From Kiritimatiellia bacterium (lineage in GTDB: Bacteria > Verrucomicrobiota > Kiritimatiellia > UBA8416): a stretch of DNA of 51,779 nucleotides. Made by a program: the position numbers and the translations under genes. The stretch lies in contig SKVN01000054.1 of the NCBI GenBank assembly GCA_007129405.1, positions 1 to 51,779 of the forward strand. The letters run 5' to 3'. Within the stretch, counting starts at the first letter, position 1, and each line of letters opens with the position of its first letter. Below, piece after piece: positions 1 to 51,779 of this stretch. The notes beneath the pieces were generated by a model. That model worked only from the letters and a program-made list of their open reading frames with translations. It was not told the origin of the DNA and made no database searches.

Positions 1-20
1 AAGGTTGCTTCTGCATCATC

Positions 21-58
21 CCTAATCTTTCCACCTAATCTTTCACCTTAATCTCTCC
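21..58. repeat. Three tandem 12-13 nt units (CCTAATCTTTCCA / CCTAATCTTTCA / CCTTAATCTCTCC) in non-coding DNA at the window edge
   Basis: Read directly from bases 21-58. Only a weak 74-aa ORF overlaps it. Confidence 0.6.
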
Positions 59-90
59 TGCACGAACACATCCTCCACGCAAAAGTTACA

Positions 91-127
91 CCCCTGCATT
101 ATCTTGGCAGCCCAAGTGCCCCTACTA
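91..127. repeat. Copy 1 of an imperfect 37-nt direct repeat (CCCCTGCATTATCTTGGCAGCCCAAGTGCCCCTACTA) with an internal 5-bp hairpin CTTGG-n4-CCAAG
   Basis: 32 of 37 positions are identical to 243-279. The offset is 152 nt. Confidence 0.7.
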
Positions 128-165
128 GGTTGTAACTTCATTGTCTGCACACTTACTCGCCTACG

Positions 166-200
166 CTTACTCGATATTTCAGCGCTGACTTTCGAGTAAG
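166..200. other. 9-bp inverted repeat CTTACTCGA ... TCGAGTAAG with a 17-nt loop centred on AGCGCT; potential RNA/DNA hairpin
   Basis: Arms at 166-174 and 192-200 are exact reverse complements. An extra direct copy of CTTACTCG lies at 152-159. Confidence 0.55.
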
Positions 201-239
201 TGTAAACGATCAAGTGTGTCCGATTAAGTGTAAGTAGTT
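198..239. repeat. Three tandem 14-nt units, each starting AAGTGT (AAGTGTAAACGATC / AAGTGTGTCCGATT / AAGTGTAAGTAGTT)
   Basis: AAGTGT occurs at 198, 212 and 226, an exact 14-nt period. Confidence 0.55.
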
Positions 240-242
240 TCT

Positions 243-279
243 CCCCCGCATCATCTTGGCCGCCCAAGTACCCCTGCTA
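243..279. repeat. Copy 2 of the 37-nt direct repeat; it abuts and includes the stop codon of the SGNH hydrolase gene
   Basis: CCCCCGCATCATCTTGGCCGCCCAAGTACCCCTGCTA, 32/37 identical to 91-127. Confidence 0.7.
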
Positions 280-906
280 ACCTATCGCCCCCACTGCCAG
301 CAACCACGCCTGCGCAATCAAGGCATGCCCGGGCAAGGAAGGATGCACACCGTCCGGCGCCCAGAAAGCTGGCTCCCGACGCGTACATGCTTCCGCCATA
401 ATGCCATCTAGCGGCACAAGAATGGCATCATATTTGCAGGCTAGTTCACGCACAATGTCGATACGTGGGTTCAAATCCGTTCGCCAAGCCTTGCGATCTT
501 CAGGATGCGGCAACACGAAGGGCTCAATCAGCACAATACGCGCCCCGAGCTTGTCACGGACATCAGACAATATCGCATCATATGCTTCGCGATACACTTC
601 GGGCGACGTTGGATCATTGCTGTCAAATGCTCGCCAGGTGTCATTAATACCAATCATGATCGAAACCCATGTAGGCTGCAAATCGAGGCAATCCTTTTGC
701 CAGCGACTCTGCAGATTCACGGCCCGATTTCCGCTTACACCTCGGTTCATAAAACGAATATCCAATTCAGGATACATGGCCCCGATCCAAGAGGCCGCCA
801 TCATGGCATACCCGCGCCCAAGATCATCCAGATTCTCACGCGAACGATTACAATCCGTAATGCTATCGCCCTGAAACAACACAACTGCACCATCTTCAAT
901 CTGCAT
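277..906 (-). CDS. SGNH/GDSL-family hydrolase (lipase/esterase-like)
   Basis: ORF 277..969 trimmed to ATG 906, which is preceded by GGAGG. Motifs: block I FQGDSITD, block III GINDTW (GxND), block V DGVHP (DxxH). Confidence 0.8.
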   Translation of the reverse strand: MQIEDGAVVLFQGDSITDCNRSRENLDDLGRGYAMMAASWIGAMYPELDIRFMNRGVSGNRAVNLQSRWQKDCLDLQPTWVSIMIGINDTWRAFDSNDPTSPEVYREAYDAILSDVRDKLGARIVLIEPFVLPHPEDRKAWRTDLNPRIDIVRELACKYDAILVPLDGIMAEACTRREPAFWAPDGVHPSLPGHALIAQAWLLAVGAIG

Positions 907-1152
907 AACATAACCTCCTTGCTTGAAATCTATCACGGGGAACAAGCAAATCATTCTCCAGCATTCCAAGTAAAGCTTTTGTGTAGGCAGATCGAAAAAA
1001 TTAAAACCAGGCGCGTCTGCATTTCGTTGCCGCTAACCAGCATGCCATCTCCCTCTCTCTCACCCGACATCCGGCACATGGCGCTGCGCCCCATCTTGAC
1101 GTGAGTACTTTGTGTAAGTTACCCTGCATCCTCTAATCATAAGGGTGTGGGC

Positions 1153-1650
1153 ATGAATATACATAAAGTTCTGCGATTCGGGTATTTGACTAGCGTACTT
1201 TTTCTCGCCTGGATTGTGTACACACAGGACTTTCATCCCGCCTCGCTCGCAACCGGTGCGGTTGCTGCACTGGCGGCAACCGCCTTCTCTTATTCTATCT
1301 TTTTTGAATCATTCCCCCAAAGTAAACTCATCCTGCGCCCGGATCTATTACTGGTATATTTCGGCTTCCTCCTGTATCAAAACATCATTTCCTCCATCAC
1401 CCTCATTTACCTCATGCTGCGAGGCAACTATAAGCCGGGCATTGTACGTGTAAAAACGCGCCTGCAATCGCGCATAGGACGAACCCTTCTGGCCAATACC
1501 ATATCGCTCGTACCCGGCACGTTGTCGTTGTGGATGGAAGGCCCGTATATTTTTGTGCACTGGTTCGACAAGAAAACCGGTAACCGCGTCGAAGCGGGAA
1601 AACGCACCATGGAACCCATGCAAACATTACTGGAGAGAATTTTCGGATGA
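1153..1650 (+). CDS. mrpE: Mrp/Mnh cation:proton antiporter subunit E (MbhA position)
   Basis: Membrane N-terminus. First gene of a chain of overlapping mrp genes. ATG 1153 after AAGGG is preferred over GTG 1147. Confidence 0.7.
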   Translation: MNIHKVLRFGYLTSVLFLAWIVYTQDFHPASLATGAVAALAATAFSYSIFFESFPQSKLILRPDLLLVYFGFLLYQNIISSITLIYLMLRGNYKPGIVRVKTRLQSRIGRTLLANTISLVPGTLSLWMEGPYIFVHWFDKKTGNRVEAGKRTMEPMQTLLERIFG

Positions 1651-1898
1651 CTGTGTATTTGTACTTTCTGGGGTTACTACTCATCCCAAGCGCCTACCGA
1701 CTTTTCGTCGGGCCTACCCGGCAAGACCGCCTGCTGGCACTTTCGCTTGTATCCGTAGAACTCGTGCTACTGCTATGCGTTTACGCCGTGTATCTTGACC
1801 AAAGCCTCTATCTCGATATTGCCATTATTCTCTCCCTGCTATCTTTTGCCCAAATCACAGCCTTCTTGAAATTGCACAAAGCCAGGAGCTCTGCCTGA
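1647..1898 (+). CDS. mrpF: Mrp/Mnh antiporter subunit F
   Basis: 83-aa protein with three predicted TM helices. ATGA overlap with mrpE. Size and position are typical of MnhF. Confidence 0.7.
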   Translation: MTVYLYFLGLLLIPSAYRLFVGPTRQDRLLALSLVSVELVLLLCVYAVYLDQSLYLDIAIILSLLSFAQITAFLKLHKARSSA

Positions 1899-2221
1899 TG
1901 GATAACCCCATGCTCCCTATCGCCATTCTTGTGCACCTATTGATGATCAGCGGAAGCTTGATCATGTTCTTTGGTGTAGTCGGCATGGTCATATTGCCAG
2001 ACCTTTTCTTGCGTTTTCATGCGGCCACGAAATGCGGGGTGTCAGGAGCACTCTGCATCCTCGTTGGACTCTCTATCTGGGCTGGCTCAACAAGTTTTAT
2101 CCTCAAATTTGCTGTAATCTTGTTTTTCCTTCTGTTCACCTCTCCTATCATTGCCCATATGCTGGCCATCTCGAGACTGGGAGAGGATGCCAGCTCATCA
2201 GCAGAGGAGGATGAAGAATGA
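1898..2221 (+). CDS. mrpG: Mrp/Mnh antiporter subunit G
   Basis: Contains an MnhG-like segment (ILPDLFLRFHAATKCGVSG). Start and stop overlap the neighbouring genes. Confidence 0.75.
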   Translation: MDNPMLPIAILVHLLMISGSLIMFFGVVGMVILPDLFLRFHAATKCGVSGALCILVGLSIWAGSTSFILKFAVILFFLLFTSPIIAHMLAISRLGEDASSSAEEDEE

Positions 2222-2997
2222 CCCTCCCCAACCTGCTGCTTTTTTTTATGCTGATAACCGTTGTGGTCTTAGTTGCCTCACCGCGATTGATTCACAGCTT
2301 ACTTGCGCTATGTATTTTCAGTGCGCTACTTACATTACAATATGTTTTTCTCAAAGCACCCGATGTCGCCATCACCGAAGCTGCCCTTGGGGCGGGGCTT
2401 AGTACACTCGTATATCTTACGGCCATTCGCAAAACGGCAGACAAAACCACCCAACAACAACCAGATATAGATCTCAACCAACACGAACCGCAGGAGGAAC
2501 CACGCATGATTGCGCTACAAGAATACCTAACGCCCGACAATATCCATCTGCTCACGGCAAAAAAGCGAGACCAGATCATTCAGGAAATTCTTCAACACTG
2601 CCTGCACGACAAAGATCCAGCATTTGTCCAGCGGGTAACCCATGACGTATTGTCGCAGAAACGCAGCGCAAGCCCGATGGATATGAATCTGGGCAAAGGC
2701 TTCGCTCTCGTGCATGCCCGTCACGATGCCTGCGAAGAAGTACGCTTTGCCGTCGGTCTGTTACCCGAACCGCGTAATTTGTATCGTGGCGACAAAATAC
2801 ATACGATTATCGGTATCGTATTACCCTCTTCCCAATCCCGGCAGTACCTCGCCTTTCTCGCAAAATTTGGCCGACTCATGTATGCCCCGGAAGCGCCCCC
2901 CCTGTTCGAGGAAACCGGCAAATTGCTCGCCGCAGGAGAAAATGAGATGGCGAAAACAAAACTGGCTGCATTTGTCCAGACATTCGAGGAGGCCTAA
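2218..2997 (+). CDS. MbhD/DUF4040-like Mrp membrane segment fused to a PTS EIIA type-2 (EIIA-Ntr-like) domain
   Basis: About 75 aa at the N-terminus form two hydrophobic helices (APDVAITEAALGAGLSTLVYL). A Q/E/P-rich linker follows. The last ~160 aa have EIIA-2 layout with GKGFALVHAR, the conserved phosphorylatable His context. Confidence 0.6.
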   Translation: MTLPNLLLFFMLITVVVLVASPRLIHSLLALCIFSALLTLQYVFLKAPDVAITEAALGAGLSTLVYLTAIRKTADKTTQQQPDIDLNQHEPQEEPRMIALQEYLTPDNIHLLTAKKRDQIIQEILQHCLHDKDPAFVQRVTHDVLSQKRSASPMDMNLGKGFALVHARHDACEEVRFAVGLLPEPRNLYRGDKIHTIIGIVLPSSQSRQYLAFLAKFGRLMYAPEAPPLFEETGKLLAAGENEMAKTKLAAFVQTFEEA

Positions 2998-3000
2998 GCC

Positions 3001-3339
3001 GTGCGTGTACTTATCATTCATTTACTGAAAGAAGAAGATCTGCAAACAGTCTCCTCATTATTAATTGAACTCGGACTTTTCAATACTGCAATTGTCGATG
3101 GCGAAGGTGTCGAGAACATTGGCGTTCCCCAAGATCAACTCTTTGCTTCTTTTCAAAATCTTTTCGGACAGGGCTCTGCATACAACCGGACACTCATTGC
3201 TCCAGTGCCCGACATGGATACCGTAGAGATGTTCCTCCATTTATGCGAAGGACAAGGAATCGACTTCAAAAAGTCTGACACGGGCTGGCTCCTCTCCTTC
3301 CCGTGCGACTTTTTCGTGGGCGTGGAGGATGGCGCGTGA
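3001..3339 (+). CDS. PII-like (GlnB-fold-like) small signalling protein, 112 aa
   Basis: GTG start 6-7 nt after GAGGAGG. The length equals GlnB. The beta-alpha-beta / loop / beta-alpha-beta pattern lines up by eye (MRVLIIHLLKEEDLQTVSSLLIELGLFNTAIVDGEG; NRTLIAPVPDMDTVEMFLHLCEG). Fold assignment is by eye only. Confidence 0.4.
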   Translation: MRVLIIHLLKEEDLQTVSSLLIELGLFNTAIVDGEGVENIGVPQDQLFASFQNLFGQGSAYNRTLIAPVPDMDTVEMFLHLCEGQGIDFKKSDTGWLLSFPCDFFVGVEDGA

Positions 3340-3794
3340 AATTTCAGGATTCTGCCATTTTACAGGTAACACTGAGTAAGCTATTTCCATTTGCCGTACT
3401 GCTAAGCTTCTCGATTTTCTCCTATGGGGCAGCATTCCCCGGTGGCGGGTTTCAGGCCGGTGTTGTACTAGGTAGCTTTATCGTGGTCTACGAAATTGCC
3501 CTGAACCGCCCCACGCAATCCACCGCATTCTACAACTGGGTAGAAATTGCTGGTTTGATCGTTCTCGCTGTCGCTCTTGTCTGGGGCTGGATCGAAACCG
3601 GCAGACCATTTGGCGCTTGGCCTGCAGACCAACAGCCCCCCAACCTCAATCGCGGCTTGATCTGGAACAACCCCTACAAATGGTTATTGGGATTCGGAAT
3701 CTATCTCGAAGTAGCCGGATCCATGGTGCTCATCTTCCGACGCTTCATTCATTGGCATGAGGACGAGGGTCACCCCAAGGAGGCAACAGCATGA
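3336..3794 (+). CDS. mrpB: MnhB-domain Mrp subunit (MbhF-like)
   Basis: Contains the FPGGGFQAGVVLG motif of the MnhB family. GTG 3336 follows GGAGGA and overlaps the upstream stop (GTGA). Confidence 0.7.
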   Translation: MKFQDSAILQVTLSKLFPFAVLLSFSIFSYGAAFPGGGFQAGVVLGSFIVVYEIALNRPTQSTAFYNWVEIAGLIVLAVALVWGWIETGRPFGAWPADQQPPNLNRGLIWNNPYKWLLGFGIYLEVAGSMVLIFRRFIHWHEDEGHPKEATA

Positions 3795-4042
3795 AACGAA
3801 TTAGGTTTTGTAGCATTCTGGCACTCGCCCTCTGCGGAGTTGCAATTTTTCTTTTGTTGCCTCAGCCCGAACTGCTGACGCGGGAAGTAGGTGCCAGTTG
3901 GGTGCGCATCGCAGGACAAATGGGAATCCAGAACATGGTCACGGCTGTATACCTGGGTCCGCGCATGTTCGATACCTTTATCGAAGTCATGGTGGTCGTG
4001 CTCACGGTGTATGGCATGAAATTCGTACGGGAGCGAATATGA
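3791..4042 (+). CDS. Small MnhB-related Mrp membrane subunit (MbhE-like)
   Basis: NMVTAVYLGPRMFDTFIEVMVVVL resembles the NxVxAIlxdxRxxDTlxE segment of MnhB. ATGA overlaps on both sides. Confidence 0.55.
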   Translation: MKRIRFCSILALALCGVAIFLLLPQPELLTREVGASWVRIAGQMGIQNMVTAVYLGPRMFDTFIEVMVVVLTVYGMKFVRERI

Positions 4043-4350
4043 GTATCCTCATAATCCTTATTGGCCTATATGGCGTCATCAACAGCCCGAACCTCATCAA
4101 GAAAGTGATGTGTCTTTCCCTCGTGGAAAGCATGGTTATTATGCAATTTCTTGGCGTGGGGTTTCGTCGTGATGGCGGTGCCCCCATTTTGAATCAGGGG
4201 ATTGAAACATTCGTGGACCCGATCCCCCAGGCACTCATGCTTACGGCCATAGTCATCGGGGTGTGCTTCAATGCCTTGGCTGTCGCACTGATCGTTAAGC
4301 TCTATCGGCAACGCGGCACCGTAGACGTAAGGGAGTTACATGATCTTTGA
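4039..4350 (+). CDS. mrpC: Mrp antiporter subunit C (NuoK-like)
   Basis: Internal ATG 4039 overlaps the upstream stop. The 103-aa, three-TM product starts MSILIILIGLYGV, with conserved Glu in LVESMVI. Confidence 0.8.
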   Translation: MSILIILIGLYGVINSPNLIKKVMCLSLVESMVIMQFLGVGFRRDGGAPILNQGIETFVDPIPQALMLTAIVIGVCFNALAVALIVKLYRQRGTVDVRELHDL

Positions 4351-5902
4351 AGTCTTGCCTTCTTTGCCTCTCTCCTGGGAGATCTTCAGCAACCTGTGGA
4401 TGCTGCTACCGCTGCTGCCCCTTGCCGGCGTCCTGTTGATGCTCATCGCACAGCACAGCCTGCCACGCGATATCAGCGGAATCCTATTCCATCTCATTGT
4501 CTGTGCACAGCTTGTGCTTGGACTCCTCTTGCTGGCCGCGGCCGGAACCCATGGTGCCGCACCACGCGAAATGGCAGTCAGCCTGTGGGATTACGCCATC
4601 GTATTTCGCGTCGAGCCCATCAAAATCATGCATCTGTCCATTCTCATGATTCCCCTCCTACTTGCCCTACCCAAGTATGCAAATATCAATAATCCCTATC
4701 TGCGCATCATCTTTCTCTTCTTTCTATCGGGCTGCTCTGGAGTCGTTGTGACCGGTGACATTTTCAACCTATTTGTATTTTATGAACTTATGATCATGGC
4801 TGCATATGTACTTGTGGCCGCAAAGCAAAACTTTGCCGAATCCATCAAATACATGATGTTCGGCTCGATTAGTTCCATCGCCTTTCTGGGAGGCATCATC
4901 GTACTCTATGCAGGGGGAGCCCCCTTCAATATGCATGCCGATATATTTGCTGCCATCCCCGCCGCGAATGCTTGGTGGGCCATGGTACTCTTTACCTTTG
5001 CCTTTGGTGTAAAATCAGCGTTTTTCCCCATCGCACTGGCTCCCTGCCACGCTGCTGCCGGCTCTCTCTTTTCGGCATTTCTTGCCTCCTTCACAATCTT
5101 TACCGGCATGATCGGTTTACATTTTCTCGTGCTGCAACCTGCTGCCCTACTGGATATGCCTGCCTTCCATACACTCATTCGCACGCTATCCATTCTTACC
5201 ATCGTAATGCCATCACTTATTTTATTCTGGGAACCGGAATATAATCGGGCCGTTGCGCAAAGCACGATTATTGCGATTGGCATTACAGGCTTATTACTCA
5301 GCTATGGCCAACAACAATATGCCTTCCTCTACGTGCTCGTTCATGCCACGTACAAAAGCCTGCTCTTTATGCTTGGCGATGAGCTCAAACAATCGGCACG
5401 ATTTCTGAAAGTCAACTCAATACTGGCAATCATCATGCTCGCCATGGGTATCTTTCTCGCGTCTGGTATCACTCCGGCGCTTACCGCACACGTTAAGGGA
5501 GAAATAGAGCCAGCATCTTGGTGGATGCAAACGATCCTCCTGTTTTCCGGATTCTGCATAGTAGGAGGATTCGTGAAATTTCGTTATTCCCTCGAAACAC
5601 CGTCAACAACCCATGGCCAAAGGTGGAGAACATATTCTCTCTACATAATATATATTGGCCTCGTATTCCTACTCTATCACCAATTTGGCATACCTTCGTT
5701 CATGAACATCAAAACAGCCGTAGAACTAGGTGTTTTAGCGGTGGCCCTTCTGCTCGGGAAGCGAATATACCGATCCTTTCCACAGCTCGTATCGCTTGAT
5801 CGCCACTGGATCTATGGGGTGCTCAACCGGCAACTCCTCTACATCATCATCCTGTTCGTGTTCATCCTGCTCTGGCTCTACCCAACCAGCCAGCATCTGT
5901 AG
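4340..5902 (+). CDS. mrpD: Mrp antiporter subunit D (NuoL/M/N-type antiporter-like subunit, MbhH-like)
   Basis: 520-aa polytopic membrane protein with a proton-antiporter core (FNLFVFYELMIMAAYVLV). It is the only large antiporter-like subunit in the operon. Confidence 0.85.
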   Translation: MIFEVLPSLPLSWEIFSNLWMLLPLLPLAGVLLMLIAQHSLPRDISGILFHLIVCAQLVLGLLLLAAAGTHGAAPREMAVSLWDYAIVFRVEPIKIMHLSILMIPLLLALPKYANINNPYLRIIFLFFLSGCSGVVVTGDIFNLFVFYELMIMAAYVLVAAKQNFAESIKYMMFGSISSIAFLGGIIVLYAGGAPFNMHADIFAAIPAANAWWAMVLFTFAFGVKSAFFPIALAPCHAAAGSLFSAFLASFTIFTGMIGLHFLVLQPAALLDMPAFHTLIRTLSILTIVMPSLILFWEPEYNRAVAQSTIIAIGITGLLLSYGQQQYAFLYVLVHATYKSLLFMLGDELKQSARFLKVNSILAIIMLAMGIFLASGITPALTAHVKGEIEPASWWMQTILLFSGFCIVGGFVKFRYSLETPSTTHGQRWRTYSLYIIYIGLVFLLYHQFGIPSFMNIKTAVELGVLAVALLLGKRIYRSFPQLVSLDRHWIYGVLNRQLLYIIILFVFILLWLYPTSQHL

Positions 5903-6001
5903 CGAAGGTATCTCAAGGCACCGGTGCTCAGCTCACAGCGTGCCGCTGCAAACCACCACTGTAACGGCGGTCTATGAGTGCCGAACCGCCATCTCCCCTT
6001 A

Positions 6002-6745
6002 TCAGAGCAAGAAACCAATCACGATAGCTGCATTTACGCCGATATTCGCCCAGTGCGTATGAAGCTTATTGGCATTGGGCACCAATTCATCCAGAGCGAT
6101 GTACATCATGCAGCCAGCCGCAAATGCCAGCGAACCACTAACAAACACCTCTGACAAAAAGAAAATGAGTTGTCCGATAATCGCCCCGATCGGTGTCATC
6201 AACCCAGCCGCCATCGTGAGTAATACAATTTTCAAACGTCCCACGCCTCCCGCACGTAATGGCCCCGCTATGGCAATACCTTCCGGAATATTATGCAGGG
6301 CAATGGCAATCGCCAGTGTCAGTCCCAGCTTAGGACTCGATTCAAGCCCGGCTCCAATGGCCAACCCTTCCGGAAGATTGTGGAGAGCAATACCAAACAA
6401 AACCAGATACCCCGTGCGCAAAAAAGGATTACGTGTCGAAAATGCATGTTCTGGATTCTCCACCTCGAGCTCATCGGGGGCGAAAACGTGTGCATGTGGT
6501 GCCGTCCGATCAATAATGAACAAAAGTGCCACACCGAGCAAAAACCCGGTTGCAACAATAACCGTCGAACCAAGTTCCAATGCTTCTGGAATCAAATCAA
6601 ATAGAGAAATGGCAATCATGATGCCACCAGCAAACCCCAACAACCCCGCCAGCAGAGGTTTACTCGGCTTACCAAACAATAGCAAAACCAAAACCCCCAG
6701 CACCGTGGAAACGCCGGCAAAAAAACTATAATAGATGCTCTGCAT
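6002..6745 (-). CDS. zupT: ZIP-family divalent metal transporter (ZupT/GufA-like)
   Basis: Two HN(L/I)PEG(L/I)AI signature motifs. Eight-TM profile, 247 aa. Confidence 0.85.
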   Translation of the reverse strand: MQSIYYSFFAGVSTVLGVLVLLLFGKPSKPLLAGLLGFAGGIMIAISLFDLIPEALELGSTVIVATGFLLGVALLFIIDRTAPHAHVFAPDELEVENPEHAFSTRNPFLRTGYLVLFGIALHNLPEGLAIGAGLESSPKLGLTLAIAIALHNIPEGIAIAGPLRAGGVGRLKIVLLTMAAGLMTPIGAIIGQLIFFLSEVFVSGSLAFAAGCMMYIALDELVPNANKLHTHWANIGVNAAIVIGFLL

Positions 6746-6896
6746 AAATACCCTTAGATTACGGGATCAACAACCACCGAAGTTGCAATCAGGTCACAAT
6801 GTTTGCCGGGACAAACTATTATGCCGCACCACATCAGTCCACAAGACCGAAATTTACACCCAGAGCAAAGAAGTGCTAACCCTTATGATGGCAGGG

Positions 6897-7820
6897 CTAG
6901 CTGCCTCCCTGCAATTGTTGCAGTTTTTTATGGAGCGCTTGCGTTTCAGGCATCGCCACACCAGCTTCGGATGCTACACGTAATGGGATGCCATAAATGG
7001 CCTCAAGCTCCATAGGACGACCGGCATCGAAATCCAGCTTCATGCTCGGTGCATAGGGCTCCATCTTATCCGTATGAGACATCATCTTATCCAGAAAGCT
7101 TTCTTCTATCGGTCGCGCACATATGGCCGAGGCCGCAGCCACCTCTTCCATCAAGCGACGAGACAAAGATCTCGTTTCCGGATTACGCATGATGACATCC
7201 GTAAGGCAATCATGCACTACGCTCAGACCATTAAAGGGAACATTCCAGACCAGCTTTCGCCAGCGGGCTGCCAGCAGATCATCTATCACCTGAATCTCCA
7301 TGCCTGCATGTGAAAGTAGAGCTCCGACATTCTCCAGACGCGTGGTTATCCCCCCAGCCTTTCCATCTGCCCGATACTCTCCCAACGTAATCAAGCCATA
7401 ATCCACATGCCGTATGACACCAGGGGCTTCTTTATTTGCACATAGAAAGCACAAACCTCCCAGTACGCGGTCATCCCCAACGATCGCGGCAATATACGTG
7501 TCCGCCCCCAAGCCATTCTGTAGCGTAAGCACAACCCCATTCTCTGCCAGTACATGCGGCAAAATATCATCCAGAACAGAATTAGCCGTCGTTTTCAGCG
7601 CAACAATCACCAAATCACAACGCGGCATGTCTGTTGGGCGGGCATATGCCGCCACCTCAGGCAAACGGATATCGCCACGGGGAGAATAGATTTGCAAGCC
7701 ATGCTCACGCACATGCGCATAGTCGCGACGCAACAGGAAATGCACATCCGCGCCCGACTGTTGCAGCAGTGCACCATAATATCCGCCAACCGCCCCCGTC
7801 CCGATAATCGCAATCCGCAT
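6897..7820 (-). CDS. panE: 2-dehydropantoate 2-reductase family (PanE/ApbA)
   Basis: Rossmann N-terminus MRIAIIGTGAVGGYYG. The start is moved from 7904 to ATG 7820, which has a purine-rich RBS upstream. Confidence 0.75.
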   Translation of the reverse strand: MRIAIIGTGAVGGYYGALLQQSGADVHFLLRRDYAHVREHGLQIYSPRGDIRLPEVAAYARPTDMPRCDLVIVALKTTANSVLDDILPHVLAENGVVLTLQNGLGADTYIAAIVGDDRVLGGLCFLCANKEAPGVIRHVDYGLITLGEYRADGKAGGITTRLENVGALLSHAGMEIQVIDDLLAARWRKLVWNVPFNGLSVVHDCLTDVIMRNPETRSLSRRLMEEVAAASAICARPIEESFLDKMMSHTDKMEPYAPSMKLDFDAGRPMELEAIYGIPLRVASEAGVAMPETQALHKKLQQLQGGS

Positions 7821-8054
7821 GTAACCATTCCCTTCCTCTCCACCCGTGTCCGTGTGAACACGGAAAAAAGCAACTGGATACTTATGTACCAAACGCTGCA
7901 TCATGAAGCAAACCAGAGCAGTAAAAGGTTCGCTTGCCGCTCAAAACACATGAGCATAACGTATTCAGAAGAGAAAAAACCATGCAGAAGAAAACTTTTG
8001 CCCCCCCTTACGCCCCCAAAACACCGTTCAGCGCATTGTGAAACCCTTTTACGT

Positions 8055-8083
8055 TTGACTTACCAACGCATTGCGCCTATGTT
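8055..8083 (+). promoter_or_regulatory. Candidate sigma70-type promoter for fba (TTGACT-17 nt-TATGTT)
   Basis: Hexamers at 8055-8060 and 8078-8083. Consensus use in this lineage is unverified. Confidence 0.3.
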
Positions 8084-8209
8084 TCCACAACTGTTTGACA
8101 GAGCACAACGAATGTGACGGCAAACAGGATCTTCAAATAATTGCACCCCCGGCATTTTCAAAATCCGGGATTGGTGATTGTAGAAAAACCAGTAGGGAGA
8201 TACACAACA

Positions 8210-9157
8210 ATGATTGTTTCCACGAATAAACTTTTTGAGCACGCCTACGGCAAATATGCAATTGGGGCTTATAACATCAATAATGCCGAGCAAATCATGG
8301 GGCTGTTTCGCGGCAACATGGACAGCAAGGCTCCATTCATTATTCAGCTTTCCAAAGGAGCGCGTTCCTACACGGACACACGTCTTCTGGAAGCCATGAT
8401 CCGTGCCGCCGACGAAATCTTTCCCGATGCCGTATTTGCCGTACATCTGGATCATGGCGACGAGGAAACCTGCTATGACTGCATCGACAGTGGATTTTAT
8501 AGCTCCGTCATGATTGATGCCAGCCATGAATCCTTTGAAGAGAACATCGCCATCACCAAGCGCGTCGTTGAACGTGCACATGCCAAAGGCATCTCCGTAG
8601 AAGCTGAACTGGGTATGCTGGGTGGTGTTGAGGAGCATGTCTCCGTAGATGAGGCCGACGCCAAACTCACAGATCCCAAAGAGGTAGAAGAGTTTGTGAA
8701 AAAAAGTGGTTGCGATAGCTTGGCCTGCGCAATCGGAACCAGCCATGGCGCCTACAAATTCAGTGGCGGGCAAGGACTTCACTTTAACGTCATCGAGGAA
8801 ATTGCAAAATTGATTCCGCGCTTCCCGCTCGTCATGCATGGTTCCAGCTCGGTTCCACAAGATGAAGTTGAGCGCATCAATGCGGCTGGTGGGCAACTCA
8901 AAGGCGCCAAAGGCGTTGATGAAGCACAGATCACCAAAGCATCGAAAATGGGCGTGACCAAGGTGAACATTGACACGGATGGCCGTTTGGTCTGGTGCCG
9001 CGTGCATCGCGAAAGCTTCCGAGACAACCCCGAAAACTTCGACTTACGCCCACCGGGCAAAATCTTCATGGCTGAATACGCCAAATACATTGCCCATAAA
9101 AACGAAGTTCTTGGCAGTGCAGGGCAATTAGATTCAGTACGTGAATTTGTAAAATAA
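8210..9157 (+). CDS. fba: Class II fructose-1,6-bisphosphate aldolase
   Basis: Motifs AIGAYNINN, HLDHG, SVMIDAS, EAELG and HGSSS. Start at ATG 8210 after GGGAGA. Confidence 0.9.
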   Translation: MIVSTNKLFEHAYGKYAIGAYNINNAEQIMGLFRGNMDSKAPFIIQLSKGARSYTDTRLLEAMIRAADEIFPDAVFAVHLDHGDEETCYDCIDSGFYSSVMIDASHESFEENIAITKRVVERAHAKGISVEAELGMLGGVEEHVSVDEADAKLTDPKEVEEFVKKSGCDSLACAIGTSHGAYKFSGGQGLHFNVIEEIAKLIPRFPLVMHGSSSVPQDEVERINAAGGQLKGAKGVDEAQITKASKMGVTKVNIDTDGRLVWCRVHRESFRDNPENFDLRPPGKIFMAEYAKYIAHKNEVLGSAGQLDSVREFVK

Positions 9158-9180
9158 GACATTTAAATAGCGATGCAATC

Positions 9181-9223
9181 AAATCCGGTCATTCCAATTG
9201 GAATGCACCGGATTTCGTATTTT
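9181..9223 (+). terminator. Rho-independent terminator after fba
   Basis: Long hairpin AAATCCGGT-CATTCCAATTGGAATG-c-ACCGGATTT followed by CGTATTTT. Confidence 0.6.
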
Positions 9224-9279
9224 AAAACTGCATACACAATAAGGCGAATTCACGTTCGCTTAAAAAATAGGAGCAAACC

Positions 9280-12200
9280 ATGGCGAAAAAAAATATGGTA
9301 ATGATTGATGGAAATACAACAGCAGCGAATGTTGCACATGCCTGCAGCGAGGTCTGTGCTATTTATCCGATCACCCCTTCGTCGAACATGGGTGAGACCT
9401 GTGACGAACTCAGTGCTGCAGGTGTCAAGAATCTCTGGGGCTCCGTACCCGATGTTGTGGAAATGCAATCCGAGGGTGGTGCCGCGGGAGCCGTGCACGG
9501 TGCCATGACATCCGGTGCCCTCACCTCTACATTCACGGCATCACAGGGACTCCTCCTGATGATTCCCAACATGTACAAAATTGCCGGTGAACTCACACCA
9601 ACGGTTTTCCATGTGTCCGCACGTTCCCTCGCCTGCCAGGGCTTGTCGATTTTTGGCGACCACTCCGACGTCATGTCCGTTCGCCAGACTGGATTTGCCT
9701 TGCTAGCAGCGGACAGCGTCCAGGAAATCGGCGACATGGCCACCATCGCCCACGCCTCCACGCTAAAGTCTCGCGTTCCCTTCCTACACTTCTTCGATGG
9801 CTTCCGCAGCTCGCACGAAGTGCAGAAAATCGATGAAGTCTCACACGAAACCATCCGTCAAATGATCGATGACGAGCTCGTGTTCGCGCACCGTCAGCGT
9901 GCGCTCTCCCCCGATCACCCGACCATGCGTGGTACGGCCCAAAATCCGGACGTATACTTCCAAGGCCGTGAAACGGTTAATACATATTACGCAGCCACAC
10001 CTGGTATTGTGCAGGAATACATGGATCGCTTTGCCAAACTCACGGGCCGCCAATATCACCTCTTCGATTACGAAGGTCATCCCCAGGCAGAAAAAGTCAT
10101 CATCATCATGGGATCCGGCGTGGAGACCGTCCATGAGACCGTGGAAGATCTTGTCGCCAAAGGCGAAAAAGTCGGCGTACTTAAAGTTCGTCTATTCCGT
10201 CCCTTCGATGCCAAGGCATTTGTGAAAGCATTACCCGCCAGTGTGAAAAGCATTGCCGTTATGGATCGCACCAAAGAACCCGGTTCACTCGGTGAACCTC
10301 TCTATGCGGACGTGCGTACCGCCATCGGCGAAATGATGGAAGAAGGCGAATATGCTGGCAAAGGATATCCCGTCATCGTTGGCGGACGCTATGGTCTCGG
10401 CTCCAAAGAATTCACACCGGCCATGGTCAAGGGTATCTTCGACAACCTGTCGCAGAAAAAGCCCAAAAATCACTTCACCGTTGGCATCATCGACGACGTA
10501 ACCAACACACATATTCCATACGATCCAACATGGACAGTTGAATCCGGGAAACGGATCGAATGCATGTTCTATGGACTCGGTGCTGATGGCACCGTCGGTG
10601 CTAACAAGAACTCCATCAAGATTATTGGAGAAGAAACCGACAACTACGCGCAAGGATACTTCGTATATGACTCGAAAAAATCCGGTGCCATGACCGTTTC
10701 GCACTTGCGTTTCGGACCGGAATTGATCCGTAGCCCCTACCTCTGCACAAAGGCAGACTTCGTGGCTTGCCACAACTTTGCCTTCCTCGAGAAATACGAG
10801 ATGCTGGCAAATGCCAAAGAAGGTGCCGTATTCCTGCTCGCCAGCCCCTACTCCGCGGATGAAGTCTGGCAGCATATGCCAGATGAAATTGAGCAGCAAA
10901 TCATCGACAAGAAAATTAAATTCTATGTCATTGATGCCATCAAACTGGCACATGAACTCGGATTGGGTGCCCGCATCAATACCATTATGCAAACCTGCTT
11001 CTTCGCCATCTCCGGCGTACTCCCGCAGGACGAAGCCATTGCCGCCCTCAAAAAAGCCATCAAAAAGACATACGGGCGCAAAGGCGATGACGTTGTAAAC
11101 ATGAACTTTGCCGCTGTCGATGCCGCTGTTGCCCAAATGGAGCAGGTAACTGTACCGTCTAAGCCAGCAGGCAAACGGCGTAAGCCACCCGTAGTCATAA
11201 CAGATGCCCCGGAGTTCGTGCTCAACGTAACCGCCGAGATCATGGCGCAACGTGGCGACCATCTGCCCGTAAGTGCCATACCGGCAGACGGAACCTGGCC
11301 AACCGCCACAACCAAATACGAAAAACGGAATATCGCCACGGAAATTCCCGAATGGCATGCAGATCTCTGTATCCAATGCGGACAGTGCTCACTCGTTTGC
11401 CCGCACGCCTCCATTCGCATGAAGGCATACGGTCCGGAAGCGCTTGATGGTGCTCCCGAAACGTTCAAGAGCATGGATGCCAAAGGCAAGGAATTTGCCG
11501 GCATGAAATATACCATCCAGGTTGCACCCGAAGATTGCACGGGTTGCGGTGCTTGCGTACAGCGCTGTCCCGCGCTCGAACGTGATCCGCAAACCAAAGA
11601 ACCCACAGGCAAAAAAGCCATCATGATGACCGAACAACTTCCGATTCGTGAACAGGAAAAAGCCAACTGGGAATTCTTCCTCAACTTGCCGGAAACAGAC
11701 CCCGCGCTCTATAAAAAGGATACCATCAAGGGTAGCCAATTCTGTCAGGCACTGTTTGAATTCTCGGGTGCTTGCACAGGTTGCGGCGAAACAGCCTATG
11801 TAAAACTGCTCAGCCAGCTCTATGGTGACCGTTTGATGATTGCCAACGCAACGGGCTGTTCCTCCATTTATGGTGGCAACTTGCCAACTACGCCATATGC
11901 AACGCGTGCCGATGGACTCGGACCAGTCTGGTCAAACTCCCTGTTCGAAGACAATGCCGAATTTGGCTTCGGTATGCGTCTGGCTGTCGAGAAATTCAAT
12001 GGCTATGCCCTTGAACTTATCGCGCGTCTTCAGAAAGATGAATGCAATTGCGAACACAAGAATCCGGAATTGCTGCAAGCTATCGTTGAAGCCGATCAAT
12101 CCACACAGGCAGGTATCGAGGAACAGCGCGCACGCATTACTGAGCTCAAGCAAATCCTATCCGGATGTGCGGACTGCGCCGAATGCGCTCGCCTGCTCTC

Positions 12201-12864
12201 CGTGGCCGATTACCTCGTCAAAAAATCCGTCTGGGTGCTCGGGGGTGACGGCTGGGCCTACGACATCGGCTACGGCGGTCTCGACCATGTGCTCGCCTCC
12301 GGCCGCAACATCAACGTCCTCGTGCTCGACACGGAAGTCTACTCCAACACCGGTGGACAAGCTTCCAAAGCAACACCCATGGGTGCCGTAGCCAAGTTTG
12401 CCGCATCCGGCAAACCAGCCAACAAGAAAGATTTGGGCATGATTTCCATGACCTACGGCAACATCTATGTCGCCCAGGTGTCATTGGGAGCCAACCCGAA
12501 TCAGGTAATCAAAGCCTTTACCGAGGCCGAAGCGTATGATGGACCGTCCATCATTATTGCCTACTCGCACTGTATTGCACAAGGCATCGACATGACCAAT
12601 GGTCTCGAAAATCAAAAAGATGCTGTGGCATCCGGTCACTTCCCGCTGTATCGCTACAACCCGATGCTCAAGGAAGAAGGCAAAAACCCGCTCGTACTCG
12701 ATTCCAAAGCGCCAACGCAAACGTTCAGCGACTTTGCGCTCAAGGAAAACCGCTTCCGGATCTTGACCAAGAGCAAACCTGAAAATGCGAAAATCCTGCT
12801 CGACAAAGCAGACAAATTCGTAACCGAAAAATTCGAGATGCTCACCAGGCTCTCCGACATGTAA
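9280..12864 (+). CDS. nifJ: Pyruvate:ferredoxin (flavodoxin) oxidoreductase, single-chain NifJ/PFOR type
   Basis: 1194 aa. Two ferredoxin-type motifs, CIQCGQCSLVCP and CTGCGACVQRCP. TPP-binding GGDGWAYDIGYGG. Confidence 0.95.
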   Translation: MAKKNMVMIDGNTTAANVAHACSEVCAIYPITPSSNMGETCDELSAAGVKNLWGSVPDVVEMQSEGGAAGAVHGAMTSGALTSTFTASQGLLLMIPNMYKIAGELTPTVFHVSARSLACQGLSIFGDHSDVMSVRQTGFALLAADSVQEIGDMATIAHASTLKSRVPFLHFFDGFRSSHEVQKIDEVSHETIRQMIDDELVFAHRQRALSPDHPTMRGTAQNPDVYFQGRETVNTYYAATPGIVQEYMDRFAKLTGRQYHLFDYEGHPQAEKVIIIMGSGVETVHETVEDLVAKGEKVGVLKVRLFRPFDAKAFVKALPASVKSIAVMDRTKEPGSLGEPLYADVRTAIGEMMEEGEYAGKGYPVIVGGRYGLGSKEFTPAMVKGIFDNLSQKKPKNHFTVGIIDDVTNTHIPYDPTWTVESGKRIECMFYGLGADGTVGANKNSIKIIGEETDNYAQGYFVYDSKKSGAMTVSHLRFGPELIRSPYLCTKADFVACHNFAFLEKYEMLANAKEGAVFLLASPYSADEVWQHMPDEIEQQIIDKKIKFYVIDAIKLAHELGLGARINTIMQTCFFAISGVLPQDEAIAALKKAIKKTYGRKGDDVVNMNFAAVDAAVAQMEQVTVPSKPAGKRRKPPVVITDAPEFVLNVTAEIMAQRGDHLPVSAIPADGTWPTATTKYEKRNIATEIPEWHADLCIQCGQCSLVCPHASIRMKAYGPEALDGAPETFKSMDAKGKEFAGMKYTIQVAPEDCTGCGACVQRCPALERDPQTKEPTGKKAIMMTEQLPIREQEKANWEFFLNLPETDPALYKKDTIKGSQFCQALFEFSGACTGCGETAYVKLLSQLYGDRLMIANATGCSSIYGGNLPTTPYATRADGLGPVWSNSLFEDNAEFGFGMRLAVEKFNGYALELIARLQKDECNCEHKNPELLQAIVEADQSTQAGIEEQRARITELKQILSGCADCAECARLLSVADYLVKKSVWVLGGDGWAYDIGYGGLDHVLASGRNINVLVLDTEVYSNTGGQASKATPMGAVAKFAASGKPANKKDLGMISMTYGNIYVAQVSLGANPNQVIKAFTEAEAYDGPSIIIAYSHCIAQGIDMTNGLENQKDAVASGHFPLYRYNPMLKEEGKNPLVLDSKAPTQTFSDFALKENRFRILTKSKPENAKILLDKADKFVTEKFEMLTRLSDM

Positions 12865-12895
12865 AGATACGACTAACAAATCCAACCACGAAAAA

Positions 12896-12923
12896 CCCGG
12901 GCAGCAATGCCCGGGTTTTTTTT
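12896..12923 (+). terminator. Rho-independent terminator after PFOR
   Basis: CCCGGGC-AGCAAT-GCCCGGG followed by eight T. Confidence 0.85.
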
Positions 12924-12943
12924 CAGGTTGTGTCATTTTTGCT

Positions 12944-12971
12944 TTGACCCGTGCATGCACAAGCCTATAAT
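12944..12971 (+). promoter_or_regulatory. Candidate promoter for hisG (TTGACC-16 nt-TATAAT)
   Basis: Hexamers at 12944-12949 and 12966-12971, downstream of the PFOR terminator. Confidence 0.35.
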
Positions 12972-13088
12972 GCCTGCTTCCCGTTTTTCAGGCGTGAAGT
13001 GTTGTTATATCCCGTCAGGGACATATTGCATGCGCAAAAATGCATGTATCGCCAAAGAACAATCGATTGAAACCAGGGAGACATTGTT

Positions 13089-13961
13089 GTGACAAAAATT
13101 ATACTGGGCCTTCCCAAAGGCAGCCTACAAGAAGCCACATATTCGATGATGCGAAAAGCCGGATTTCACATTTCCTCCGGTTCGCGTTCCTATATCCCTT
13201 CTGTTGATGATGAGCAAATCGAAGCTCGTTTGATACGGGCTCAGGAAATCAGCCGATATGTCGAGCTGGGTATGCTGGACTGCGGCATCACCGGACACGA
13301 CTGGATCGTGGAAAACGGCTCTGATGTAGTCGAAATCGGAGAACTCATCTATGGCAAACAAGGATTTCGCCCTGTTCGCTGGGTTCTTGCAGTGCCCGAA
13401 AGTTCGCCGATCCAATCCGTCAAAGATCTTGAAGGAAAACGTATTGCTACTGAAGCCGTTGGCCTTACCAAGAAATACCTGGCAGACAATGGCGTAACCG
13501 CTGATGTCGAATTCTCCTGGGGTGCCACCGAAGTCAAAGCCCCCGAATTGGTGGACGCCATTGTGGAACTGACAGAAACAGGATCTTCCCTACGAGCCAA
13601 TAAACTCCGCATTGTTGATACCGTAATATCTTCAACTACAAGACTGATCGCGAGCCGCAAGGCCGTGGCCGATCCCGATAAAAAAGCCAAGATCGATCAG
13701 CTCATGCTGCTACTTGCAGGGGCACTTGCCGCTGAGGCCAAAGTTCTCTTAAAGCTTAACGTCAAAACCGACGGGCTTAATGCTATCACGGAAATCTTGC
13801 CGTCATTGCATGCGCCCACAATCAGTCCGCTGCAAACGAGCGATTGGAGTGCGGTTGAAACCGTTATTGATGAAGCCGTTGTCCGGGAAATCATCCCGCG
13901 CTTGAAATCGGCGGGAGCCGAAGGTATAGTTGAAATTCCCTTGAACAAGGTGATAGCCTAG
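13089..13961 (+). CDS. hisG: ATP phosphoribosyltransferase, long form
   Basis: 290 aa with GTG start. N-terminus [10 protein letters not shown] and a C-terminal regulatory domain are present. Confidence 0.9.
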
Positions 13962-13990
13962 CTGGGATTTCGTGGATCAGGAGGAAAACG

Positions 13991-14080
13991 TGGGTTCAAT
14001 TAAGAAGAAGCGTCGCAAAAAAATGACAAAGCACAAATATCGCAAGCGCGTACGTGCTGATCGTCACAAGAAGAAATAAA
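13991..14080 (+). CDS. 29-aa highly basic peptide resembling ribosomal protein bS22 (AURKAIP1/COX24-like); not in the supplied ORF track
   Basis: GTG start 5 nt after GGAGGA. Translation is MGSIKKKRRKKMTKHKYRKRVRADRHKKK; compare the mycobacterial bS22 pattern MGSVIKKRRKRMxKKKHRK. Confidence 0.55.
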
Positions 14081-14094
14081 CCGGGAGGTAGATC

Positions 14095-15750
14095 ATGCGG
14101 TCAGGCCTGCTACTATTGATGGTTGCAGCAATGATCGTTGCCGGATGCCGTACGGTTTCGTATCAGACGGCAGACTCCGCCGCAGTGGAGCCTGCCGTCT
14201 TTTCTTCTACAGAAACCGCGTTAGTAGAAGCATTGGCATTTTTTTTGTACGGTCGCCTGGTTGAAGATGAGGATAATCAAGGCTCGACAAATGCCTTGCC
14301 CTATTTTCGTGCCGCTGCCGAAAGAACCCCCGGAAGCCATACGGTCTACTCCCGCATCGCGGTTGGAGGCATGCGCAGGGGGGATCTCGCCGACAGCATC
14401 GCAGCGATGGAGTCTTCTTATGCGGCCAATCCAGACGATCCCATACGCCAGATTGATCTTGGTGCATTATATCAACTGGCCTTCCAAATGGAAAAAGCTG
14501 CCACATTGTTTCACAAAGCTCTCGGGCACCAACCTACGAACACCACCCTTTACCTTGCTCTGGGAGACATGTATTTTGCCCGGGCGCAAGATGAAAAGGC
14601 TTTGGAAGTGCTTGCAAAAGGATATACGCATGCTGACGCACCAGAAAGTCTTACGGACTACCTACACCAGCAAGTACGACGCTTCATTTCCAAAGGTGAA
14701 CTCAAACGTGCCATTCATGGCTTGGAATTACTTGCGCAATGGAGCGAAGATGATCGCGCTGAACTTGAATATATGGTCGGGGAGCTTCACATTGCCAGAA
14801 ATGCCATATCTGACGCTCTTGCCGCTTTTTATCGTACCATTGAACATCCTCGTGCCCCTGCAGCCGCCTATCTCCGACTCGGCGCCATACTGATAGAAAA
14901 AGAGGATGCAGAAGAAGCCATACGCATCATGCACACAGGAAATGAATTATTCCCTAATCTGGTTTCCTTTCCATTTGCCTTGGGAGGTTTATACGCGGAG
15001 GAAGGACAGTACGAAGAGGCCTTACTTGCCTACGAGAATGCCGTTCGCATCGCAAAGCAAGAGGATCTGTACGAAAAACCAGACTTGGCATCAGAGAACA
15101 TGGGCAAGAACCTGCTTATTGCGATGGCCGCCGCCCAAGAGCGCTTAAAACGATTTGATGATGCAGCACAAACACTCCAAACCGTGCTTGAAAAACATCC
15201 TGACAGTCATCTCGCAATGAATTTTCTCGCTTACATGTGGGCAGAACTAGATAAAAATCTGGATGAAGCCTATGCATTGAGCCAACGTTCACTTGAAATG
15301 GAACCGGAAAATGGTGCCTACCTCGATACACTTGGTTGGATATATTACCGTAAAGGAGAATACGAAAAGGCTCTAACATATCTCGAACTGGCACGCGAAC
15401 AACTGGGGTCGGATCCTGAAATCATTTTACACTTTGGCGATGTGTACGCAGCGAAGGGCGATAAGGAACGCGCCAAGCAATACTGGAAAGAAAGTGTACT
15501 TGGCGACGCAACACCAGACAATCGTGCATGGGCGCAATTGGAAAGTATCGGAATAGATCCCCAAGATTGGCTGGAATCCCAAGCCCAAACGAAATCAAAA
15601 CCAGAAGACATCCAAACAAGTGCGTCTTCTAAAGAGAAATCATCGAACGATCAACCTATCAACGACACCACAAGAGATGATCAACGTAAAGACGACACGG
15701 AAGACCGGGAGGGCTCGTCCTCCGAAACCAACAAAGACGTCGGAGAATAA
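14095..15750 (+). CDS. TPR-repeat lipoprotein with an acidic, Ser-rich disordered tail
   Basis: Signal peptide with lipobox (MIVAGC). Multiple 34-aa TPR-like units (e.g. AYLDTLGWIYYRKGEYEKALTYLELA). Confidence 0.7.
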   Translation: MRSGLLLLMVAAMIVAGCRTVSYQTADSAAVEPAVFSSTETALVEALAFFLYGRLVEDEDNQGSTNALPYFRAAAERTPGSHTVYSRIAVGGMRRGDLADSIAAMESSYAANPDDPIRQIDLGALYQLAFQMEKAATLFHKALGHQPTNTTLYLALGDMYFARAQDEKALEVLAKGYTHADAPESLTDYLHQQVRRFISKGELKRAIHGLELLAQWSEDDRAELEYMVGELHIARNAISDALAAFYRTIEHPRAPAAAYLRLGAILIEKEDAEEAIRIMHTGNELFPNLVSFPFALGGLYAEEGQYEEALLAYENAVRIAKQEDLYEKPDLASENMGKNLLIAMAAAQERLKRFDDAAQTLQTVLEKHPDSHLAMNFLAYMWAELDKNLDEAYALSQRSLEMEPENGAYLDTLGWIYYRKGEYEKALTYLELAREQLGSDPEIILHFGDVYAAKGDKERAKQYWKESVLGDATPDNRAWAQLESIGIDPQDWLESQAQTKSKPEDIQTSASSKEKSSNDQPINDTTRDDQRKDDTEDREGSSSETNKDVGE

Positions 15751-15755
15751 AACTA

Positions 15756-16829
15756 ATGGCAGCTATACACCAATTCACCGCGGGATTTGCCTGGCATGAT
15801 GCCATTAGCAACGAAGCAAACCTCTTTCGCAAAATTTTTCGGCAGTGGGGCTATACATCCGAAATCTATTGTGATCCCGCCAATACCAGCCGCGATCGAC
15901 GAGGAGAAATAAAAGACATTCATTCGGCAACGGCAGAAATCACTTCTGATGATATCGTGCTGCTGCATCTATCTATTGGGTCTGTCGCCAATAGTGTATT
16001 CGAATCCCTATCATGCCGGAAAGCAATCCTCTACCATAACGTTACGCCCGCACATTACTTTCAATTTACAAATCCACAAATTGCAGCCCACCTCCAGCGC
16101 GGGCGAGAGCAGGTTGCATCTTTGGCTGGCAAAGCTACCGTCAATATGGCAGACAGCGCTTTCAACGCCACCGAAATGGAAGGCATGGGATACACAGGCG
16201 TACAAATATTACCCATTGTGATCGATACGGATCTCATGCGTACCCCCCCGACGACTCGGCTCATGGAACGGCGTAGCGATGGACTCCTGAACACCATCTT
16301 TGTGGGACGCTGCACGCCCAACAAGAAAATTGAAGATGTGCTGCGCGTCTTCGCCTGGCTGCAAAAAAACATTACACCACAGTGCCGTTTAACCCTCATC
16401 GGCTCCAAGGCTGGCAATGAGCGCTATCATGCAATGCTTCTGGCTATGTGCAAAGAATGGCAATTGGCTCATGTAGAATTTACAGGATCGGTTTCACAAG
16501 CCGATCTACATGCGTACTACAAGTCAGCTCACGTTTTTCTCTGCATGAGTGAGCACGAAGGATTTTGCATTCCCCTTATGGAAAGCATGATGTATGACGT
16601 GCCTATCGTCGCGATGGCGGATGCAGCCGTGCCGGAAACACTGGATCATTCTGGCATATTGCTTACAGAACGACGTTTTGATATTGCCGCCGAAGCCATC
16701 TTTCGTCTACACCAAGACGCAGCATTACGAGACGGCGTAATAACAGCGCAACGCGAACGGTTAGCGCGCTACAAACAACGCGATCTGGAAGCCGAACTGC
16801 GCACAGCACTTGCACCCATCTTTCCGTAG
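15756..16829 (+). CDS. Glycosyltransferase, GT-B fold (GT4/group 1 family)
   Basis: C-terminal EHEGFCIPLMESMMYDVPIV (E-x7-E motif). Confidence 0.8.
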   Translation: MAAIHQFTAGFAWHDAISNEANLFRKIFRQWGYTSEIYCDPANTSRDRRGEIKDIHSATAEITSDDIVLLHLSIGSVANSVFESLSCRKAILYHNVTPAHYFQFTNPQIAAHLQRGREQVASLAGKATVNMADSAFNATEMEGMGYTGVQILPIVIDTDLMRTPPTTRLMERRSDGLLNTIFVGRCTPNKKIEDVLRVFAWLQKNITPQCRLTLIGSKAGNERYHAMLLAMCKEWQLAHVEFTGSVSQADLHAYYKSAHVFLCMSEHEGFCIPLMESMMYDVPIVAMADAAVPETLDHSGILLTERRFDIAAEAIFRLHQDAALRDGVITAQRERLARYKQRDLEAELRTALAPIFP

Positions 16830-16831
16830 CC

Positions 16832-17266
16832 ATGAACACAACCATTTCTCACTCGCCCGACGAAACCCTCGCCATCGCCACGGCATTGGCACAACAGCTT
16901 CATCCGGGAGACGTTGTGGCACTTTTTGGAGATTTAGGTGCCGGAAAAACCATTTTTGCAAAAGGACTCGCATTGGCACTGGGGGTTCACACGCCTGTCA
17001 GCAGCCCAACCTATACCATTCAGCACACATATAGAGGGAACCTATCTCCTATACACCACATCGATCTCTATCGACTCATGACACCCGATGATGTTGATAT
17101 GCTGGATCTTAACACCTGTTGGGAGACAAATGCCATTACCGTAATCGAGTGGGCCGAACGCGCAGGCAACCTCCTACCTCTTCAAACGTGGCGCGTCACC
17201 ATTGCACGGGGAAACAAACCGGAGCAGCGCAAGATTCAAATCATCCCGCCATCACTGCGCAACTAA
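16832..17266 (+). CDS. tsaE: tRNA t6A37 biosynthesis ATPase TsaE (YjeE)
   Basis: LFGDLGAGKT Walker A and SPTYTI motif; 144 aa. Confidence 0.85.
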   Translation: MNTTISHSPDETLAIATALAQQLHPGDVVALFGDLGAGKTIFAKGLALALGVHTPVSSPTYTIQHTYRGNLSPIHHIDLYRLMTPDDVDMLDLNTCWETNAITVIEWAERAGNLLPLQTWRVTIARGNKPEQRKIQIIPPSLRN

Positions 17267-17458
17267 CACGAGAGACAAACCATGATGCATAGCCCCCATT
17301 GTGTCAGGGAGGTTTATGTTACATTTTTGGAATCGGTTACAAGCCATCAACTTTCTCTGCAACTTTTTTCAGACAGAATAATGGTGCCAACCGACACTCG
17401 ACACGTAACGCCGGAATCCACTAGAATGTCTACCAACTCCATATTGAAAGGATTTTAG

Positions 17459-18157
17459 ATGAGCACAGCGTTAATCGTCGCGTTGGATGTCCCCAACGCA
17501 AACCAGATTCCTGATGTTGTAAAACAACTTCCCGACAGCGTTTCCTTTTACAAAGTCGGGCTGGAATTGTATACAGCGGCTGGCCCCGCCGCCCTCACCT
17601 TTCTTAAAGATGCAGGCAAAAAAGTATTTCTGGATCTGAAATTACACGACATTCCGCGCACGGTTGCGCGTGCCGTCACTAGTGCCTCAAACTTAGGTGT
17701 GGACATTTTAACCGTTCATGCTTGTGGAGGACGAGCCATGCTGGAAGCTGCCGCTGAAGCCAGTAAGAACCAACTGGATATCGTAGCCGTAACCGTCTTG
17801 ACCAGCCTGGATCAAACCGATTTGGAAACCATCGGCGTAAAGCGCGAATTGCGGGACCACATTCTTGCCCTAGGTAAACTGGCAGTCGAAAGCGGACTCC
17901 AAGGTTTGGTATGTTCCCCGCTCGAAACCCGTAGCTTCCGCGCGGAACTTGGCAGCGACCCCATTCTCATTACCCCAGGCATCCGACCTGCCGGTGCAGC
18001 GGCAGGCGACCAAAAACGCATTGCGACACCAACGATGGCTGCCGCAGATGGATCCTCCTACATCGTTGTTGGACGTCCCATTCTCGAGGCCTCAGACCCA
18101 GGACTGGCGGCAGAACAAATTATAGCGGAACTCCAGGCCACGGAAACGGTGGCATGA
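17459..18157 (+). CDS. pyrF: Orotidine 5'-phosphate decarboxylase
   Basis: Motifs VALD, FLDLKLHDIP and GRPI. Confidence 0.9.
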   Translation: MSTALIVALDVPNANQIPDVVKQLPDSVSFYKVGLELYTAAGPAALTFLKDAGKKVFLDLKLHDIPRTVARAVTSASNLGVDILTVHACGGRAMLEAAAEASKNQLDIVAVTVLTSLDQTDLETIGVKRELRDHILALGKLAVESGLQGLVCSPLETRSFRAELGSDPILITPGIRPAGAAAGDQKRIATPTMAAADGSSYIVVGRPILEASDPGLAAEQIIAELQATETVA

Positions 18158-18825
18158 AGGTAGCCGATATTCCTTTTGTCAACCGCAAACTCAAAAAGCA
18201 CTATGCGGAGGCGCAACATGCTCCCGTCATCGAATTCATGCGGGTGCAGTCTGGAACACCATTCCGAATTCTGGTTGCAACGATACTCAGTGCGCGAACA
18301 AAAGATGAAACAACATCTGCCGTCGTAAAGCACCTTTTCTCTCATATTGCAACGCCGGAAGATCTAGCAGCAGCATCCATCGAAAACGTAACAGAATGGA
18401 TCTTCCCGGTGGGTTTTTATCGCACAAAGGCCAAATACCTGAAAGAGTTGGCACAAGTGCTTCTAGACCAATACGACGGCGAGGTGCCGAAAACCGTCGA
18501 TGAACTTTGCAAACTACCAGGCGTTGGACGGAAAACAGCAAATCTGGTGGTTACGGCAGCTTTTAATGACTACGGTATATGCGTTGACATTCACGTGCAT
18601 CGAATCTGCAACCGTCTGGGGTTATTGAAAACCAAAACACCACATGAAACAGAGATGGCATTGCGAGAATGTTTGCCCAAACGCTACTGGAAAGGCTGGA
18701 ATCGCTTTATTGTTGCCTTTGGACAGACACGCTGTACGCCTCGTAACCCCAACTGCCATGATTGCCCGCTACAAACCGTCTGTGACCGTGTGGGGGTTAC
18801 AACCACCAGAAAGCAATCAGCATGA
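18154..18825 (+). CDS. nth: Endonuclease III
   Basis: HhH-GPD motif LPGVGRKTANLV. [4Fe-4S] cluster loop CTPRNPNCHDCPLQTVC. Confidence 0.9.
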   Translation: MKVADIPFVNRKLKKHYAEAQHAPVIEFMRVQSGTPFRILVATILSARTKDETTSAVVKHLFSHIATPEDLAAASIENVTEWIFPVGFYRTKAKYLKELAQVLLDQYDGEVPKTVDELCKLPGVGRKTANLVVTAAFNDYGICVDIHVHRICNRLGLLKTKTPHETEMALRECLPKRYWKGWNRFIVAFGQTRCTPRNPNCHDCPLQTVCDRVGVTTTRKQSA

Positions 18826-19589
18826 TCGCAAAGACGGAAGCCATACCCATTCGCATTGCAACGTATGGAGGAACCTCTCATATCGTTACGTGGCTGACTC
18901 CGGAATATGGCAAAATAAGTACAGCAATCAAGGGGGCACAACGACCTAAGCGCATTGGCGGCGGACAGTACGACCTAGGCTACCTTTGCGAACTACTTTT
19001 CTACGAACGTGAATCGAACGGACTACATACCTTTAAAGACTGCGTCGCCCTTGAATCCCGATTATCCCTAAGAGGTAAATGGCAAGAAACAGCACTGTTG
19101 AGCTACTTCTGCCTTCTCGCGGGAAACGGAACATTTCCATTTGTAAAAAATTCCGCTCTCTACCAGAAACTTTTGCTGGCGCTGCAGGCTCTGGATCACC
19201 CCCCCTTTATACATCTGATGCTTTGGTTTGAACTCCAGCTTCTGGCTCTACATGGCACGGCCCCGCAACTTAAACACTGCACGATCTGCCATTGTTCCCC
19301 GACGACCATTCCACTATTATCCTCCAAAGCTGGAGGCGTTGTCTGCCCCCCCTGCAATACCAAACGAAACCTTGAAGCATATTGCGTGACCCCAGATACG
19401 CTACATTTCCTGCAAGTATTACAAAGACTCCGCAAACCACTGCCCCTTACAAGCGCAAAACGGCACCAGCACATGTCAGATCAAAGTATTGTTGCCATCG
19501 GACATTTTATTGGGCGATGGATGGATATATCCCTTCGCGCACGGAACATTGCAGTTCAAATGGCAACGCTCCAATTCAAAAAAAAATAA
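18822..19589 (+). CDS. recO: DNA repair protein RecO
   Basis: 255 aa. OB-fold N-terminus plus zinc motif CxxC...CxxC (CTICHC ... CPPC). ATGA overlap with nth. Confidence 0.75.
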   Translation: MIAKTEAIPIRIATYGGTSHIVTWLTPEYGKISTAIKGAQRPKRIGGGQYDLGYLCELLFYERESNGLHTFKDCVALESRLSLRGKWQETALLSYFCLLAGNGTFPFVKNSALYQKLLLALQALDHPPFIHLMLWFELQLLALHGTAPQLKHCTICHCSPTTIPLLSSKAGGVVCPPCNTKRNLEAYCVTPDTLHFLQVLQRLRKPLPLTSAKRHQHMSDQSIVAIGHFIGRWMDISLRARNIAVQMATLQFKKK

Positions 19590-19632
19590 TGGATGCCTTT
19601 TTGTTTCTTGTAAAAAAGTGCTGGCATAAAAT

Positions 19633-19661
19633 ATACACATTGTATAATACATTATGTGTAT
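19633..19661. promoter_or_regulatory. Near-perfect 29-nt palindrome overlapping a TATAAT box; candidate operator of the downstream XRE regulator
   Basis: ATACACAT-TGTATAATACATT-ATGTGTAT. The arms are at 19633-19640 and 19654-19661. TATAAT lies at 19643-19648. Confidence 0.35.
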
Positions 19662-19683
19662 AGAAAGGAGTTACAAAACAACC

Positions 19684-19968
19684 ATGACATTTTCAACGAG
19701 TAGAACTAAAAAAGAGAGGTTAGAGTTATCAACGGCAGAACGATTCGGAAAACGGCTGCGCTTGTGGCGTCGTGCAGAAGGGTTGCCCCTTAAACGTGTT
19801 TCTCACGATCTGGATGTTTCGGTATCTGTGGTTAGCCAATGGGAGCGAGGTCTGCGTTTTCCTTCGGTCAAAAACCTAGACCGGATTGCACAATATATGG
19901 ATATCCCTGTGTGCAGCTTACTGTATGAAGGCAAAAATGACTGTCCGCATCGGACGCTTGACAATTAA
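19684..19968 (+). CDS. XRE-family helix-turn-helix transcriptional regulator
   Basis: HTH_3-like segment LKRVSHDLDVSVSVVSQWERGLRFPSVKNLDRIAQYM. ATG 19684 is preferred (AAAGGAG upstream). Confidence 0.7.
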   Translation: MTFSTSRTKKERLELSTAERFGKRLRLWRRAEGLPLKRVSHDLDVSVSVVSQWERGLRFPSVKNLDRIAQYMDIPVCSLLYEGKNDCPHRTLDN

Positions 19969-20012
19969 TATTTCACATCGGTTTTTGGAAACAGACTTAC
20001 TACTGCACATGC

Positions 20013-20516
20013 ATGCCGCTTGAAATTGAACGTAAATTCCTGATCTCCGAGATACCAACTGCTGTTCACAGCCCAATGGAAATACGGCAGGCCTATCTGC
20101 AATCCAATCCAACAAGATCCGTGCGTGTGCGAATTACGGAAAAATGCAATTGTACTCCAGTTGCACATCTTGCCATCAAAGGGCCGACTGAGACGGGACA
20201 TTTCGCACGTCAAGAGTTTGAATATCAGATCCCCGTCACTGAAGCACAAGAGATCATACGGCTTTGTGACCATACCCCCATTCACAAAACACGCTATCTG
20301 TATAATCACGAAAACCGCCGATGGGAGGTAGATGTATTTCATGGCGCGAATACGGGGCTTTGTATAGCTGAGATTGAACTTGAAGCAGAAACGGAATCGA
20401 TTACGCTCCCCGCGTTCATACACCGCGAAGTAACGGGTGATCCGCGCTACTTCAATCTTTCCTTGGCATATAACCCATACACACAATGGGATACCCTAGA
20501 AAGGAGCAACATATGA
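20013..20516 (+). CDS. CYTH-domain protein (triphosphate tunnel metalloenzyme / class IV adenylyl cyclase family)
   Basis: N-terminal EIERKFL signature and acidic beta-strand pattern (EIELE); 167 aa. Confidence 0.8.
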   Translation: MPLEIERKFLISEIPTAVHSPMEIRQAYLQSNPTRSVRVRITEKCNCTPVAHLAIKGPTETGHFARQEFEYQIPVTEAQEIIRLCDHTPIHKTRYLYNHENRRWEVDVFHGANTGLCIAEIELEAETESITLPAFIHREVTGDPRYFNLSLAYNPYTQWDTLERSNI

Positions 20517-20794
20517 TCACGCACATTGTATTGTGGAAAGTAAAACAGCAGGAAGACATTTCATCTATCCGAAAAGCACTGGAGTCACTCCCGGAACGCG
20601 TCCTCGGCATCAAGCGACTCGTCGTAGGTGTTCCCGAGAATCCAAGCGGCCCCATGGCCGATATATCACTGTATTCTGAGTTTGAAGCCTGGGATGATCT
20701 GCGTGCATATCAAGTACACCCAGAGCACCAGAAAGTCGTTGAATTTCTCAAAACGCGTGTCACAGAAAGGCACGTATCCGACTACGAGTCCTAG
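20513..20794 (+). CDS. Dabb (stress-responsive alpha+beta barrel) domain protein
   Basis: Starts MITHIVLWKVK and ends YQVHPEHQKVVEF. ATGA overlap with the CYTH gene. Confidence 0.75.
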   Translation: MITHIVLWKVKQQEDISSIRKALESLPERVLGIKRLVVGVPENPSGPMADISLYSEFEAWDDLRAYQVHPEHQKVVEFLKTRVTERHVSDYES

Positions 20795-20859
20795 CCGCTG
20801 CCATCGAAATACAAAGGCGCAGAGACTTGACCTCAGAAACAGCGATAAGTAACAAAAAA

Positions 20860-20884
20860 GGCTTGGCCACAAAATGACCAAGCC
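20860..20884. terminator. Hairpin between convergent genes. It is a good terminator for the minus-strand gene (followed by CTTTTTTGTT on that strand) and weaker for the plus strand
   Basis: GGCTTGG-11 nt loop-CCAAGCC, flanked by an A6 run and CTTTCT. Confidence 0.5.
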
Positions 20885-20908
20885 CTTTCTATGTAAGAAC
20901 TTTTGAGA

Positions 20909-21526
20909 TTATTCGTATTTCACGGTACAACCATAAGGCGTTGTATGCGTATTTTCTACGTCTTCGCCTGCCAGCAAGGCATGTACGGCAGCCTTGACAT
21001 AATTATCCGCCTTCTCAATATCATCCGGATTGACAGAGCGTATGCTATCGATGGCTCCCTGATAGGCAATACGACCCTCTGAATCGATGACATACATATG
21101 GGGCGTTACACGAGCTCCATACGTCCGTCCCACATCACCACTCTCATCGAGCAAAACAGGGGCTACCACATTCCAGGCTTCAATACGTTGCTTCCAAACT
21201 TCTTGCGTAAAGTTTCCCTGCGTTCCGGGCGCAGACGAACAAATCGTCAACCAAACAACACCGTTCTCTGCCATCTCGCTTTGCATCGCCTGCATAACAC
21301 CGGGATTGTAGAATTTTCGAACAAATGGACAATCATAGTTGGTCCATTCCAACACAATAATGCTGCCCAGATGATCATGCAATGTGTGCTTGTTCCCCTG
21401 GACATCTGTTAACGTGAAATCGGGAGCGGCTGCCCCTGTCTCAACTGCGGCAGTCGCAACTCCCGCATGAAATGCGCCAACGACCATACTAGCTACAACT
21501 ATGCGTTTCAATTTTGTTAACGCCAT
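20909..21526 (-). CDS. Secreted thioredoxin-fold, peroxiredoxin-like protein
   Basis: Signal peptide. Single conserved Cys context WTNYDCPFVRKFY and redoxin-like core. Confidence 0.65.
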   Translation of the reverse strand: MALTKLKRIVVASMVVGAFHAGVATAAVETGAAAPDFTLTDVQGNKHTLHDHLGSIIVLEWTNYDCPFVRKFYNPGVMQAMQSEMAENGVVWLTICSSAPGTQGNFTQEVWKQRIEAWNVVAPVLLDESGDVGRTYGARVTPHMYVIDSEGRIAYQGAIDSIRSVNPDDIEKADNYVKAAVHALLAGEDVENTHTTPYGCTVKYE

Positions 21527-21556
21527 CTGTACTCCTCCTTGGTTTTGTTTGCGAAC

Positions 21557-22102
21557 TTAGTCCGCATTCTCTTCTTTACTCCATCCGCCCGCCTGGAGTA
21601 GTTCATCCCACCCTTCTGCTTCCTGGAGCTGCTCACCCTCAGGTGCCTGCGGCAGCATCAAAGTCACGCGGTCATGAAATGGTAAACACAAGTCCTTGCA
21701 GATCATCCAAAAAACCCGAAAAACGCCCTTAAACTGCACGTTCTCGGGAATTTCCTGCGGTATGGTAATTACGTTCAGCAAAACTACTTCTTCTGTAAAT
21801 CCATAATATGTACCTACAGAATCGGCAAACGTCTTGTGCGGAGGAAACTTCCACTCCCCTATTTCAACACCTTCCGGGGCGTGAAACCTTATATCAGGAG
21901 GCATTCCGGCATCACCAGGGTCTTCCGCATATGTATACCAACCTTCGGGGACTTCTATCCGAAGCGCAATCGGTATCGCAGCACCGGGTTTGAACGTCTT
22001 TACGGCAGAATGTATAGAAATACTTGATTTGATTACTTCGGCGTAAACATCTTGCAACATCAATGCGCCTACGGCAGCAAGCAATACAAACATGTGCTTC
22101 AT
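21557..22102 (-). CDS. Secreted DsbD N-terminal (alpha) domain-like protein
   Basis: Signal peptide. GWYTYAEDPGDAGMPP ... EWKFPP and Cys pair ICKDLCLP match the DsbD-alpha / PF11412 pattern. Confidence 0.6.
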   Translation of the reverse strand: MKHMFVLLAAVGALMLQDVYAEVIKSSISIHSAVKTFKPGAAIPIALRIEVPEGWYTYAEDPGDAGMPPDIRFHAPEGVEIGEWKFPPHKTFADSVGTYYGFTEEVVLLNVITIPQEIPENVQFKGVFRVFWMICKDLCLPFHDRVTLMLPQAPEGEQLQEAEGWDELLQAGGWSKEENAD

Positions 22103-22201
22103 CCTAAACCTCCCCTATACCTTTTTTGTGAATCGTCCAAAGGAAAAAATCCTTACAATGCAAAAACTTTACATACAAATACCATTTTGAAACTCTGCTT
22201 G

Positions 22202-22229
22202 ATTATACCATCGAATTCGCGAGACACAA
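22202..22229 (-). promoter_or_regulatory. Candidate extended -10 promoter (TTGTGT-16 nt-TGGTATAAT on the minus strand) for the redox gene pair
   Basis: Reverse complement of 22202-22229. Confidence 0.35.
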
Positions 22230-22262
22230 GATCTGTAAAACGCCCAACTCGTTGTCCATGCA

Positions 22263-23297
22263 CTATGAACCGCGCAATGGATACAGTTCTGACCAAGGGC
22301 GCGTTTGCCGGGCTATCACTGTATCTACCATGGCACGCACTTCATCACACGAAGAGAGGGTACTGAATCGACGCCGCATGTCAGCCCAGTGCTCGAGCCC
22401 TGCCAGATATTGAATCAAATGACAACGAAATTGCAGAGCCGCAGCCCGATCAGCGTCTACCAAGGTCCTGCGCCGCCATAGCCTTCCTTTCTGTTTTAAA
22501 GCAAGCAAGGCGTCCAAGTGCAGATGGACGACTTCCCGTAGGTCCGCATAGTCACGATCTGGAATAACGTCATTATGCAACAGAGTTTCTGCATCTGACA
22601 AAATCCAGGGATTACCCACAGCCCCACGCGCCACCATAACCGCATCAACACCATACGTGTGCAAGGCATCGACGGCCTGTTCCGCTGTTTTTATACCCCC
22701 ATTCCCAATAATAGGAACCGAAGCACGCTCTTTTACGGTAGCGATTAAATTCCAGTCTGCATTCCCCTTGTGGTGCTGATCGGCATATCGACCATGAATG
22801 ACCAATCCCGCCGCGCCGCTATTCTCCACATGCTTCAGTATCTCCATGATCTGCACTTTGCCAAAGTCATAACCTATCCGTGTTTTAACCGTAACCGGTA
22901 TAGTTACCGCGGATGTAACCGCTTCTACAATAGCTCCTATTTGCATGGGATCACGAATCAAAGCTGCCCCGGCGCCCTTGGAAACTATTTTGCGCACGGG
23001 GCACCCGCAATTGATATCGATTGCAGCAAAACAACCTTTTGCCTCCATCATTTGCGCTGCCGCTGCCATGGCTGCTGGATCAGCACCATAGATATGCCCC
23101 GCAACAGGTTGCTCATCACGATCACAGGCGAGCAAATGCCATGAGGGGACCGCATTTCTGATAATCCCTTGGGCAACTGTCACCTCGGTATAAAACAAAC
23201 CCGTGCCAAAACGACGAAAAACCTTACGCATGGCCTGGTCGGTATATCCGGCCATCGGGGCTAACCAAAAGGGCGCTATGGAAGTAATTTTTTGCAA
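22263..23297 (-). CDS. dus: tRNA-dihydrouridine synthase
   Basis: LAPMAGYTD, catalytic CGCP, and TIM-barrel FMN motifs (VTVKTRIG, VHGR). Confidence 0.9.
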   Translation of the reverse strand: MQKITSIAPFWLAPMAGYTDQAMRKVFRRFGTGLFYTEVTVAQGIIRNAVPSWHLLACDRDEQPVAGHIYGADPAAMAAAAQMMEAKGCFAAIDINCGCPVRKIVSKGAGAALIRDPMQIGAIVEAVTSAVTIPVTVKTRIGYDFGKVQIMEILKHVENSGAAGLVIHGRYADQHHKGNADWNLIATVKERASVPIIGNGGIKTAEQAVDALHTYGVDAVMVARGAVGNPWILSDAETLLHNDVIPDRDYADLREVVHLHLDALLALKQKGRLWRRRTLVDADRAAALQFRCHLIQYLAGLEHWADMRRRFSTLSSCDEVRAMVDTVIARQTRPWSELYPLRGS

Positions 23298-23851
23298 AAC
23301 AAAAGCTCCTGGATTCGCTCCAAAGGCAACCCCATAACGTTCGTCCGCGACCCTGTATAAGATTCGACAAGTAAATCCCCGCTCTCATCAATGTCATAAG
23401 CTCCAGCACGATCATATGGCTGCACACGATCAAGATACACACGAATATCTTCAGCGGAAAGCCGTTTGAACGTAACCCAAGATGTCACGACACCACATGA
23501 TGCAACCGGCGGATCGCCTTCCTCCGCGCGAGCCAACACATATCCGGTATGTACAGCCTGCAACCTTCCTGACTCACGGTGCAGCATCATTTCTGCCTCA
23601 GCACGGCTACGTGGCTTGCCTAGTATCTCTCCATCAATTTCTACCGCTGTATCCGCCGTCAAAATCAAAGCATCCGGTTCCCGCTCGCAACACCAGCGCC
23701 ATTTGCGTAAAGCATTTTCCTGCACCAAGTCGCGAGGCAACATGCCGCTAGACAATTCGTCGACCATCGGGTGCATACACCGAAAAGGAAAACCTAGCGT
23801 TGCGAACAACCGGCGACGACGAGGCGATTGAGAAGCCAGAATCATATTCAC
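23276..23851 (-). CDS. maf: Maf-family nucleoside triphosphate pyrophosphatase
   Basis: ILASQSPRRRRLF and GAYDID motifs. Confidence 0.85.
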   Translation of the reverse strand: MNMILASQSPRRRRLFATLGFPFRCMHPMVDELSSGMLPRDLVQENALRKWRWCCEREPDALILTADTAVEIDGEILGKPRSRAEAEMMLHRESGRLQAVHTGYVLARAEEGDPPVASCGVVTSWVTFKRLSAEDIRVYLDRVQPYDRAGAYDIDESGDLLVESYTGSRTNVMGLPLERIQELLFCKKLLP

Positions 23852-23928
23852 GTTTCACCTCGTTCTCGTTTCGTAAAAAATGCGCACGATGCGGCGACAC
23901 ACAATTACCTACGCAAGAACACCCACTT

Positions 23929-24369
23929 TTACTGCTTTTGCAAATATGCCCGGAAACCAGAAAACCCTTTGTAATCCTCGACTTCACGCGCATGCAAGTA
24001 GGCATAAAACTGTTCAATACGTTTCAGCAAGACGGGATCCATCACATGTTCCATACGACAGGCATTAGCATCTGCCACGTCATCGGCAAGAAGCAGTACA
24101 TCTCGCAAGAAGCGGCTTAATAAATCATGCCGCCCCGCCACTCGTTGTGCTGCGCGCCGGCCAGCCTCCTTTAGCTCGATTCGTCCGTACGGTTCATAAT
24201 CAATCAACCCTTTATCGGTTAGCATTTTCAGCGCAGCGGTTACGGTAGATTTGTGAACACCGAGCTTTAGCGCTAGATCACGCACACGTGCCCGCCCCTG
24301 CTCAGCCTCTAATGTCATGATCGCCTCAAGATAATCTTCCTGTGCCGCTGATATATGCGAATCATCCAT
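23929..24369 (-). CDS. DtxR/MntR-family metal-dependent transcriptional regulator
   Basis: EDYLEAI, winged-helix ARVRDLALKLGVHKSTVTAALKML, and a metal-binding/dimerisation region. Confidence 0.85.
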   Translation of the reverse strand: MDDSHISAAQEDYLEAIMTLEAEQGRARVRDLALKLGVHKSTVTAALKMLTDKGLIDYEPYGRIELKEAGRRAAQRVAGRHDLLSRFLRDVLLLADDVADANACRMEHVMDPVLLKRIEQFYAYLHAREVEDYKGFSGFRAYLQKQ

Positions 24370-24428
24370 AATATCTATCTTTCAGTTGAGGAGAAACGAA
24401 AACTTTTCTGGCACAATTTATAAAATGA

Positions 24429-24443
24429 TTGCATAAAATGCAA
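24429..24443. promoter_or_regulatory. 15-nt palindrome TTGCAT-AAA-ATGCAA upstream of the DtxR/MntR gene; candidate autoregulatory operator
   Basis: Exact inverted hexamers 60-75 nt upstream of start codon 24369, in AT-rich DNA. Confidence 0.3.
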
Positions 24444-24507
24444 AGCCTCTTGGGATATAGGAAACAGCAATTTGGGGTGCCAACGAGGCGTTAAAACGTC
24501 ACGAAGG

Positions 24508-25533
24508 TCACACATTAAAGAGAAAATGGCACACATCACCATCTTCCAGAACATAGTCACGTCCCTTGGTGAGCATCTTGCCCTGTTCTTTCGCTGCCGC
24601 TTCAGAACCGGTCGCCATCAAATCGTCATACTTAATCACCTCAACGCGGATAAACCCACGTTCAATGTCACTATGGATTTTCCCACCTGCCACGGGCGCT
24701 GGCGACCCTTTTCGAATCGTCCAGGCACGGCACTCATCTTTTCCCGCCGTATAAAATGACATCAACCCCTGGGCATCATAAGCAGCCGCATTAAAACGAT
24801 CTAACCCACTTTCACAAAGCCCCAGACTCTCGAGAAATTCCGTGCGCTCTGATGCATCTTCCATGGATGCAATTTCCTGTTCAATCAGACAAGAGACAGC
24901 TAACCGCCCATTTTCGCCCTCTGTCCGCCCCTCGGAAACATTTTCCACAACCAAGACTGGCAACATCGTCAGCAATCCCAAACTCCGAATGGCGTTTAAT
25001 CCATCCTGTCCAAGTTCAGCATCGCGCAACACCACGCCTGCTTCCAATTGCTGCATACAGGCCTGTAGCGTAGATTGCTCCAGCTTCTGTTGCGTCGAAA
25101 GGCCCGCCTTAGCCTCTTTTTCAAGACGCGCCAAGCGCTTTTCAACGAGTTCCATATCAGCAAAAAGCAATTCTGTACGTAATTCTTCTTCGTCTCGGTC
25201 CACATTGACGCTCCCTGTCGGGTGGTATACCTGATCAGAGTCAAAAGAACGCACAACCAAACACAATAAATCGCAACGGCGAGCAGCATCTAACCATGCG
25301 CGCGACGCACCTCCAGATACAGCATCCGGACATAATACAAAATGATTGTCGGCGTAAACGGTACGCTTGGAGGAAAACAAAGCATGCAACTGATCCACCC
25401 GCGCATCACGAATCGGGGCAATCCCCTCAACGACTTCTCCTGGCTTTCGTGCTTCAGAAACCACGCGTCCGGTCAACAAGGAAAATAATGTCTTTTTCCC
25501 TGCTTGCGGGAGACCGATCAATGCTATCTTCAT
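24508..25533 (-). CDS. ychF: YchF/OLA1-family P-loop NTPase, divergent
   Basis: G1 GLPQAGKKT, YchF-type ENVSE, and C-terminal RAWTIRKGSPAPVAGGKIHSDIERGFIR. The usual DIAGLV switch segment is not recognisable. Confidence 0.7.
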   Translation of the reverse strand: MKIALIGLPQAGKKTLFSLLTGRVVSEARKPGEVVEGIAPIRDARVDQLHALFSSKRTVYADNHFVLCPDAVSGGASRAWLDAARRCDLLCLVVRSFDSDQVYHPTGSVNVDRDEEELRTELLFADMELVEKRLARLEKEAKAGLSTQQKLEQSTLQACMQQLEAGVVLRDAELGQDGLNAIRSLGLLTMLPVLVVENVSEGRTEGENGRLAVSCLIEQEIASMEDASERTEFLESLGLCESGLDRFNAAAYDAQGLMSFYTAGKDECRAWTIRKGSPAPVAGGKIHSDIERGFIRVEVIKYDDLMATGSEAAAKEQGKMLTKGRDYVLEDGDVCHFLFNV

Positions 25534-25536
25534 GGT

Positions 25537-25992
25537 TCAGGACTTCTGCTTCCCAACGTCTTCACCCTGTACAGCTTCGGTCAACTGGCGAAACGAATCT
25601 GTTAACGCCTGCAAGGCCGATTCCATCAAACCAAGGCGCTCATCCACCGCAGCACGTTGCCAACGCTGCTGGGTTTGTTCACGTTCAAGCTCATCTCGAC
25701 GCTGTAACAGATCTTCAACAGCATTTTCAAGCCCGAGAATACGCTCCTGCGCGTGATGTAAAGACCGACGTAAATGTATCACACGGAGTTCTTGATCCTC
25801 TGACGAACTATCAACATCTGCAAGCTCCATACCCTCTGGAATTGGAACTTCTATATCATTCCCGCAATCCGAACAAGTAATGGTGAGGCCAGCACCACGG
25901 TAGTCAATTGCTAGACTTTTACTACAATGCGGACAGTCAAAGACAATGTCGGTATCTTTGATCTCGTCTTCCAATTCGGGAATTTCCCCCAT
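25537..25992 (-). CDS. Zinc-ribbon plus coiled-coil protein, function unknown
   Basis: CPHC...17 aa...CSDC followed by a heptad-rich acidic/basic helix. 3-nt gap to ychF. Confidence 0.5.
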   Translation of the reverse strand: MGEIPELEDEIKDTDIVFDCPHCSKSLAIDYRGAGLTITCSDCGNDIEVPIPEGMELADVDSSSEDQELRVIHLRRSLHHAQERILGLENAVEDLLQRRDELEREQTQQRWQRAAVDERLGLMESALQALTDSFRQLTEAVQGEDVGKQKS

Positions 25993-26059
25993 TACCTATG
26001 CCTCCGAACAAACCTCGGCTTATCAAAAACTTAAAACGTTCCTGACAGAAATAACACTC

Positions 26060-26296
26060 TTACAAGCTGGTCGGCTTCACAATTTTACCGGCGCGTATAC
26101 ACGATGCGCAAACATTAACCCTCCGCGACACACCATCCACAATCGCCCGGACACGCTGTATGTTTGGCAAAAAACGCCTACGTGTAATGCCCGTCGTATG
26201 TAAACCAATGCCACCTTTGCTTTTACGCAAACCCTTACGGATTATCCGATTACCCGACACGGGGCCTTTACCGCACATTTCACAAACTCTTGCCAT
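26060..26296 (-). CDS. rpmB: 50S ribosomal protein L28
   Basis: Starts MARVCEMCGKGPVSGNRI; 78 aa; GGAGGG RBS. Confidence 0.9.
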   Translation of the reverse strand: MARVCEMCGKGPVSGNRIIRKGLRKSKGGIGLHTTGITRRRFLPNIQRVRAIVDGVSRRVNVCASCIRAGKIVKPTSL

Positions 26297-26425
26297 AATT
26301 CATCCCTCCAAAAAGATATTTACTTTACGCGAAAGAAGCATCACGATGCAAGTATAAACTTTTATGAAAATCCTTACAGGACAAGAAACCAGAAAAATAC
26401 TTGCAAAATCCCACCATCCCCAAGG

Positions 26426-27088
26426 CTAACGCAACGATGCATTAGCATGAATCTTCTGGGCATGTAATTCAACCCAATCCAGTATTTTCTTGGCAACCTC
26501 GTGTTTGGATTGCAGAGGCAGTTCGCATATTGCCCCCGTTTTATCGATGAGCGTGACAGCATTAGAGTCGGCACCAAATCCAGCATCTGATCGGCTCACG
26601 TCATTCGCGACAATTAAGTCCATGCCCTTGCGGTCCAGTTTATCACGCGCATACGAAAGTATATCATGCGTTTCGGCAGCAAATCCAACGATGATTTGTT
26701 CGGGACGCCGTATCCGCTGAACCGCTTCTAAAATATCCGCCGTTCGCACCAACGGCAATGTCGACTGCATCGCATTTTTCTTCAACTTATGGCGCGAAAC
26801 TTCACATGGACGCCAATCAGCCACCGCTGCACACATAACCAAGACATCCATATCCGGAAGTTGTTCCAGCACGAGATCATGCATCTCTTGGGCAGTTGTA
26901 ATCCGGCTACATACGATACTCGCCGGTGACGAAATTGACACAGGCCCGCTTATAAGCTGCACATCGTGACCTCGAAGCCTGGCCACATCAGCTATGGCAT
27001 ACCCCATTTTCCCCGTTGAACGATTACTTAAAAACCGCACGGGATCCAAGTGTTCGCGCGTAGGTCCTGCTGTTACCAGTATTTTCAT
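26426..27088 (-). CDS. coaB: Phosphopantothenate-cysteine ligase, stand-alone CoaB domain
   Basis: Starts MKILVTAGPTREHLDPVRFLSNRSTGKMG. Only 220 aa, with no CoaC flavoprotein domain. Confidence 0.85.
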   Translation of the reverse strand: MKILVTAGPTREHLDPVRFLSNRSTGKMGYAIADVARLRGHDVQLISGPVSISSPASIVCSRITTAQEMHDLVLEQLPDMDVLVMCAAVADWRPCEVSRHKLKKNAMQSTLPLVRTADILEAVQRIRRPEQIIVGFAAETHDILSYARDKLDRKGMDLIVANDVSRSDAGFGADSNAVTLIDKTGAICELPLQSKHEVAKKILDWVELHAQKIHANASLR

Positions 27089-27211
27089 GCCGCAACATTA
27101 CCCATTCTTTGCGCCAGAAACAATCTCAAGATCGCAATGTCAGCTTGCGCACATGCCTAGCTTCATGATACATACCTCCGATTTTGAAATGAGAACATCC
27201 AGGGACACAAC

Positions 27212-29020
27212 TTGATTTTACAAACACAACGTATTCGCAATGTAGCGATTATCGCCCATGTTGATCACGGAAAAACCACTCTCGTCGATCAGCTTTTCAA
27301 ACAAAGTGGCATGTTTCGGGAAAACCAGAGCGTAGCTGAGCGCCTGATGGACTCTATGGATTTAGAGCGCGAGCGCGGTATTACGATCGCATCGAAAAAC
27401 GGTGCTTTTGCCTATCGCGATCACCATATCAACATCATCGACACACCCGGACATGCCGATTTCGGCGGCCAGGTTGAACGCGTACTTCAAATGGCTGACG
27501 GCGCACTCTTACTGGTGGATGCCCAGGAAGGCCCAATGCCGCAAACATTTTTTGTCCTGCGAAAAGCATTAGCTCTCCACTTACCCATCATCGTTGTTAT
27601 TAACAAAATGGACAAACCGGCAGCACGGCCCGTCTGGGTGCTAGATGAAGTATTTGACCTGTTTGTCAAGCTGGATGCACCGCATGATATCCTAGATTTC
27701 CATACCGTGTATGCATCGGCACGCGATGGGATAGCATCCCTTTCGCCAGAAATAAGCGGAAGCGATATGCTGCCGCTCTTAGACAGCATTATAGATCACA
27801 TCCCCTGTCCACAAGGAGACGCGGAAGGCCCGTTGCAACTACAAGTTAAAACGATTGACTACTCCCCATTTCTTGGACGCCTCGGCATCGGCAAGATCAC
27901 ATCCGGCACAGTAAAAATGAATCAAAATGCGCTAATCGCCAATCAGGAGGGGAAATCCGTACCTGCCCGCATCACCAAGATTTACCGTTTCGAAGAAAGT
28001 CGCAAAGTGGAAATTGACGCTGCAGGTGTTGGAGAAATCGTTGCTATTGCGGGGACCGATGCGGTAACGGTCGGCGACACCTACACAGACCCCGAAAATC
28101 CTTCCCCTTTACCTGCTTTACCTGTCGATCCTCCAACACTTGCCATGACATTTTTCCCGAACAATTCCCCGTTTGCCGGGAAGGAGGGAACCTATGTTAC
28201 ATCAACACATATTCGGGAACGCTTGATGCGTGAAACGCTATCGGATGTGGCCCTACATGTTAACGACCTACCGGATGGAACAGGATTTCGTGTGGCAGGA
28301 CGGGGAGAACTCCATCTCTCCATTCTTGTCGAACGAATGCGTCGAGAAGGATACGAATTCCAAGTTGGCTGTCCCGAAGTGATCACACGAAAGAAAAACG
28401 GTCAACTGCAAGAGCCGTTTGAAGAGTTAACAGTCGATGTAAGCGAAGAGTATATGGGAACGGTCATCGAGAAACTTGGATTGCGCAAAGGGACTATGCA
28501 ATCCATGCATCAAGAGGGTGATCGCGTTCGCATGGTGTATGATGTCCCCACGCGCGGACTCCTGGGCTATCGATCCGAGTTTATGTCTGACACGCGTGGC
28601 ATGGGCGTCATGTCCTATATTTTCTGCGGATACAAACCGCATGTAGGCCCCATGCGCAACCGCAAAAATGGTGTTCTTGTTTGCATGGATACTTGCACCA
28701 CCATAGCATATGCCTTGTTCAATCTACAAAACAGAGGAAAACTATTTCTGGGACCGGGCGTACCTGTATACCGAGGACAAATCATCGGTGAACATTGCCG
28801 CGAAAACGATCTAACCGTAAACCCAGCCAAAGGGAAGCAGCTCACCAATATACGTGCAGCCGGATCAGATGAAAATGTCATTCTAACCCCCGCCACCCGG
28901 TTGTCGCTCGAAGACTGCATTGCCTACATCAATGCTGATGAACGCGTTGAAGTAACCCCCGCTAATATACGGTTGAAGAAAATCAGCATCGAGAAAGCCC
29001 GCCGCTCGACATCTGGTTAA
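27212..29020 (+). CDS. typA: Translational GTPase TypA/BipA
   Basis: TTG start. Motifs AHVDHGKTT, DTPGHADF and NKMD; 602 aa. Confidence 0.95.
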   Translation: MILQTQRIRNVAIIAHVDHGKTTLVDQLFKQSGMFRENQSVAERLMDSMDLERERGITIASKNGAFAYRDHHINIIDTPGHADFGGQVERVLQMADGALLLVDAQEGPMPQTFFVLRKALALHLPIIVVINKMDKPAARPVWVLDEVFDLFVKLDAPHDILDFHTVYASARDGIASLSPEISGSDMLPLLDSIIDHIPCPQGDAEGPLQLQVKTIDYSPFLGRLGIGKITSGTVKMNQNALIANQEGKSVPARITKIYRFEESRKVEIDAAGVGEIVAIAGTDAVTVGDTYTDPENPSPLPALPVDPPTLAMTFFPNNSPFAGKEGTYVTSTHIRERLMRETLSDVALHVNDLPDGTGFRVAGRGELHLSILVERMRREGYEFQVGCPEVITRKKNGQLQEPFEELTVDVSEEYMGTVIEKLGLRKGTMQSMHQEGDRVRMVYDVPTRGLLGYRSEFMSDTRGMGVMSYIFCGYKPHVGPMRNRKNGVLVCMDTCTTIAYALFNLQNRGKLFLGPGVPVYRGQIIGEHCRENDLTVNPAKGKQLTNIRAAGSDENVILTPATRLSLEDCIAYINADERVEVTPANIRLKKISIEKARRSTSG

Positions 29021-29760
29021 TCCTGCACGCCTGCCTTTTTATCCGCCCCGACGATCGCCTGTAGAATGACAATCGTGATTTCATATAATAGAACCAGCGG
29101 CACGGCCATCAACACCATCGTAAAAGGATCCGGCGGAGTCATGAGCATCGCCAAAAAAAAGAGTGCTGTTATGGCGTAGCATCGCCCAGCACGTAATTGC
29201 GAAACCGTCACCAAACCAGCCGACCCGAGCATAACTACCAATACAGGAAGTTGAAAAGCCATGCCAAACGCAAGTAGCAAGCGTATAACAAATCGAATAT
29301 AACTCGTGACCTCCCAAAAAATGGCAGGCGTCTGCATCCAGTCTTCTACGCGCACCATGAATCGCAAGGCAACCGGAACCGTCCAGTTATATGCCATCCA
29401 ACTTCCCAAAAGAAATAACGCACAAGAAGCACCACCCAGCTTCCAAATCCACTGTTTTTCTACCCCGTACAATGCTGGCAGAAGATACGCGGCCAGAAGC
29501 ACAACGAGAAACGGCAAACTAAGTAGCAATCCACTCCAAAGACTTACGCGTAAAAAAACACTGAATCCTCCACCAACTTCCGTCACGCGCAAAACCACAT
29601 CCAACCCCGACCGCTCGAAAGGGCCCGTTAACCATTGGTACACGCGAGGGGCAAACGGGGTGGCAATAACAACGCCAAAGACAACACACAACAACATATG
29701 CAACAATAACTTCCGAAAGTCTGACAGATGTGCAGCAAAGGACTTAATGTGAGGATCCAT
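29017..29760 (-). CDS. tatC: Twin-arginine translocase subunit TatC
   Basis: Six-TM profile. Start trimmed to ATG 29760 (MDPHIKSFAAHLSDFRKLL). Overlaps tatA by 17 nt. Confidence 0.85.
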   Translation of the reverse strand: MDPHIKSFAAHLSDFRKLLLHMLLCVVFGVVIATPFAPRVYQWLTGPFERSGLDVVLRVTEVGGGFSVFLRVSLWSGLLLSLPFLVVLLAAYLLPALYGVEKQWIWKLGGASCALFLLGSWMAYNWTVPVALRFMVRVEDWMQTPAIFWEVTSYIRFVIRLLLAFGMAFQLPVLVVMLGSAGLVTVSQLRAGRCYAITALFFLAMLMTPPDPFTMVLMAVPLVLLYEITIVILQAIVGADKKAGVQD

Positions 29761-30046
29761 CGTGCTCTTTCTCTTTCTGCTGTTTGCGGGAATTTGAAAG
29801 CGCATCGCCCATATCCCCGTCGATGGCATCCTCATCCATGGAAAGCAGGTTCTGCTGAAATACGTGTGCAGCCTTACGTAGTTGCTCTACCCAATGCCCG
29901 AGTTTACGGGCAATCGCGGGTAACCGCGCTGGTCCGAATAAAATCAACATCACGGTAAAAAGCAAAAGAAGTTCCAGATAACCGACCCCACCAGAGATGA
30001 GAGCTACCGGGAACTCCAAACTGGGCATGAAATACCCCATCGTCAA
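29744..30046 (-). CDS. tatA: Twin-arginine translocase TatA/TatB-family protein
   Basis: ELLLLFTVMLILFGPARLP followed by an amphipathic helix. Alternative starts at 30040 and 30028 are possible. Confidence 0.75.
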   Translation of the reverse strand: MTMGYFMPSLEFPVALISGGVGYLELLLLFTVMLILFGPARLPAIARKLGHWVEQLRKAAHVFQQNLLSMDEDAIDGDMGDALSNSRKQQKEKEHDGSSH

Positions 30047-30055
30047 TATCGATTC

Positions 30056-30583
30056 CTATGGACGGAAAAGTAAAAATTCCCCTCGACGGTTAAGCGCCCA
30101 CGCCGCTTCGGTGCTGCGAGGATCCACAGGTTGTTCCGAACCAAAACTGCGGGTGTGAATACGATCTCCGGAAACACCCATCGAAATAAGGACAGCACGT
30201 ACAGACAGAGCCCGGTGTTCTCCCAGCGATAAGTTGTACTCCCGGCTTCCCCGCTCATCACAGTGTCCGTCAATCAAAACCGTAACCTCGGGGTTATCAA
30301 GCATAAAGTCTGCCACCTCTTGAATTTTACGGCGCTCGGAAGCAGGAATTTGAAAGCTATCAAAACCGAAGAGTACGTTCTCGAACGCAACATCTTGAAT
30401 TTGCTGCCCGAATTCTCCCCGTGGTCCCAAGGCATACGTTCCATCCCAACGCGAGGGATCTAAATCATCTCCATTCACCACACCACGCCTCGACTGGCGC
30501 GAACGACATCCAACCCCGAGCCCCAAAACCAAAATCAACCCTAGCGACAACGCGAAACGAACATTCAATATTGTTTTCATCAT
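30056..30583 (-). CDS. pal: Peptidoglycan-associated lipoprotein (OmpA-like domain)
   Basis: Lipobox LGVGC. GHCDERGSREYNLSLGEHRA OmpA_C motif. Confidence 0.85.
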   Translation of the reverse strand: MMKTILNVRFALSLGLILVLGLGVGCRSRQSRRGVVNGDDLDPSRWDGTYALGPRGEFGQQIQDVAFENVLFGFDSFQIPASERRKIQEVADFMLDNPEVTVLIDGHCDERGSREYNLSLGEHRALSVRAVLISMGVSGDRIHTRSFGSEQPVDPRSTEAAWALNRRGEFLLFRP

Positions 30584-30622
30584 GACGTACTGCTCTCCTT
30601 AACTTTCTCTTTAACTACCCAT

Positions 30623-31825
30623 TCATAAATTCGACCAAGTTGGAAAATACCAATCTCCGGGGCGCGTTGTCAAACGTATCTGACCGTTTGTTCGCGTGTC
30701 AAGAATGTACAACGCTGATATACGACCATCGCGACGCGCGTATACCACATGCCTACCATCCCGTGCCCAGGATGGGTTTTCGTGATCCACGGGTGCATCC
30801 GTAATCACCGTTTCAGCACCGGTACGAGGATCGTAGACCACAAGCTGAAACCGCCCCCGACGACGACTGCTGTATATAAGCCGGCCATCCGGCCCCCAGT
30901 CGGGGGTAACATTTTGGCTCCCACCACGTGATATACGTTGTGGACGACCACCATCGCTCGAAACCACAAACACATGCGGCCCACCCTGCATGTCGGACAC
31001 AAATGCAAGTTGCCGACCATCCGGACTCCATACAGGGCTTGCCTCTGCGTGATGTGGCGTACGCGTAATCCGAGTCAAAGTCCCATCCCGCTTCTCTCGA
31101 ATATAGACTTCAGGGTTGCCATCGCGAGAAAGAATTAGCGCCAGCCTTCGTCCATCTGGCGAAACCGATGCTCCCGCATTAATGCCCGCCTCCCGCGAAA
31201 CCACCGAACGACGCCCTGCATCAAGATCCACGCGATACACATCCGGGAATCCCCGCACAAAAGATGTATAGAACAGCACATTTTCCTTTGGGTGCCATGT
31301 CGGCCGAAAACTCGGCACGCCGTCACTCGTTAACTGCATCATGTCCTGACCATCGGCACCGATTGTGTACAGGTCTTGCCGACCATCGACAGAGCCAATA
31401 AATGCGATACGCGTAGAGGCCACACCGGGAACACCGTGAATCGCCTCGGTCACACCATCAACAACCCGTAACGCGACCCTGCGTGCTTCAGGGGCATCTT
31501 CCCGAAAACGCTGCCTGTACACAGCACGTCCCGTACGCGTATCCACAGCCTCCACCTGCACGACAAACGATCTGGCTGTGGTGCGGGCACTCCCCCGCAA
31601 AACATAACTCGTCCGGGCAGAATCAGTAACCCGAAACCATCCCCAGCGGTTCAGGTTTTCGCGCAGCACCGCCCGAAAGACTTCCGAGGCCTCGTCTTGG
31701 CTAAAATCAAATGCCTGTAGCCCTATCGGAACGGCCTGATCTCGTCCCTCGCCAACAACACGAATATCAACCGCATGCGTAGAAGTAATACCCAATAAAC
31801 ACAAAAAAAATGTTGCACGTATCAA
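30623..31825 (-). CDS. tolB: TolB-like periplasmic beta-propeller protein
   Basis: TTG start and signal peptide. Repeated P(D/V)WSPDG(R)xLA(F) blades. Confidence 0.8.
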   Translation of the reverse strand: MIRATFFLCLLGITSTHAVDIRVVGEGRDQAVPIGLQAFDFSQDEASEVFRAVLRENLNRWGWFRVTDSARTSYVLRGSARTTARSFVVQVEAVDTRTGRAVYRQRFREDAPEARRVALRVVDGVTEAIHGVPGVASTRIAFIGSVDGRQDLYTIGADGQDMMQLTSDGVPSFRPTWHPKENVLFYTSFVRGFPDVYRVDLDAGRRSVVSREAGINAGASVSPDGRRLALILSRDGNPEVYIREKRDGTLTRITRTPHHAEASPVWSPDGRQLAFVSDMQGGPHVFVVSSDGGRPQRISRGGSQNVTPDWGPDGRLIYSSRRRGRFQLVVYDPRTGAETVITDAPVDHENPSWARDGRHVVYARRDGRISALYILDTRTNGQIRLTTRPGDWYFPTWSNL

Positions 31826-32018
31826 AAAATATTCCTTTCTCGTTTCCCAACAAGGAATGCTGTCATGGAAAGAATGGTAAGCAAGACAAAAAACACGTAC
31901 TATTGTAAAAAACCATAGTAAAAATTCGTTTGAAACTGTAGCGGTTATAAAATATGCTCACAAGTCTAGTTTTTTCACAAACAGAGCGATTTCTTGAGAT
32001 CACCGGGGAGGTAGCGTA

Positions 32019-33068
32019 GTGCCCAAAAAATCTGCAACATATATCAAATGGCAATTACCTATGCAACGCGTACTATACGCACTGGTGCCGATCATCATTT
32101 CCAGTGTTTACTTCTATGGATGGAGATCCTTGTTAATGGTTGTAGTTGCAAATGCCACAGCCTTTGCCGCCGAATACAGCTTTACGAAAAAGGACAAACA
32201 ACCCTGTACTTCAGCGGCCTTTGTTACCGGAACCCTTTTCGCTTTGGGCCTACCACCATTACTCCCCATGTGGATCGTTGTCATGGGTTCCGCCTTCGGT
32301 ATCGTATTTGGCAAAATGGTTTTTGGCGGTTTTGGCAAAAACGTCTTCAATCCAGCCCTCACGGGGCGTGCTTTCATTTATATCAGCTTCGGCGATTGGA
32401 TGACGGCCCGCGGTTGGACCCACGCTATACCCGGCATGCAGGGACGCGGACTCTTCCCCGGCGGATTTGCTGCATGGACAGCAGAGCATCGTTTCGGAAG
32501 TGACACCGTCACACAGGCCACACCAGGATCTTGGCTGACATGGAAGGAAGAAATGTTACAGGAGCGTTTGGATGCAACACTGACTGAAGCCCAAATGATG
32601 GCAGAGTACTTCCCGTGGAGAAGCCTGTTCCTCGGCAACACGGCCGGTGTCATAGGCGGAACCAGCGCGCTGCTCGTCATCGCTGGCGGCTTATACCTCC
32701 TGTACACCAAAACTGCCAATTATCGCATCGTGGTAACGGCCATTGTTGGTTACCTTATTTCGCAGTCAATCTTGCATTATACAGGGGCAGTCTCCAGCAC
32801 AGGAACCATCGCCGCCGCGCCCCAACATGCCTTATTTGCCGGCAGCGTACTATTCGCCGTATTCTTTTATGCAACGGACCCCGTCTCTGCCCCCAAAACC
32901 AATGAGGCGCGCTGGATGTATGGATCCTTCATTGGATTACTATATCCTGTACTGACGACATTCTCCGTGTGGCCTGCCGCCGCACAATTCTGTATCCTCT
33001 TGGCGAATATGTTCTCTCCGATAACAGACTATGCCGTCAACAGTGTGAAAGGGAGCAAAAAGAAATAA
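32019..33068 (+). CDS. nqrB: Na+-translocating NADH:quinone oxidoreductase subunit B (RnfD homologue)
   Basis: GTG start 7 nt after GGGGAGG. Polytopic. Flavinylation-type motif DTVTQAT. Confidence 0.8.
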   Translation: MPKKSATYIKWQLPMQRVLYALVPIIISSVYFYGWRSLLMVVVANATAFAAEYSFTKKDKQPCTSAAFVTGTLFALGLPPLLPMWIVVMGSAFGIVFGKMVFGGFGKNVFNPALTGRAFIYISFGDWMTARGWTHAIPGMQGRGLFPGGFAAWTAEHRFGSDTVTQATPGSWLTWKEEMLQERLDATLTEAQMMAEYFPWRSLFLGNTAGVIGGTSALLVIAGGLYLLYTKTANYRIVVTAIVGYLISQSILHYTGAVSSTGTIAAAPQHALFAGSVLFAVFFYATDPVSAPKTNEARWMYGSFIGLLYPVLTTFSVWPAAAQFCILLANMFSPITDYAVNSVKGSKKK

Positions 33069-33694
33069 TGAAAACCGATTTACTGAAAGAACGCATTTTC
33101 ACGGTTTTTTTTATGGTAGCTGTTACATTTGTGGCAATCACCCTAGTTGGTATCATTGACATTGTTACGGCCGAAAGTGTTGAACGTAACCGCGGTTTGT
33201 TTTTACGGCAGGCAGTAGCAGATGCGTTCGGCATCACGCAGCATGATTCCGTCCAAGACTTGCTCGACTGGTATGACGAATATGTGACAGAAGTGCGCGA
33301 TGAAAATGGTGCCCCGGATCACTTCTGGGTCAGCAATGAAGCAGGTGAAGAAAACCTGGTGCTTGTGTACCGTGGCTCTGGTCTCTGGGGTGGCATCACG
33401 GCTTTTGTAGGATTTGAAGCCGATGGAAAGACCATCCGTGGTGTCAATTTTCAAGACCACGTCGAGACCCCCGGCCTGGGGGCACGAATCGACGAACGCT
33501 GGTTTCGAGGGCAATTCGTCGGAAAATCAGGCCGATTCAAAGAATTACGCCCAGAACCCTCCGACAAAGACAATATAACAGGCGATAACAATGCGTTTCA
33601 CCAAGTAACGGGCGCAACCATAACGTCCACCTCTGTCCGTGACATTATGAATCAAAGCCTTGAAAAAGCAAAAACATTATTCAGCGAACGCTAA
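33068..33694 (+). CDS. nqrC: Na+-NQR subunit C (RnfG homologue, FMN-binding)
   Basis: N-terminal anchor. FMN attachment motif QVTGATITS. TAATG overlap with nqrB. Confidence 0.8.
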   Translation: MKTDLLKERIFTVFFMVAVTFVAITLVGIIDIVTAESVERNRGLFLRQAVADAFGITQHDSVQDLLDWYDEYVTEVRDENGAPDHFWVSNEAGEENLVLVYRGSGLWGGITAFVGFEADGKTIRGVNFQDHVETPGLGARIDERWFRGQFVGKSGRFKELRPEPSDKDNITGDNNAFHQVTGATITSTSVRDIMNQSLEKAKTLFSER

Positions 33695-33709
33695 GGGAGA
33701 TACACAGCC

Positions 33710-34330
33710 ATGGCCGCCGGCAAAATAAAAAAACAATTCATTCTCAGCGCGGGGAAAGACAACCCGGTCTTCGCGCAAATTCTTGGGATATGCTCTACGC
33801 TTGCGGTAACAAATGTCATTCAAAATACCGTAGTTATGTGCCTAGGCGTCATCTTCACGCTTGCTTGTTCCAATGTGACTGTTTCCCTGATTCGCAAATG
33901 GATTCCCGGCTCCATTCGTATGATGGTTGAAACGCTGATTATTGCTGCCTACGTGATTATCGTGGATATCGTCATACAAGCCACCTTGCCGGGAGTATCC
34001 CGTCAGCTCGGACCGTATGTAGGCCTAATCATCACCAACTGTATTATCATGGGACGCGCCGAGGCCTATGCCCTTAACAATCCCCCATTCCCCTCTCTCA
34101 TCGATGGTATTGCTTCCGGCATCGGCTATTCCTACGTGCTGCTGATCATCGCCGTATTTCGAGAAATTACCGGATCAGCAACATTCTGGGGATATCCCAT
34201 CCCTTGGTTCAGTGACTGGTGGACCAACTGGTCGATCATGGTCATGGCACCAGGCGCGTTCTTTGCTCTCGCTATCTTGATTTGGATTATCAAAACATAC
34301 ATTGTTCCCGAAGATCCCGGAGGTAAATAA
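33710..34330 (+). CDS. nqrD: Na+-NQR subunit D
   Basis: [18 protein letters not shown] and [15 protein letters not shown] are close to Vibrio NqrD. Confidence 0.9.
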
Positions 34331-34923
34331 TGCAGGAAATGACCGGACTGATCGCAATCTTTTTTGCCGCTATTTTTACGAATAATATTCTGCTGACCAA
34401 CTATTTGGGAATGTGTTCCTTTCTGGGGGTATCCAAGGAAGTAAAAACGTCACTTGGACTGGGAGCCGCCGTAGTCTTCGTTATGACGGCAACCTCGGTT
34501 CTGAACTGGCTGGTTTATTATTACGTGCTCGTTCCCCTAAACCTACAGAACTTCCGCTTCATCGTTTTTATTATCGTCATTGCTGCTTTCGTACAAATCG
34601 TCGAAATGATTATCGAGCGTATTTCGGAACCCTTATATAATGCACTAGGTATCTTTCTGCCTCTAATCACCGTAAATTGTGCCATTCTGGGCGTGAGCCT
34701 TTTCATGCTTATCCGTGAGTATACATTTGCGGAATCCTTCTTTTATGGAATCGGTAGTGGCATTGGTTGGATGCTTGCTATTCTTGCAATGGCCGGCATT
34801 CGCCAGAATATGAAACGCTCCAAAATTCCCAAAGGCCTGGAAGGCGCTGGCATAACCCTGATTATTGCTGGCATTATGGCACTCGCTTTCATGGGATTTT
34901 CCGGTGTTCTAAATATTCAATAA
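34330..34923 (+). CDS. nqrE: Na+-NQR subunit E
   Basis: [18 protein letters not shown] and [12 protein letters not shown]. Confidence 0.9.
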
Positions 34924-34992
34924 TGCGAACGAATGGACCGTGTAAAATCGAGCACCCCGGAATGATAAGGTGCAAAAAAAAGGAATAACAAC

Positions 34993-36099
34993 ATGCTTCT
35001 TGGTTTGGTCGTAAGTGTTGGCGCCATGTGTGGAATATCTACCGTGCTGGCACTTATCATGGTAGCGGCAGAATCCACCATTGGCAATTATGGTGACGTA
35101 AAAATCTCGATCAATGATGGCGAAAAAGAAATTGATGCGCGTGGCGGGAAGCCGCTTCTAACCACATTGAAAGAGGGCAAAGTTTTTATACCCTCTGCAT
35201 GCGGTGGGCGCGGATCTTGCGGACTTTGTAAATGCAAAGTAAAAGCCGGAGCCGGTGACGTATTGCCAACCGAGCTTCCGTGGCTTTCAGATGAAGAACG
35301 CGAAAACCAGGTACGCCTTTCCTGCCAACTCAAAGTAAAGGCCGATATGCAGGTTGAAATCGATCCGGAACTTCTCTATGTGCGCGAATTTAGAACCACG
35401 GTTGTAGGTCTTGATACGTTAACGCATGATATTAAGCAGCTCAGACTCAAACTCGAAGACCCCGACACCATGGAATACAAGGCGGGCCAATTCGTGCAAA
35501 TCGAAACGCCAGAGTACGCATTGACCGATGAACCCGTATACCGTGCATACTCGATGTCATCCGTTCCATCAGATCAAAATGAAATTGAAATGGAAATTCG
35601 TCTCGTACCAGATGGGATTTGCACAACCTATGTTCATCATCATCTGAAGGTGGGGGACACGATGATTGTGAATGGACCCTATGGCGACTTCAAGCTCTCC
35701 GACACCGACAAGGAAATGATCTGTATTGCCGGTGGCTCTGGGATGGCACCCCTAAAATCGATCCTATATGATATGCGGGAAAAGGATAGCAAGCGCAAAG
35801 CAACCTATTTCTTTGGCGCAAAATCCAAGCGCGATCTCTTCTTGCTAGACGAAATGAAACAGCTTGAAAACGATCTCCCTGCATTCAAATTTGTCCCGGC
35901 CCTCTCCGAGCCACAACCCGAAGATGATTGGAGCGGCGAAACAGGCTTGATTACAGAAGTTGTCGATCGTTTTACAGGTGATCTGGCAAATGCAGAAGCA
36001 TATCTTTGCGGCAGCCCTTTAATGATTGACGCTTGCATCGTTGTGCTCAAAAATCATGGCATGCCGGAAGAAAGCATATTCTACGACAAATTTGCCTGA
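34993..36099 (+). CDS. nqrF: Na+-NQR subunit F (2Fe-2S ferredoxin plus FAD/NADH-binding FNR-like module)
   Basis: N-terminal TM helix. CGGRGSCGLCKC cluster motif, RAYSMSS FAD motif, and GGSGMAP NAD(P)H motif. Confidence 0.9.
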   Translation: MLLGLVVSVGAMCGISTVLALIMVAAESTIGNYGDVKISINDGEKEIDARGGKPLLTTLKEGKVFIPSACGGRGSCGLCKCKVKAGAGDVLPTELPWLSDEERENQVRLSCQLKVKADMQVEIDPELLYVREFRTTVVGLDTLTHDIKQLRLKLEDPDTMEYKAGQFVQIETPEYALTDEPVYRAYSMSSVPSDQNEIEMEIRLVPDGICTTYVHHHLKVGDTMIVNGPYGDFKLSDTDKEMICIAGGSGMAPLKSILYDMREKDSKRKATYFFGAKSKRDLFLLDEMKQLENDLPAFKFVPALSEPQPEDDWSGETGLITEVVDRFTGDLANAEAYLCGSPLMIDACIVVLKNHGMPEESIFYDKFA

Positions 36100-36116
36100 T
36101 CCCAGGAGACGACATT

Positions 36117-36626
36117 ATGAAACAAACACCAGAACTTGATCGTTATCAGCATAACATGCGACCTGGGTGCATTACGCTCAAAGGTTTTTTGGGCAGTGAC
36201 CGACGTTGCTTAACTGAAATCTTGATAGACGACGACGCTGAAGTCAATCGCCTTGGCACAACCCATGAAACCATCGCGACACGCATGCAAGCATTACGTG
36301 ACGCGGGAACGGCGGGCCTGGGAGAACCGATTACGATCGACAACAAGTATGAAGTGCGTGTCGACGATGTCCGCGGCAAATTAGCCTGTCCATTTGAAGA
36401 CACCGTGGTTCAGAAGACCTTTATTCAGGTCAAAAACACGGACATCAACGAAACCCTAACCTACACCGATTTACACATCCACATGATAAAAGAGCATGGG
36501 TTTTACGAAGGGCATGGCTCGGGCTTCCGGCTTCCTCCCGCTGATCTTGTGAAAATTCTTGATGTACCGCCTTGCGCGGGCGAAGACACTGCTAACCATA
36601 TCCAAACCGCAAACGAAGCAAGCTAA
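36117..36626 (+). CDS. Conserved-looking soluble protein of unknown function, 169 aa, coupled to nqrF
   Basis: ATG 36117 lies 8 nt after CAGGAGA and 17 nt after the nqrF stop. No TM segment. I recognise no family. Confidence 0.5.
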   Translation: MKQTPELDRYQHNMRPGCITLKGFLGSDRRCLTEILIDDDAEVNRLGTTHETIATRMQALRDAGTAGLGEPITIDNKYEVRVDDVRGKLACPFEDTVVQKTFIQVKNTDINETLTYTDLHIHMIKEHGFYEGHGSGFRLPPADLVKILDVPPCAGEDTANHIQTANEAS

Positions 36627-36715
36627 CCGCTTCATAACAAAACAGTTGCCTTATTTCACTTTTTCAGCATAATGCGTATCCATGTTACTCATAAACAATT
36701 CATCCTTTAAGAGCT

Positions 36716-36985
36716 ATGACGTTACATGAATTTATTGCATTACAAATGCGAGAAATAGATCGGCACAAGTGGATCGAATCCCAGAAAGCAGGGCGTGATC
36801 TTGGGGAAGACGCCGTTTTTGACTGGGTTCTAAATTATGCCGAAGACTTCAGAAGATACATACTCGAAGTACTGGGCGAGCAAGTTGTGTATCCCAACGG
36901 CAAGGTAGCGCCGCCAATGGATATTACCGGAAACTACCATTTACGAGACCTCGCGTTCGTGCAAAGTAAAAGATGCACGCGCTAA
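36716..36985 (+). CDS. Small hypothetical protein (89 aa) with HKWIESQKAGRDLGE motif
   Basis: ORF only; coding-like composition. Family not recognised. Confidence 0.4.
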   Translation: MTLHEFIALQMREIDRHKWIESQKAGRDLGEDAVFDWVLNYAEDFRRYILEVLGEQVVYPNGKVAPPMDITGNYHLRDLAFVQSKRCTR

Positions 36986-36999
36986 TTCACGTATACACC

Positions 37000-38325
37000 T
37001 TATAGGTCCCGTACGTGCTCCCCTTCGTGCCAAACCCCACGAATACGCCTGCCTTCGATAATTCTTACACCTTCCCCGTGCATTAAACCATTTCGAAACT
37101 CGCCAATAAACTCGGATCCATCCGCAAACCGGTAATGACCACGCCCATGTCTGACGCCCTCCACAAAATTCCCTTCATAACGACTGCCATCCGCAAACAC
37201 ATAAAGACCGGATCCTGTTCGCAAATCTTGGCGAAACTCACCCTTGTACATGTCGCCATTTGCGAATCGGTGAATACCGTGACCATGGCGCTGCCCATTC
37301 ATGAAATCGCCAGCAAACTGCGAACCATCCGGATATAACATGATCCCCCGACCATTAATCATATCGTTCCCAAATTCCCCGACATAACGAGTGCCATCCG
37401 GTTTTGCCAGCCGTCCCAATCCCTGACGAATCCCACGCACAAAAACCCCCTCATAGCGAGTTCCATCTCGCATAATCAAGGTTCCATTTCCATGGTTTAG
37501 ATCATGGTAGAATTGTCCTTCATAACGCTCGCCATTACGGCGCGTATAAATACCCCACCCATGCATCAAACCGCTCTCAAATGTTCCTTCATAGCGATCA
37601 CCATTAGGAAACGTTACCACAGATATAGTACGCGAACTGGTGGTTTGGGCATATCCGGGATCAACATGTTCAGAAACCTCCTCAAAGATATCCGGAAGGG
37701 ATACGCCGTCAAACGAATCCAGTAGCGCGGCCCAGTCAGGCCGCTCATCTTCTCTTGATGGCTCGACCTGTGCGTACAAACGGTTCTCCATCTCGATGGG
37801 GGGGACCACCCCAACGGCAGGGTCATCTAACCGTGCCTGAAGTCGTGCAACTGCAACAGCAAGCTGATCCAATGCTTCACCACGCTGGTTCAATCTCTGA
37901 TCCAACCCTACACGTTCTATTTCAAGCTGTGTCTCGCGTGATGCTATCCAGCGCTGATGTCTTTCGGTCTCAATGCGCAACTGATCAACGGCCTGCTGTT
38001 GCGTGAGCTGTAAACTGTTGATCCGCGAAGACAGGTCTACTTGTGTTCGAGAAAGTTGGCTAACCCGGTTCGACAGACCACCTAACTGAATCGACGTACC
38101 CGCTATTTGGTCCTCCAACCATTCCAGATTCTCAACCACTACCGCAGTTTGTCGCAACATGGCAAGACCAGCCCCGAGAACAATCACCGCAGCAGCAAGA
38201 ACACAAAACAGCAAAAACGAAAAAAACCAAACAAACGCTTTTCGCATCCGAAATCGTTCAGCCACAAACTCATCTTTTAGCCGCAGCATAGCTTGATTGA
38301 TTTGCTGCCCATCCTCTGCCGTCAT
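37000..38325 (-). CDS. Membrane-anchored coiled-coil protein with eight tandem MORN repeats
   Basis: TM helix at about aa 31-56. Gln/Leu-rich coiled coil. Eight exact 23-aa-period units (RYEGxFxxGxxHGxGxxxxxDGx) from aa 244 to about 427, with a partial ninth. Confidence 0.8.
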   Translation of the reverse strand: MTAEDGQQINQAMLRLKDEFVAERFRMRKAFVWFFSFLLFCVLAAAVIVLGAGLAMLRQTAVVVENLEWLEDQIAGTSIQLGGLSNRVSQLSRTQVDLSSRINSLQLTQQQAVDQLRIETERHQRWIASRETQLEIERVGLDQRLNQRGEALDQLAVAVARLQARLDDPAVGVVPPIEMENRLYAQVEPSREDERPDWAALLDSFDGVSLPDIFEEVSEHVDPGYAQTTSSRTISVVTFPNGDRYEGTFESGLMHGWGIYTRRNGERYEGQFYHDLNHGNGTLIMRDGTRYEGVFVRGIRQGLGRLAKPDGTRYVGEFGNDMINGRGIMLYPDGSQFAGDFMNGQRHGHGIHRFANGDMYKGEFRQDLRTGSGLYVFADGSRYEGNFVEGVRHGRGHYRFADGSEFIGEFRNGLMHGEGVRIIEGRRIRGVWHEGEHVRDL

Positions 38326-38327
38326 GA

Positions 38328-38885
38328 CTAATCCCCCACGGGCAATTCACGCGTCATCACGCGTGTTACCGAAATCGTACCATCGACATCCAAACTTGCA
38401 GCCTGCGATGCGATTGTCAAAGTGCGAACCCGCATAAGACCGGGTGTCCTATGAATGGCATCTAAAAACTGCAACAGATTGGGGATTTCTGTTTCATAGT
38501 CCCCCACTTCAATCACGTAGGTTACCAAATAATCGGTTGTCTCTGGGGACAGATGCCGCATCGAACGAAGCTGAACCCCACTCGACAGAGCTAACTCATC
38601 CAACGCATCCTTGAAAGATTCAATGGTTTCTGATTGGGCCCCCGTCACACCTAGCACATCCTTTATATCCAGATACTGCTCTCGGACAGAATCCTCATAC
38701 TGCAAAACACCAAGGGATCGCCTTAGTTCCCCCTCTTCGGTCAGTATGGCAGCATCTAAAGCATCTAGCTGCCGGAACGCTGGTTTAAAAACAAAAGCAT
38801 CTGCAACCATGAGAACCATAAACCCTACCGCGAGCAGAAGACCGACTCGTTCCCGCAGCGGCAACTGGGCAAGCTTCATAATCAT
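38328..38885 (-). CDS. GspM/PilO-like assembly-platform protein
   Basis: Single N-terminal TM, short coiled coil and ferredoxin-like C-terminus. 4-nt overlap with the upstream GspL-like gene. Confidence 0.55.
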   Translation of the reverse strand: MIMKLAQLPLRERVGLLLAVGFMVLMVADAFVFKPAFRQLDALDAAILTEEGELRRSLGVLQYEDSVREQYLDIKDVLGVTGAQSETIESFKDALDELALSSGVQLRSMRHLSPETTDYLVTYVIEVGDYETEIPNLLQFLDAIHRTPGLMRVRTLTIASQAASLDVDGTISVTRVMTRELPVGD

Positions 38886-40360
38886 GATGAATGTCCCCCT
38901 GTAATCCGGCCATTGATTTGAAACCGAAACCTTTCTCTATTATCCATAGCTGTACCACCTGCTTCCTCCACCTGCTTAAAATAAGGTGTTTCCTCTAATA
39001 AGCGTATTAACTCTCGTATATCTCGGCGCTGCGGCGCTGAACCTTGAATGGATATACGTCCATTCTCGATCTGCAACGAAAGAGAATCGAGAAAAACCCC
39101 TTCAGGAACAGCCGCATGTATGACTGGCAGCAAGTGCTCTGGCATCACCTGTATTTCCTGACGACCACGAGTCGCCCGAAGAATTTCCACTCTCCGCTCT
39201 ACCTGCATCACCTGGGGAAGCAGCAATGCCGTTTCTGCCTTAAGCTCTTCCAAATACTGCACCCGATTCCATGCCCCTAAGGAAAAAAACAGTGATGCCG
39301 CCACCAGCAAAGCGGCCACCGCTGAAGTCAAACCCGCCCAGCCCTTGCCAAGCAACAGTAGACGCTGGCGCATCGCATATACATCTGGCACAAAGTGTAG
39401 AGCAAGTTTATCGGGAGCAAGAGCCATTCCAATAAGGCCCGTCAGCGATACAGAAGATCTCACTTCATTCGTCAAATGTTCTTCAGCCACAGGATTCACC
39501 TTCACATCCTGCAAAGGATCAACACTTTCACAGGAAACGTTCAAAGACGCTTGCAGGGCATTAACCATTTCCGGGGTGCGGGCAGATTCTGCCCCTGAAA
39601 GCAACAGAACATCAAAGCCTTTCCCTTGCAATACATCCTCGCAGGCACGTGCCGCTTCCTGTACGCGCTCGACAAATGCATCCACACCGGCATCCACTTG
39701 CTTAACGCCCCATAAAAGACTCTTTGTAAAAATCACTTGGCGATCTCGTATGACCAGCATGTGCGTAAAATACGAATCAACATCCAACGACAAAACAACT
39801 TTTTCCGCAGGCATGGATCGCGTGTGATACAACACCCATTGTAATACACCTTCAGATGAAACCCCCATACGATCCACAGCAAGCCCCGCATCCTCAATCG
39901 CGTAATAACGCTCGCGCACGATGCTCCGCTGCACAATGGCCAGCAACACACGCATGTAGGTTCCCCGCCGCGTCTGACCAACCATTTTGATTCCAGACAA
40001 AATCTCCTGAATCGAGTATGGGGTCTGGCGACTAACCTGCAATTCAACCATGTCCTTAATTTCAGTCGGGTCAATAGAAGGTAATTCCAGCAGTCGTACG
40101 TTAACTAACTGACGAGGAATACTGCAAAGAAGCGGAACATTTGCAAACTTCACCGCCTTGAAAGCTTTTTGCAAACTTTCCCCAACTATGGTTGAAGCAT
40201 CTACTCGCTCGAAATAAGCTTTACTAAGTGTTAAACCAGAGCGCTGACTTGTAAGTTCCAGCACCTTGATCCAATCGCTGCTTACCTCCAGAAACACTGC
40301 CGTGGGCCGCGGGCTCAAGCGTACCGCACTAGAATCCTCCGCTAACATCTTTTTTGCCAT
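38882..40360 (-). CDS. GspL-like protein (PilM-type actin-like cytoplasmic domain + TM + PilN-like periplasmic domain)
   Basis: 492 aa. One central TM (GLTSAVAALLVAASLFFSLGAW). Its position lies between GspK-like and GspM-like genes. Confidence 0.6.
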   Translation of the reverse strand: MAKKMLAEDSSAVRLSPRPTAVFLEVSSDWIKVLELTSQRSGLTLSKAYFERVDASTIVGESLQKAFKAVKFANVPLLCSIPRQLVNVRLLELPSIDPTEIKDMVELQVSRQTPYSIQEILSGIKMVGQTRRGTYMRVLLAIVQRSIVRERYYAIEDAGLAVDRMGVSSEGVLQWVLYHTRSMPAEKVVLSLDVDSYFTHMLVIRDRQVIFTKSLLWGVKQVDAGVDAFVERVQEAARACEDVLQGKGFDVLLLSGAESARTPEMVNALQASLNVSCESVDPLQDVKVNPVAEEHLTNEVRSSVSLTGLIGMALAPDKLALHFVPDVYAMRQRLLLLGKGWAGLTSAVAALLVAASLFFSLGAWNRVQYLEELKAETALLLPQVMQVERRVEILRATRGRQEIQVMPEHLLPVIHAAVPEGVFLDSLSLQIENGRISIQGSAPQRRDIRELIRLLEETPYFKQVEEAGGTAMDNRERFRFQINGRITGGHSS

Positions 40361-40385
40361 GATTTATTCCCCAAATATTGCAGCG

Positions 40386-41345
40386 CTATTTCTCACGCCA
40401 CAAAACGAATTGACCTGCTACTGTATCCCACACAAATTCAATTTCCATACCCGCACCCGGCAATTCCTCGCCACCTACCGCGACGCCCCGAAACGCAGTT
40501 GAAGCAACCCCCATCGGCCCCCGTGCCCAAGTCCCCCTTTTTATATCCGGCATACGTGTTTTGAAATCTGCCCGACTCAAAAACCCGCGTTCTTTTCTGG
40601 CCGTAATAATTTGATCAGCCAATTCTTCGGCATTGCGAACCATCTCTGTATCACCTGTGGACACAAAATACGCCACCAAAACGGCTCTTGTCGCACTATT
40701 CACATTGATTACATCAGCCCGACCATACACCGTCAAGTGAGGCGCGAGCCTTGCATATAAATCCGCATCAACGCCTTCAATCATTCGCAAATCTTCAACC
40801 GATCGAAACACGGGGCGATCATACGAATCATTCCCCCCGCTTGTCAATCCAGCACCGCCCCCCCCTGCTCCTTCAAAAAGATTTTGTGCAACCTGTCTCC
40901 CCGCTTCTCCGCCTACATATAAAAATAGCTGCTTTAGCAACTCCGGGTTATGAAGATTTAAATGTAGCCTCCCCGACTCCCCCACAATACCCGTGTAGTA
41001 TTCTTGCTCATCCGGCATGGTAAAATATACCGTTTGCTCGACCGGGCGAACGACCAGCCCTTCCCGTGGTAAATGAAACAACCGCGCATTTCGGTTCCAG
41101 GCATCTGCACAAACACCATCCCAGATATTCGTCGAATAATCCGGATGAATTTGTTCCTCAAGCACAGCCACGGCCCAAGCAGCCACACTCGCAGCCTCCA
41201 TCCTGGCCAATACGCGTGACTGCAACCGATCCGCTGCTTGCAAGACCGCCCACACATGCCCTGCCGCTGCTACCGTAAGAGCAGCCAGGAAAAATAGCAC
41301 CCAAAGAGCCAGAATCAGAATACTTGCTTGTTTTCTTTGCATCAT
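40386..41345 (-). CDS. gspK: GspK-like minor pseudopilin
   Basis: N-terminal hydrophobic helix QASILILALWVLFFLAAL without a Gly-Phe cleavage motif. Contains a VINVNSATRAVL (HhH-like) segment typical of GspK. Confidence 0.6.
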   Translation of the reverse strand: MMQRKQASILILALWVLFFLAALTVAAAGHVWAVLQAADRLQSRVLARMEAASVAAWAVAVLEEQIHPDYSTNIWDGVCADAWNRNARLFHLPREGLVVRPVEQTVYFTMPDEQEYYTGIVGESGRLHLNLHNPELLKQLFLYVGGEAGRQVAQNLFEGAGGGGAGLTSGGNDSYDRPVFRSVEDLRMIEGVDADLYARLAPHLTVYGRADVINVNSATRAVLVAYFVSTGDTEMVRNAEELADQIITARKERGFLSRADFKTRMPDIKRGTWARGPMGVASTAFRGVAVGGEELPGAGMEIEFVWDTVAGQFVLWREK

Positions 41346-41914
41346 TTTGGTTCATCCTCTTCGAGCGGGTTATGGGGTAGCACCATGGTTCTCTCCACAA
41401 TCAGCTCACCATCAGCAACCAGCCCATGAACAACCATCCGGATAGCTCTTGGCATATTTGTATTGGACTCCCACGCTGGCAACCAATCTTCACTGCCGTT
41501 TGGAGAAGCATACCAGAAAGTAACATCGAAATCATAGGGGACCAGTGAAATACCGGATTGTTCCATCGCAAGGGTACCACGCGCGCCAACCCGGTACAGC
41601 AAACCGCCCGATTCTGGCGCAAGCACTTGCACCTCTTGTTTGTCTCCTGCAACAAGAGGTCCCCGCACAAACCGTAATTCGCGAGAACCAAAATGGTAAT
41701 CGGCTGCCGGTATGACATACCCCAAATCCTGCTCTAGTGCCTCCCCCGCAAGATAGATCTCTGCTTCGCGATTGCCGAAGTCACGTATCCGCGCATACAC
41801 GCGAAATCCGCCTTCAAAACAGGCGAAGACAACCATCATTACGCCAGCGATAATAGACAGCGTAACCAGTAGCTCCAGCAACGTAAACCCGCTAGTAGAA
41901 AAAATGCGCTTCAC
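41342..41914 (-). CDS. Minor pseudopilin, GspJ-like
   Basis: Prepilin-type N-terminus SGFTLLELLVTLSI. Confidence 0.65.
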   Translation of the reverse strand: MKRIFSTSGFTLLELLVTLSIIAGVMMVVFACFEGGFRVYARIRDFGNREAEIYLAGEALEQDLGYVIPAADYHFGSRELRFVRGPLVAGDKQEVQVLAPESGGLLYRVGARGTLAMEQSGISLVPYDFDVTFWYASPNGSEDWLPAWESNTNMPRAIRMVVHGLVADGELIVERTMVLPHNPLEEDEPK

Positions 41915-42288
41915 GGCACATCCCCGCGATCTGGAGCAATATACACGAGCATTTCATAAGCACCACCGACAGCAACATTTTCATCTGCATCACGCCAGAG
42001 CACCCGATACAACCCCGCATGCCCGGCAAAATCCTCTTCAATCGTGATACCTCCCCCACTTTCGGGAGCCACACCCTGCAATGCCTCATACCGTATGCAG
42101 GCAAATTGCTCCTGTGCCGCCATGGTCGAACGTGTTCGGTGCACCCCCATGTTCCACACATGCAAAACACTGTGCAGCCCCTGCAATACGAGCACCAAAC
42201 CTGTTGAAAGAACAACAACCGTTATGAGTATCTCGAGAAGCGTAAACCCGCAGAGGTTTGTTTGTGACGATCGGCGCATCGCGACCAC
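41911..42288 (-). CDS. Minor pseudopilin, GspI/GspH-like
   Basis: Prepilin-type N-terminus CGFTLLEILITVVV. GTG 42288 or ATG 42279 start. Confidence 0.65.
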   Translation of the reverse strand: MVAMRRSSQTNLCGFTLLEILITVVVLSTGLVLVLQGLHSVLHVWNMGVHRTRSTMAAQEQFACIRYEALQGVAPESGGGITIEEDFAGHAGLYRVLWRDADENVAVGGAYEMLVYIAPDRGDVP

Positions 42289-42297
42289 GCCTTCGCG

Positions 42298-42711
42298 TTA
42301 AGAGTCAATATTACTGATTTTTGCACCTGGCCCCCCGCCTGGCGGACCATCAGACCATACCTCAAATCCTGCAGGTCCTGTATCGCGGCGATATTGATAA
42401 TGATTTCCCCATGGATCTTCTGGTTCTTTTTCCAGATAAGGCCCCTTCCATGTTCCCAGTCGCCGACCCGTCCCGCCTCCTGGATCTTGCATCAAAGCGT
42501 TTAAACCTTGATCATTCGTGGGATATTCTCCCATGTCCAACCGATAAAATCGCAAGGCTGATGTGATTGATGCGATTTCTGCCCTGGCAATATTAATGCG
42601 CGCATCATCAGCACGATCCATAATGCGAGGAAGCACCATCCCTGCCAACGATGCCAGAATAATCACGACAATCATCAATTCAATTAGCGTAAATCCTGAT
42701 TTTCCTTTCAA
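42298..42711 (-). CDS. gspG: Major pseudopilin GspG
   Basis: TTG start. KSGFTLIELMIVVIIL plus WKGPYLEKEPEDPWGNHYQY, the GspG signature. Confidence 0.9.
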   Translation of the reverse strand: MKGKSGFTLIELMIVVIILASLAGMVLPRIMDRADDARINIARAEIASITSALRFYRLDMGEYPTNDQGLNALMQDPGGGTGRRLGTWKGPYLEKEPEDPWGNHYQYRRDTGPAGFEVWSDGPPGGGPGAKISNIDS

Positions 42712-42806
42712 ACCGATTCTCCTTTACTCCGCATTTGCATTCTCACATATATCTGCAATCGGGGCATTCTATCTGAGTATTTGATGCCTGTAAATTGTAT
42801 TTCAAC

Positions 42807-44009
42807 TTAGCGCAATCGCCCGCCCAATTCAAAGATCGGCATCAACATCGCAAAAACAATAAAGCCGACCAACCCACCGACAAATAGCAAAAGCAGTGGT
42901 TCGATTAGTGCCGTTGCAATACGCCCTTGGCGATTCACAGATGCCTCATAGTATTTTGCTATATCTTCTAATGACTCCTCCAGCCGACCCGTCTCTTCTC
43001 CTACCGAAACCATATTTGCAAAAAAGGGCGGAAACCATACAGAACTGCGCAAACCGCTAGAGAGTCGGATGCCTTGCTGAACGGTACGGATTCTTACTGT
43101 ATCTACCTCGCCCTGCAAAACAGTATTGGACATCGTATTTGCACTTAATCGCAACACGCTTTCAATGGGAATACCCGAACGCACCAGCAAAGCAAAAGTA
43201 CGTGCAAAACGCCCCATTTCCACATCCCGCAAAAAACGTCCAAGCAAAGGGGTTCGCAAAAGCGCAGTATCCAACATGATACGCCCCGTCTGCATGAGGG
43301 CAATGCGACGAATAATTACGGCCACCAACACAATCGATATAACAACCCAATGACCCTGATTCGTTAAAAAACCACTCATAGAAAGCAAAATACGAGTTGC
43401 CGCGGGAAGATCAGCGGATTGATCGAACAATCGCATCACACGTGGCATAAAAAAAGTCAACAGAATCACCACGGTGATCATACCTACGATACCAACCAAG
43501 ACAGGATAGGCCATCGCAGCCTGCACCTGACGTCGACTTTCCTCTTCTTTTTCACGCGCGTCAGCCAATCTTTCCAGCATCGTGTCCAGCATACCGGATG
43601 CCTCACCTGCTTCCACCATGCTCACATATAAAGATGGGAACAACTTGGGATAAGCTTTTATCGCTTCAGAAAGCATGCAACCATCACGTATGGAACCAGC
43701 AACGTCTTCCAGTATGGGGCGCAAATTAGAAGATTCGGTCTGATCTTGTATATTATGCATAGCCTGCATAACCGGAATACCACCACGGATCATACTTGCG
43801 AGCTGACGTGTGAAAATCGTGATATCCCCAGCACGCACAGAACCAACACGATGCCGTTTCCCAACGGAACCATCAACCGGTTTTACCCATATGGGTGTTA
43901 ATCCCCGTGACTCGATATGCGCCAAGGCTGCGGCGCGCGATTCAGCAGCCAGCTCACGTTCAATCGTTTTGCCAGGACCTTGTTTGGCTTTATAACGATA
44001 CTGTGGCAT
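42807..44009 (-). CDS. gspF: Type II secretion platform protein GspF (PilC family)
   Basis: 400 aa. Two T2SSF repeats and three TM segments. Confidence 0.9.
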   Translation of the reverse strand: MPQYRYKAKQGPGKTIERELAAESRAAALAHIESRGLTPIWVKPVDGSVGKRHRVGSVRAGDITIFTRQLASMIRGGIPVMQAMHNIQDQTESSNLRPILEDVAGSIRDGCMLSEAIKAYPKLFPSLYVSMVEAGEASGMLDTMLERLADAREKEEESRRQVQAAMAYPVLVGIVGMITVVILLTFFMPRVMRLFDQSADLPAATRILLSMSGFLTNQGHWVVISIVLVAVIIRRIALMQTGRIMLDTALLRTPLLGRFLRDVEMGRFARTFALLVRSGIPIESVLRLSANTMSNTVLQGEVDTVRIRTVQQGIRLSSGLRSSVWFPPFFANMVSVGEETGRLEESLEDIAKYYEASVNRQGRIATALIEPLLLLFVGGLVGFIVFAMLMPIFELGGRLR

Positions 44010-44098
44010 ACGATCCTATCTTTCTTCTCCCACGTCGATGCTTGTTAAAAAACAATCTGTATTCCTGATGATGGCTACCTGTTCACCAAACTTCGTTT

Positions 44099-45733
44099 CT
44101 AAGCAAGCGTAACACGCAAAAGTTCCTCTTCCGTTGTCAACCCACCACGCACTTTACGCAAACCATCCTCGCGCAGGGTATCAAAGCCAAGTTGATTCGC
44201 CTTCTCCCGAATCGCCTGGGCCGAGGAGCGAGCCAGAATCAAATTGCTTATCGTATCATCAAGGGGCAAGAATTCACAAATAGCGATACGACCACGATAC
44301 CCTGTTTGATTACAGGCATGACACCCCGCACCTTTGAATAACGTATGCCCATCTTGCTCGAACGATGTGCGACAGGATTCACAAATCGTACGCACCAGTC
44401 GTTGCGCCATAAATGATTGTACGGTTGACGTGATCAAATAGGGGTCAATGCCCATATCGATCAAGCGTGCAGCACCTCCCGCCGCATCATTCGTGTGTAA
44501 CGTGCTAAGCACCAGATGCCCTGTCATCGAAGTCTGGACAGCAATTTCTGCCGTTTCCTTGTCCCGGACCTCGCCAACCATCATCACATCGGGATCATGG
44601 CGCAACATACTCCGCAATGCCGTTGCAAATGTTAATCCAATGCGTGGATTCACTTGTGTTTGTGTGATCCCCGGCAGTTCGTATTCAACAGGATCCTCAA
44701 TCGTTATAATTTTGCGCTCGCGCTTATTCAGCCGACTCAAACATGCATACAACGTTGTGCTTTTCCCACTTCCGGTTGGTCCTGTTACAAACAAGATTCC
44801 GTACGGGGCACTGATATAAGACTGTAAACGAGCGACATGCTGTTGATCAAACCCTAGATCCTCCAAATGGTAAAGCATCCGCGAAGGCAATATACGAATC
44901 ACAACATCTTCACCATACATACTAGGAACAATGGAAATACGTAGATCATAGTTACGTTTTGCAATCGTAACGCGTGCACGTCCATCTTGTGGAAGTCGAC
45001 GCTCCACGATATTCAATCCTGCCATCAATTTAATGCGAGAAACAATGGAGGCATATAAACTATCCATCTTTTCCGATGTCGACGTGTCGTACAGCACACC
45101 GTCGATTCTCCGGCGCACGATGACGCCGCTACGATGCCGTTCCACATGCAAATCGGTAGCCCGATCCGAAATCGCATCTTTGAGCAACTGATTCACAAGA
45201 CGAACCACCGATGCATCAAGAGTTTGACTGTCCACATCCAACGCTTCGGTCTGCATGACAGGCGTTTCATCCACTACAACCCGGTTCGCCAGAATGCGTT
45301 CCACGGTATCTGCACCAACACCGTAGTACCGTTGTAAAGCCTCTTCAATATCAATTTGCGTGGCAAGGACACGCCGAACCTGAACGCCGAGAGCCGTTTC
45401 AATATCTTCGACACAGCGTAAATCAATGGGATCGGAAACCGCGATCGTAAGTCGACCGGATTCATCTCGAATCGGCATCACTTTGTAATGCGCAGCCAAT
45501 TTGGCACTAAGCTTGCGAACCGTAGCGACAGGAATATCAAGATCGCGGAGCCCCACAAACTCCATATGATGTGAAGCAGCATAAGCTTCCAGTATCCCCC
45601 TTGTATCTAGGCCATTTTGGCGTAACAATACCGTGATCAAAGGCGCAAATGTCACATCAGCTTCCTGCTGACACACCGCAAGCTGTTCCGGCGTCACCAA
45701 ACCGGCCTTCAGAATACGTTCCGTAAATTGCAT
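44099..45733 (-). CDS. gspE: Type II secretion ATPase GspE (PulE/PilB family)
   Basis: Walker A GPTGSGKST, Asp box, Walker B, His box and tetra-Cys motif (CESC ... CHAC). ATG 45733 is preferred over GTG 45739 on the basis of GGAGGAG spacing. Confidence 0.9.
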   Translation of the reverse strand: MQFTERILKAGLVTPEQLAVCQQEADVTFAPLITVLLRQNGLDTRGILEAYAASHHMEFVGLRDLDIPVATVRKLSAKLAAHYKVMPIRDESGRLTIAVSDPIDLRCVEDIETALGVQVRRVLATQIDIEEALQRYYGVGADTVERILANRVVVDETPVMQTEALDVDSQTLDASVVRLVNQLLKDAISDRATDLHVERHRSGVIVRRRIDGVLYDTSTSEKMDSLYASIVSRIKLMAGLNIVERRLPQDGRARVTIAKRNYDLRISIVPSMYGEDVVIRILPSRMLYHLEDLGFDQQHVARLQSYISAPYGILFVTGPTGSGKSTTLYACLSRLNKRERKIITIEDPVEYELPGITQTQVNPRIGLTFATALRSMLRHDPDVMMVGEVRDKETAEIAVQTSMTGHLVLSTLHTNDAAGGAARLIDMGIDPYLITSTVQSFMAQRLVRTICESCRTSFEQDGHTLFKGAGCHACNQTGYRGRIAICEFLPLDDTISNLILARSSAQAIREKANQLGFDTLREDGLRKVRGGLTTEEELLRVTLA

Positions 45734-45777
45734 CAGCACATGCTCCTCCGGGAACAGCCTACAAGCCCAATTCGCCC

Positions 45778-48145
<2,368 letters not shown>

Positions 48146-48187
48146 GCTCGAGGCCTTCCATACTACTAGCCTAGGAACTTCGCAGTA

Positions 48188-48937
48188 CTAATCATGGTGA
48201 ACCGCCTTCTTAACCTCAAGCACAGCTTCGCGGTAACGGTTCAACAAACTTCCGTCAATTTCCAAACTTCCCATCTTCAAAACCACGCCCGACAATAACG
48301 ATTCATCCACATTCTCCGTAAGCGTGGCGTCCTTGTGGAATTTTTCGCGCAATACGGATGTAAGCTCCTCACGCACCGTATCAGGTAAGCTATGACTGGT
48401 AGTAATCTGCGCATCAGATGTATCAACGGTCACGGCACCAGGCTCAACCTCGCCCAAAGCCGCAATCAGCTCTCCCGTAAACAAGGCGTTTAACTCGGCG
48501 GTCAATAGATCACTGAAAACCAAATGGAATATCTCACCGCCATAGTTTACGGCTTTCTCCTCCATTTCACGCAAAACTTGATCCCGTAATTTCTGCTCAC
48601 TTGCTTTTGCCTGGTCGATAATCTTCTGCGCATCCTGTTTGGCCTCATTCACGGAAAGTTCCTTCAGCCGGGCGGCCTCACGCTTCGCCTCATCCTGCAA
48701 ACCTTCGATTTGCCGTTCAAATTCCGCCTTCCTCTCCGCCAAATCCCGCTCGTGTTGGTCGACTTCCAAACGCATACTTTCTTCACGCTTACGAACTTCC
48801 TCCTCCACCTCACGCACGCGTGCCACCGCACGACTAGCTGAACCTTGCATGTAAAGCCGGACTAAAATGATAATGGCACCCAACACCACTACGTGCAGGC
48901 CTAAAATCGGAGCGGCTACCATCAAAACTTCCCTCAT
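48188..48937 (-). CDS. atpF: Fo subunit b with a delta(OSCP) C-terminal-domain-like tail
   Basis: N-terminal TM, then about 110 aa of charged coiled coil. The C-terminus DESLLSGVVLKMGSLEIDGSLLNRYREA parallels the delta pattern D.s..GGv.i..Gd.[10 protein letters not shown]. Confidence 0.6.
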   Translation of the reverse strand: MREVLMVAAPILGLHVVVLGAIIILVRLYMQGSASRAVARVREVEEEVRKREESMRLEVDQHERDLAERKAEFERQIEGLQDEAKREAARLKELSVNEAKQDAQKIIDQAKASEQKLRDQVLREMEEKAVNYGGEIFHLVFSDLLTAELNALFTGELIAALGEVEPGAVTVDTSDAQITTSHSLPDTVREELTSVLREKFHKDATLTENVDESLLSGVVLKMGSLEIDGSLLNRYREAVLEVKKAVHHD

Positions 48938-48995
48938 GATTCCCTTTCGTCGTTAATTCGGACCCAATAATGGGTACACCATACTTGTATTTAGC

Positions 48996-49211
48996 TTACC
49001 CTCGCCCAAAAATTTGAAATAATATCAATAACGCAATCACAGCAATTGCCTCTGAAAACACGAGCGAAATGATCATCGCTTGCAGAATTTTCGGCGCAGC
49101 CGAAGGGTTCCGACCTAACGCCCGTATGCTCGCATATCCGATCGATGCAATCACCGCCGAAGGCCCTATTATCGTAACAAACATTACCAGCACTATGATA
49201 AAATTATCCAT
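48996..49211 (-). CDS. atpE: Fo subunit c (single hairpin, 71 aa), atypical helix 1
   Basis: Polar loop LGRNPSA. Carboxylate in helix 2 (LVFSEAIAVIAL). No GxGxGxG motif in helix 1. Confidence 0.75.
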   Translation of the reverse strand: MDNFIIVLVMFVTIIGPSAVIASIGYASIRALGRNPSAAPKILQAMIISLVFSEAIAVIALLILFQIFGRG

Positions 49212-49222
49212 CGAGGTCTTAC

Positions 49223-49498
49223 CTATTTTTGCCCAACATCCTCATGCACCACAGATGCCATCTGTGCCGAGGCCTCCTCCACCAAAATCACACATTCATT
49301 CCCCGAAAATTTGACCATCCCTCGGTTAATAGGAATTTTGTGCTGCCCATCTACCACAACATTCCCAGGTCGCAACAAGCTGACGATAGGCGCATGGTAG
49401 TCCATTATCTCAAACTCTGCAAGATCGCCCGCAAGCTGTATAGCATGCGCGGTTCCTTCGTACACAACTCTCCGGGGACTTAAAACTTTCAATAGCAT
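49223..49498 (-). CDS. atpC: F1 epsilon subunit, beta-sandwich domain only (91 aa)
   Basis: LKVLSPRRVVYEG...GDLAEFEIMDYHAPIVSLLRPGNVVV matches the epsilon N-terminal domain. There is no room for the two C-terminal helices. Confidence 0.7.
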   Translation of the reverse strand: MLLKVLSPRRVVYEGTAHAIQLAGDLAEFEIMDYHAPIVSLLRPGNVVVDGQHKIPINRGMVKFSGNECVILVEEASAQMASVVHEDVGQK

Positions 49499-49501
49499 GC
49501 A

Positions 49502-50998
49502 TTACTCCTCGCTACGCACCGAAGCATCCATCTCTTGCGCATGCCAGTCTTTCAGAATTTGCTGAATCCCATCTTCGAGATCAGGCGTCAATTCCGTGGC
49601 ATCCTGCAGCCTACGCATAATCCCGTCGTGCAAATGCCTTGCAACCCCCCCGATTTGCGAGCAAAACGCACGCTGTGGCTCCCGCGAAACATGATCCAGG
49701 TGTCCTCCACGTAACGCATAGAGCAAAATCACGAGTTCGGCCTGCGAGCATAATACATGATGCCCTTGGCGAAAAACCTCACGAATAGCTTCACCACGTA
49801 AAATTACTTCTTTCGCTTCATCGGAAACCGAAGACAAGCGGCTTAATTGCAACATTTCGAGATAAGCAGCGTGGGCCGTCCGGATATCCGCGGTTAATGC
49901 TCGCAAAATGAGCGGCTGTGTACGCCCCCCGACAATTGACAGCGACATTTGCGGATCCACCGCAGGGCGAACACCCTCCGCAAAAATCGTATTACTCAAT
50001 ATCAATTGCCCATCACACATGGAAATAAGATTGGACGGGATATACCCAGTCAAGTCTCCCTGTTGCGTATCTGCTAACGAAAGAAAAGTCATCGAACCAG
50101 AGCCATGCCGCTCATTAAAACAACCAGCTTGTTCCATCAATTGCGTGTGCATATAGAAAATGTCACCAGGGTACGCCTCCCGACCCGGTGGGCGGTCCAA
50201 CAACAGCGAAAGTTGCCGATAAGCCCAAGCATGCTTTGTTAGATCATCCAGCACCACCAGGACATCTTTCCCCCGTTGCACAAACCAATCCCCTATTGCG
50301 GCGGCGGTAAATGGAGCAATATATTGCTCAGCTGCGGGTGCATTATCCGTTGCCCCCACGATGATGGTATAGGGTAACGCATGCCCTTCCACGAGGGTAG
50401 ACATCGCTTTTTCGAGCGCGGATACCGACTTGCCGACACAACAATAGATACAGACCACACCGCTGTCCTGTTGATTCAGAATGGCATCCAAGGCGATCGA
50501 ACTCTTGCCCGTCATTCGATCTCCAAGGATGAGTTGGCGTTGCCCCATACCAATGGGCGTTAAGGCGTCAACGATTTTCGTGCCCGTCAGAAGCATTCGG
50601 CGAATGGGCGCGCGATCCATCAGTGATGGTGCCTCACGAAATACCGGGATATTTTCCGTGTTCTTCAATTCACCATGCTCGTCAAAAGGCTGCCCCATGG
50701 CCGTCAGCATACGCCCTAGACAACCGTCCCCCGCAGGCACCGTAAAGGGTTCACTTTTTCCGCGCACTTCTTTGCCCATACGCAATTTGGACGTTGACCC
50801 AAGCGCAAGCGCACATACAGAATCCTGATCGAATTCCATCACCAACCCCAAGACATCATCACCCATGTCAACAATTTCGCCGGTCAAACAGCCCGGTAAA
50901 CCATCAATATGAACAACCGTGTCTTTAATGTCATGAATGGTACCCTTCTCTTCAAACTTTAGCTTGAAGAGCGGTATCTTTGAAGGTAACGAGCTCAT
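49502..50998 (-). CDS. atpA: F1 alpha-subunit paralogue 2 (divergent)
   Basis: GDRMTGKS Walker A, LVVLDDLTKHAWAYRQLSLLLDRPPGREAYPGDIFY, and PSNLISMCDGQL. The SVSRVGG segment reads SLSIVGG. Confidence 0.85.
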   Translation of the reverse strand: MSSLPSKIPLFKLKFEEKGTIHDIKDTVVHIDGLPGCLTGEIVDMGDDVLGLVMEFDQDSVCALALGSTSKLRMGKEVRGKSEPFTVPAGDGCLGRMLTAMGQPFDEHGELKNTENIPVFREAPSLMDRAPIRRMLLTGTKIVDALTPIGMGQRQLILGDRMTGKSSIALDAILNQQDSGVVCIYCCVGKSVSALEKAMSTLVEGHALPYTIIVGATDNAPAAEQYIAPFTAAAIGDWFVQRGKDVLVVLDDLTKHAWAYRQLSLLLDRPPGREAYPGDIFYMHTQLMEQAGCFNERHGSGSMTFLSLADTQQGDLTGYIPSNLISMCDGQLILSNTIFAEGVRPAVDPQMSLSIVGGRTQPLILRALTADIRTAHAAYLEMLQLSRLSSVSDEAKEVILRGEAIREVFRQGHHVLCSQAELVILLYALRGGHLDHVSREPQRAFCSQIGGVARHLHDGIMRRLQDATELTPDLEDGIQQILKDWHAQEMDASVRSEE

Positions 50999-51779
50999 TG
51001 AGAAACCCCTTTTGCATCTCGTCTGTCATACGTTTTTCTTCCACCAGCGAATTAACCAAGTCTGCCCGGCGTAGCCGTAAATGCTCCATGAAAAGCGCCA
51101 TAACAGGTCGCACCTGAGGTGGGGCAACATTTTCAAATAATCCATTCTGCAATGCGAACAAGAGCAACACCTGCTCCTCCATGGGGACAGGAGCATTCTC
51201 TTTCTGCTTTAACACTTCCTCCAGCACCTTACCTTTATTTAAGCGAGCTTCCAAGTCAGAAGAACCGCCCGCTTTAATGCGTGTCAACTTTTCTAGCTCA
51301 CGGTACCGCACATAATCAATCTTGAGCATGCTCGTGGGCTTTTTCATGGCTGGCCATTGTACCTTGCTACCAATACGTGATACGGATAGACCTAAATCGA
51401 CAGCAGGTTTGAAACCTTCGCCAAATAGCGTTGCGTTCAAAAAGATCTGCCCATCGGTCATCGAAATAATGTTGGAAGGGATATACCCTGCAAAATCACC
51501 TTGCTGCGTCTCCACAATCGGCAAATGCGTCATGGACCCCCCACCAAGTTCCGGCTTCATTTTCCCTGCACGCTCCACCAGCTGAGAGTGAATATAGAAA
51601 ATATCACCGGGATAGGCATCACGCCCGGGTGCGCGTTCCAACAACAATGAAATCTGGCGGTACGCCCAGGCATGCTTCGTGAAATCATCAAAAACAACGA
51701 GAACATTACGCCCCTCTTCATACATGAAATACTCGCCAATGCTTGCCGCCACGTATGGCACCAGGTATTGCTGCCCCAT
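50952..51779 (-). CDS. atpA: F1 alpha-subunit paralogue 1; the 5' end lies beyond the window edge
   Basis: LVVFDDFTKHAWAYRQISLLLERAPGRDAYPGDIFY, PSNIISMTDGQIFL and GLSVSRIG (Arg retained). The reading frame is open to base 51779. Confidence 0.85.
   Translation of the reverse strand: MGQQYLVPYVAASIGEYFMYEEGRNVLVVFDDFTKHAWAYRQISLLLERAPGRDAYPGDIFYIHSQLVERAGKMKPELGGGSMTHLPIVETQQGDFAGYIPSNIISMTDGQIFLNATLFGEGFKPAVDLGLSVSRIGSKVQWPAMKKPTSMLKIDYVRYRELEKLTRIKAGGSSDLEARLNKGKVLEEVLKQKENAPVPMEEQVLLLFALQNGLFENVAPPQVRPVMALFMEHLRLRRADLVNSLVEEKRMTDEMQKGFLNELVTFKDTALQAKV

Follow-up and report, generated by a model that had tools for sequence, protein, structure and literature searches.

Among the closest described systems is PtsN (EIIA-Ntr), which in E. 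coli controls TrkA, KdpD and the CPA1 K+/H+ antiporter YcgO and which, in its unphosphorylated form, binds and inhibits YcgO (PMC11808508). LacS of streptococci and lactobacilli, which is not a PTS transporter, ends in an EIIA(Glc)-like domain that HPr phosphorylates, and PII proteins plug AmtB and SbtA (PMC10710835). On the side of the antiporters, Group 3 Mrp systems have MrpD only and lack the MrpA N-terminal antiporter-like subunit; the stand-alone Group 3 Mrp of Pyrococcus furiosus has the order mrpEFGBB'CD (PF1147-53) (PMC8415708). The glutamate E69d/E706a (MbhD/MrpA) has been proposed to coordinate Na+ in the Na+ path (PMC7419157). Our literature search brought up no report of an Mrp-EIIA fusion or of PII-like genes within mrp operons, nor any account of a protein dedicated to regulating an Mrp complex.

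We analysed a stretch of 51,779 nucleotides (the window) from an uncultured PVC-group bacterium of soda lakes. It carries a nine-gene stand-alone Mrp operon, MrpA-less ("Group 3") and in Mbh order, in which the ORF at 2218..2997 (+), open for 259 codons, is confirmed as a genuine in-frame fusion of an MbhD/DUF4040 subunit and a divergent PTS EIIA type-2 domain. The best explanation of the locus as a whole, to which we give a probability of roughly 0.5, is a Group 3 Mrp that would be subject to on-board phospho-regulation through the MbhD-EIIA fusion, with the EIIA-like part and a PII-like protein acting as a cassette and the fusion gene giving two products.

All genes of the operon lie on the forward strand and all neighbouring genes overlap or abut (9/9). 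The first gene is mrpE/mbhA-like (1147..1650; Pfam MNHE, E = 2.3e-27), followed by an mrpF/mbhB-like gene (1647..1898; MrpF_PhaF, E = 2.7e-13) and an mrpG/mbhC-like gene (1898..2221; PhaG_MnhG_YufB, E = 5.8e-19), whose stop overlaps the start of the fusion gene (ATGA). Downstream of the fusion gene we find the gene of a 112-aa protein (3001..3339), an mrpB/mbhF-like gene (3336..3794; MnhB, E = 1.2e-15) whose GTG at 3336, placed with the help of the gene call in locus L010, overlaps the preceding stop, the gene of an 83-aa membrane subunit (3791..4042), an mrpC/mbhG (NuoK-like) gene (4039..4350; Oxidored_q2, E = 1.5e-22) and, at the end, the gene of a single MrpD/MbhH-like antiporter-type subunit of 520 aa (4340..5902). 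The 83-aa subunit is weakly MbhE-like and would equal the second half of the MrpA C-terminal region: the Pfam MbhE match (E = 0.014) is below the cutoff and NCBIfam PRK12567/PRK12504 gave 1e-6 to 2e-4. In L006 its counterpart is fused to MnhB. The 520-aa subunit matched NCBIfam MrpD/NuoN-type models at 4e-20 to 5e-20, every one below its cutoff, and had no Pfam match, but its orthologues in L013 and L019 do match PF00361.

By these Pfam and NCBIfam matches, homologues of MrpB, C, D, E, F and G are all present in one operon, and the single large subunit (4340-5902) together with the lack of an MrpA N-terminal antiporter-like subunit gives it the make-up of a Group 3 system. The preliminary description had assigned an Mrp antiporter: the antiporter operon stands, but it is an MrpA-less Group 3, Mbh-order module and not a canonical Mrp. 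Judged from its subunits, the complex is predicted to carry out cation/proton antiport. It has in common with the P. furiosus Mrp and with the membrane arm of MBH (MbhA-H; PDB 6CFW) the E-F-G-first order, the absence of MrpA, the single MrpD-like subunit and the MbhD- and MbhE-type pieces that replace the MrpA C-terminus. Here, however, MnhB precedes the MbhE-like gene, the hosts are soda-lake bacteria, and the EIIA-like and PII-like genes are inserted after mbhD, whereas the archaeal operon has no cytoplasmic regulatory genes.

In the window the operon is flanked by genes for a GDSL lipase and a ZIP transporter on the opposite strand. The same operon occurs with differing flanking genes in L008, L010, L013, L019, L020 and L021 and is thus a self-contained unit. 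Neither the window nor six related loci that differ in their flanks contain hydrogenase or redox-module genes (MbhJ-N), so that the operon lacks the make-up of an MBH/MBS-type respiratory complex. Promoter and terminator scans of the operon remained at chance level and were uninformative. The operon was represented by 0 contigs in the sole same-sample metatranscriptome run, which is not evidence of absence.

The MbhD/DUF4040 part of the fusion spans aa 1-78 (2218..2451) and includes the Pfam match to MbhD (PF13244; aa 10-73, E = 1.6e-16). A PDB profile search matched it to the MbhD chains of MBH and MBS (6u8y_D, 4.9e-15; 6cfw_D, 1.8e-14). The segment had been described as MbhD/DUF4040-like with two helices; the likeness holds, but AlphaFold2 modelled three helices (3-20, 24-45 and 50-78). 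Given three helices, the positive charges on the matching loops (R23; R71, K72 and K76) place the C-terminus inside, and we infer that the EIIA-like domain is cytoplasmic. Glu54 (2377..2379) sits in the invariant APDVAITEAALGAG motif and aligns with E69 of 6cfw_D, equivalent to MrpA E706; the conserved Na+-path glutamate of Group 3 Mrp systems is present in the fusion.

Residues 97-259 (163 aa; 2506..2997) form the EIIA type-2-like domain, as found by Pfam, Foldseek and HMMER. The search against PTS_EIIA_2 (PF00359) that the preliminary description had proposed gave a significant match at aa 103-225, with 38.1 bits against a gathering score of 27 (E = 1.8e-9). AlphaFold2 modelled the domain with a pLDDT of about 90, and the best Foldseek matches of this model were the PtsN structures 3urr, 2a0j, 4gqx and 1a6j (target-normalised TM 0.70-0.73; E 7e-7 to 1e-4). 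The EIIA type-2 assignment is thus borne out by both profile and fold. Furthermore, the family profile reaches ordinary EIIA-2 proteins of 150 aa at 50-60 bits in a HMMER continuum. The domain matches of the fusion exceed chance expectation.

LacS, too, is a non-PTS transporter chain that ends in a regulatory domain of PTS EIIA type, and only this architectural principle is common to it and the fusion. LacS carries an EIIA-Glc-type domain (PF00358, another fold family) on a single-chain sugar transporter, whereas here a domain of EIIA type 2 (PF00359) is attached to a small subunit of a multisubunit cation antiporter. The gene described here probably also makes a free copy of the domain, and a second regulator gene is present in the operon. 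As the domain is PF00359 on a subunit of a multisubunit antiporter, we do not count the gene among the LacS-type fusions.

His166 (codon CAT, 2713..2715) in the context GFALVHAR aligns with the phospho-acceptor His73 of PtsN, that is, with the His of G-x-A-I-P-H-G in the Burkholderia and E. coli proteins. It is invariant in 23 diverse family members and stays so in all sequences sampled from there to ordinary EIIA-2 relatives, and the phospho-acceptor context that had been pointed out earlier is indeed retained. The surroundings of the active site are altered: the Pro that precedes the active-site His in PtsN is replaced by Val, and where PtsN has its second active-site His (H120; H111 in IIA-Mtl) the fusion has Tyr210 (2845..2847), a Tyr that is invariant across the family. 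The second His is also missing from some ordinary EIIA-2 relatives. The PtsN equivalog model TIGR01419 gave 16.2 bits against a cutoff of 138.7, and comparison with PtsN by PDB sequence profile gave E of about 0.4. On the grounds of the TIGR01419 score and the Tyr in place of the second His we reject the domain as an orthologue of PtsN/EIIA-Ntr. Of the label "EIIA(Ntr)-type" used in the preliminary description, the EIIA type-2 family therefore stands and the EIIA(Ntr) identity does not. The domain resembles PtsN in its EIIA type-2 fold, in the aligned His and in its association with a cation/proton antiporter. Apart from not being an orthologue and lacking the second His, it differs in that PtsN is soluble, separately encoded and acts in trans, whereas the domain here is covalently attached to a CPA3 (Mrp) subunit and has a dedicated partner of predicted PII-like fold.

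Between the two parts of the fusion lies a hypervariable linker of about 22 residues (aa 75-96; 2440..2505), delimited by alignment, codon comparison and AlphaFold2. It is rich in Q, E, P and T, much as first described (Q/E/P-rich), and residues 77-93 are predicted to be disordered (pLDDT below 50). At its end an internal Shine-Dalgarno sequence AGGAGG (2492-2497), a spacer of 8 nt and the in-frame ATG of Met97 (2506-2508) follow one another (2492..2508), in exactly the arrangement reported before. This AGGAGG-N8-ATG signal is identical in five of the seven fused DNA sequences (the window, L001, L020, L021 and L022), among which the spacer and the rest of the linker vary. The fused gene of L019 has AGGAG-N9-GTG at the internal start, and the fused lineage L013/L014 has lost the internal start codon, so that a free EIIA is not obligatory.

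Throughout the window AGGAGG-N6-9-ATG occurs 10 times against 1.6 expected, with 5 true gene starts and 4 spurious occurrences, and strong SD-ATG motifs are also found spuriously inside other genes of the window. The motif alone is thus not beyond chance and its significance rests on homology and conservation. MbhD and the EIIA-like protein are encoded by separate overlapping genes in L008/L009, in L024 and in all Spirochaetia loci, and the separate EIIA-like genes have a Shine-Dalgarno sequence and an ATG exactly where the window has its internal signal (Met97 homologue). The earlier suggestion that a free EIIA could start here gains from this coincidence with the start codon of separate genes in relatives, and from the sequence comparison a second start that gives a free 163-aa EIIA-like protein is plausible. 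Three 163-aa "free EIIA" entries are present in the databases. Two of them, P0018 and P0019, were rejected as proof of a free EIIA as they are contig-edge truncations of fused genes; in L022 the upstream frame is open at the 163-aa truncated entry. The only truly separate EIIA-like genes are P0020 (L008/L009), the Spirochaetia genes and that of L024. In the PVC-group lineage to which the window belongs, an mbhD gene and an EIIA-like gene that were once separate and overlapping merged into one reading frame, and the old ribosome-binding site and ATG persist inside the fusion.

The gene for the 112-aa protein, which the preliminary description had missed, follows the EIIA-like gene in all 24 loci (24/24). 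The pair occurs in at least three bacterial lineages from soda lakes, and its place between mbhD and mrpB is the same in PVC-group, Spirochaetia and type-IX-secretion-bearing lineages; a scan of metagenome contigs added only four further loci. In L025 the pair stands alone, without Mrp genes, and because of this the EIIA-like gene and the 112-aa gene look, from their gene neighbourhoods, like a conserved two-gene regulatory cassette.

In the window the 112-aa gene has a GTG start 3 nt past the stop of the fusion gene, and its Shine-Dalgarno sequence GAGGAGG sits within the last codons of that gene. AlphaFold2 modelled the protein as beta-alpha-beta-beta-alpha-beta with a pLDDT of 82. The best 50 Foldseek matches of this model in the PDB were all PII, GlnK, CPII, SbtB or PotN structures, with modest scores (E at least 5.8e-3, TM about 0.5). 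At the level of sequence we detected no Pfam or NCBIfam match (PF00543 included), nothing in a PDB sequence profile search and a probability of 0.4% in an hhalign comparison with E. coli GlnB, for which an approximate GlnB sequence was used. The protein is therefore PII-like by predicted fold only, and it represents a new small protein family with this PII-like predicted fold. The invariant residues of the family are mostly acidic (D33, E35, E38 and D88). A conserved Cys, Ser or His that could take a phosphoryl group from the EIIA-like domain was rejected, since for each of Cys82, Cys102 and Ser50 there is at least one member with another residue. With the PII regulators (GlnK-AmtB, SbtB-SbtA and the carboxysome-associated CPII) the protein has in common its small size, its place in a transporter operon and the PII-family structures as the only folds among its best 50 matches. 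It differs in having no sequence similarity to PII and, instead, a conserved acidic DGEG-x-E loop and YN. Transporters known to be under PII control are trimers (PMC10710835), whereas the Mrp complex is not known as trimeric, which counts against the PII-like part of the model.

According to our preferred explanation, on-board phospho-regulation, the EIIA-like domain would be tethered at the cytoplasmic end of MbhD helix 3, beside the proposed Na+ path, and would act there as a regulator of antiport. An HPr/NPr-type phosphocarrier would phosphorylate the invariant His166 and set the state of the domain, which would then report PEP and energy status. The PII-like partner may add a second input from some ligand, and the internal SD-ATG probably also yields the free 163-aa EIIA-like protein. 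Phosphorelay control of antiport is plausible. Only tentatively do we propose the most specific form of the model: a two-protein sensory cassette in the MrpA-less Mrp of soda-lake anaerobes that gates the MbhD Na+ path by PTS phosphorylation and a second ligand, with the PVC-group gene making tethered and free EIIA-like protein from two starts. No genes for EI, HPr/NPr or HprK were found in the 52-kb window (about 50 genes compared with Pfam) or in about 250 kb of related loci. The "PEP-utilizers" protein of L019 (7694-8482) was considered as an Enzyme I and rejected, as it is without the His of the usual motif. Since PTS(Ntr) genes usually lie apart from their targets, their absence near the loci carries little weight.

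With the EIIA-like/112-aa pair, a regulator built into an Mrp-type antiporter may have come to light for the first time, and, if the explanation is true, the pair is the first regulator known to act post-translationally on any Mrp or complex-I-type membrane module. Life at high pH and salt cannot do without Mrp antiporters, which in evolutionary terms also form the core of the membrane arms in complex I, MBH and MBS. A signalling domain covalently attached to the subunit with the proposed Na+-site glutamate would offer a testable handle on the switching of ion flow, and the fusion also has a bearing on the place at which the Na+ path meets the cytoplasm. With this finding, control of cation homeostasis of the PTS type would no longer be limited to the Proteobacteria but would include uncultured bacteria of the PVC group and the Spirochaetia. 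Since fused and split variants both exist in nature, they offer a ready-made experiment on tethered versus free regulators.

A different explanation, which we rate as possible though clearly behind phospho-regulation, is that the domain keeps the EIIA fold but works independently of phosphorylation, as an allosteric sensor or adaptor. It might, for example, sense cytoplasmic pH or a ligand, or dock the PII-like protein onto the Mrp complex, and His166 would then serve binding and not phosphoryl acceptance. A precedent is given by Foldseek, which with the EIIA-like domain also finds the cytoplasmic regulatory domains of the SLC4 anion exchangers Band 3, AE2 and NDCBE, EIIA-like folds covalently attached to ion transporters. 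The SLC4 domains are, however, eukaryotic, N-terminal and much larger, and have no active-site His phosphorylation. The degraded active-site signature (Pro to Val before the His, second His to Tyr), the partner protein co-encoded in every locus (24/24) and the existence of the pair as an autonomous cassette in L025 all fit a sensor or adaptor. The lack of PTS genes near any locus does so as well, but weighs little, since PTS(Ntr) genes are usually unlinked. The main point against it is the invariance of the His from the core family through every sampled sequence to ordinary EIIA proteins, which is expected if phosphorylation is retained.

We consider it improbable that the EIIA-like/PII-like pair is a passenger cassette with its real target elsewhere, in another transporter or an enzyme, and that both its location among the Mrp genes and the joining to MbhD are neutral consequences of gene overlap. 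The occurrence of the pair without Mrp genes in L025 would agree with this, and one small indel between overlapping genes could create the fusion. Nevertheless, the pair occupies the same position between mbhD and mrpB in the PVC-group, Spirochaetia and type-IX-secretion-bearing lineages, and the fusions persist in three separate 50%-identity clusters with differing linker lengths. In addition, the L013/L014 lineage has lost the internal start and can therefore make the domain only joined to MbhD, and for a domain tethered to a membrane complex a distant target is unlikely.

The identical fusion protein is present in three independent assemblies (ENA ERZ27301261, Logan SRR7083931 and NCBI GCA_003567805.1). 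Over 2100-3400 the contigs of four soda-lake and salt-lake metagenome runs showed substitutions only and zero indels, and the same holds for the polymorphic sites of the linker. A missed stop near 2440-2505, which the preliminary description had named as a possible source of a false fusion, is not seen. The survey for DUF4040-EIIA fusions that it had suggested returned about 21 fused protein clusters with identities down to 33%, and the fused form is found in three separate 50%-identity representatives with different linker lengths. We thus reject a sequencing error, and an artefact or pseudogene that arose by a missed stop or frameshift near 2440-2505 in an organism with two genes is highly improbable: relatives do carry two overlapping genes in different frames, but the sequence is identical in the three assemblies and free of indels in the four runs, and lineages of 57-95% identity as well as a short-linker clade retain the fused frame.

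On the forward strand, the gene at 2218-2997 runs for 259 codons without a stop. Its product matches the Pfam families MbhD (PF13244, residues 10-73, E = 1.6e-16) and PTS_EIIA_2 (PF00359, residues 103-225), the latter with 38.1 bits compared to a gathering score of 27. This agrees with the preliminary description, which had read the gene as an EIIA(Ntr)-type domain joined in frame to an Mrp membrane subunit and had correctly placed the His codon of GFALVHAR (CAT, 2713-2715), an AGGAGG (2492-2497) and an in-frame ATG (Met97, 2506-2508). AlphaFold2 with the family alignment predicted three N-terminal helices (residues 3-20, 24-45 and 50-78); the linker was modelled as disordered (residues 77-93, pLDDT < 50) and the C-terminal domain was modelled well (pLDDT about 90). 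A sequencing error hiding a stop could create a false fusion. However, the same protein was found, 100% identical, on contigs of three independent assemblies (ENA, Logan and NCBI GCA_003567805.1), and four soda-lake/salt-lake metagenome runs showed substitutions only and 0 insertions or deletions over 2100-3400, with 2492-2508 unchanged in their contigs. The two-domain architecture was also present in about 21 protein clusters with 33-95% identity, and these observations rule out an artefact and establish both the architecture and its conservation. An exhaustive HMMER run over 1.84 billion representatives returned three 50%-identity representatives with the fusion, 259, 225 and 231 aa long.

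The fusion gene is the fourth of nine closely packed genes, most of which overlap. MrpE (1147-1650), MrpF (1647-1898) and MrpG (1898-2221) precede it, and it is followed by a 112-aa partner with a PII-like predicted fold (3001-3339), MrpB (3336-3794), an MbhE-like gene (3791-4042), MrpC (4039-4350) and a single MrpD-like subunit (4340-5902). The operon contains neither the MrpA N-terminal subunit nor a hydrogenase module. In this it corresponds to Group 3, the MrpA-less type, and its genes follow the Mbh order, as in the stand-alone mrpEFGBB'CD operon of Pyrococcus furiosus (PMC8415708). The operon is flanked by a GDSL lipase and a ZIP transporter on the other strand. Among the related loci on other contigs (L001-L025), the equivalent operon recurs with unrelated flanking genes in L008, L013, L019, L020, L021 and L024 and thus forms a self-contained unit. 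The N-terminal part of the fusion aligned with the MbhD chains 6cfw_D (MBH) and 6u8y_D (MBS) at about 1e-14. Glu54, inside the invariant motif APDVAITEAALGAG, aligned with MbhD E69, whose homologue MrpA E706 Steiner and Sazanov assigned to the Na+ site (PMC7419157).

The window's MrpD-like subunit had no match to Pfam Proton_antipo_M at E < 0.1 and all its NCBIfam matches were sub-threshold, while the L013 and L019 orthologues do match PF00361. In the Spirochaetia locus L006 (8973-9788) MnhB and the MbhE-like 83-aa subunit appear as a single 271-aa ORF, a second fused/split polymorphism in this operon family. Locus L024 (1725-4783), from a type-IX-secretion-bearing organism, carries E, F, G, MbhD, an EIIA-like gene (148 aa), a PII-like gene, MnhB, an 82-aa gene and an MrpC-sized 101-aa gene; no MrpD-like gene comes after these, the next gene being a peptidase on the other strand.

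The best Foldseek PDB matches of the EIIA-like domain were the PtsN/EIIA-Ntr structures 3urr, 2a0j, 4gqx and 1a6j (target-normalised TM 0.70-0.73, E 7e-7 to 1e-4); the matches after these were to further EIIA-2 proteins and to SLC4/Band 3 exchangers, whose cytoplasmic domains have the EIIA fold. Residue equivalences were taken from alignments to Burkholderia PtsN and to E. coli PtsN. His166 corresponds to the phospho-acceptor His73, Val165 to the Pro preceding that His, and Tyr210 to the second active-site His120. Across 23 diverse members His166, Arg208, Tyr210 and a C-terminal Phe-Glu are invariant, and the acceptor His is retained in every sequence examined, including ordinary EIIA-2 relatives. 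The PtsN model TIGR01419 gave only 16 bits compared to a cutoff of 138.7, so the domain falls outside the PtsN orthologues. The EIIA(Ntr)-type assignment therefore holds for the family match, the fold and the acceptor His, but not for orthology or for the second His.

Separate MbhD and EIIA-like genes occur in L008/L009, in all Spirochaetia loci (L002-L007, L015-L017) and in L024; in L008/L009 and L006 the two overlap in different frames. The split loci carry a Shine-Dalgarno (SD) sequence and an ATG at the residue homologous to Met97, which identifies the internal SD-ATG of the window as the start signal of a formerly separate gene and establishes how the split and fused forms are related. 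The fused genes of the window, L001, L020, L021 and L022 all show AGGAGG, 8 nt and ATG at this position, although 5/8 spacer positions vary and the remaining linker is unalignable. Gln in the window linker is encoded by CAA four times and by CAG only within the SD. L019, fused with a short linker, has AGGAG, 9 nt and GTG. These sequence patterns argue for selection on the internal start in most fused lineages, and a free 163-aa EIIA-like protein is therefore probably also produced, as had been suggested. The suggestion does not extend to the fused L013/L014, where the start codon is gone (GTC ACT ATT); at least one lineage accordingly produces the fusion protein only. As a caution, AGGAGG-N6-9-ATG occurs 10 times in the window, 4 of them spurious. 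Two 163-aa 'EIIA only' database proteins, P0018 and P0019, were rejected as gene calls truncated at contig ends (L022:1-554, L023:1-504). The frame upstream of such a call in L022 is open, with the same AGGAGG-N8-ATG, and contig-end entries of this kind could mislead surveys of fused and free forms.

The preliminary description omitted the 112-aa neighbour, which begins with GTG at 3001, 3 nt beyond the fusion gene stop. Its SD, GAGGAGG, lies inside the conserved C-terminal Phe-Glu-Glu codons of the fusion gene (TTC GAG GAG, 2987-2997), and some of what looks like protein conservation may accordingly be conservation of the nucleotide sequence. The 112-aa protein had no Pfam or NCBIfam match, and its relatives are restricted to this same set of operons. 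AlphaFold2 predicted a beta-alpha-beta-beta-alpha-beta fold (pLDDT 82), for which the top 50 Foldseek PDB matches were all PII-family (GlnK, CPII, SbtB, PotN). As these scores were modest (E >= 5.8e-3, TM about 0.5) and a search for a sequence-level link to PII found none, 'PII-like' is a tentative description of the predicted fold. Acidic residues (D33, E35, E38, D88) dominate its invariant positions, which also include Tyr61-Asn62; no Cys, Ser or His is invariant in the family. The partner gene lies 3' of the EIIA-like gene in 24/24 loci long enough to show it, and in L025 (10001-10838) EIIA-like (163 aa) and PII-like (113 aa) genes occur by themselves, no Mrp gene lying within 10 kb; the two proteins are thus a conserved pair. 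The L025 PII-like protein is 40% identical to that of the window, and its 79-kb contig has an acid phosphatase and chromate transporters as neighbours.

The sequence originates from soda-lake and alkali-sediment metagenomes. Among named genomes the nearest is a metagenome-assembled genome labelled 'PVC group bacterium', and remoter copies come from Spirochaetia genomes of soda lakes and from one organism with type-IX-secretion tails. The EIIA-like family is small: 5.8 billion proteins yielded 37 clusters at 90% identity, each with E <= 1e-34, and the HMMER search gave 20 representatives with E <= 1e-30. It merges gradually into ordinary 150-aa EIIA-2 proteins, some with GFALPHAR and Tyr. None of the components is new in kind: the EIIA-2 superfamily and Group 3 Mrp are already known, as is, in general, the control of transporters by EIIA or PII. 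No paper that we found describes an mrp operon containing an EIIA domain or a PII-like gene; the combination of EIIA, Mrp and PII-like proteins, the covalent attachment of EIIA to MbhD and the dedicated partner family are new, as probably is the two-product gene.

The description of structure and evolution is firm; for the mechanism we hypothesize that the EIIA-like domain is an on-board antiport regulator. The positive charges R23 and R71, K72 and K76 fall on fitting loops of a three-helix topology, which would place the C-terminus of MbhD helix 3 in the cytoplasm and hence the domain at the cytoplasmic face, beside the subunit lining the proposed Na+ path. Phosphorylation of His166 by an HPr/NPr-type carrier could set the state of the domain, with a second input perhaps coming from the PII-like partner. 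Precedents are unphosphorylated PtsN, which binds the K+/H+ antiporter YcgO and inhibits it (PMC11808508), and the PII proteins that block AmtB and SbtA (PMC10710835). The chief alternative is that the domain acts as a sensor or adaptor independently of phosphorylation, like the SLC4 cytoplasmic domains; this would suit the degraded active-site signature and the absence of PTS genes from the window and the related loci, but not the strict conservation of the acceptor His. In L019 a 415-aa protein with the annotation PF00391 (PEP-utilizers) is found at 7694-8482 on the reverse strand, 5 kb away from the operon. Its mobile-domain motif GGRVGLGALLALR lacks the His usual in this motif, and the protein does not resemble Enzyme I.

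Elsewhere in the window, Pfam matches identified an Na+-NQR-like cluster at 32019-36099 (NqrB, C, D, E and F), which fits a sodium-based energy economy. No NqrA-like gene lies directly upstream, the preceding gene being TolB/PD40-like on the other strand. An ATP synthase cluster of unusual composition occupies 45778-51779 (reverse strand). Two adjacent genes, at 50952-51779 (truncated at the window end) and 49502-50998, belong to the alpha/beta family. After them come a single gene matching both the b-subunit and delta/OSCP (48188-48937), a gamma gene and a further member of the alpha/beta family, which has a V/A-type C-terminal domain. Within a type II secretion/type IV pilus gene cluster (about 38.3-45.7 kb), one 492-aa ORF at 38882-40360 (reverse strand) carries both PilM-like and PilN-like domains.

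Follow-up and report, generated by a model that had tools for sequence, protein, structure and literature searches.

Two overlapping alpha-subunit genes, one lacking the arginine finger, in a pilus-linked F-type ATPase operon of Kiritimatiellia

In the window (the whole 51.8-kb stretch of DNA that was analysed), an F-type ATPase operon located directly beside type II secretion/type-4 pilus genes begins with two overlapping alpha-subunit genes. The first of them, alpha1, keeps the catalytic arginine finger. The second, alpha2, keeps the P-loop and, as predicted, the fold of an alpha subunit, while its finger is replaced by an invariant isoleucine. The explanation which we favor, with moderate confidence, is that alpha1 and alpha2 are two distinct subunits of one non-respiratory, pilus/T2SS-linked F-type ATPase, whose head would be asymmetric and would serve a mechanical purpose.

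Both alpha genes are located on the minus strand. The alpha2 gene (49502..50998), with its ATG at 50996-50998, encodes a full three-domain alpha subunit of 498 aa, and the alpha1 gene (50952..51779) is represented by its C-terminal 275 aa, with the N-terminus past the window end and the TGA at 50952-50954. The 47 nt from the alpha2 ATG to the alpha1 TGA (50952..50998, minus strand) are shared by the two genes in differing frames. An earlier note on this DNA had given the coordinates of both genes, the stop codon and the overlap, which were all correct on re-check, and every sequence motif quoted there for the two proteins was found in the sequence. An identical 5-kb Logan contig matches the window. 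The choice of ATG 50998 as the alpha2 start is upheld by residues P9, L10 and K12 of the alpha2 N-terminus, which are unchanged across 29 homologues, and which thereby rule out a downstream start. A Shine-Dalgarno-like AAGGGG is located 7 nt upstream of this ATG, and an overlap of 35–59 nt is kept in six other loci. The conserved overlap and the separate ribosome-binding-like site of alpha2 make the translational coupling of the two genes, which was also proposed earlier, plausible.

The sequence SVSRIG of alpha1 is encoded at 51369-51386, with the Arg finger at 51375-51377, and the corresponding SLSIVGGR of alpha2 at 49922-49945, with Ile355 at 49934-49936 and Arg359 at 49922-49924. The Walker A motif of alpha2, GDRMTGKS, is intact (50501-50524). 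The N-terminal features of alpha1 were taken from its orthologues, as the window holds its C-terminal part; the full-length orthologues are 485–487 aa long, and the window fragment is 88.8% identical to the alpha1 of locus L002. The P-loop of these orthologues reads GDRMTGKT, so that the GDRMTGKS pointed out earlier in alpha2 is indeed there, but its methionine is not specific to alpha2.

To locate the finger position in alpha2, the protein was compared with alpha chains from the PDB using phmmer. The segment sLSIVGGRtQ aligned without gaps to SVSRVGGAAQ, and therefore Ile355 sits in the Arg-finger column, a position which we take to correspond to R365 in PS3, R376 in E. coli and R373 in bovine F1. 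In the same comparison Arg359 was paired with an alanine four residues downstream of the finger, which means that the arginine of GGRTQ, named earlier as a possible refutation of the finger loss, falls outside the finger column and does not refute it. In a MAFFT alignment of 91 sequences, which had no gap at this column, the finger arginine was present in all canonical alphas (62/62), all related single alphas (15/15) and all alpha1 sequences (6/6), and isoleucine was found in all seven alpha2 sequences. The position was also isoleucine in 29 of 29 alpha2 homologues, which bears out the Arg-to-Ile substitution claimed in the earlier note; in P0244, a divergent alpha2 representative, it is a threonine. 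The gap-free fit to the PDB alphas together with the 91-sequence alignment rules out a misaligned finger column. Two further changes found only in alpha2, T338C and V363L (PS3 numbering), are located beside the finger, in the SITDGQ loop and the SVSR strand, both of which are presumably, as judged from F1 structures, parts of the catalytic interface.

Both proteins matched alpha-type Pfam and NCBIfam models, with alpha2 matching PF02874, PF00006 and PF00306 and the alpha1 fragment PF00006 and PF00306. Alpha2 scored under the NCBIfam equivalog cut-offs (497 vs. 554 for NF009884, and 460.9 vs. 484.45 for TIGR00962), values with which the score of alpha1 is not comparable, because only a fragment of it is in the window. 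The Walker A, Walker B and RPA motifs are invariant across the 29 alpha2 homologues, and the alpha2 N-terminus carries an invariant motif of its own, IPLFKxK. The AF2 model of alpha2 (pLDDT 84.8, pTM 0.86) fitted F1 alpha chains with a TM score of ~0.9 and an rmsd of 2.1–2.5 Å. The mean identity between orthologues was 69.7% for alpha1, 61.5% for alpha2, 80.9% for beta and 63.2% for gamma, which suggests that all four are under purifying selection. Alpha1 and alpha2 are 40% identical over 273 aa (E=1e-70). In a neighbor-joining tree, alpha1, alpha2 and the single alphas formed one clade against the canonical alphas in 100 of 100 bootstraps; inside it, the grouping of alpha1 with the single alphas to the exclusion of alpha2 had 38% support, and the sister relationship of alpha1 and alpha2 0%. 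Alpha2 thus appears to be an old and faster-evolving paralogue from the pilus-linked alpha clade, which is still constrained, and alpha1 seems to be the counterpart of the single alpha in the clusters of Omnitrophota, Planctomycetota and some Lentisphaerae. In a search of a representative library the alpha2 family was reduced to about three 50%-identity representatives (P0241, P0243 and P0244). The other top library matches examined were mostly canonical alphas, several of them fused to delta or b-delta.

The genes follow one another as X, alpha1, alpha2, epsilon, c, b/delta, gamma, beta, GspE, GspF, pseudopilins in nine assemblies that come from different projects and are independent of each other; these are assigned to Kiritimatiellia, Lentisphaerae, Victivallales and "Verrucomicrobia" MAGs. 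The underlying genome scan returned 80 loci, of which 18 were relevant, as one of the patterns used, REAYPGDI, is general and also catches canonical alphas. The search of related genomes for the same pair, which had been advised earlier, was in this way successful, and the view of the two genes as old, true alpha paralogues holds. A collapsed or duplicated assembly is excluded because the copies share only 40% identity, and this divergence together with the retention of the pair in nine assemblies speaks equally against a recent duplication. Alpha2 without alpha1 was seen in no locus among the related loci examined. The relatives in Omnitrophota and Planctomycetota carry a lone alpha gene, and their operon runs X, epsilon, c, b/delta, alpha, gamma, beta.

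The remaining genes of the operon are also on the minus strand, each in a single copy, in agreement with the earlier observation of only one beta and one gamma. Epsilon (49223..49498) is short, 91 aa, and with PF02823 over residues 3-76 it consists of the beta-sandwich domain alone, without the C-terminal helical domain; it scored under all NCBIfam cut-offs (45.7 vs. 67.25 bits). The c subunit of 71 aa (48996..49211) has the conserved loop GRNPSAAPK and Glu54 in TM2 (49050-49052). The 249-aa b/delta fusion (48188..48937) is composed of an N-terminal TM helix, a coiled coil and an OSCP-like C-terminal domain, with matches to PF00213 at residues 172-234, weakly to PF00430, and to TIGR03321 at 1.5e-10, under its cut-off; delta is present solely as this C-terminal domain. 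The divergent gamma of 315 aa (47198..48145), which has a basic C-terminal tail, matched PF00231 at 3.5e-22 and reached 56.6 bits against TIGR01146, the cut-off of which is 194. Hence gamma, epsilon, c and b are all far under the equivalog cut-offs, and gamma and epsilon appear to be degenerate. Beta (470 aa; 45778..47190) scored 551 bits against TIGR01039, over the cut-off of 462.85, and its catalytic motifs are intact ([22 protein letters not shown] and YVPADD).

A GspE/MshE-type ATPase with MshEN and T2SSE domains (44099..45739, minus strand) starts 38 nt downstream of beta, and this adjacency is present in all related loci. It is followed on the same strand by the rest of a type II secretion/type-4 pilus-class cluster (38882..44009), which includes GspF (42807-44009), GspG (42298-42711), a GspK-like protein (40386-41345), a PilM-PilN fusion (38882-40360) and minor pseudopilins. 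The reading of these genes as an ordinary F1Fo operon did not stand, as the operon is linked to a pilus/T2SS cluster, is apparently non-respiratory, and has no gene for subunit a.

Subunit a was absent from the window and from about 25 related loci (±10 kb). A subunit a HMM made from canonical loci gave 54 matches in those loci; neither the window nor any pilus-linked locus yielded one, even with the limit relaxed to E≤10, and the precomputed annotations contained no PF00119 within ±10 kb of the related loci. In Omnitrophota the subunit might be hidden between epsilon and c, but the intervals there are occupied by unrelated small ORFs, and the subunit a profile found nothing. Protein X was considered as a stand-in for subunit a and rejected: its only TM helix is at the C-terminus, the conserved arginine of FFLRW is absent from the single-alpha relatives, and its fold search against the PDB gave no match (best E = 7e-3). 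The c-ring glutamate is present in every two-alpha locus, including Glu54 here; of 12 single-alpha relatives, 4 have lost it and carry Q, I or G in its place. With the glutamate kept, and with a subunit a gene conceivably located elsewhere in the genome, an ion-coupled function of the two-alpha subgroup is possible.

How could two such alpha subunits work together? Because their genes overlap and are probably coupled, and just one beta and one gamma are encoded beside them, we infer that both alphas are built, together with beta, into one head around gamma, in which case the alpha positions would be non-equivalent. A beta catalytic site flanked by alpha2 would have no canonical finger and would be built in as a slow or silent site, and the outcome would be an intrinsically asymmetric motor. 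As the c-ring and the b/delta stalk are present and the subunit a gene is absent, the complex is more likely an ATP-driven mechanical device than an ATP synthase, and it could act on behalf of the neighboring pilus/secretion machinery and of those surface proteins whose genes are found close by in related loci. The more specific proposal, that alpha1 and alpha2 take fixed, non-equivalent positions, that fewer than three sites are fully competent, and that the torque on the a-less c-ring is used mechanically and not for ions, is a tentative one. The torque would then be of use to the neighboring pilus/secretion machinery and to surface proteins anchored in the membrane. An equal division of three alpha positions between two paralogues is impossible. 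The heads that could be formed include a 2:1 or 1:2 mix of the alphas in alpha3beta3, or even an (alpha1-alpha2-beta)2 ring, where no catalytic site would ever be faced by the finger side of alpha2.

An alternative, which we regard as unlikely although it deserves more weight than the others considered below, is that alpha2 is catalytically competent through Arg359 reaching the beta site, and that the two alphas differ structurally, for example in binding the b/delta stalk or protein X. Arg359 is conserved in at least 90% of alpha2 sequences. In the AF2 model residues 355-360 are helical, with Arg359 one turn from Ile355 on the same face, and for this reason it could partly stand in for the finger; the IPLFKxK motif of alpha2 would also fit a structural specialization. 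On the other hand, K/R was already ancestral here in the whole pilus-linked clade. It occurs in alpha1, in each of the 15 single alphas and also in some finger-bearing canonical alphas. Since it coexists there with the finger, it is not a compensation and does not normally relax the selection on the finger, which weakens the idea of a relocated finger, even if the shared helical face leaves some room for it. The threonine in the finger position of P0244 also argues against a competent alpha2. It is rather improbable that the two alphas form alternative homotypic heads, (alpha1)3beta3 and (alpha2)3beta3, of which one is active and the other slow or locked, depending on conditions. One alpha type would give the simplest threefold ring, and both proteins keep all three domains, but separate regulation is unlikely because the genes overlap in one operon, without promoter space between them, and in the loci examined alpha2 is always accompanied by alpha1.

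Similarly little probability is given to an ordinary ion-coupled F1Fo synthase with its subunit a gene elsewhere and with the alpha duplication as a neutral subfunctionalization. The beta score over the AtpD equivalog cut-off and the Glu54 of c kept in all two-alpha loci are consistent with it. Opposed to this are the failure to find subunit a in the window or within ±10 kb of related loci, the low scores of gamma, epsilon, c and b, the strictly conserved GspE adjacency, and the loss of the c-ring carboxylate in relatives. The class is also deemed non-respiratory in Omnitrophota (PMC10066038; 10.64898/2026.06.07.730766). Moreover, neutral decay would not predict an invariant isoleucine. The loss of a key catalytic-interface residue could also be expected if alpha2 were located outside the ring, as an accessory or regulatory protein acting, e.g., with GspE or the pilus platform, or if it were a product of misassembly or a pseudogene. 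This is very improbable, as the crown, nucleotide-binding and C-terminal domains are conserved and match F1 alpha structures over the full length, and alpha2 is intact in nine assemblies from different projects, with the two copies only 40% identical.

To our knowledge, all F1, V1 and A1 heads studied to date have one type of non-catalytic subunit in three equivalent positions, and we know of no examination of the role of the alpha Arg finger other than by engineered mutants and hybrid enzymes. Here, a whole bacterial lineage retains, under what appears to be selection, a finger-less alpha next to a finger-bearing one, which may constitute a naturally asymmetric rotary motor. The two-alpha enzyme would be a natural system for studying the origin of asymmetry in rotary motors, how many competent catalytic sites rotation requires, and what an F-type rotor does without the proton-channel subunit. 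Genome annotations label these genes as ordinary ATP synthase subunits, by which metabolic reconstructions can be misled.

The closest biochemical parallel to the proposed head is an engineered one. Komoriya et al. (2012, in J Biol Chem) reportedly studied hybrid Bacillus PS3 F1 with alpha Arg-finger mutants, in which hydrolysis is said to be strongly slowed at the finger-less site and rotation to be asymmetric. The head proposed here would likewise be a ring with at least one beta site without an alpha Arg finger, but the PS3 hybrid is a laboratory construct, whereas the finger-less alpha2 gene occurs naturally and is conserved beside the finger-bearing one. In the c1/c2/c3 ring of Acetobacterium woodii and in the c/c'/c'' subunits of V-ATPases, duplicated ring subunits co-assemble with one copy missing the functional residue; there it is the membrane rotor ring, and here the catalytic head, that is affected. 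The N-ATPase (TIGR03324/TIGR03321) is also a second, divergent F-type operon with a delta-like C-terminal part in b. It differs in having one alpha, the order beta, epsilon, Q, R, a, c, b, alpha, gamma, and genes for subunit a, AtpQ and AtpR, and the window alpha scored 462.6 against TIGR03324, the cut-off of which is 750.5.

The type 2 ATPase of Mycoplasma (M. mobile G1-ATPase, MMOB1660/1670) and the type 3 ATPase are likewise F1-derived alpha/beta/gamma motors detached from ion translocation, tied to surface machinery and very large surface proteins, with a stalk protein that may have originated from a b-delta fusion (Toyonaga et al. 2025, PMC11864180). Unlike the operon in the window, they make do with one alpha and lack both the c subunit and a b anchored in the membrane. 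The window alpha scored 365.2 vs. 600 against NF045863 (MMOB1660) and 264.6 vs. 520 against NF045936 (MSC_0619), and canonical AtpA models outscored the Mycoplasma-type models on the window alphas.

The literature search found no description of a two-alpha F-type head or of a finger-less variant, which agrees with the earlier impression of an undescribed arrangement, and nothing relevant on F1-like ATPases in PVC bacteria or on Kiritimatiella ATPases. The pilus-linked class itself is known: a non-respiratory "symbiotic" F-type ATPase beside type-4 pilus genes has been described in Omnitrophota (Seymour 2023, Nat Microbiol, PMC10066038), where the class is regarded as non-respiratory and most of the Omnitrophota also carry V/A-type ATPases (PMC10066038; 10.64898/2026.06.07.730766). 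The Omnitrophota loci share with the window the same alpha clade, F-type genes directly beside those for a GspE/PilB-type ATPase, platform and pilins, a divergent gamma and giant surface proteins encoded close by; type-4 pilus/T2SS genes are within 10 kb of the window's F-type genes too. The two-alpha hosts are Kiritimatiellia and Lentisphaerae, which PMC10066038 does not mention; that paper is also silent on the absence of subunit a and on c-rings that have lost the glutamate. The present loci thus extend the pilus-linked, non-respiratory F-type ATPases from Omnitrophota to free-living PVC bacteria (Kiritimatiellia and Lentisphaerae). What is new is the two-alpha, finger-less form: the Omnitrophota and Planctomycetota have one alpha between b/delta and gamma, whereas in the window the operon opens with two overlapping alphas, one of them without the finger.

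The right-hand end of the window contains, on its minus strand, a tight F-type ATPase operon, and each of its gene assignments was backed by Pfam and NCBIfam. The operon encodes alpha1 (51779 to 50952; 275 aa visible, with the N-terminus beyond the window), alpha2 (50998 to 49502; 498 aa), a short epsilon consisting of the N-terminal domain only (49498 to 49223), a 71-aa c subunit (49211 to 48996), a b/delta fusion in which delta is present solely as a C-terminal domain joined to b (48937 to 48188), a divergent gamma (48145 to 47198), and a beta which keeps all catalytic motifs (47190 to 45778). Only one beta and one gamma accompany the two alphas, which are conserved paralogues encoded by overlapping genes. 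The TGA stop codon of alpha1 (50952-50954) lies 47 nt inside alpha2, whose ATG (50996-50998) is preceded at 7 nt by AAGGGG, and because alpha2 residues 9-12 are invariant among homologues, a start further downstream is not possible. The two proteins share 40% identity over 273 aa (E=1e-70). The G+C content is flat throughout the window, at about 0.49, so a foreign island is not indicated. Beta passed the NCBIfam AtpD cut-off, and gamma scored 56.6 bits versus the cut-off of 194 for the F1 gamma model, which may be the reason why KO-based surveys list "alpha and beta but no gamma" in related phyla. Gamma (47198-48145, minus strand) has a C-terminal tail that is strongly basic ([25 protein letters not shown]).

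Many contigs encoded exact or near homologues of alpha2. Nine independent assemblies shared the same order, which was X (a conserved protein encoded directly upstream of alpha1), alpha1, alpha2, epsilon, c, b/delta, gamma, beta, GspE, GspF, and pseudopilins. The named hosts among them were two Kiritimatiellia MAGs, Lentisphaerae MAGs, one Victivallales MAG, and one "Verrucomicrobia" MAG, and the nine also included marine metagenome contigs and one unclassified bacterial MAG. In these assemblies alpha1 was 485-487 aa long, and in six other two-alpha loci the two alpha genes overlapped by 35-59 nt. The recurrence of the pair in related genomes, for which the earlier note had proposed a search, together with the 40% identity, supports its view that these are old paralogues and not an assembly artefact. 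The mean orthologue identity over six loci was 69.7% for alpha1, 61.5% for alpha2, 80.9% for beta, 63.2% for gamma, and 83.5% for c, and by this measure alpha2 is faster-evolving than alpha1, yet clearly under purifying selection. Clustering at 50% reduced the alpha2 family to about three representatives (P0241, P0243, and P0244), which marks it, as judged from sequence, as compact and lineage-restricted.

To locate the arginine finger, the conserved alpha arginine of the SVSRVGG motif serving the beta catalytic site, alpha2 was aligned with all PDB chains using phmmer. The segment "pavdpqmSLSIVGGRtq" of alpha2 aligned gap-free with "pAinvGlSvSRVGGaaQ", which places Ile355 at the finger position (PS3 R365, E. 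coli R376, bovine R373). The arginine of GGRTQ, which had been named as a possible occupant of this position, is not in the finger column; as Arg359 it pairs with an alanine four residues further on. In a 91-sequence alignment of alphas taken from the fetched loci, the finger arginine was present in all 62 canonical alphas, in 15 of 15 relatives from related pilus-linked clusters with one alpha, and in 6/6 full-length alpha1 sequences, while the column was occupied by isoleucine in each of the seven alpha2 sequences. Hence, the coordinates, family assignments and alignments confirmed two overlapping alphas, the second without the finger. Among 29 alpha2 homologues (54-87% identical to the window protein) Ile355, Gly357, and Gly358 were invariant and Arg359 was at least 90% conserved; one divergent representative, P0244, has threonine at the finger position. 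Besides the finger, just six positions otherwise conserved in all groups were changed only in alpha2 (Y240F, E247D, S295T, T338C, V363L, and K421Q in PS3 numbering). Two of them are neighbors of the finger, T338C in the SITDGQ loop and V363L in the SVSR strand, both of which we take to be at the catalytic interface of F1. The fact that the isoleucine is invariant rather than variable argues for a selected role of this site and not for decay.

Apart from this substitution, alpha2 has the features expected of a complete alpha without the canonical finger. Its AF2 model (pLDDT 84.8, pTM 0.86) superposed over the full length on F1 alpha chains with a TM of about 0.9 and an rmsd of 2.1-2.5 Å. Because Walker A (GDRMTGKS), the Walker B DD, and the RPA motif are kept, alpha2 should still bind nucleotide. 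The methionine of GDRMTGK, previously regarded as a peculiarity of alpha2, is a family trait, since the P-loop of full-length alpha1 orthologues is intact and reads GDRMTGKT. The earlier interpretation is thus partly supported, as it holds for the finger loss and the old paralogy, but not for the methionine as a defect. In the AF2 model residues 355-360 are helical, which puts positions 355 and 359 on the same face, and Arg359 may in part stand in for the lost finger. On the other hand, all alphas of the pilus-linked clade have lysine or arginine at the Arg359 position, the finger-bearing alpha1 and single alphas among them, and so do some canonical alphas, which suggests that this residue is ancestral and not a compensatory relocation. 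Its coexistence with a true finger in alpha1 and the single alphas also indicates that elsewhere it has not relaxed selection on the finger.

Related clusters with a single alpha, which the genome scan recovered from Omnitrophota, Planctomycetota, and other MAGs, are arranged as X, epsilon, c, b/delta, alpha, gamma, beta, GspE. In some Omnitrophota-type clusters, otherwise tight operons, the epsilon, c, and b/delta genes are split by small unrelated ORFs (L011 1304-1738, L013 6774-7151, L015 3281-3544). In a neighbor-joining analysis, alpha1, alpha2, and the single alphas formed one clade apart from canonical alphas in 100 of 100 bootstraps. Alpha1 nested among the single alphas, and in 60% of replicates its neighbor was a single-alpha sequence from Lentisphaerae; a grouping of alpha1 with the single alphas to the exclusion of alpha2 had 38% support, and alpha1 was never sister to alpha2 (0%). 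This placement suggests that alpha2 is an old or fast-evolving paralogue of the same family and not a recent tandem copy. The Lentisphaerae MAG locus encoding this nearest relative of alpha1 (L019 8001-9722) has the single-alpha order, b/delta then alpha, and its contig stops just past alpha. Many canonical library alphas (P0245-P0256 and P0258), unrelated to the pilus-linked clade, are 560-750 aa long with a putative in-frame N-terminal delta or b-delta fusion.

A profile built on the subunit a sequences of canonical loci gave 54 matches in those loci, and in the 51.8-kb window (1-51779) and every pilus-linked locus covered (L002-L025, L088, and L089) it matched nothing, even at E≤10, so that the subunit a gene is, at this level of detection, absent from the locus. 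The epsilon-c gaps of Omnitrophota loci were considered as its possible place and rejected, as they hold unrelated ORFs. The TM2 glutamate of the c subunit is kept in all two-alpha loci (Glu54 in the window). Four of 12 single-alpha relatives (L016 6892-7104, L018 385-600, L021 6826-7161, L022 919-1140) have Gln, Ile, or Gly in its place, with the GRNPSAAPK loop still conserved, which suggests that in these four lineages the c-ring is no ion carrier.

The ATPase cluster is fixed beside a pilus/T2SS gene set. In the window a GspE/MshE-type ATPase gene begins 38 nt past beta and is followed by GspF, GspG, minor pseudopilins, a GspK-like gene, and a PilM-PilN fusion, and the run ends with a 441-aa MORN-repeat protein and a 185-aa protein without a Pfam match (37000-38325 and 38328-38885, minus strand). 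The window pilus/T2SS cluster genes that were checked did not include a secretin gene. A Peptidase_MA_2-like protein with HExxH recurs at varying positions inside related clusters (L004 18435-19247, L089 10479-11327, L012 6887-7762, L013 5306-6202, L024 5152-5937), and neither the window nor L002 has it at the equivalent place. Protein X (P0121, L002 899-2104) is a membrane protein of 400-445 aa with a single C-terminal TM helix. Its AF2 model (pLDDT 90) consists of two repeats of a beta-sandwich and a three-helix bundle, for which no PDB fold match was found, and Pfam annotates essentially nothing in the protein. Very large Omnitrophota ORFs have the X module at their C-terminal end; they continue past the locus edge, and 1,657-2,180 aa of them can be seen (L013 1-5343, L016 3-6545, L024 1-4974).

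We propose that alpha1 and alpha2 both assemble with beta around gamma. With both in one head the three alpha positions would not be equivalent, and the finger would be missing at alpha2-flanked beta sites, which would build a slow or silent site into the head. Komoriya in 2012 reportedly found that in engineered PS3 F1 beta sites without the finger slowed hydrolysis by orders of magnitude. The alpha1:alpha2 stoichiometry could be 2:1 or 1:2, or, more radically, an (alpha1-alpha2-beta)2 ring could form, where alpha2 would at no point present its finger face to a catalytic site. The output of the motor is probably mechanical, tied to the pilus/secretion system and protein X.

"Symbiotic", non-respiratory F-type ATPase genes beside type-4a pilus clusters have been described in every Omnitrophota class, with both gene sets at most 10 kb apart on 57 of 66 contigs, and these ATPases were likened to the Mycoplasma type 2/3 F1-like ATPases (Seymour et al. 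2023; PMC10066038). A 2026 preprint reported alpha and beta matches with undetectable gamma in most Omnitrophota, and subunits of the V/A-type ATPase in 70-99% of the dominant class Gorgyraeia (10.64898/2026.06.07.730766). Neither of these two works mentions Kiritimatiellia, Lentisphaerae, two alphas, finger loss, or a missing subunit a, and our literature searches found no two-alpha F-type head, in agreement with the earlier note, which knew of no such arrangement. Alpha2 scored 497 bits with the canonical AtpA model versus 365 and 265 with the Mycoplasma models, below every curated cut-off. Because of these scores the window proteins were assigned to the Omnitrophota-type pilus-linked class rather than to the Mycoplasma or N-ATPase families. 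The combination of a motor with X, or with the very large Omnitrophota ORFs, recalls the F1-like motor and giant surface "legs" of Mycoplasma mobile (PMC11864180), a parallel offered as analogy, not evidence. Within the recently recognized class of non-respiratory, pilus-linked F-type ATPases, the arrangement with two alphas, one of them finger-less, appears to be a variant not described before.
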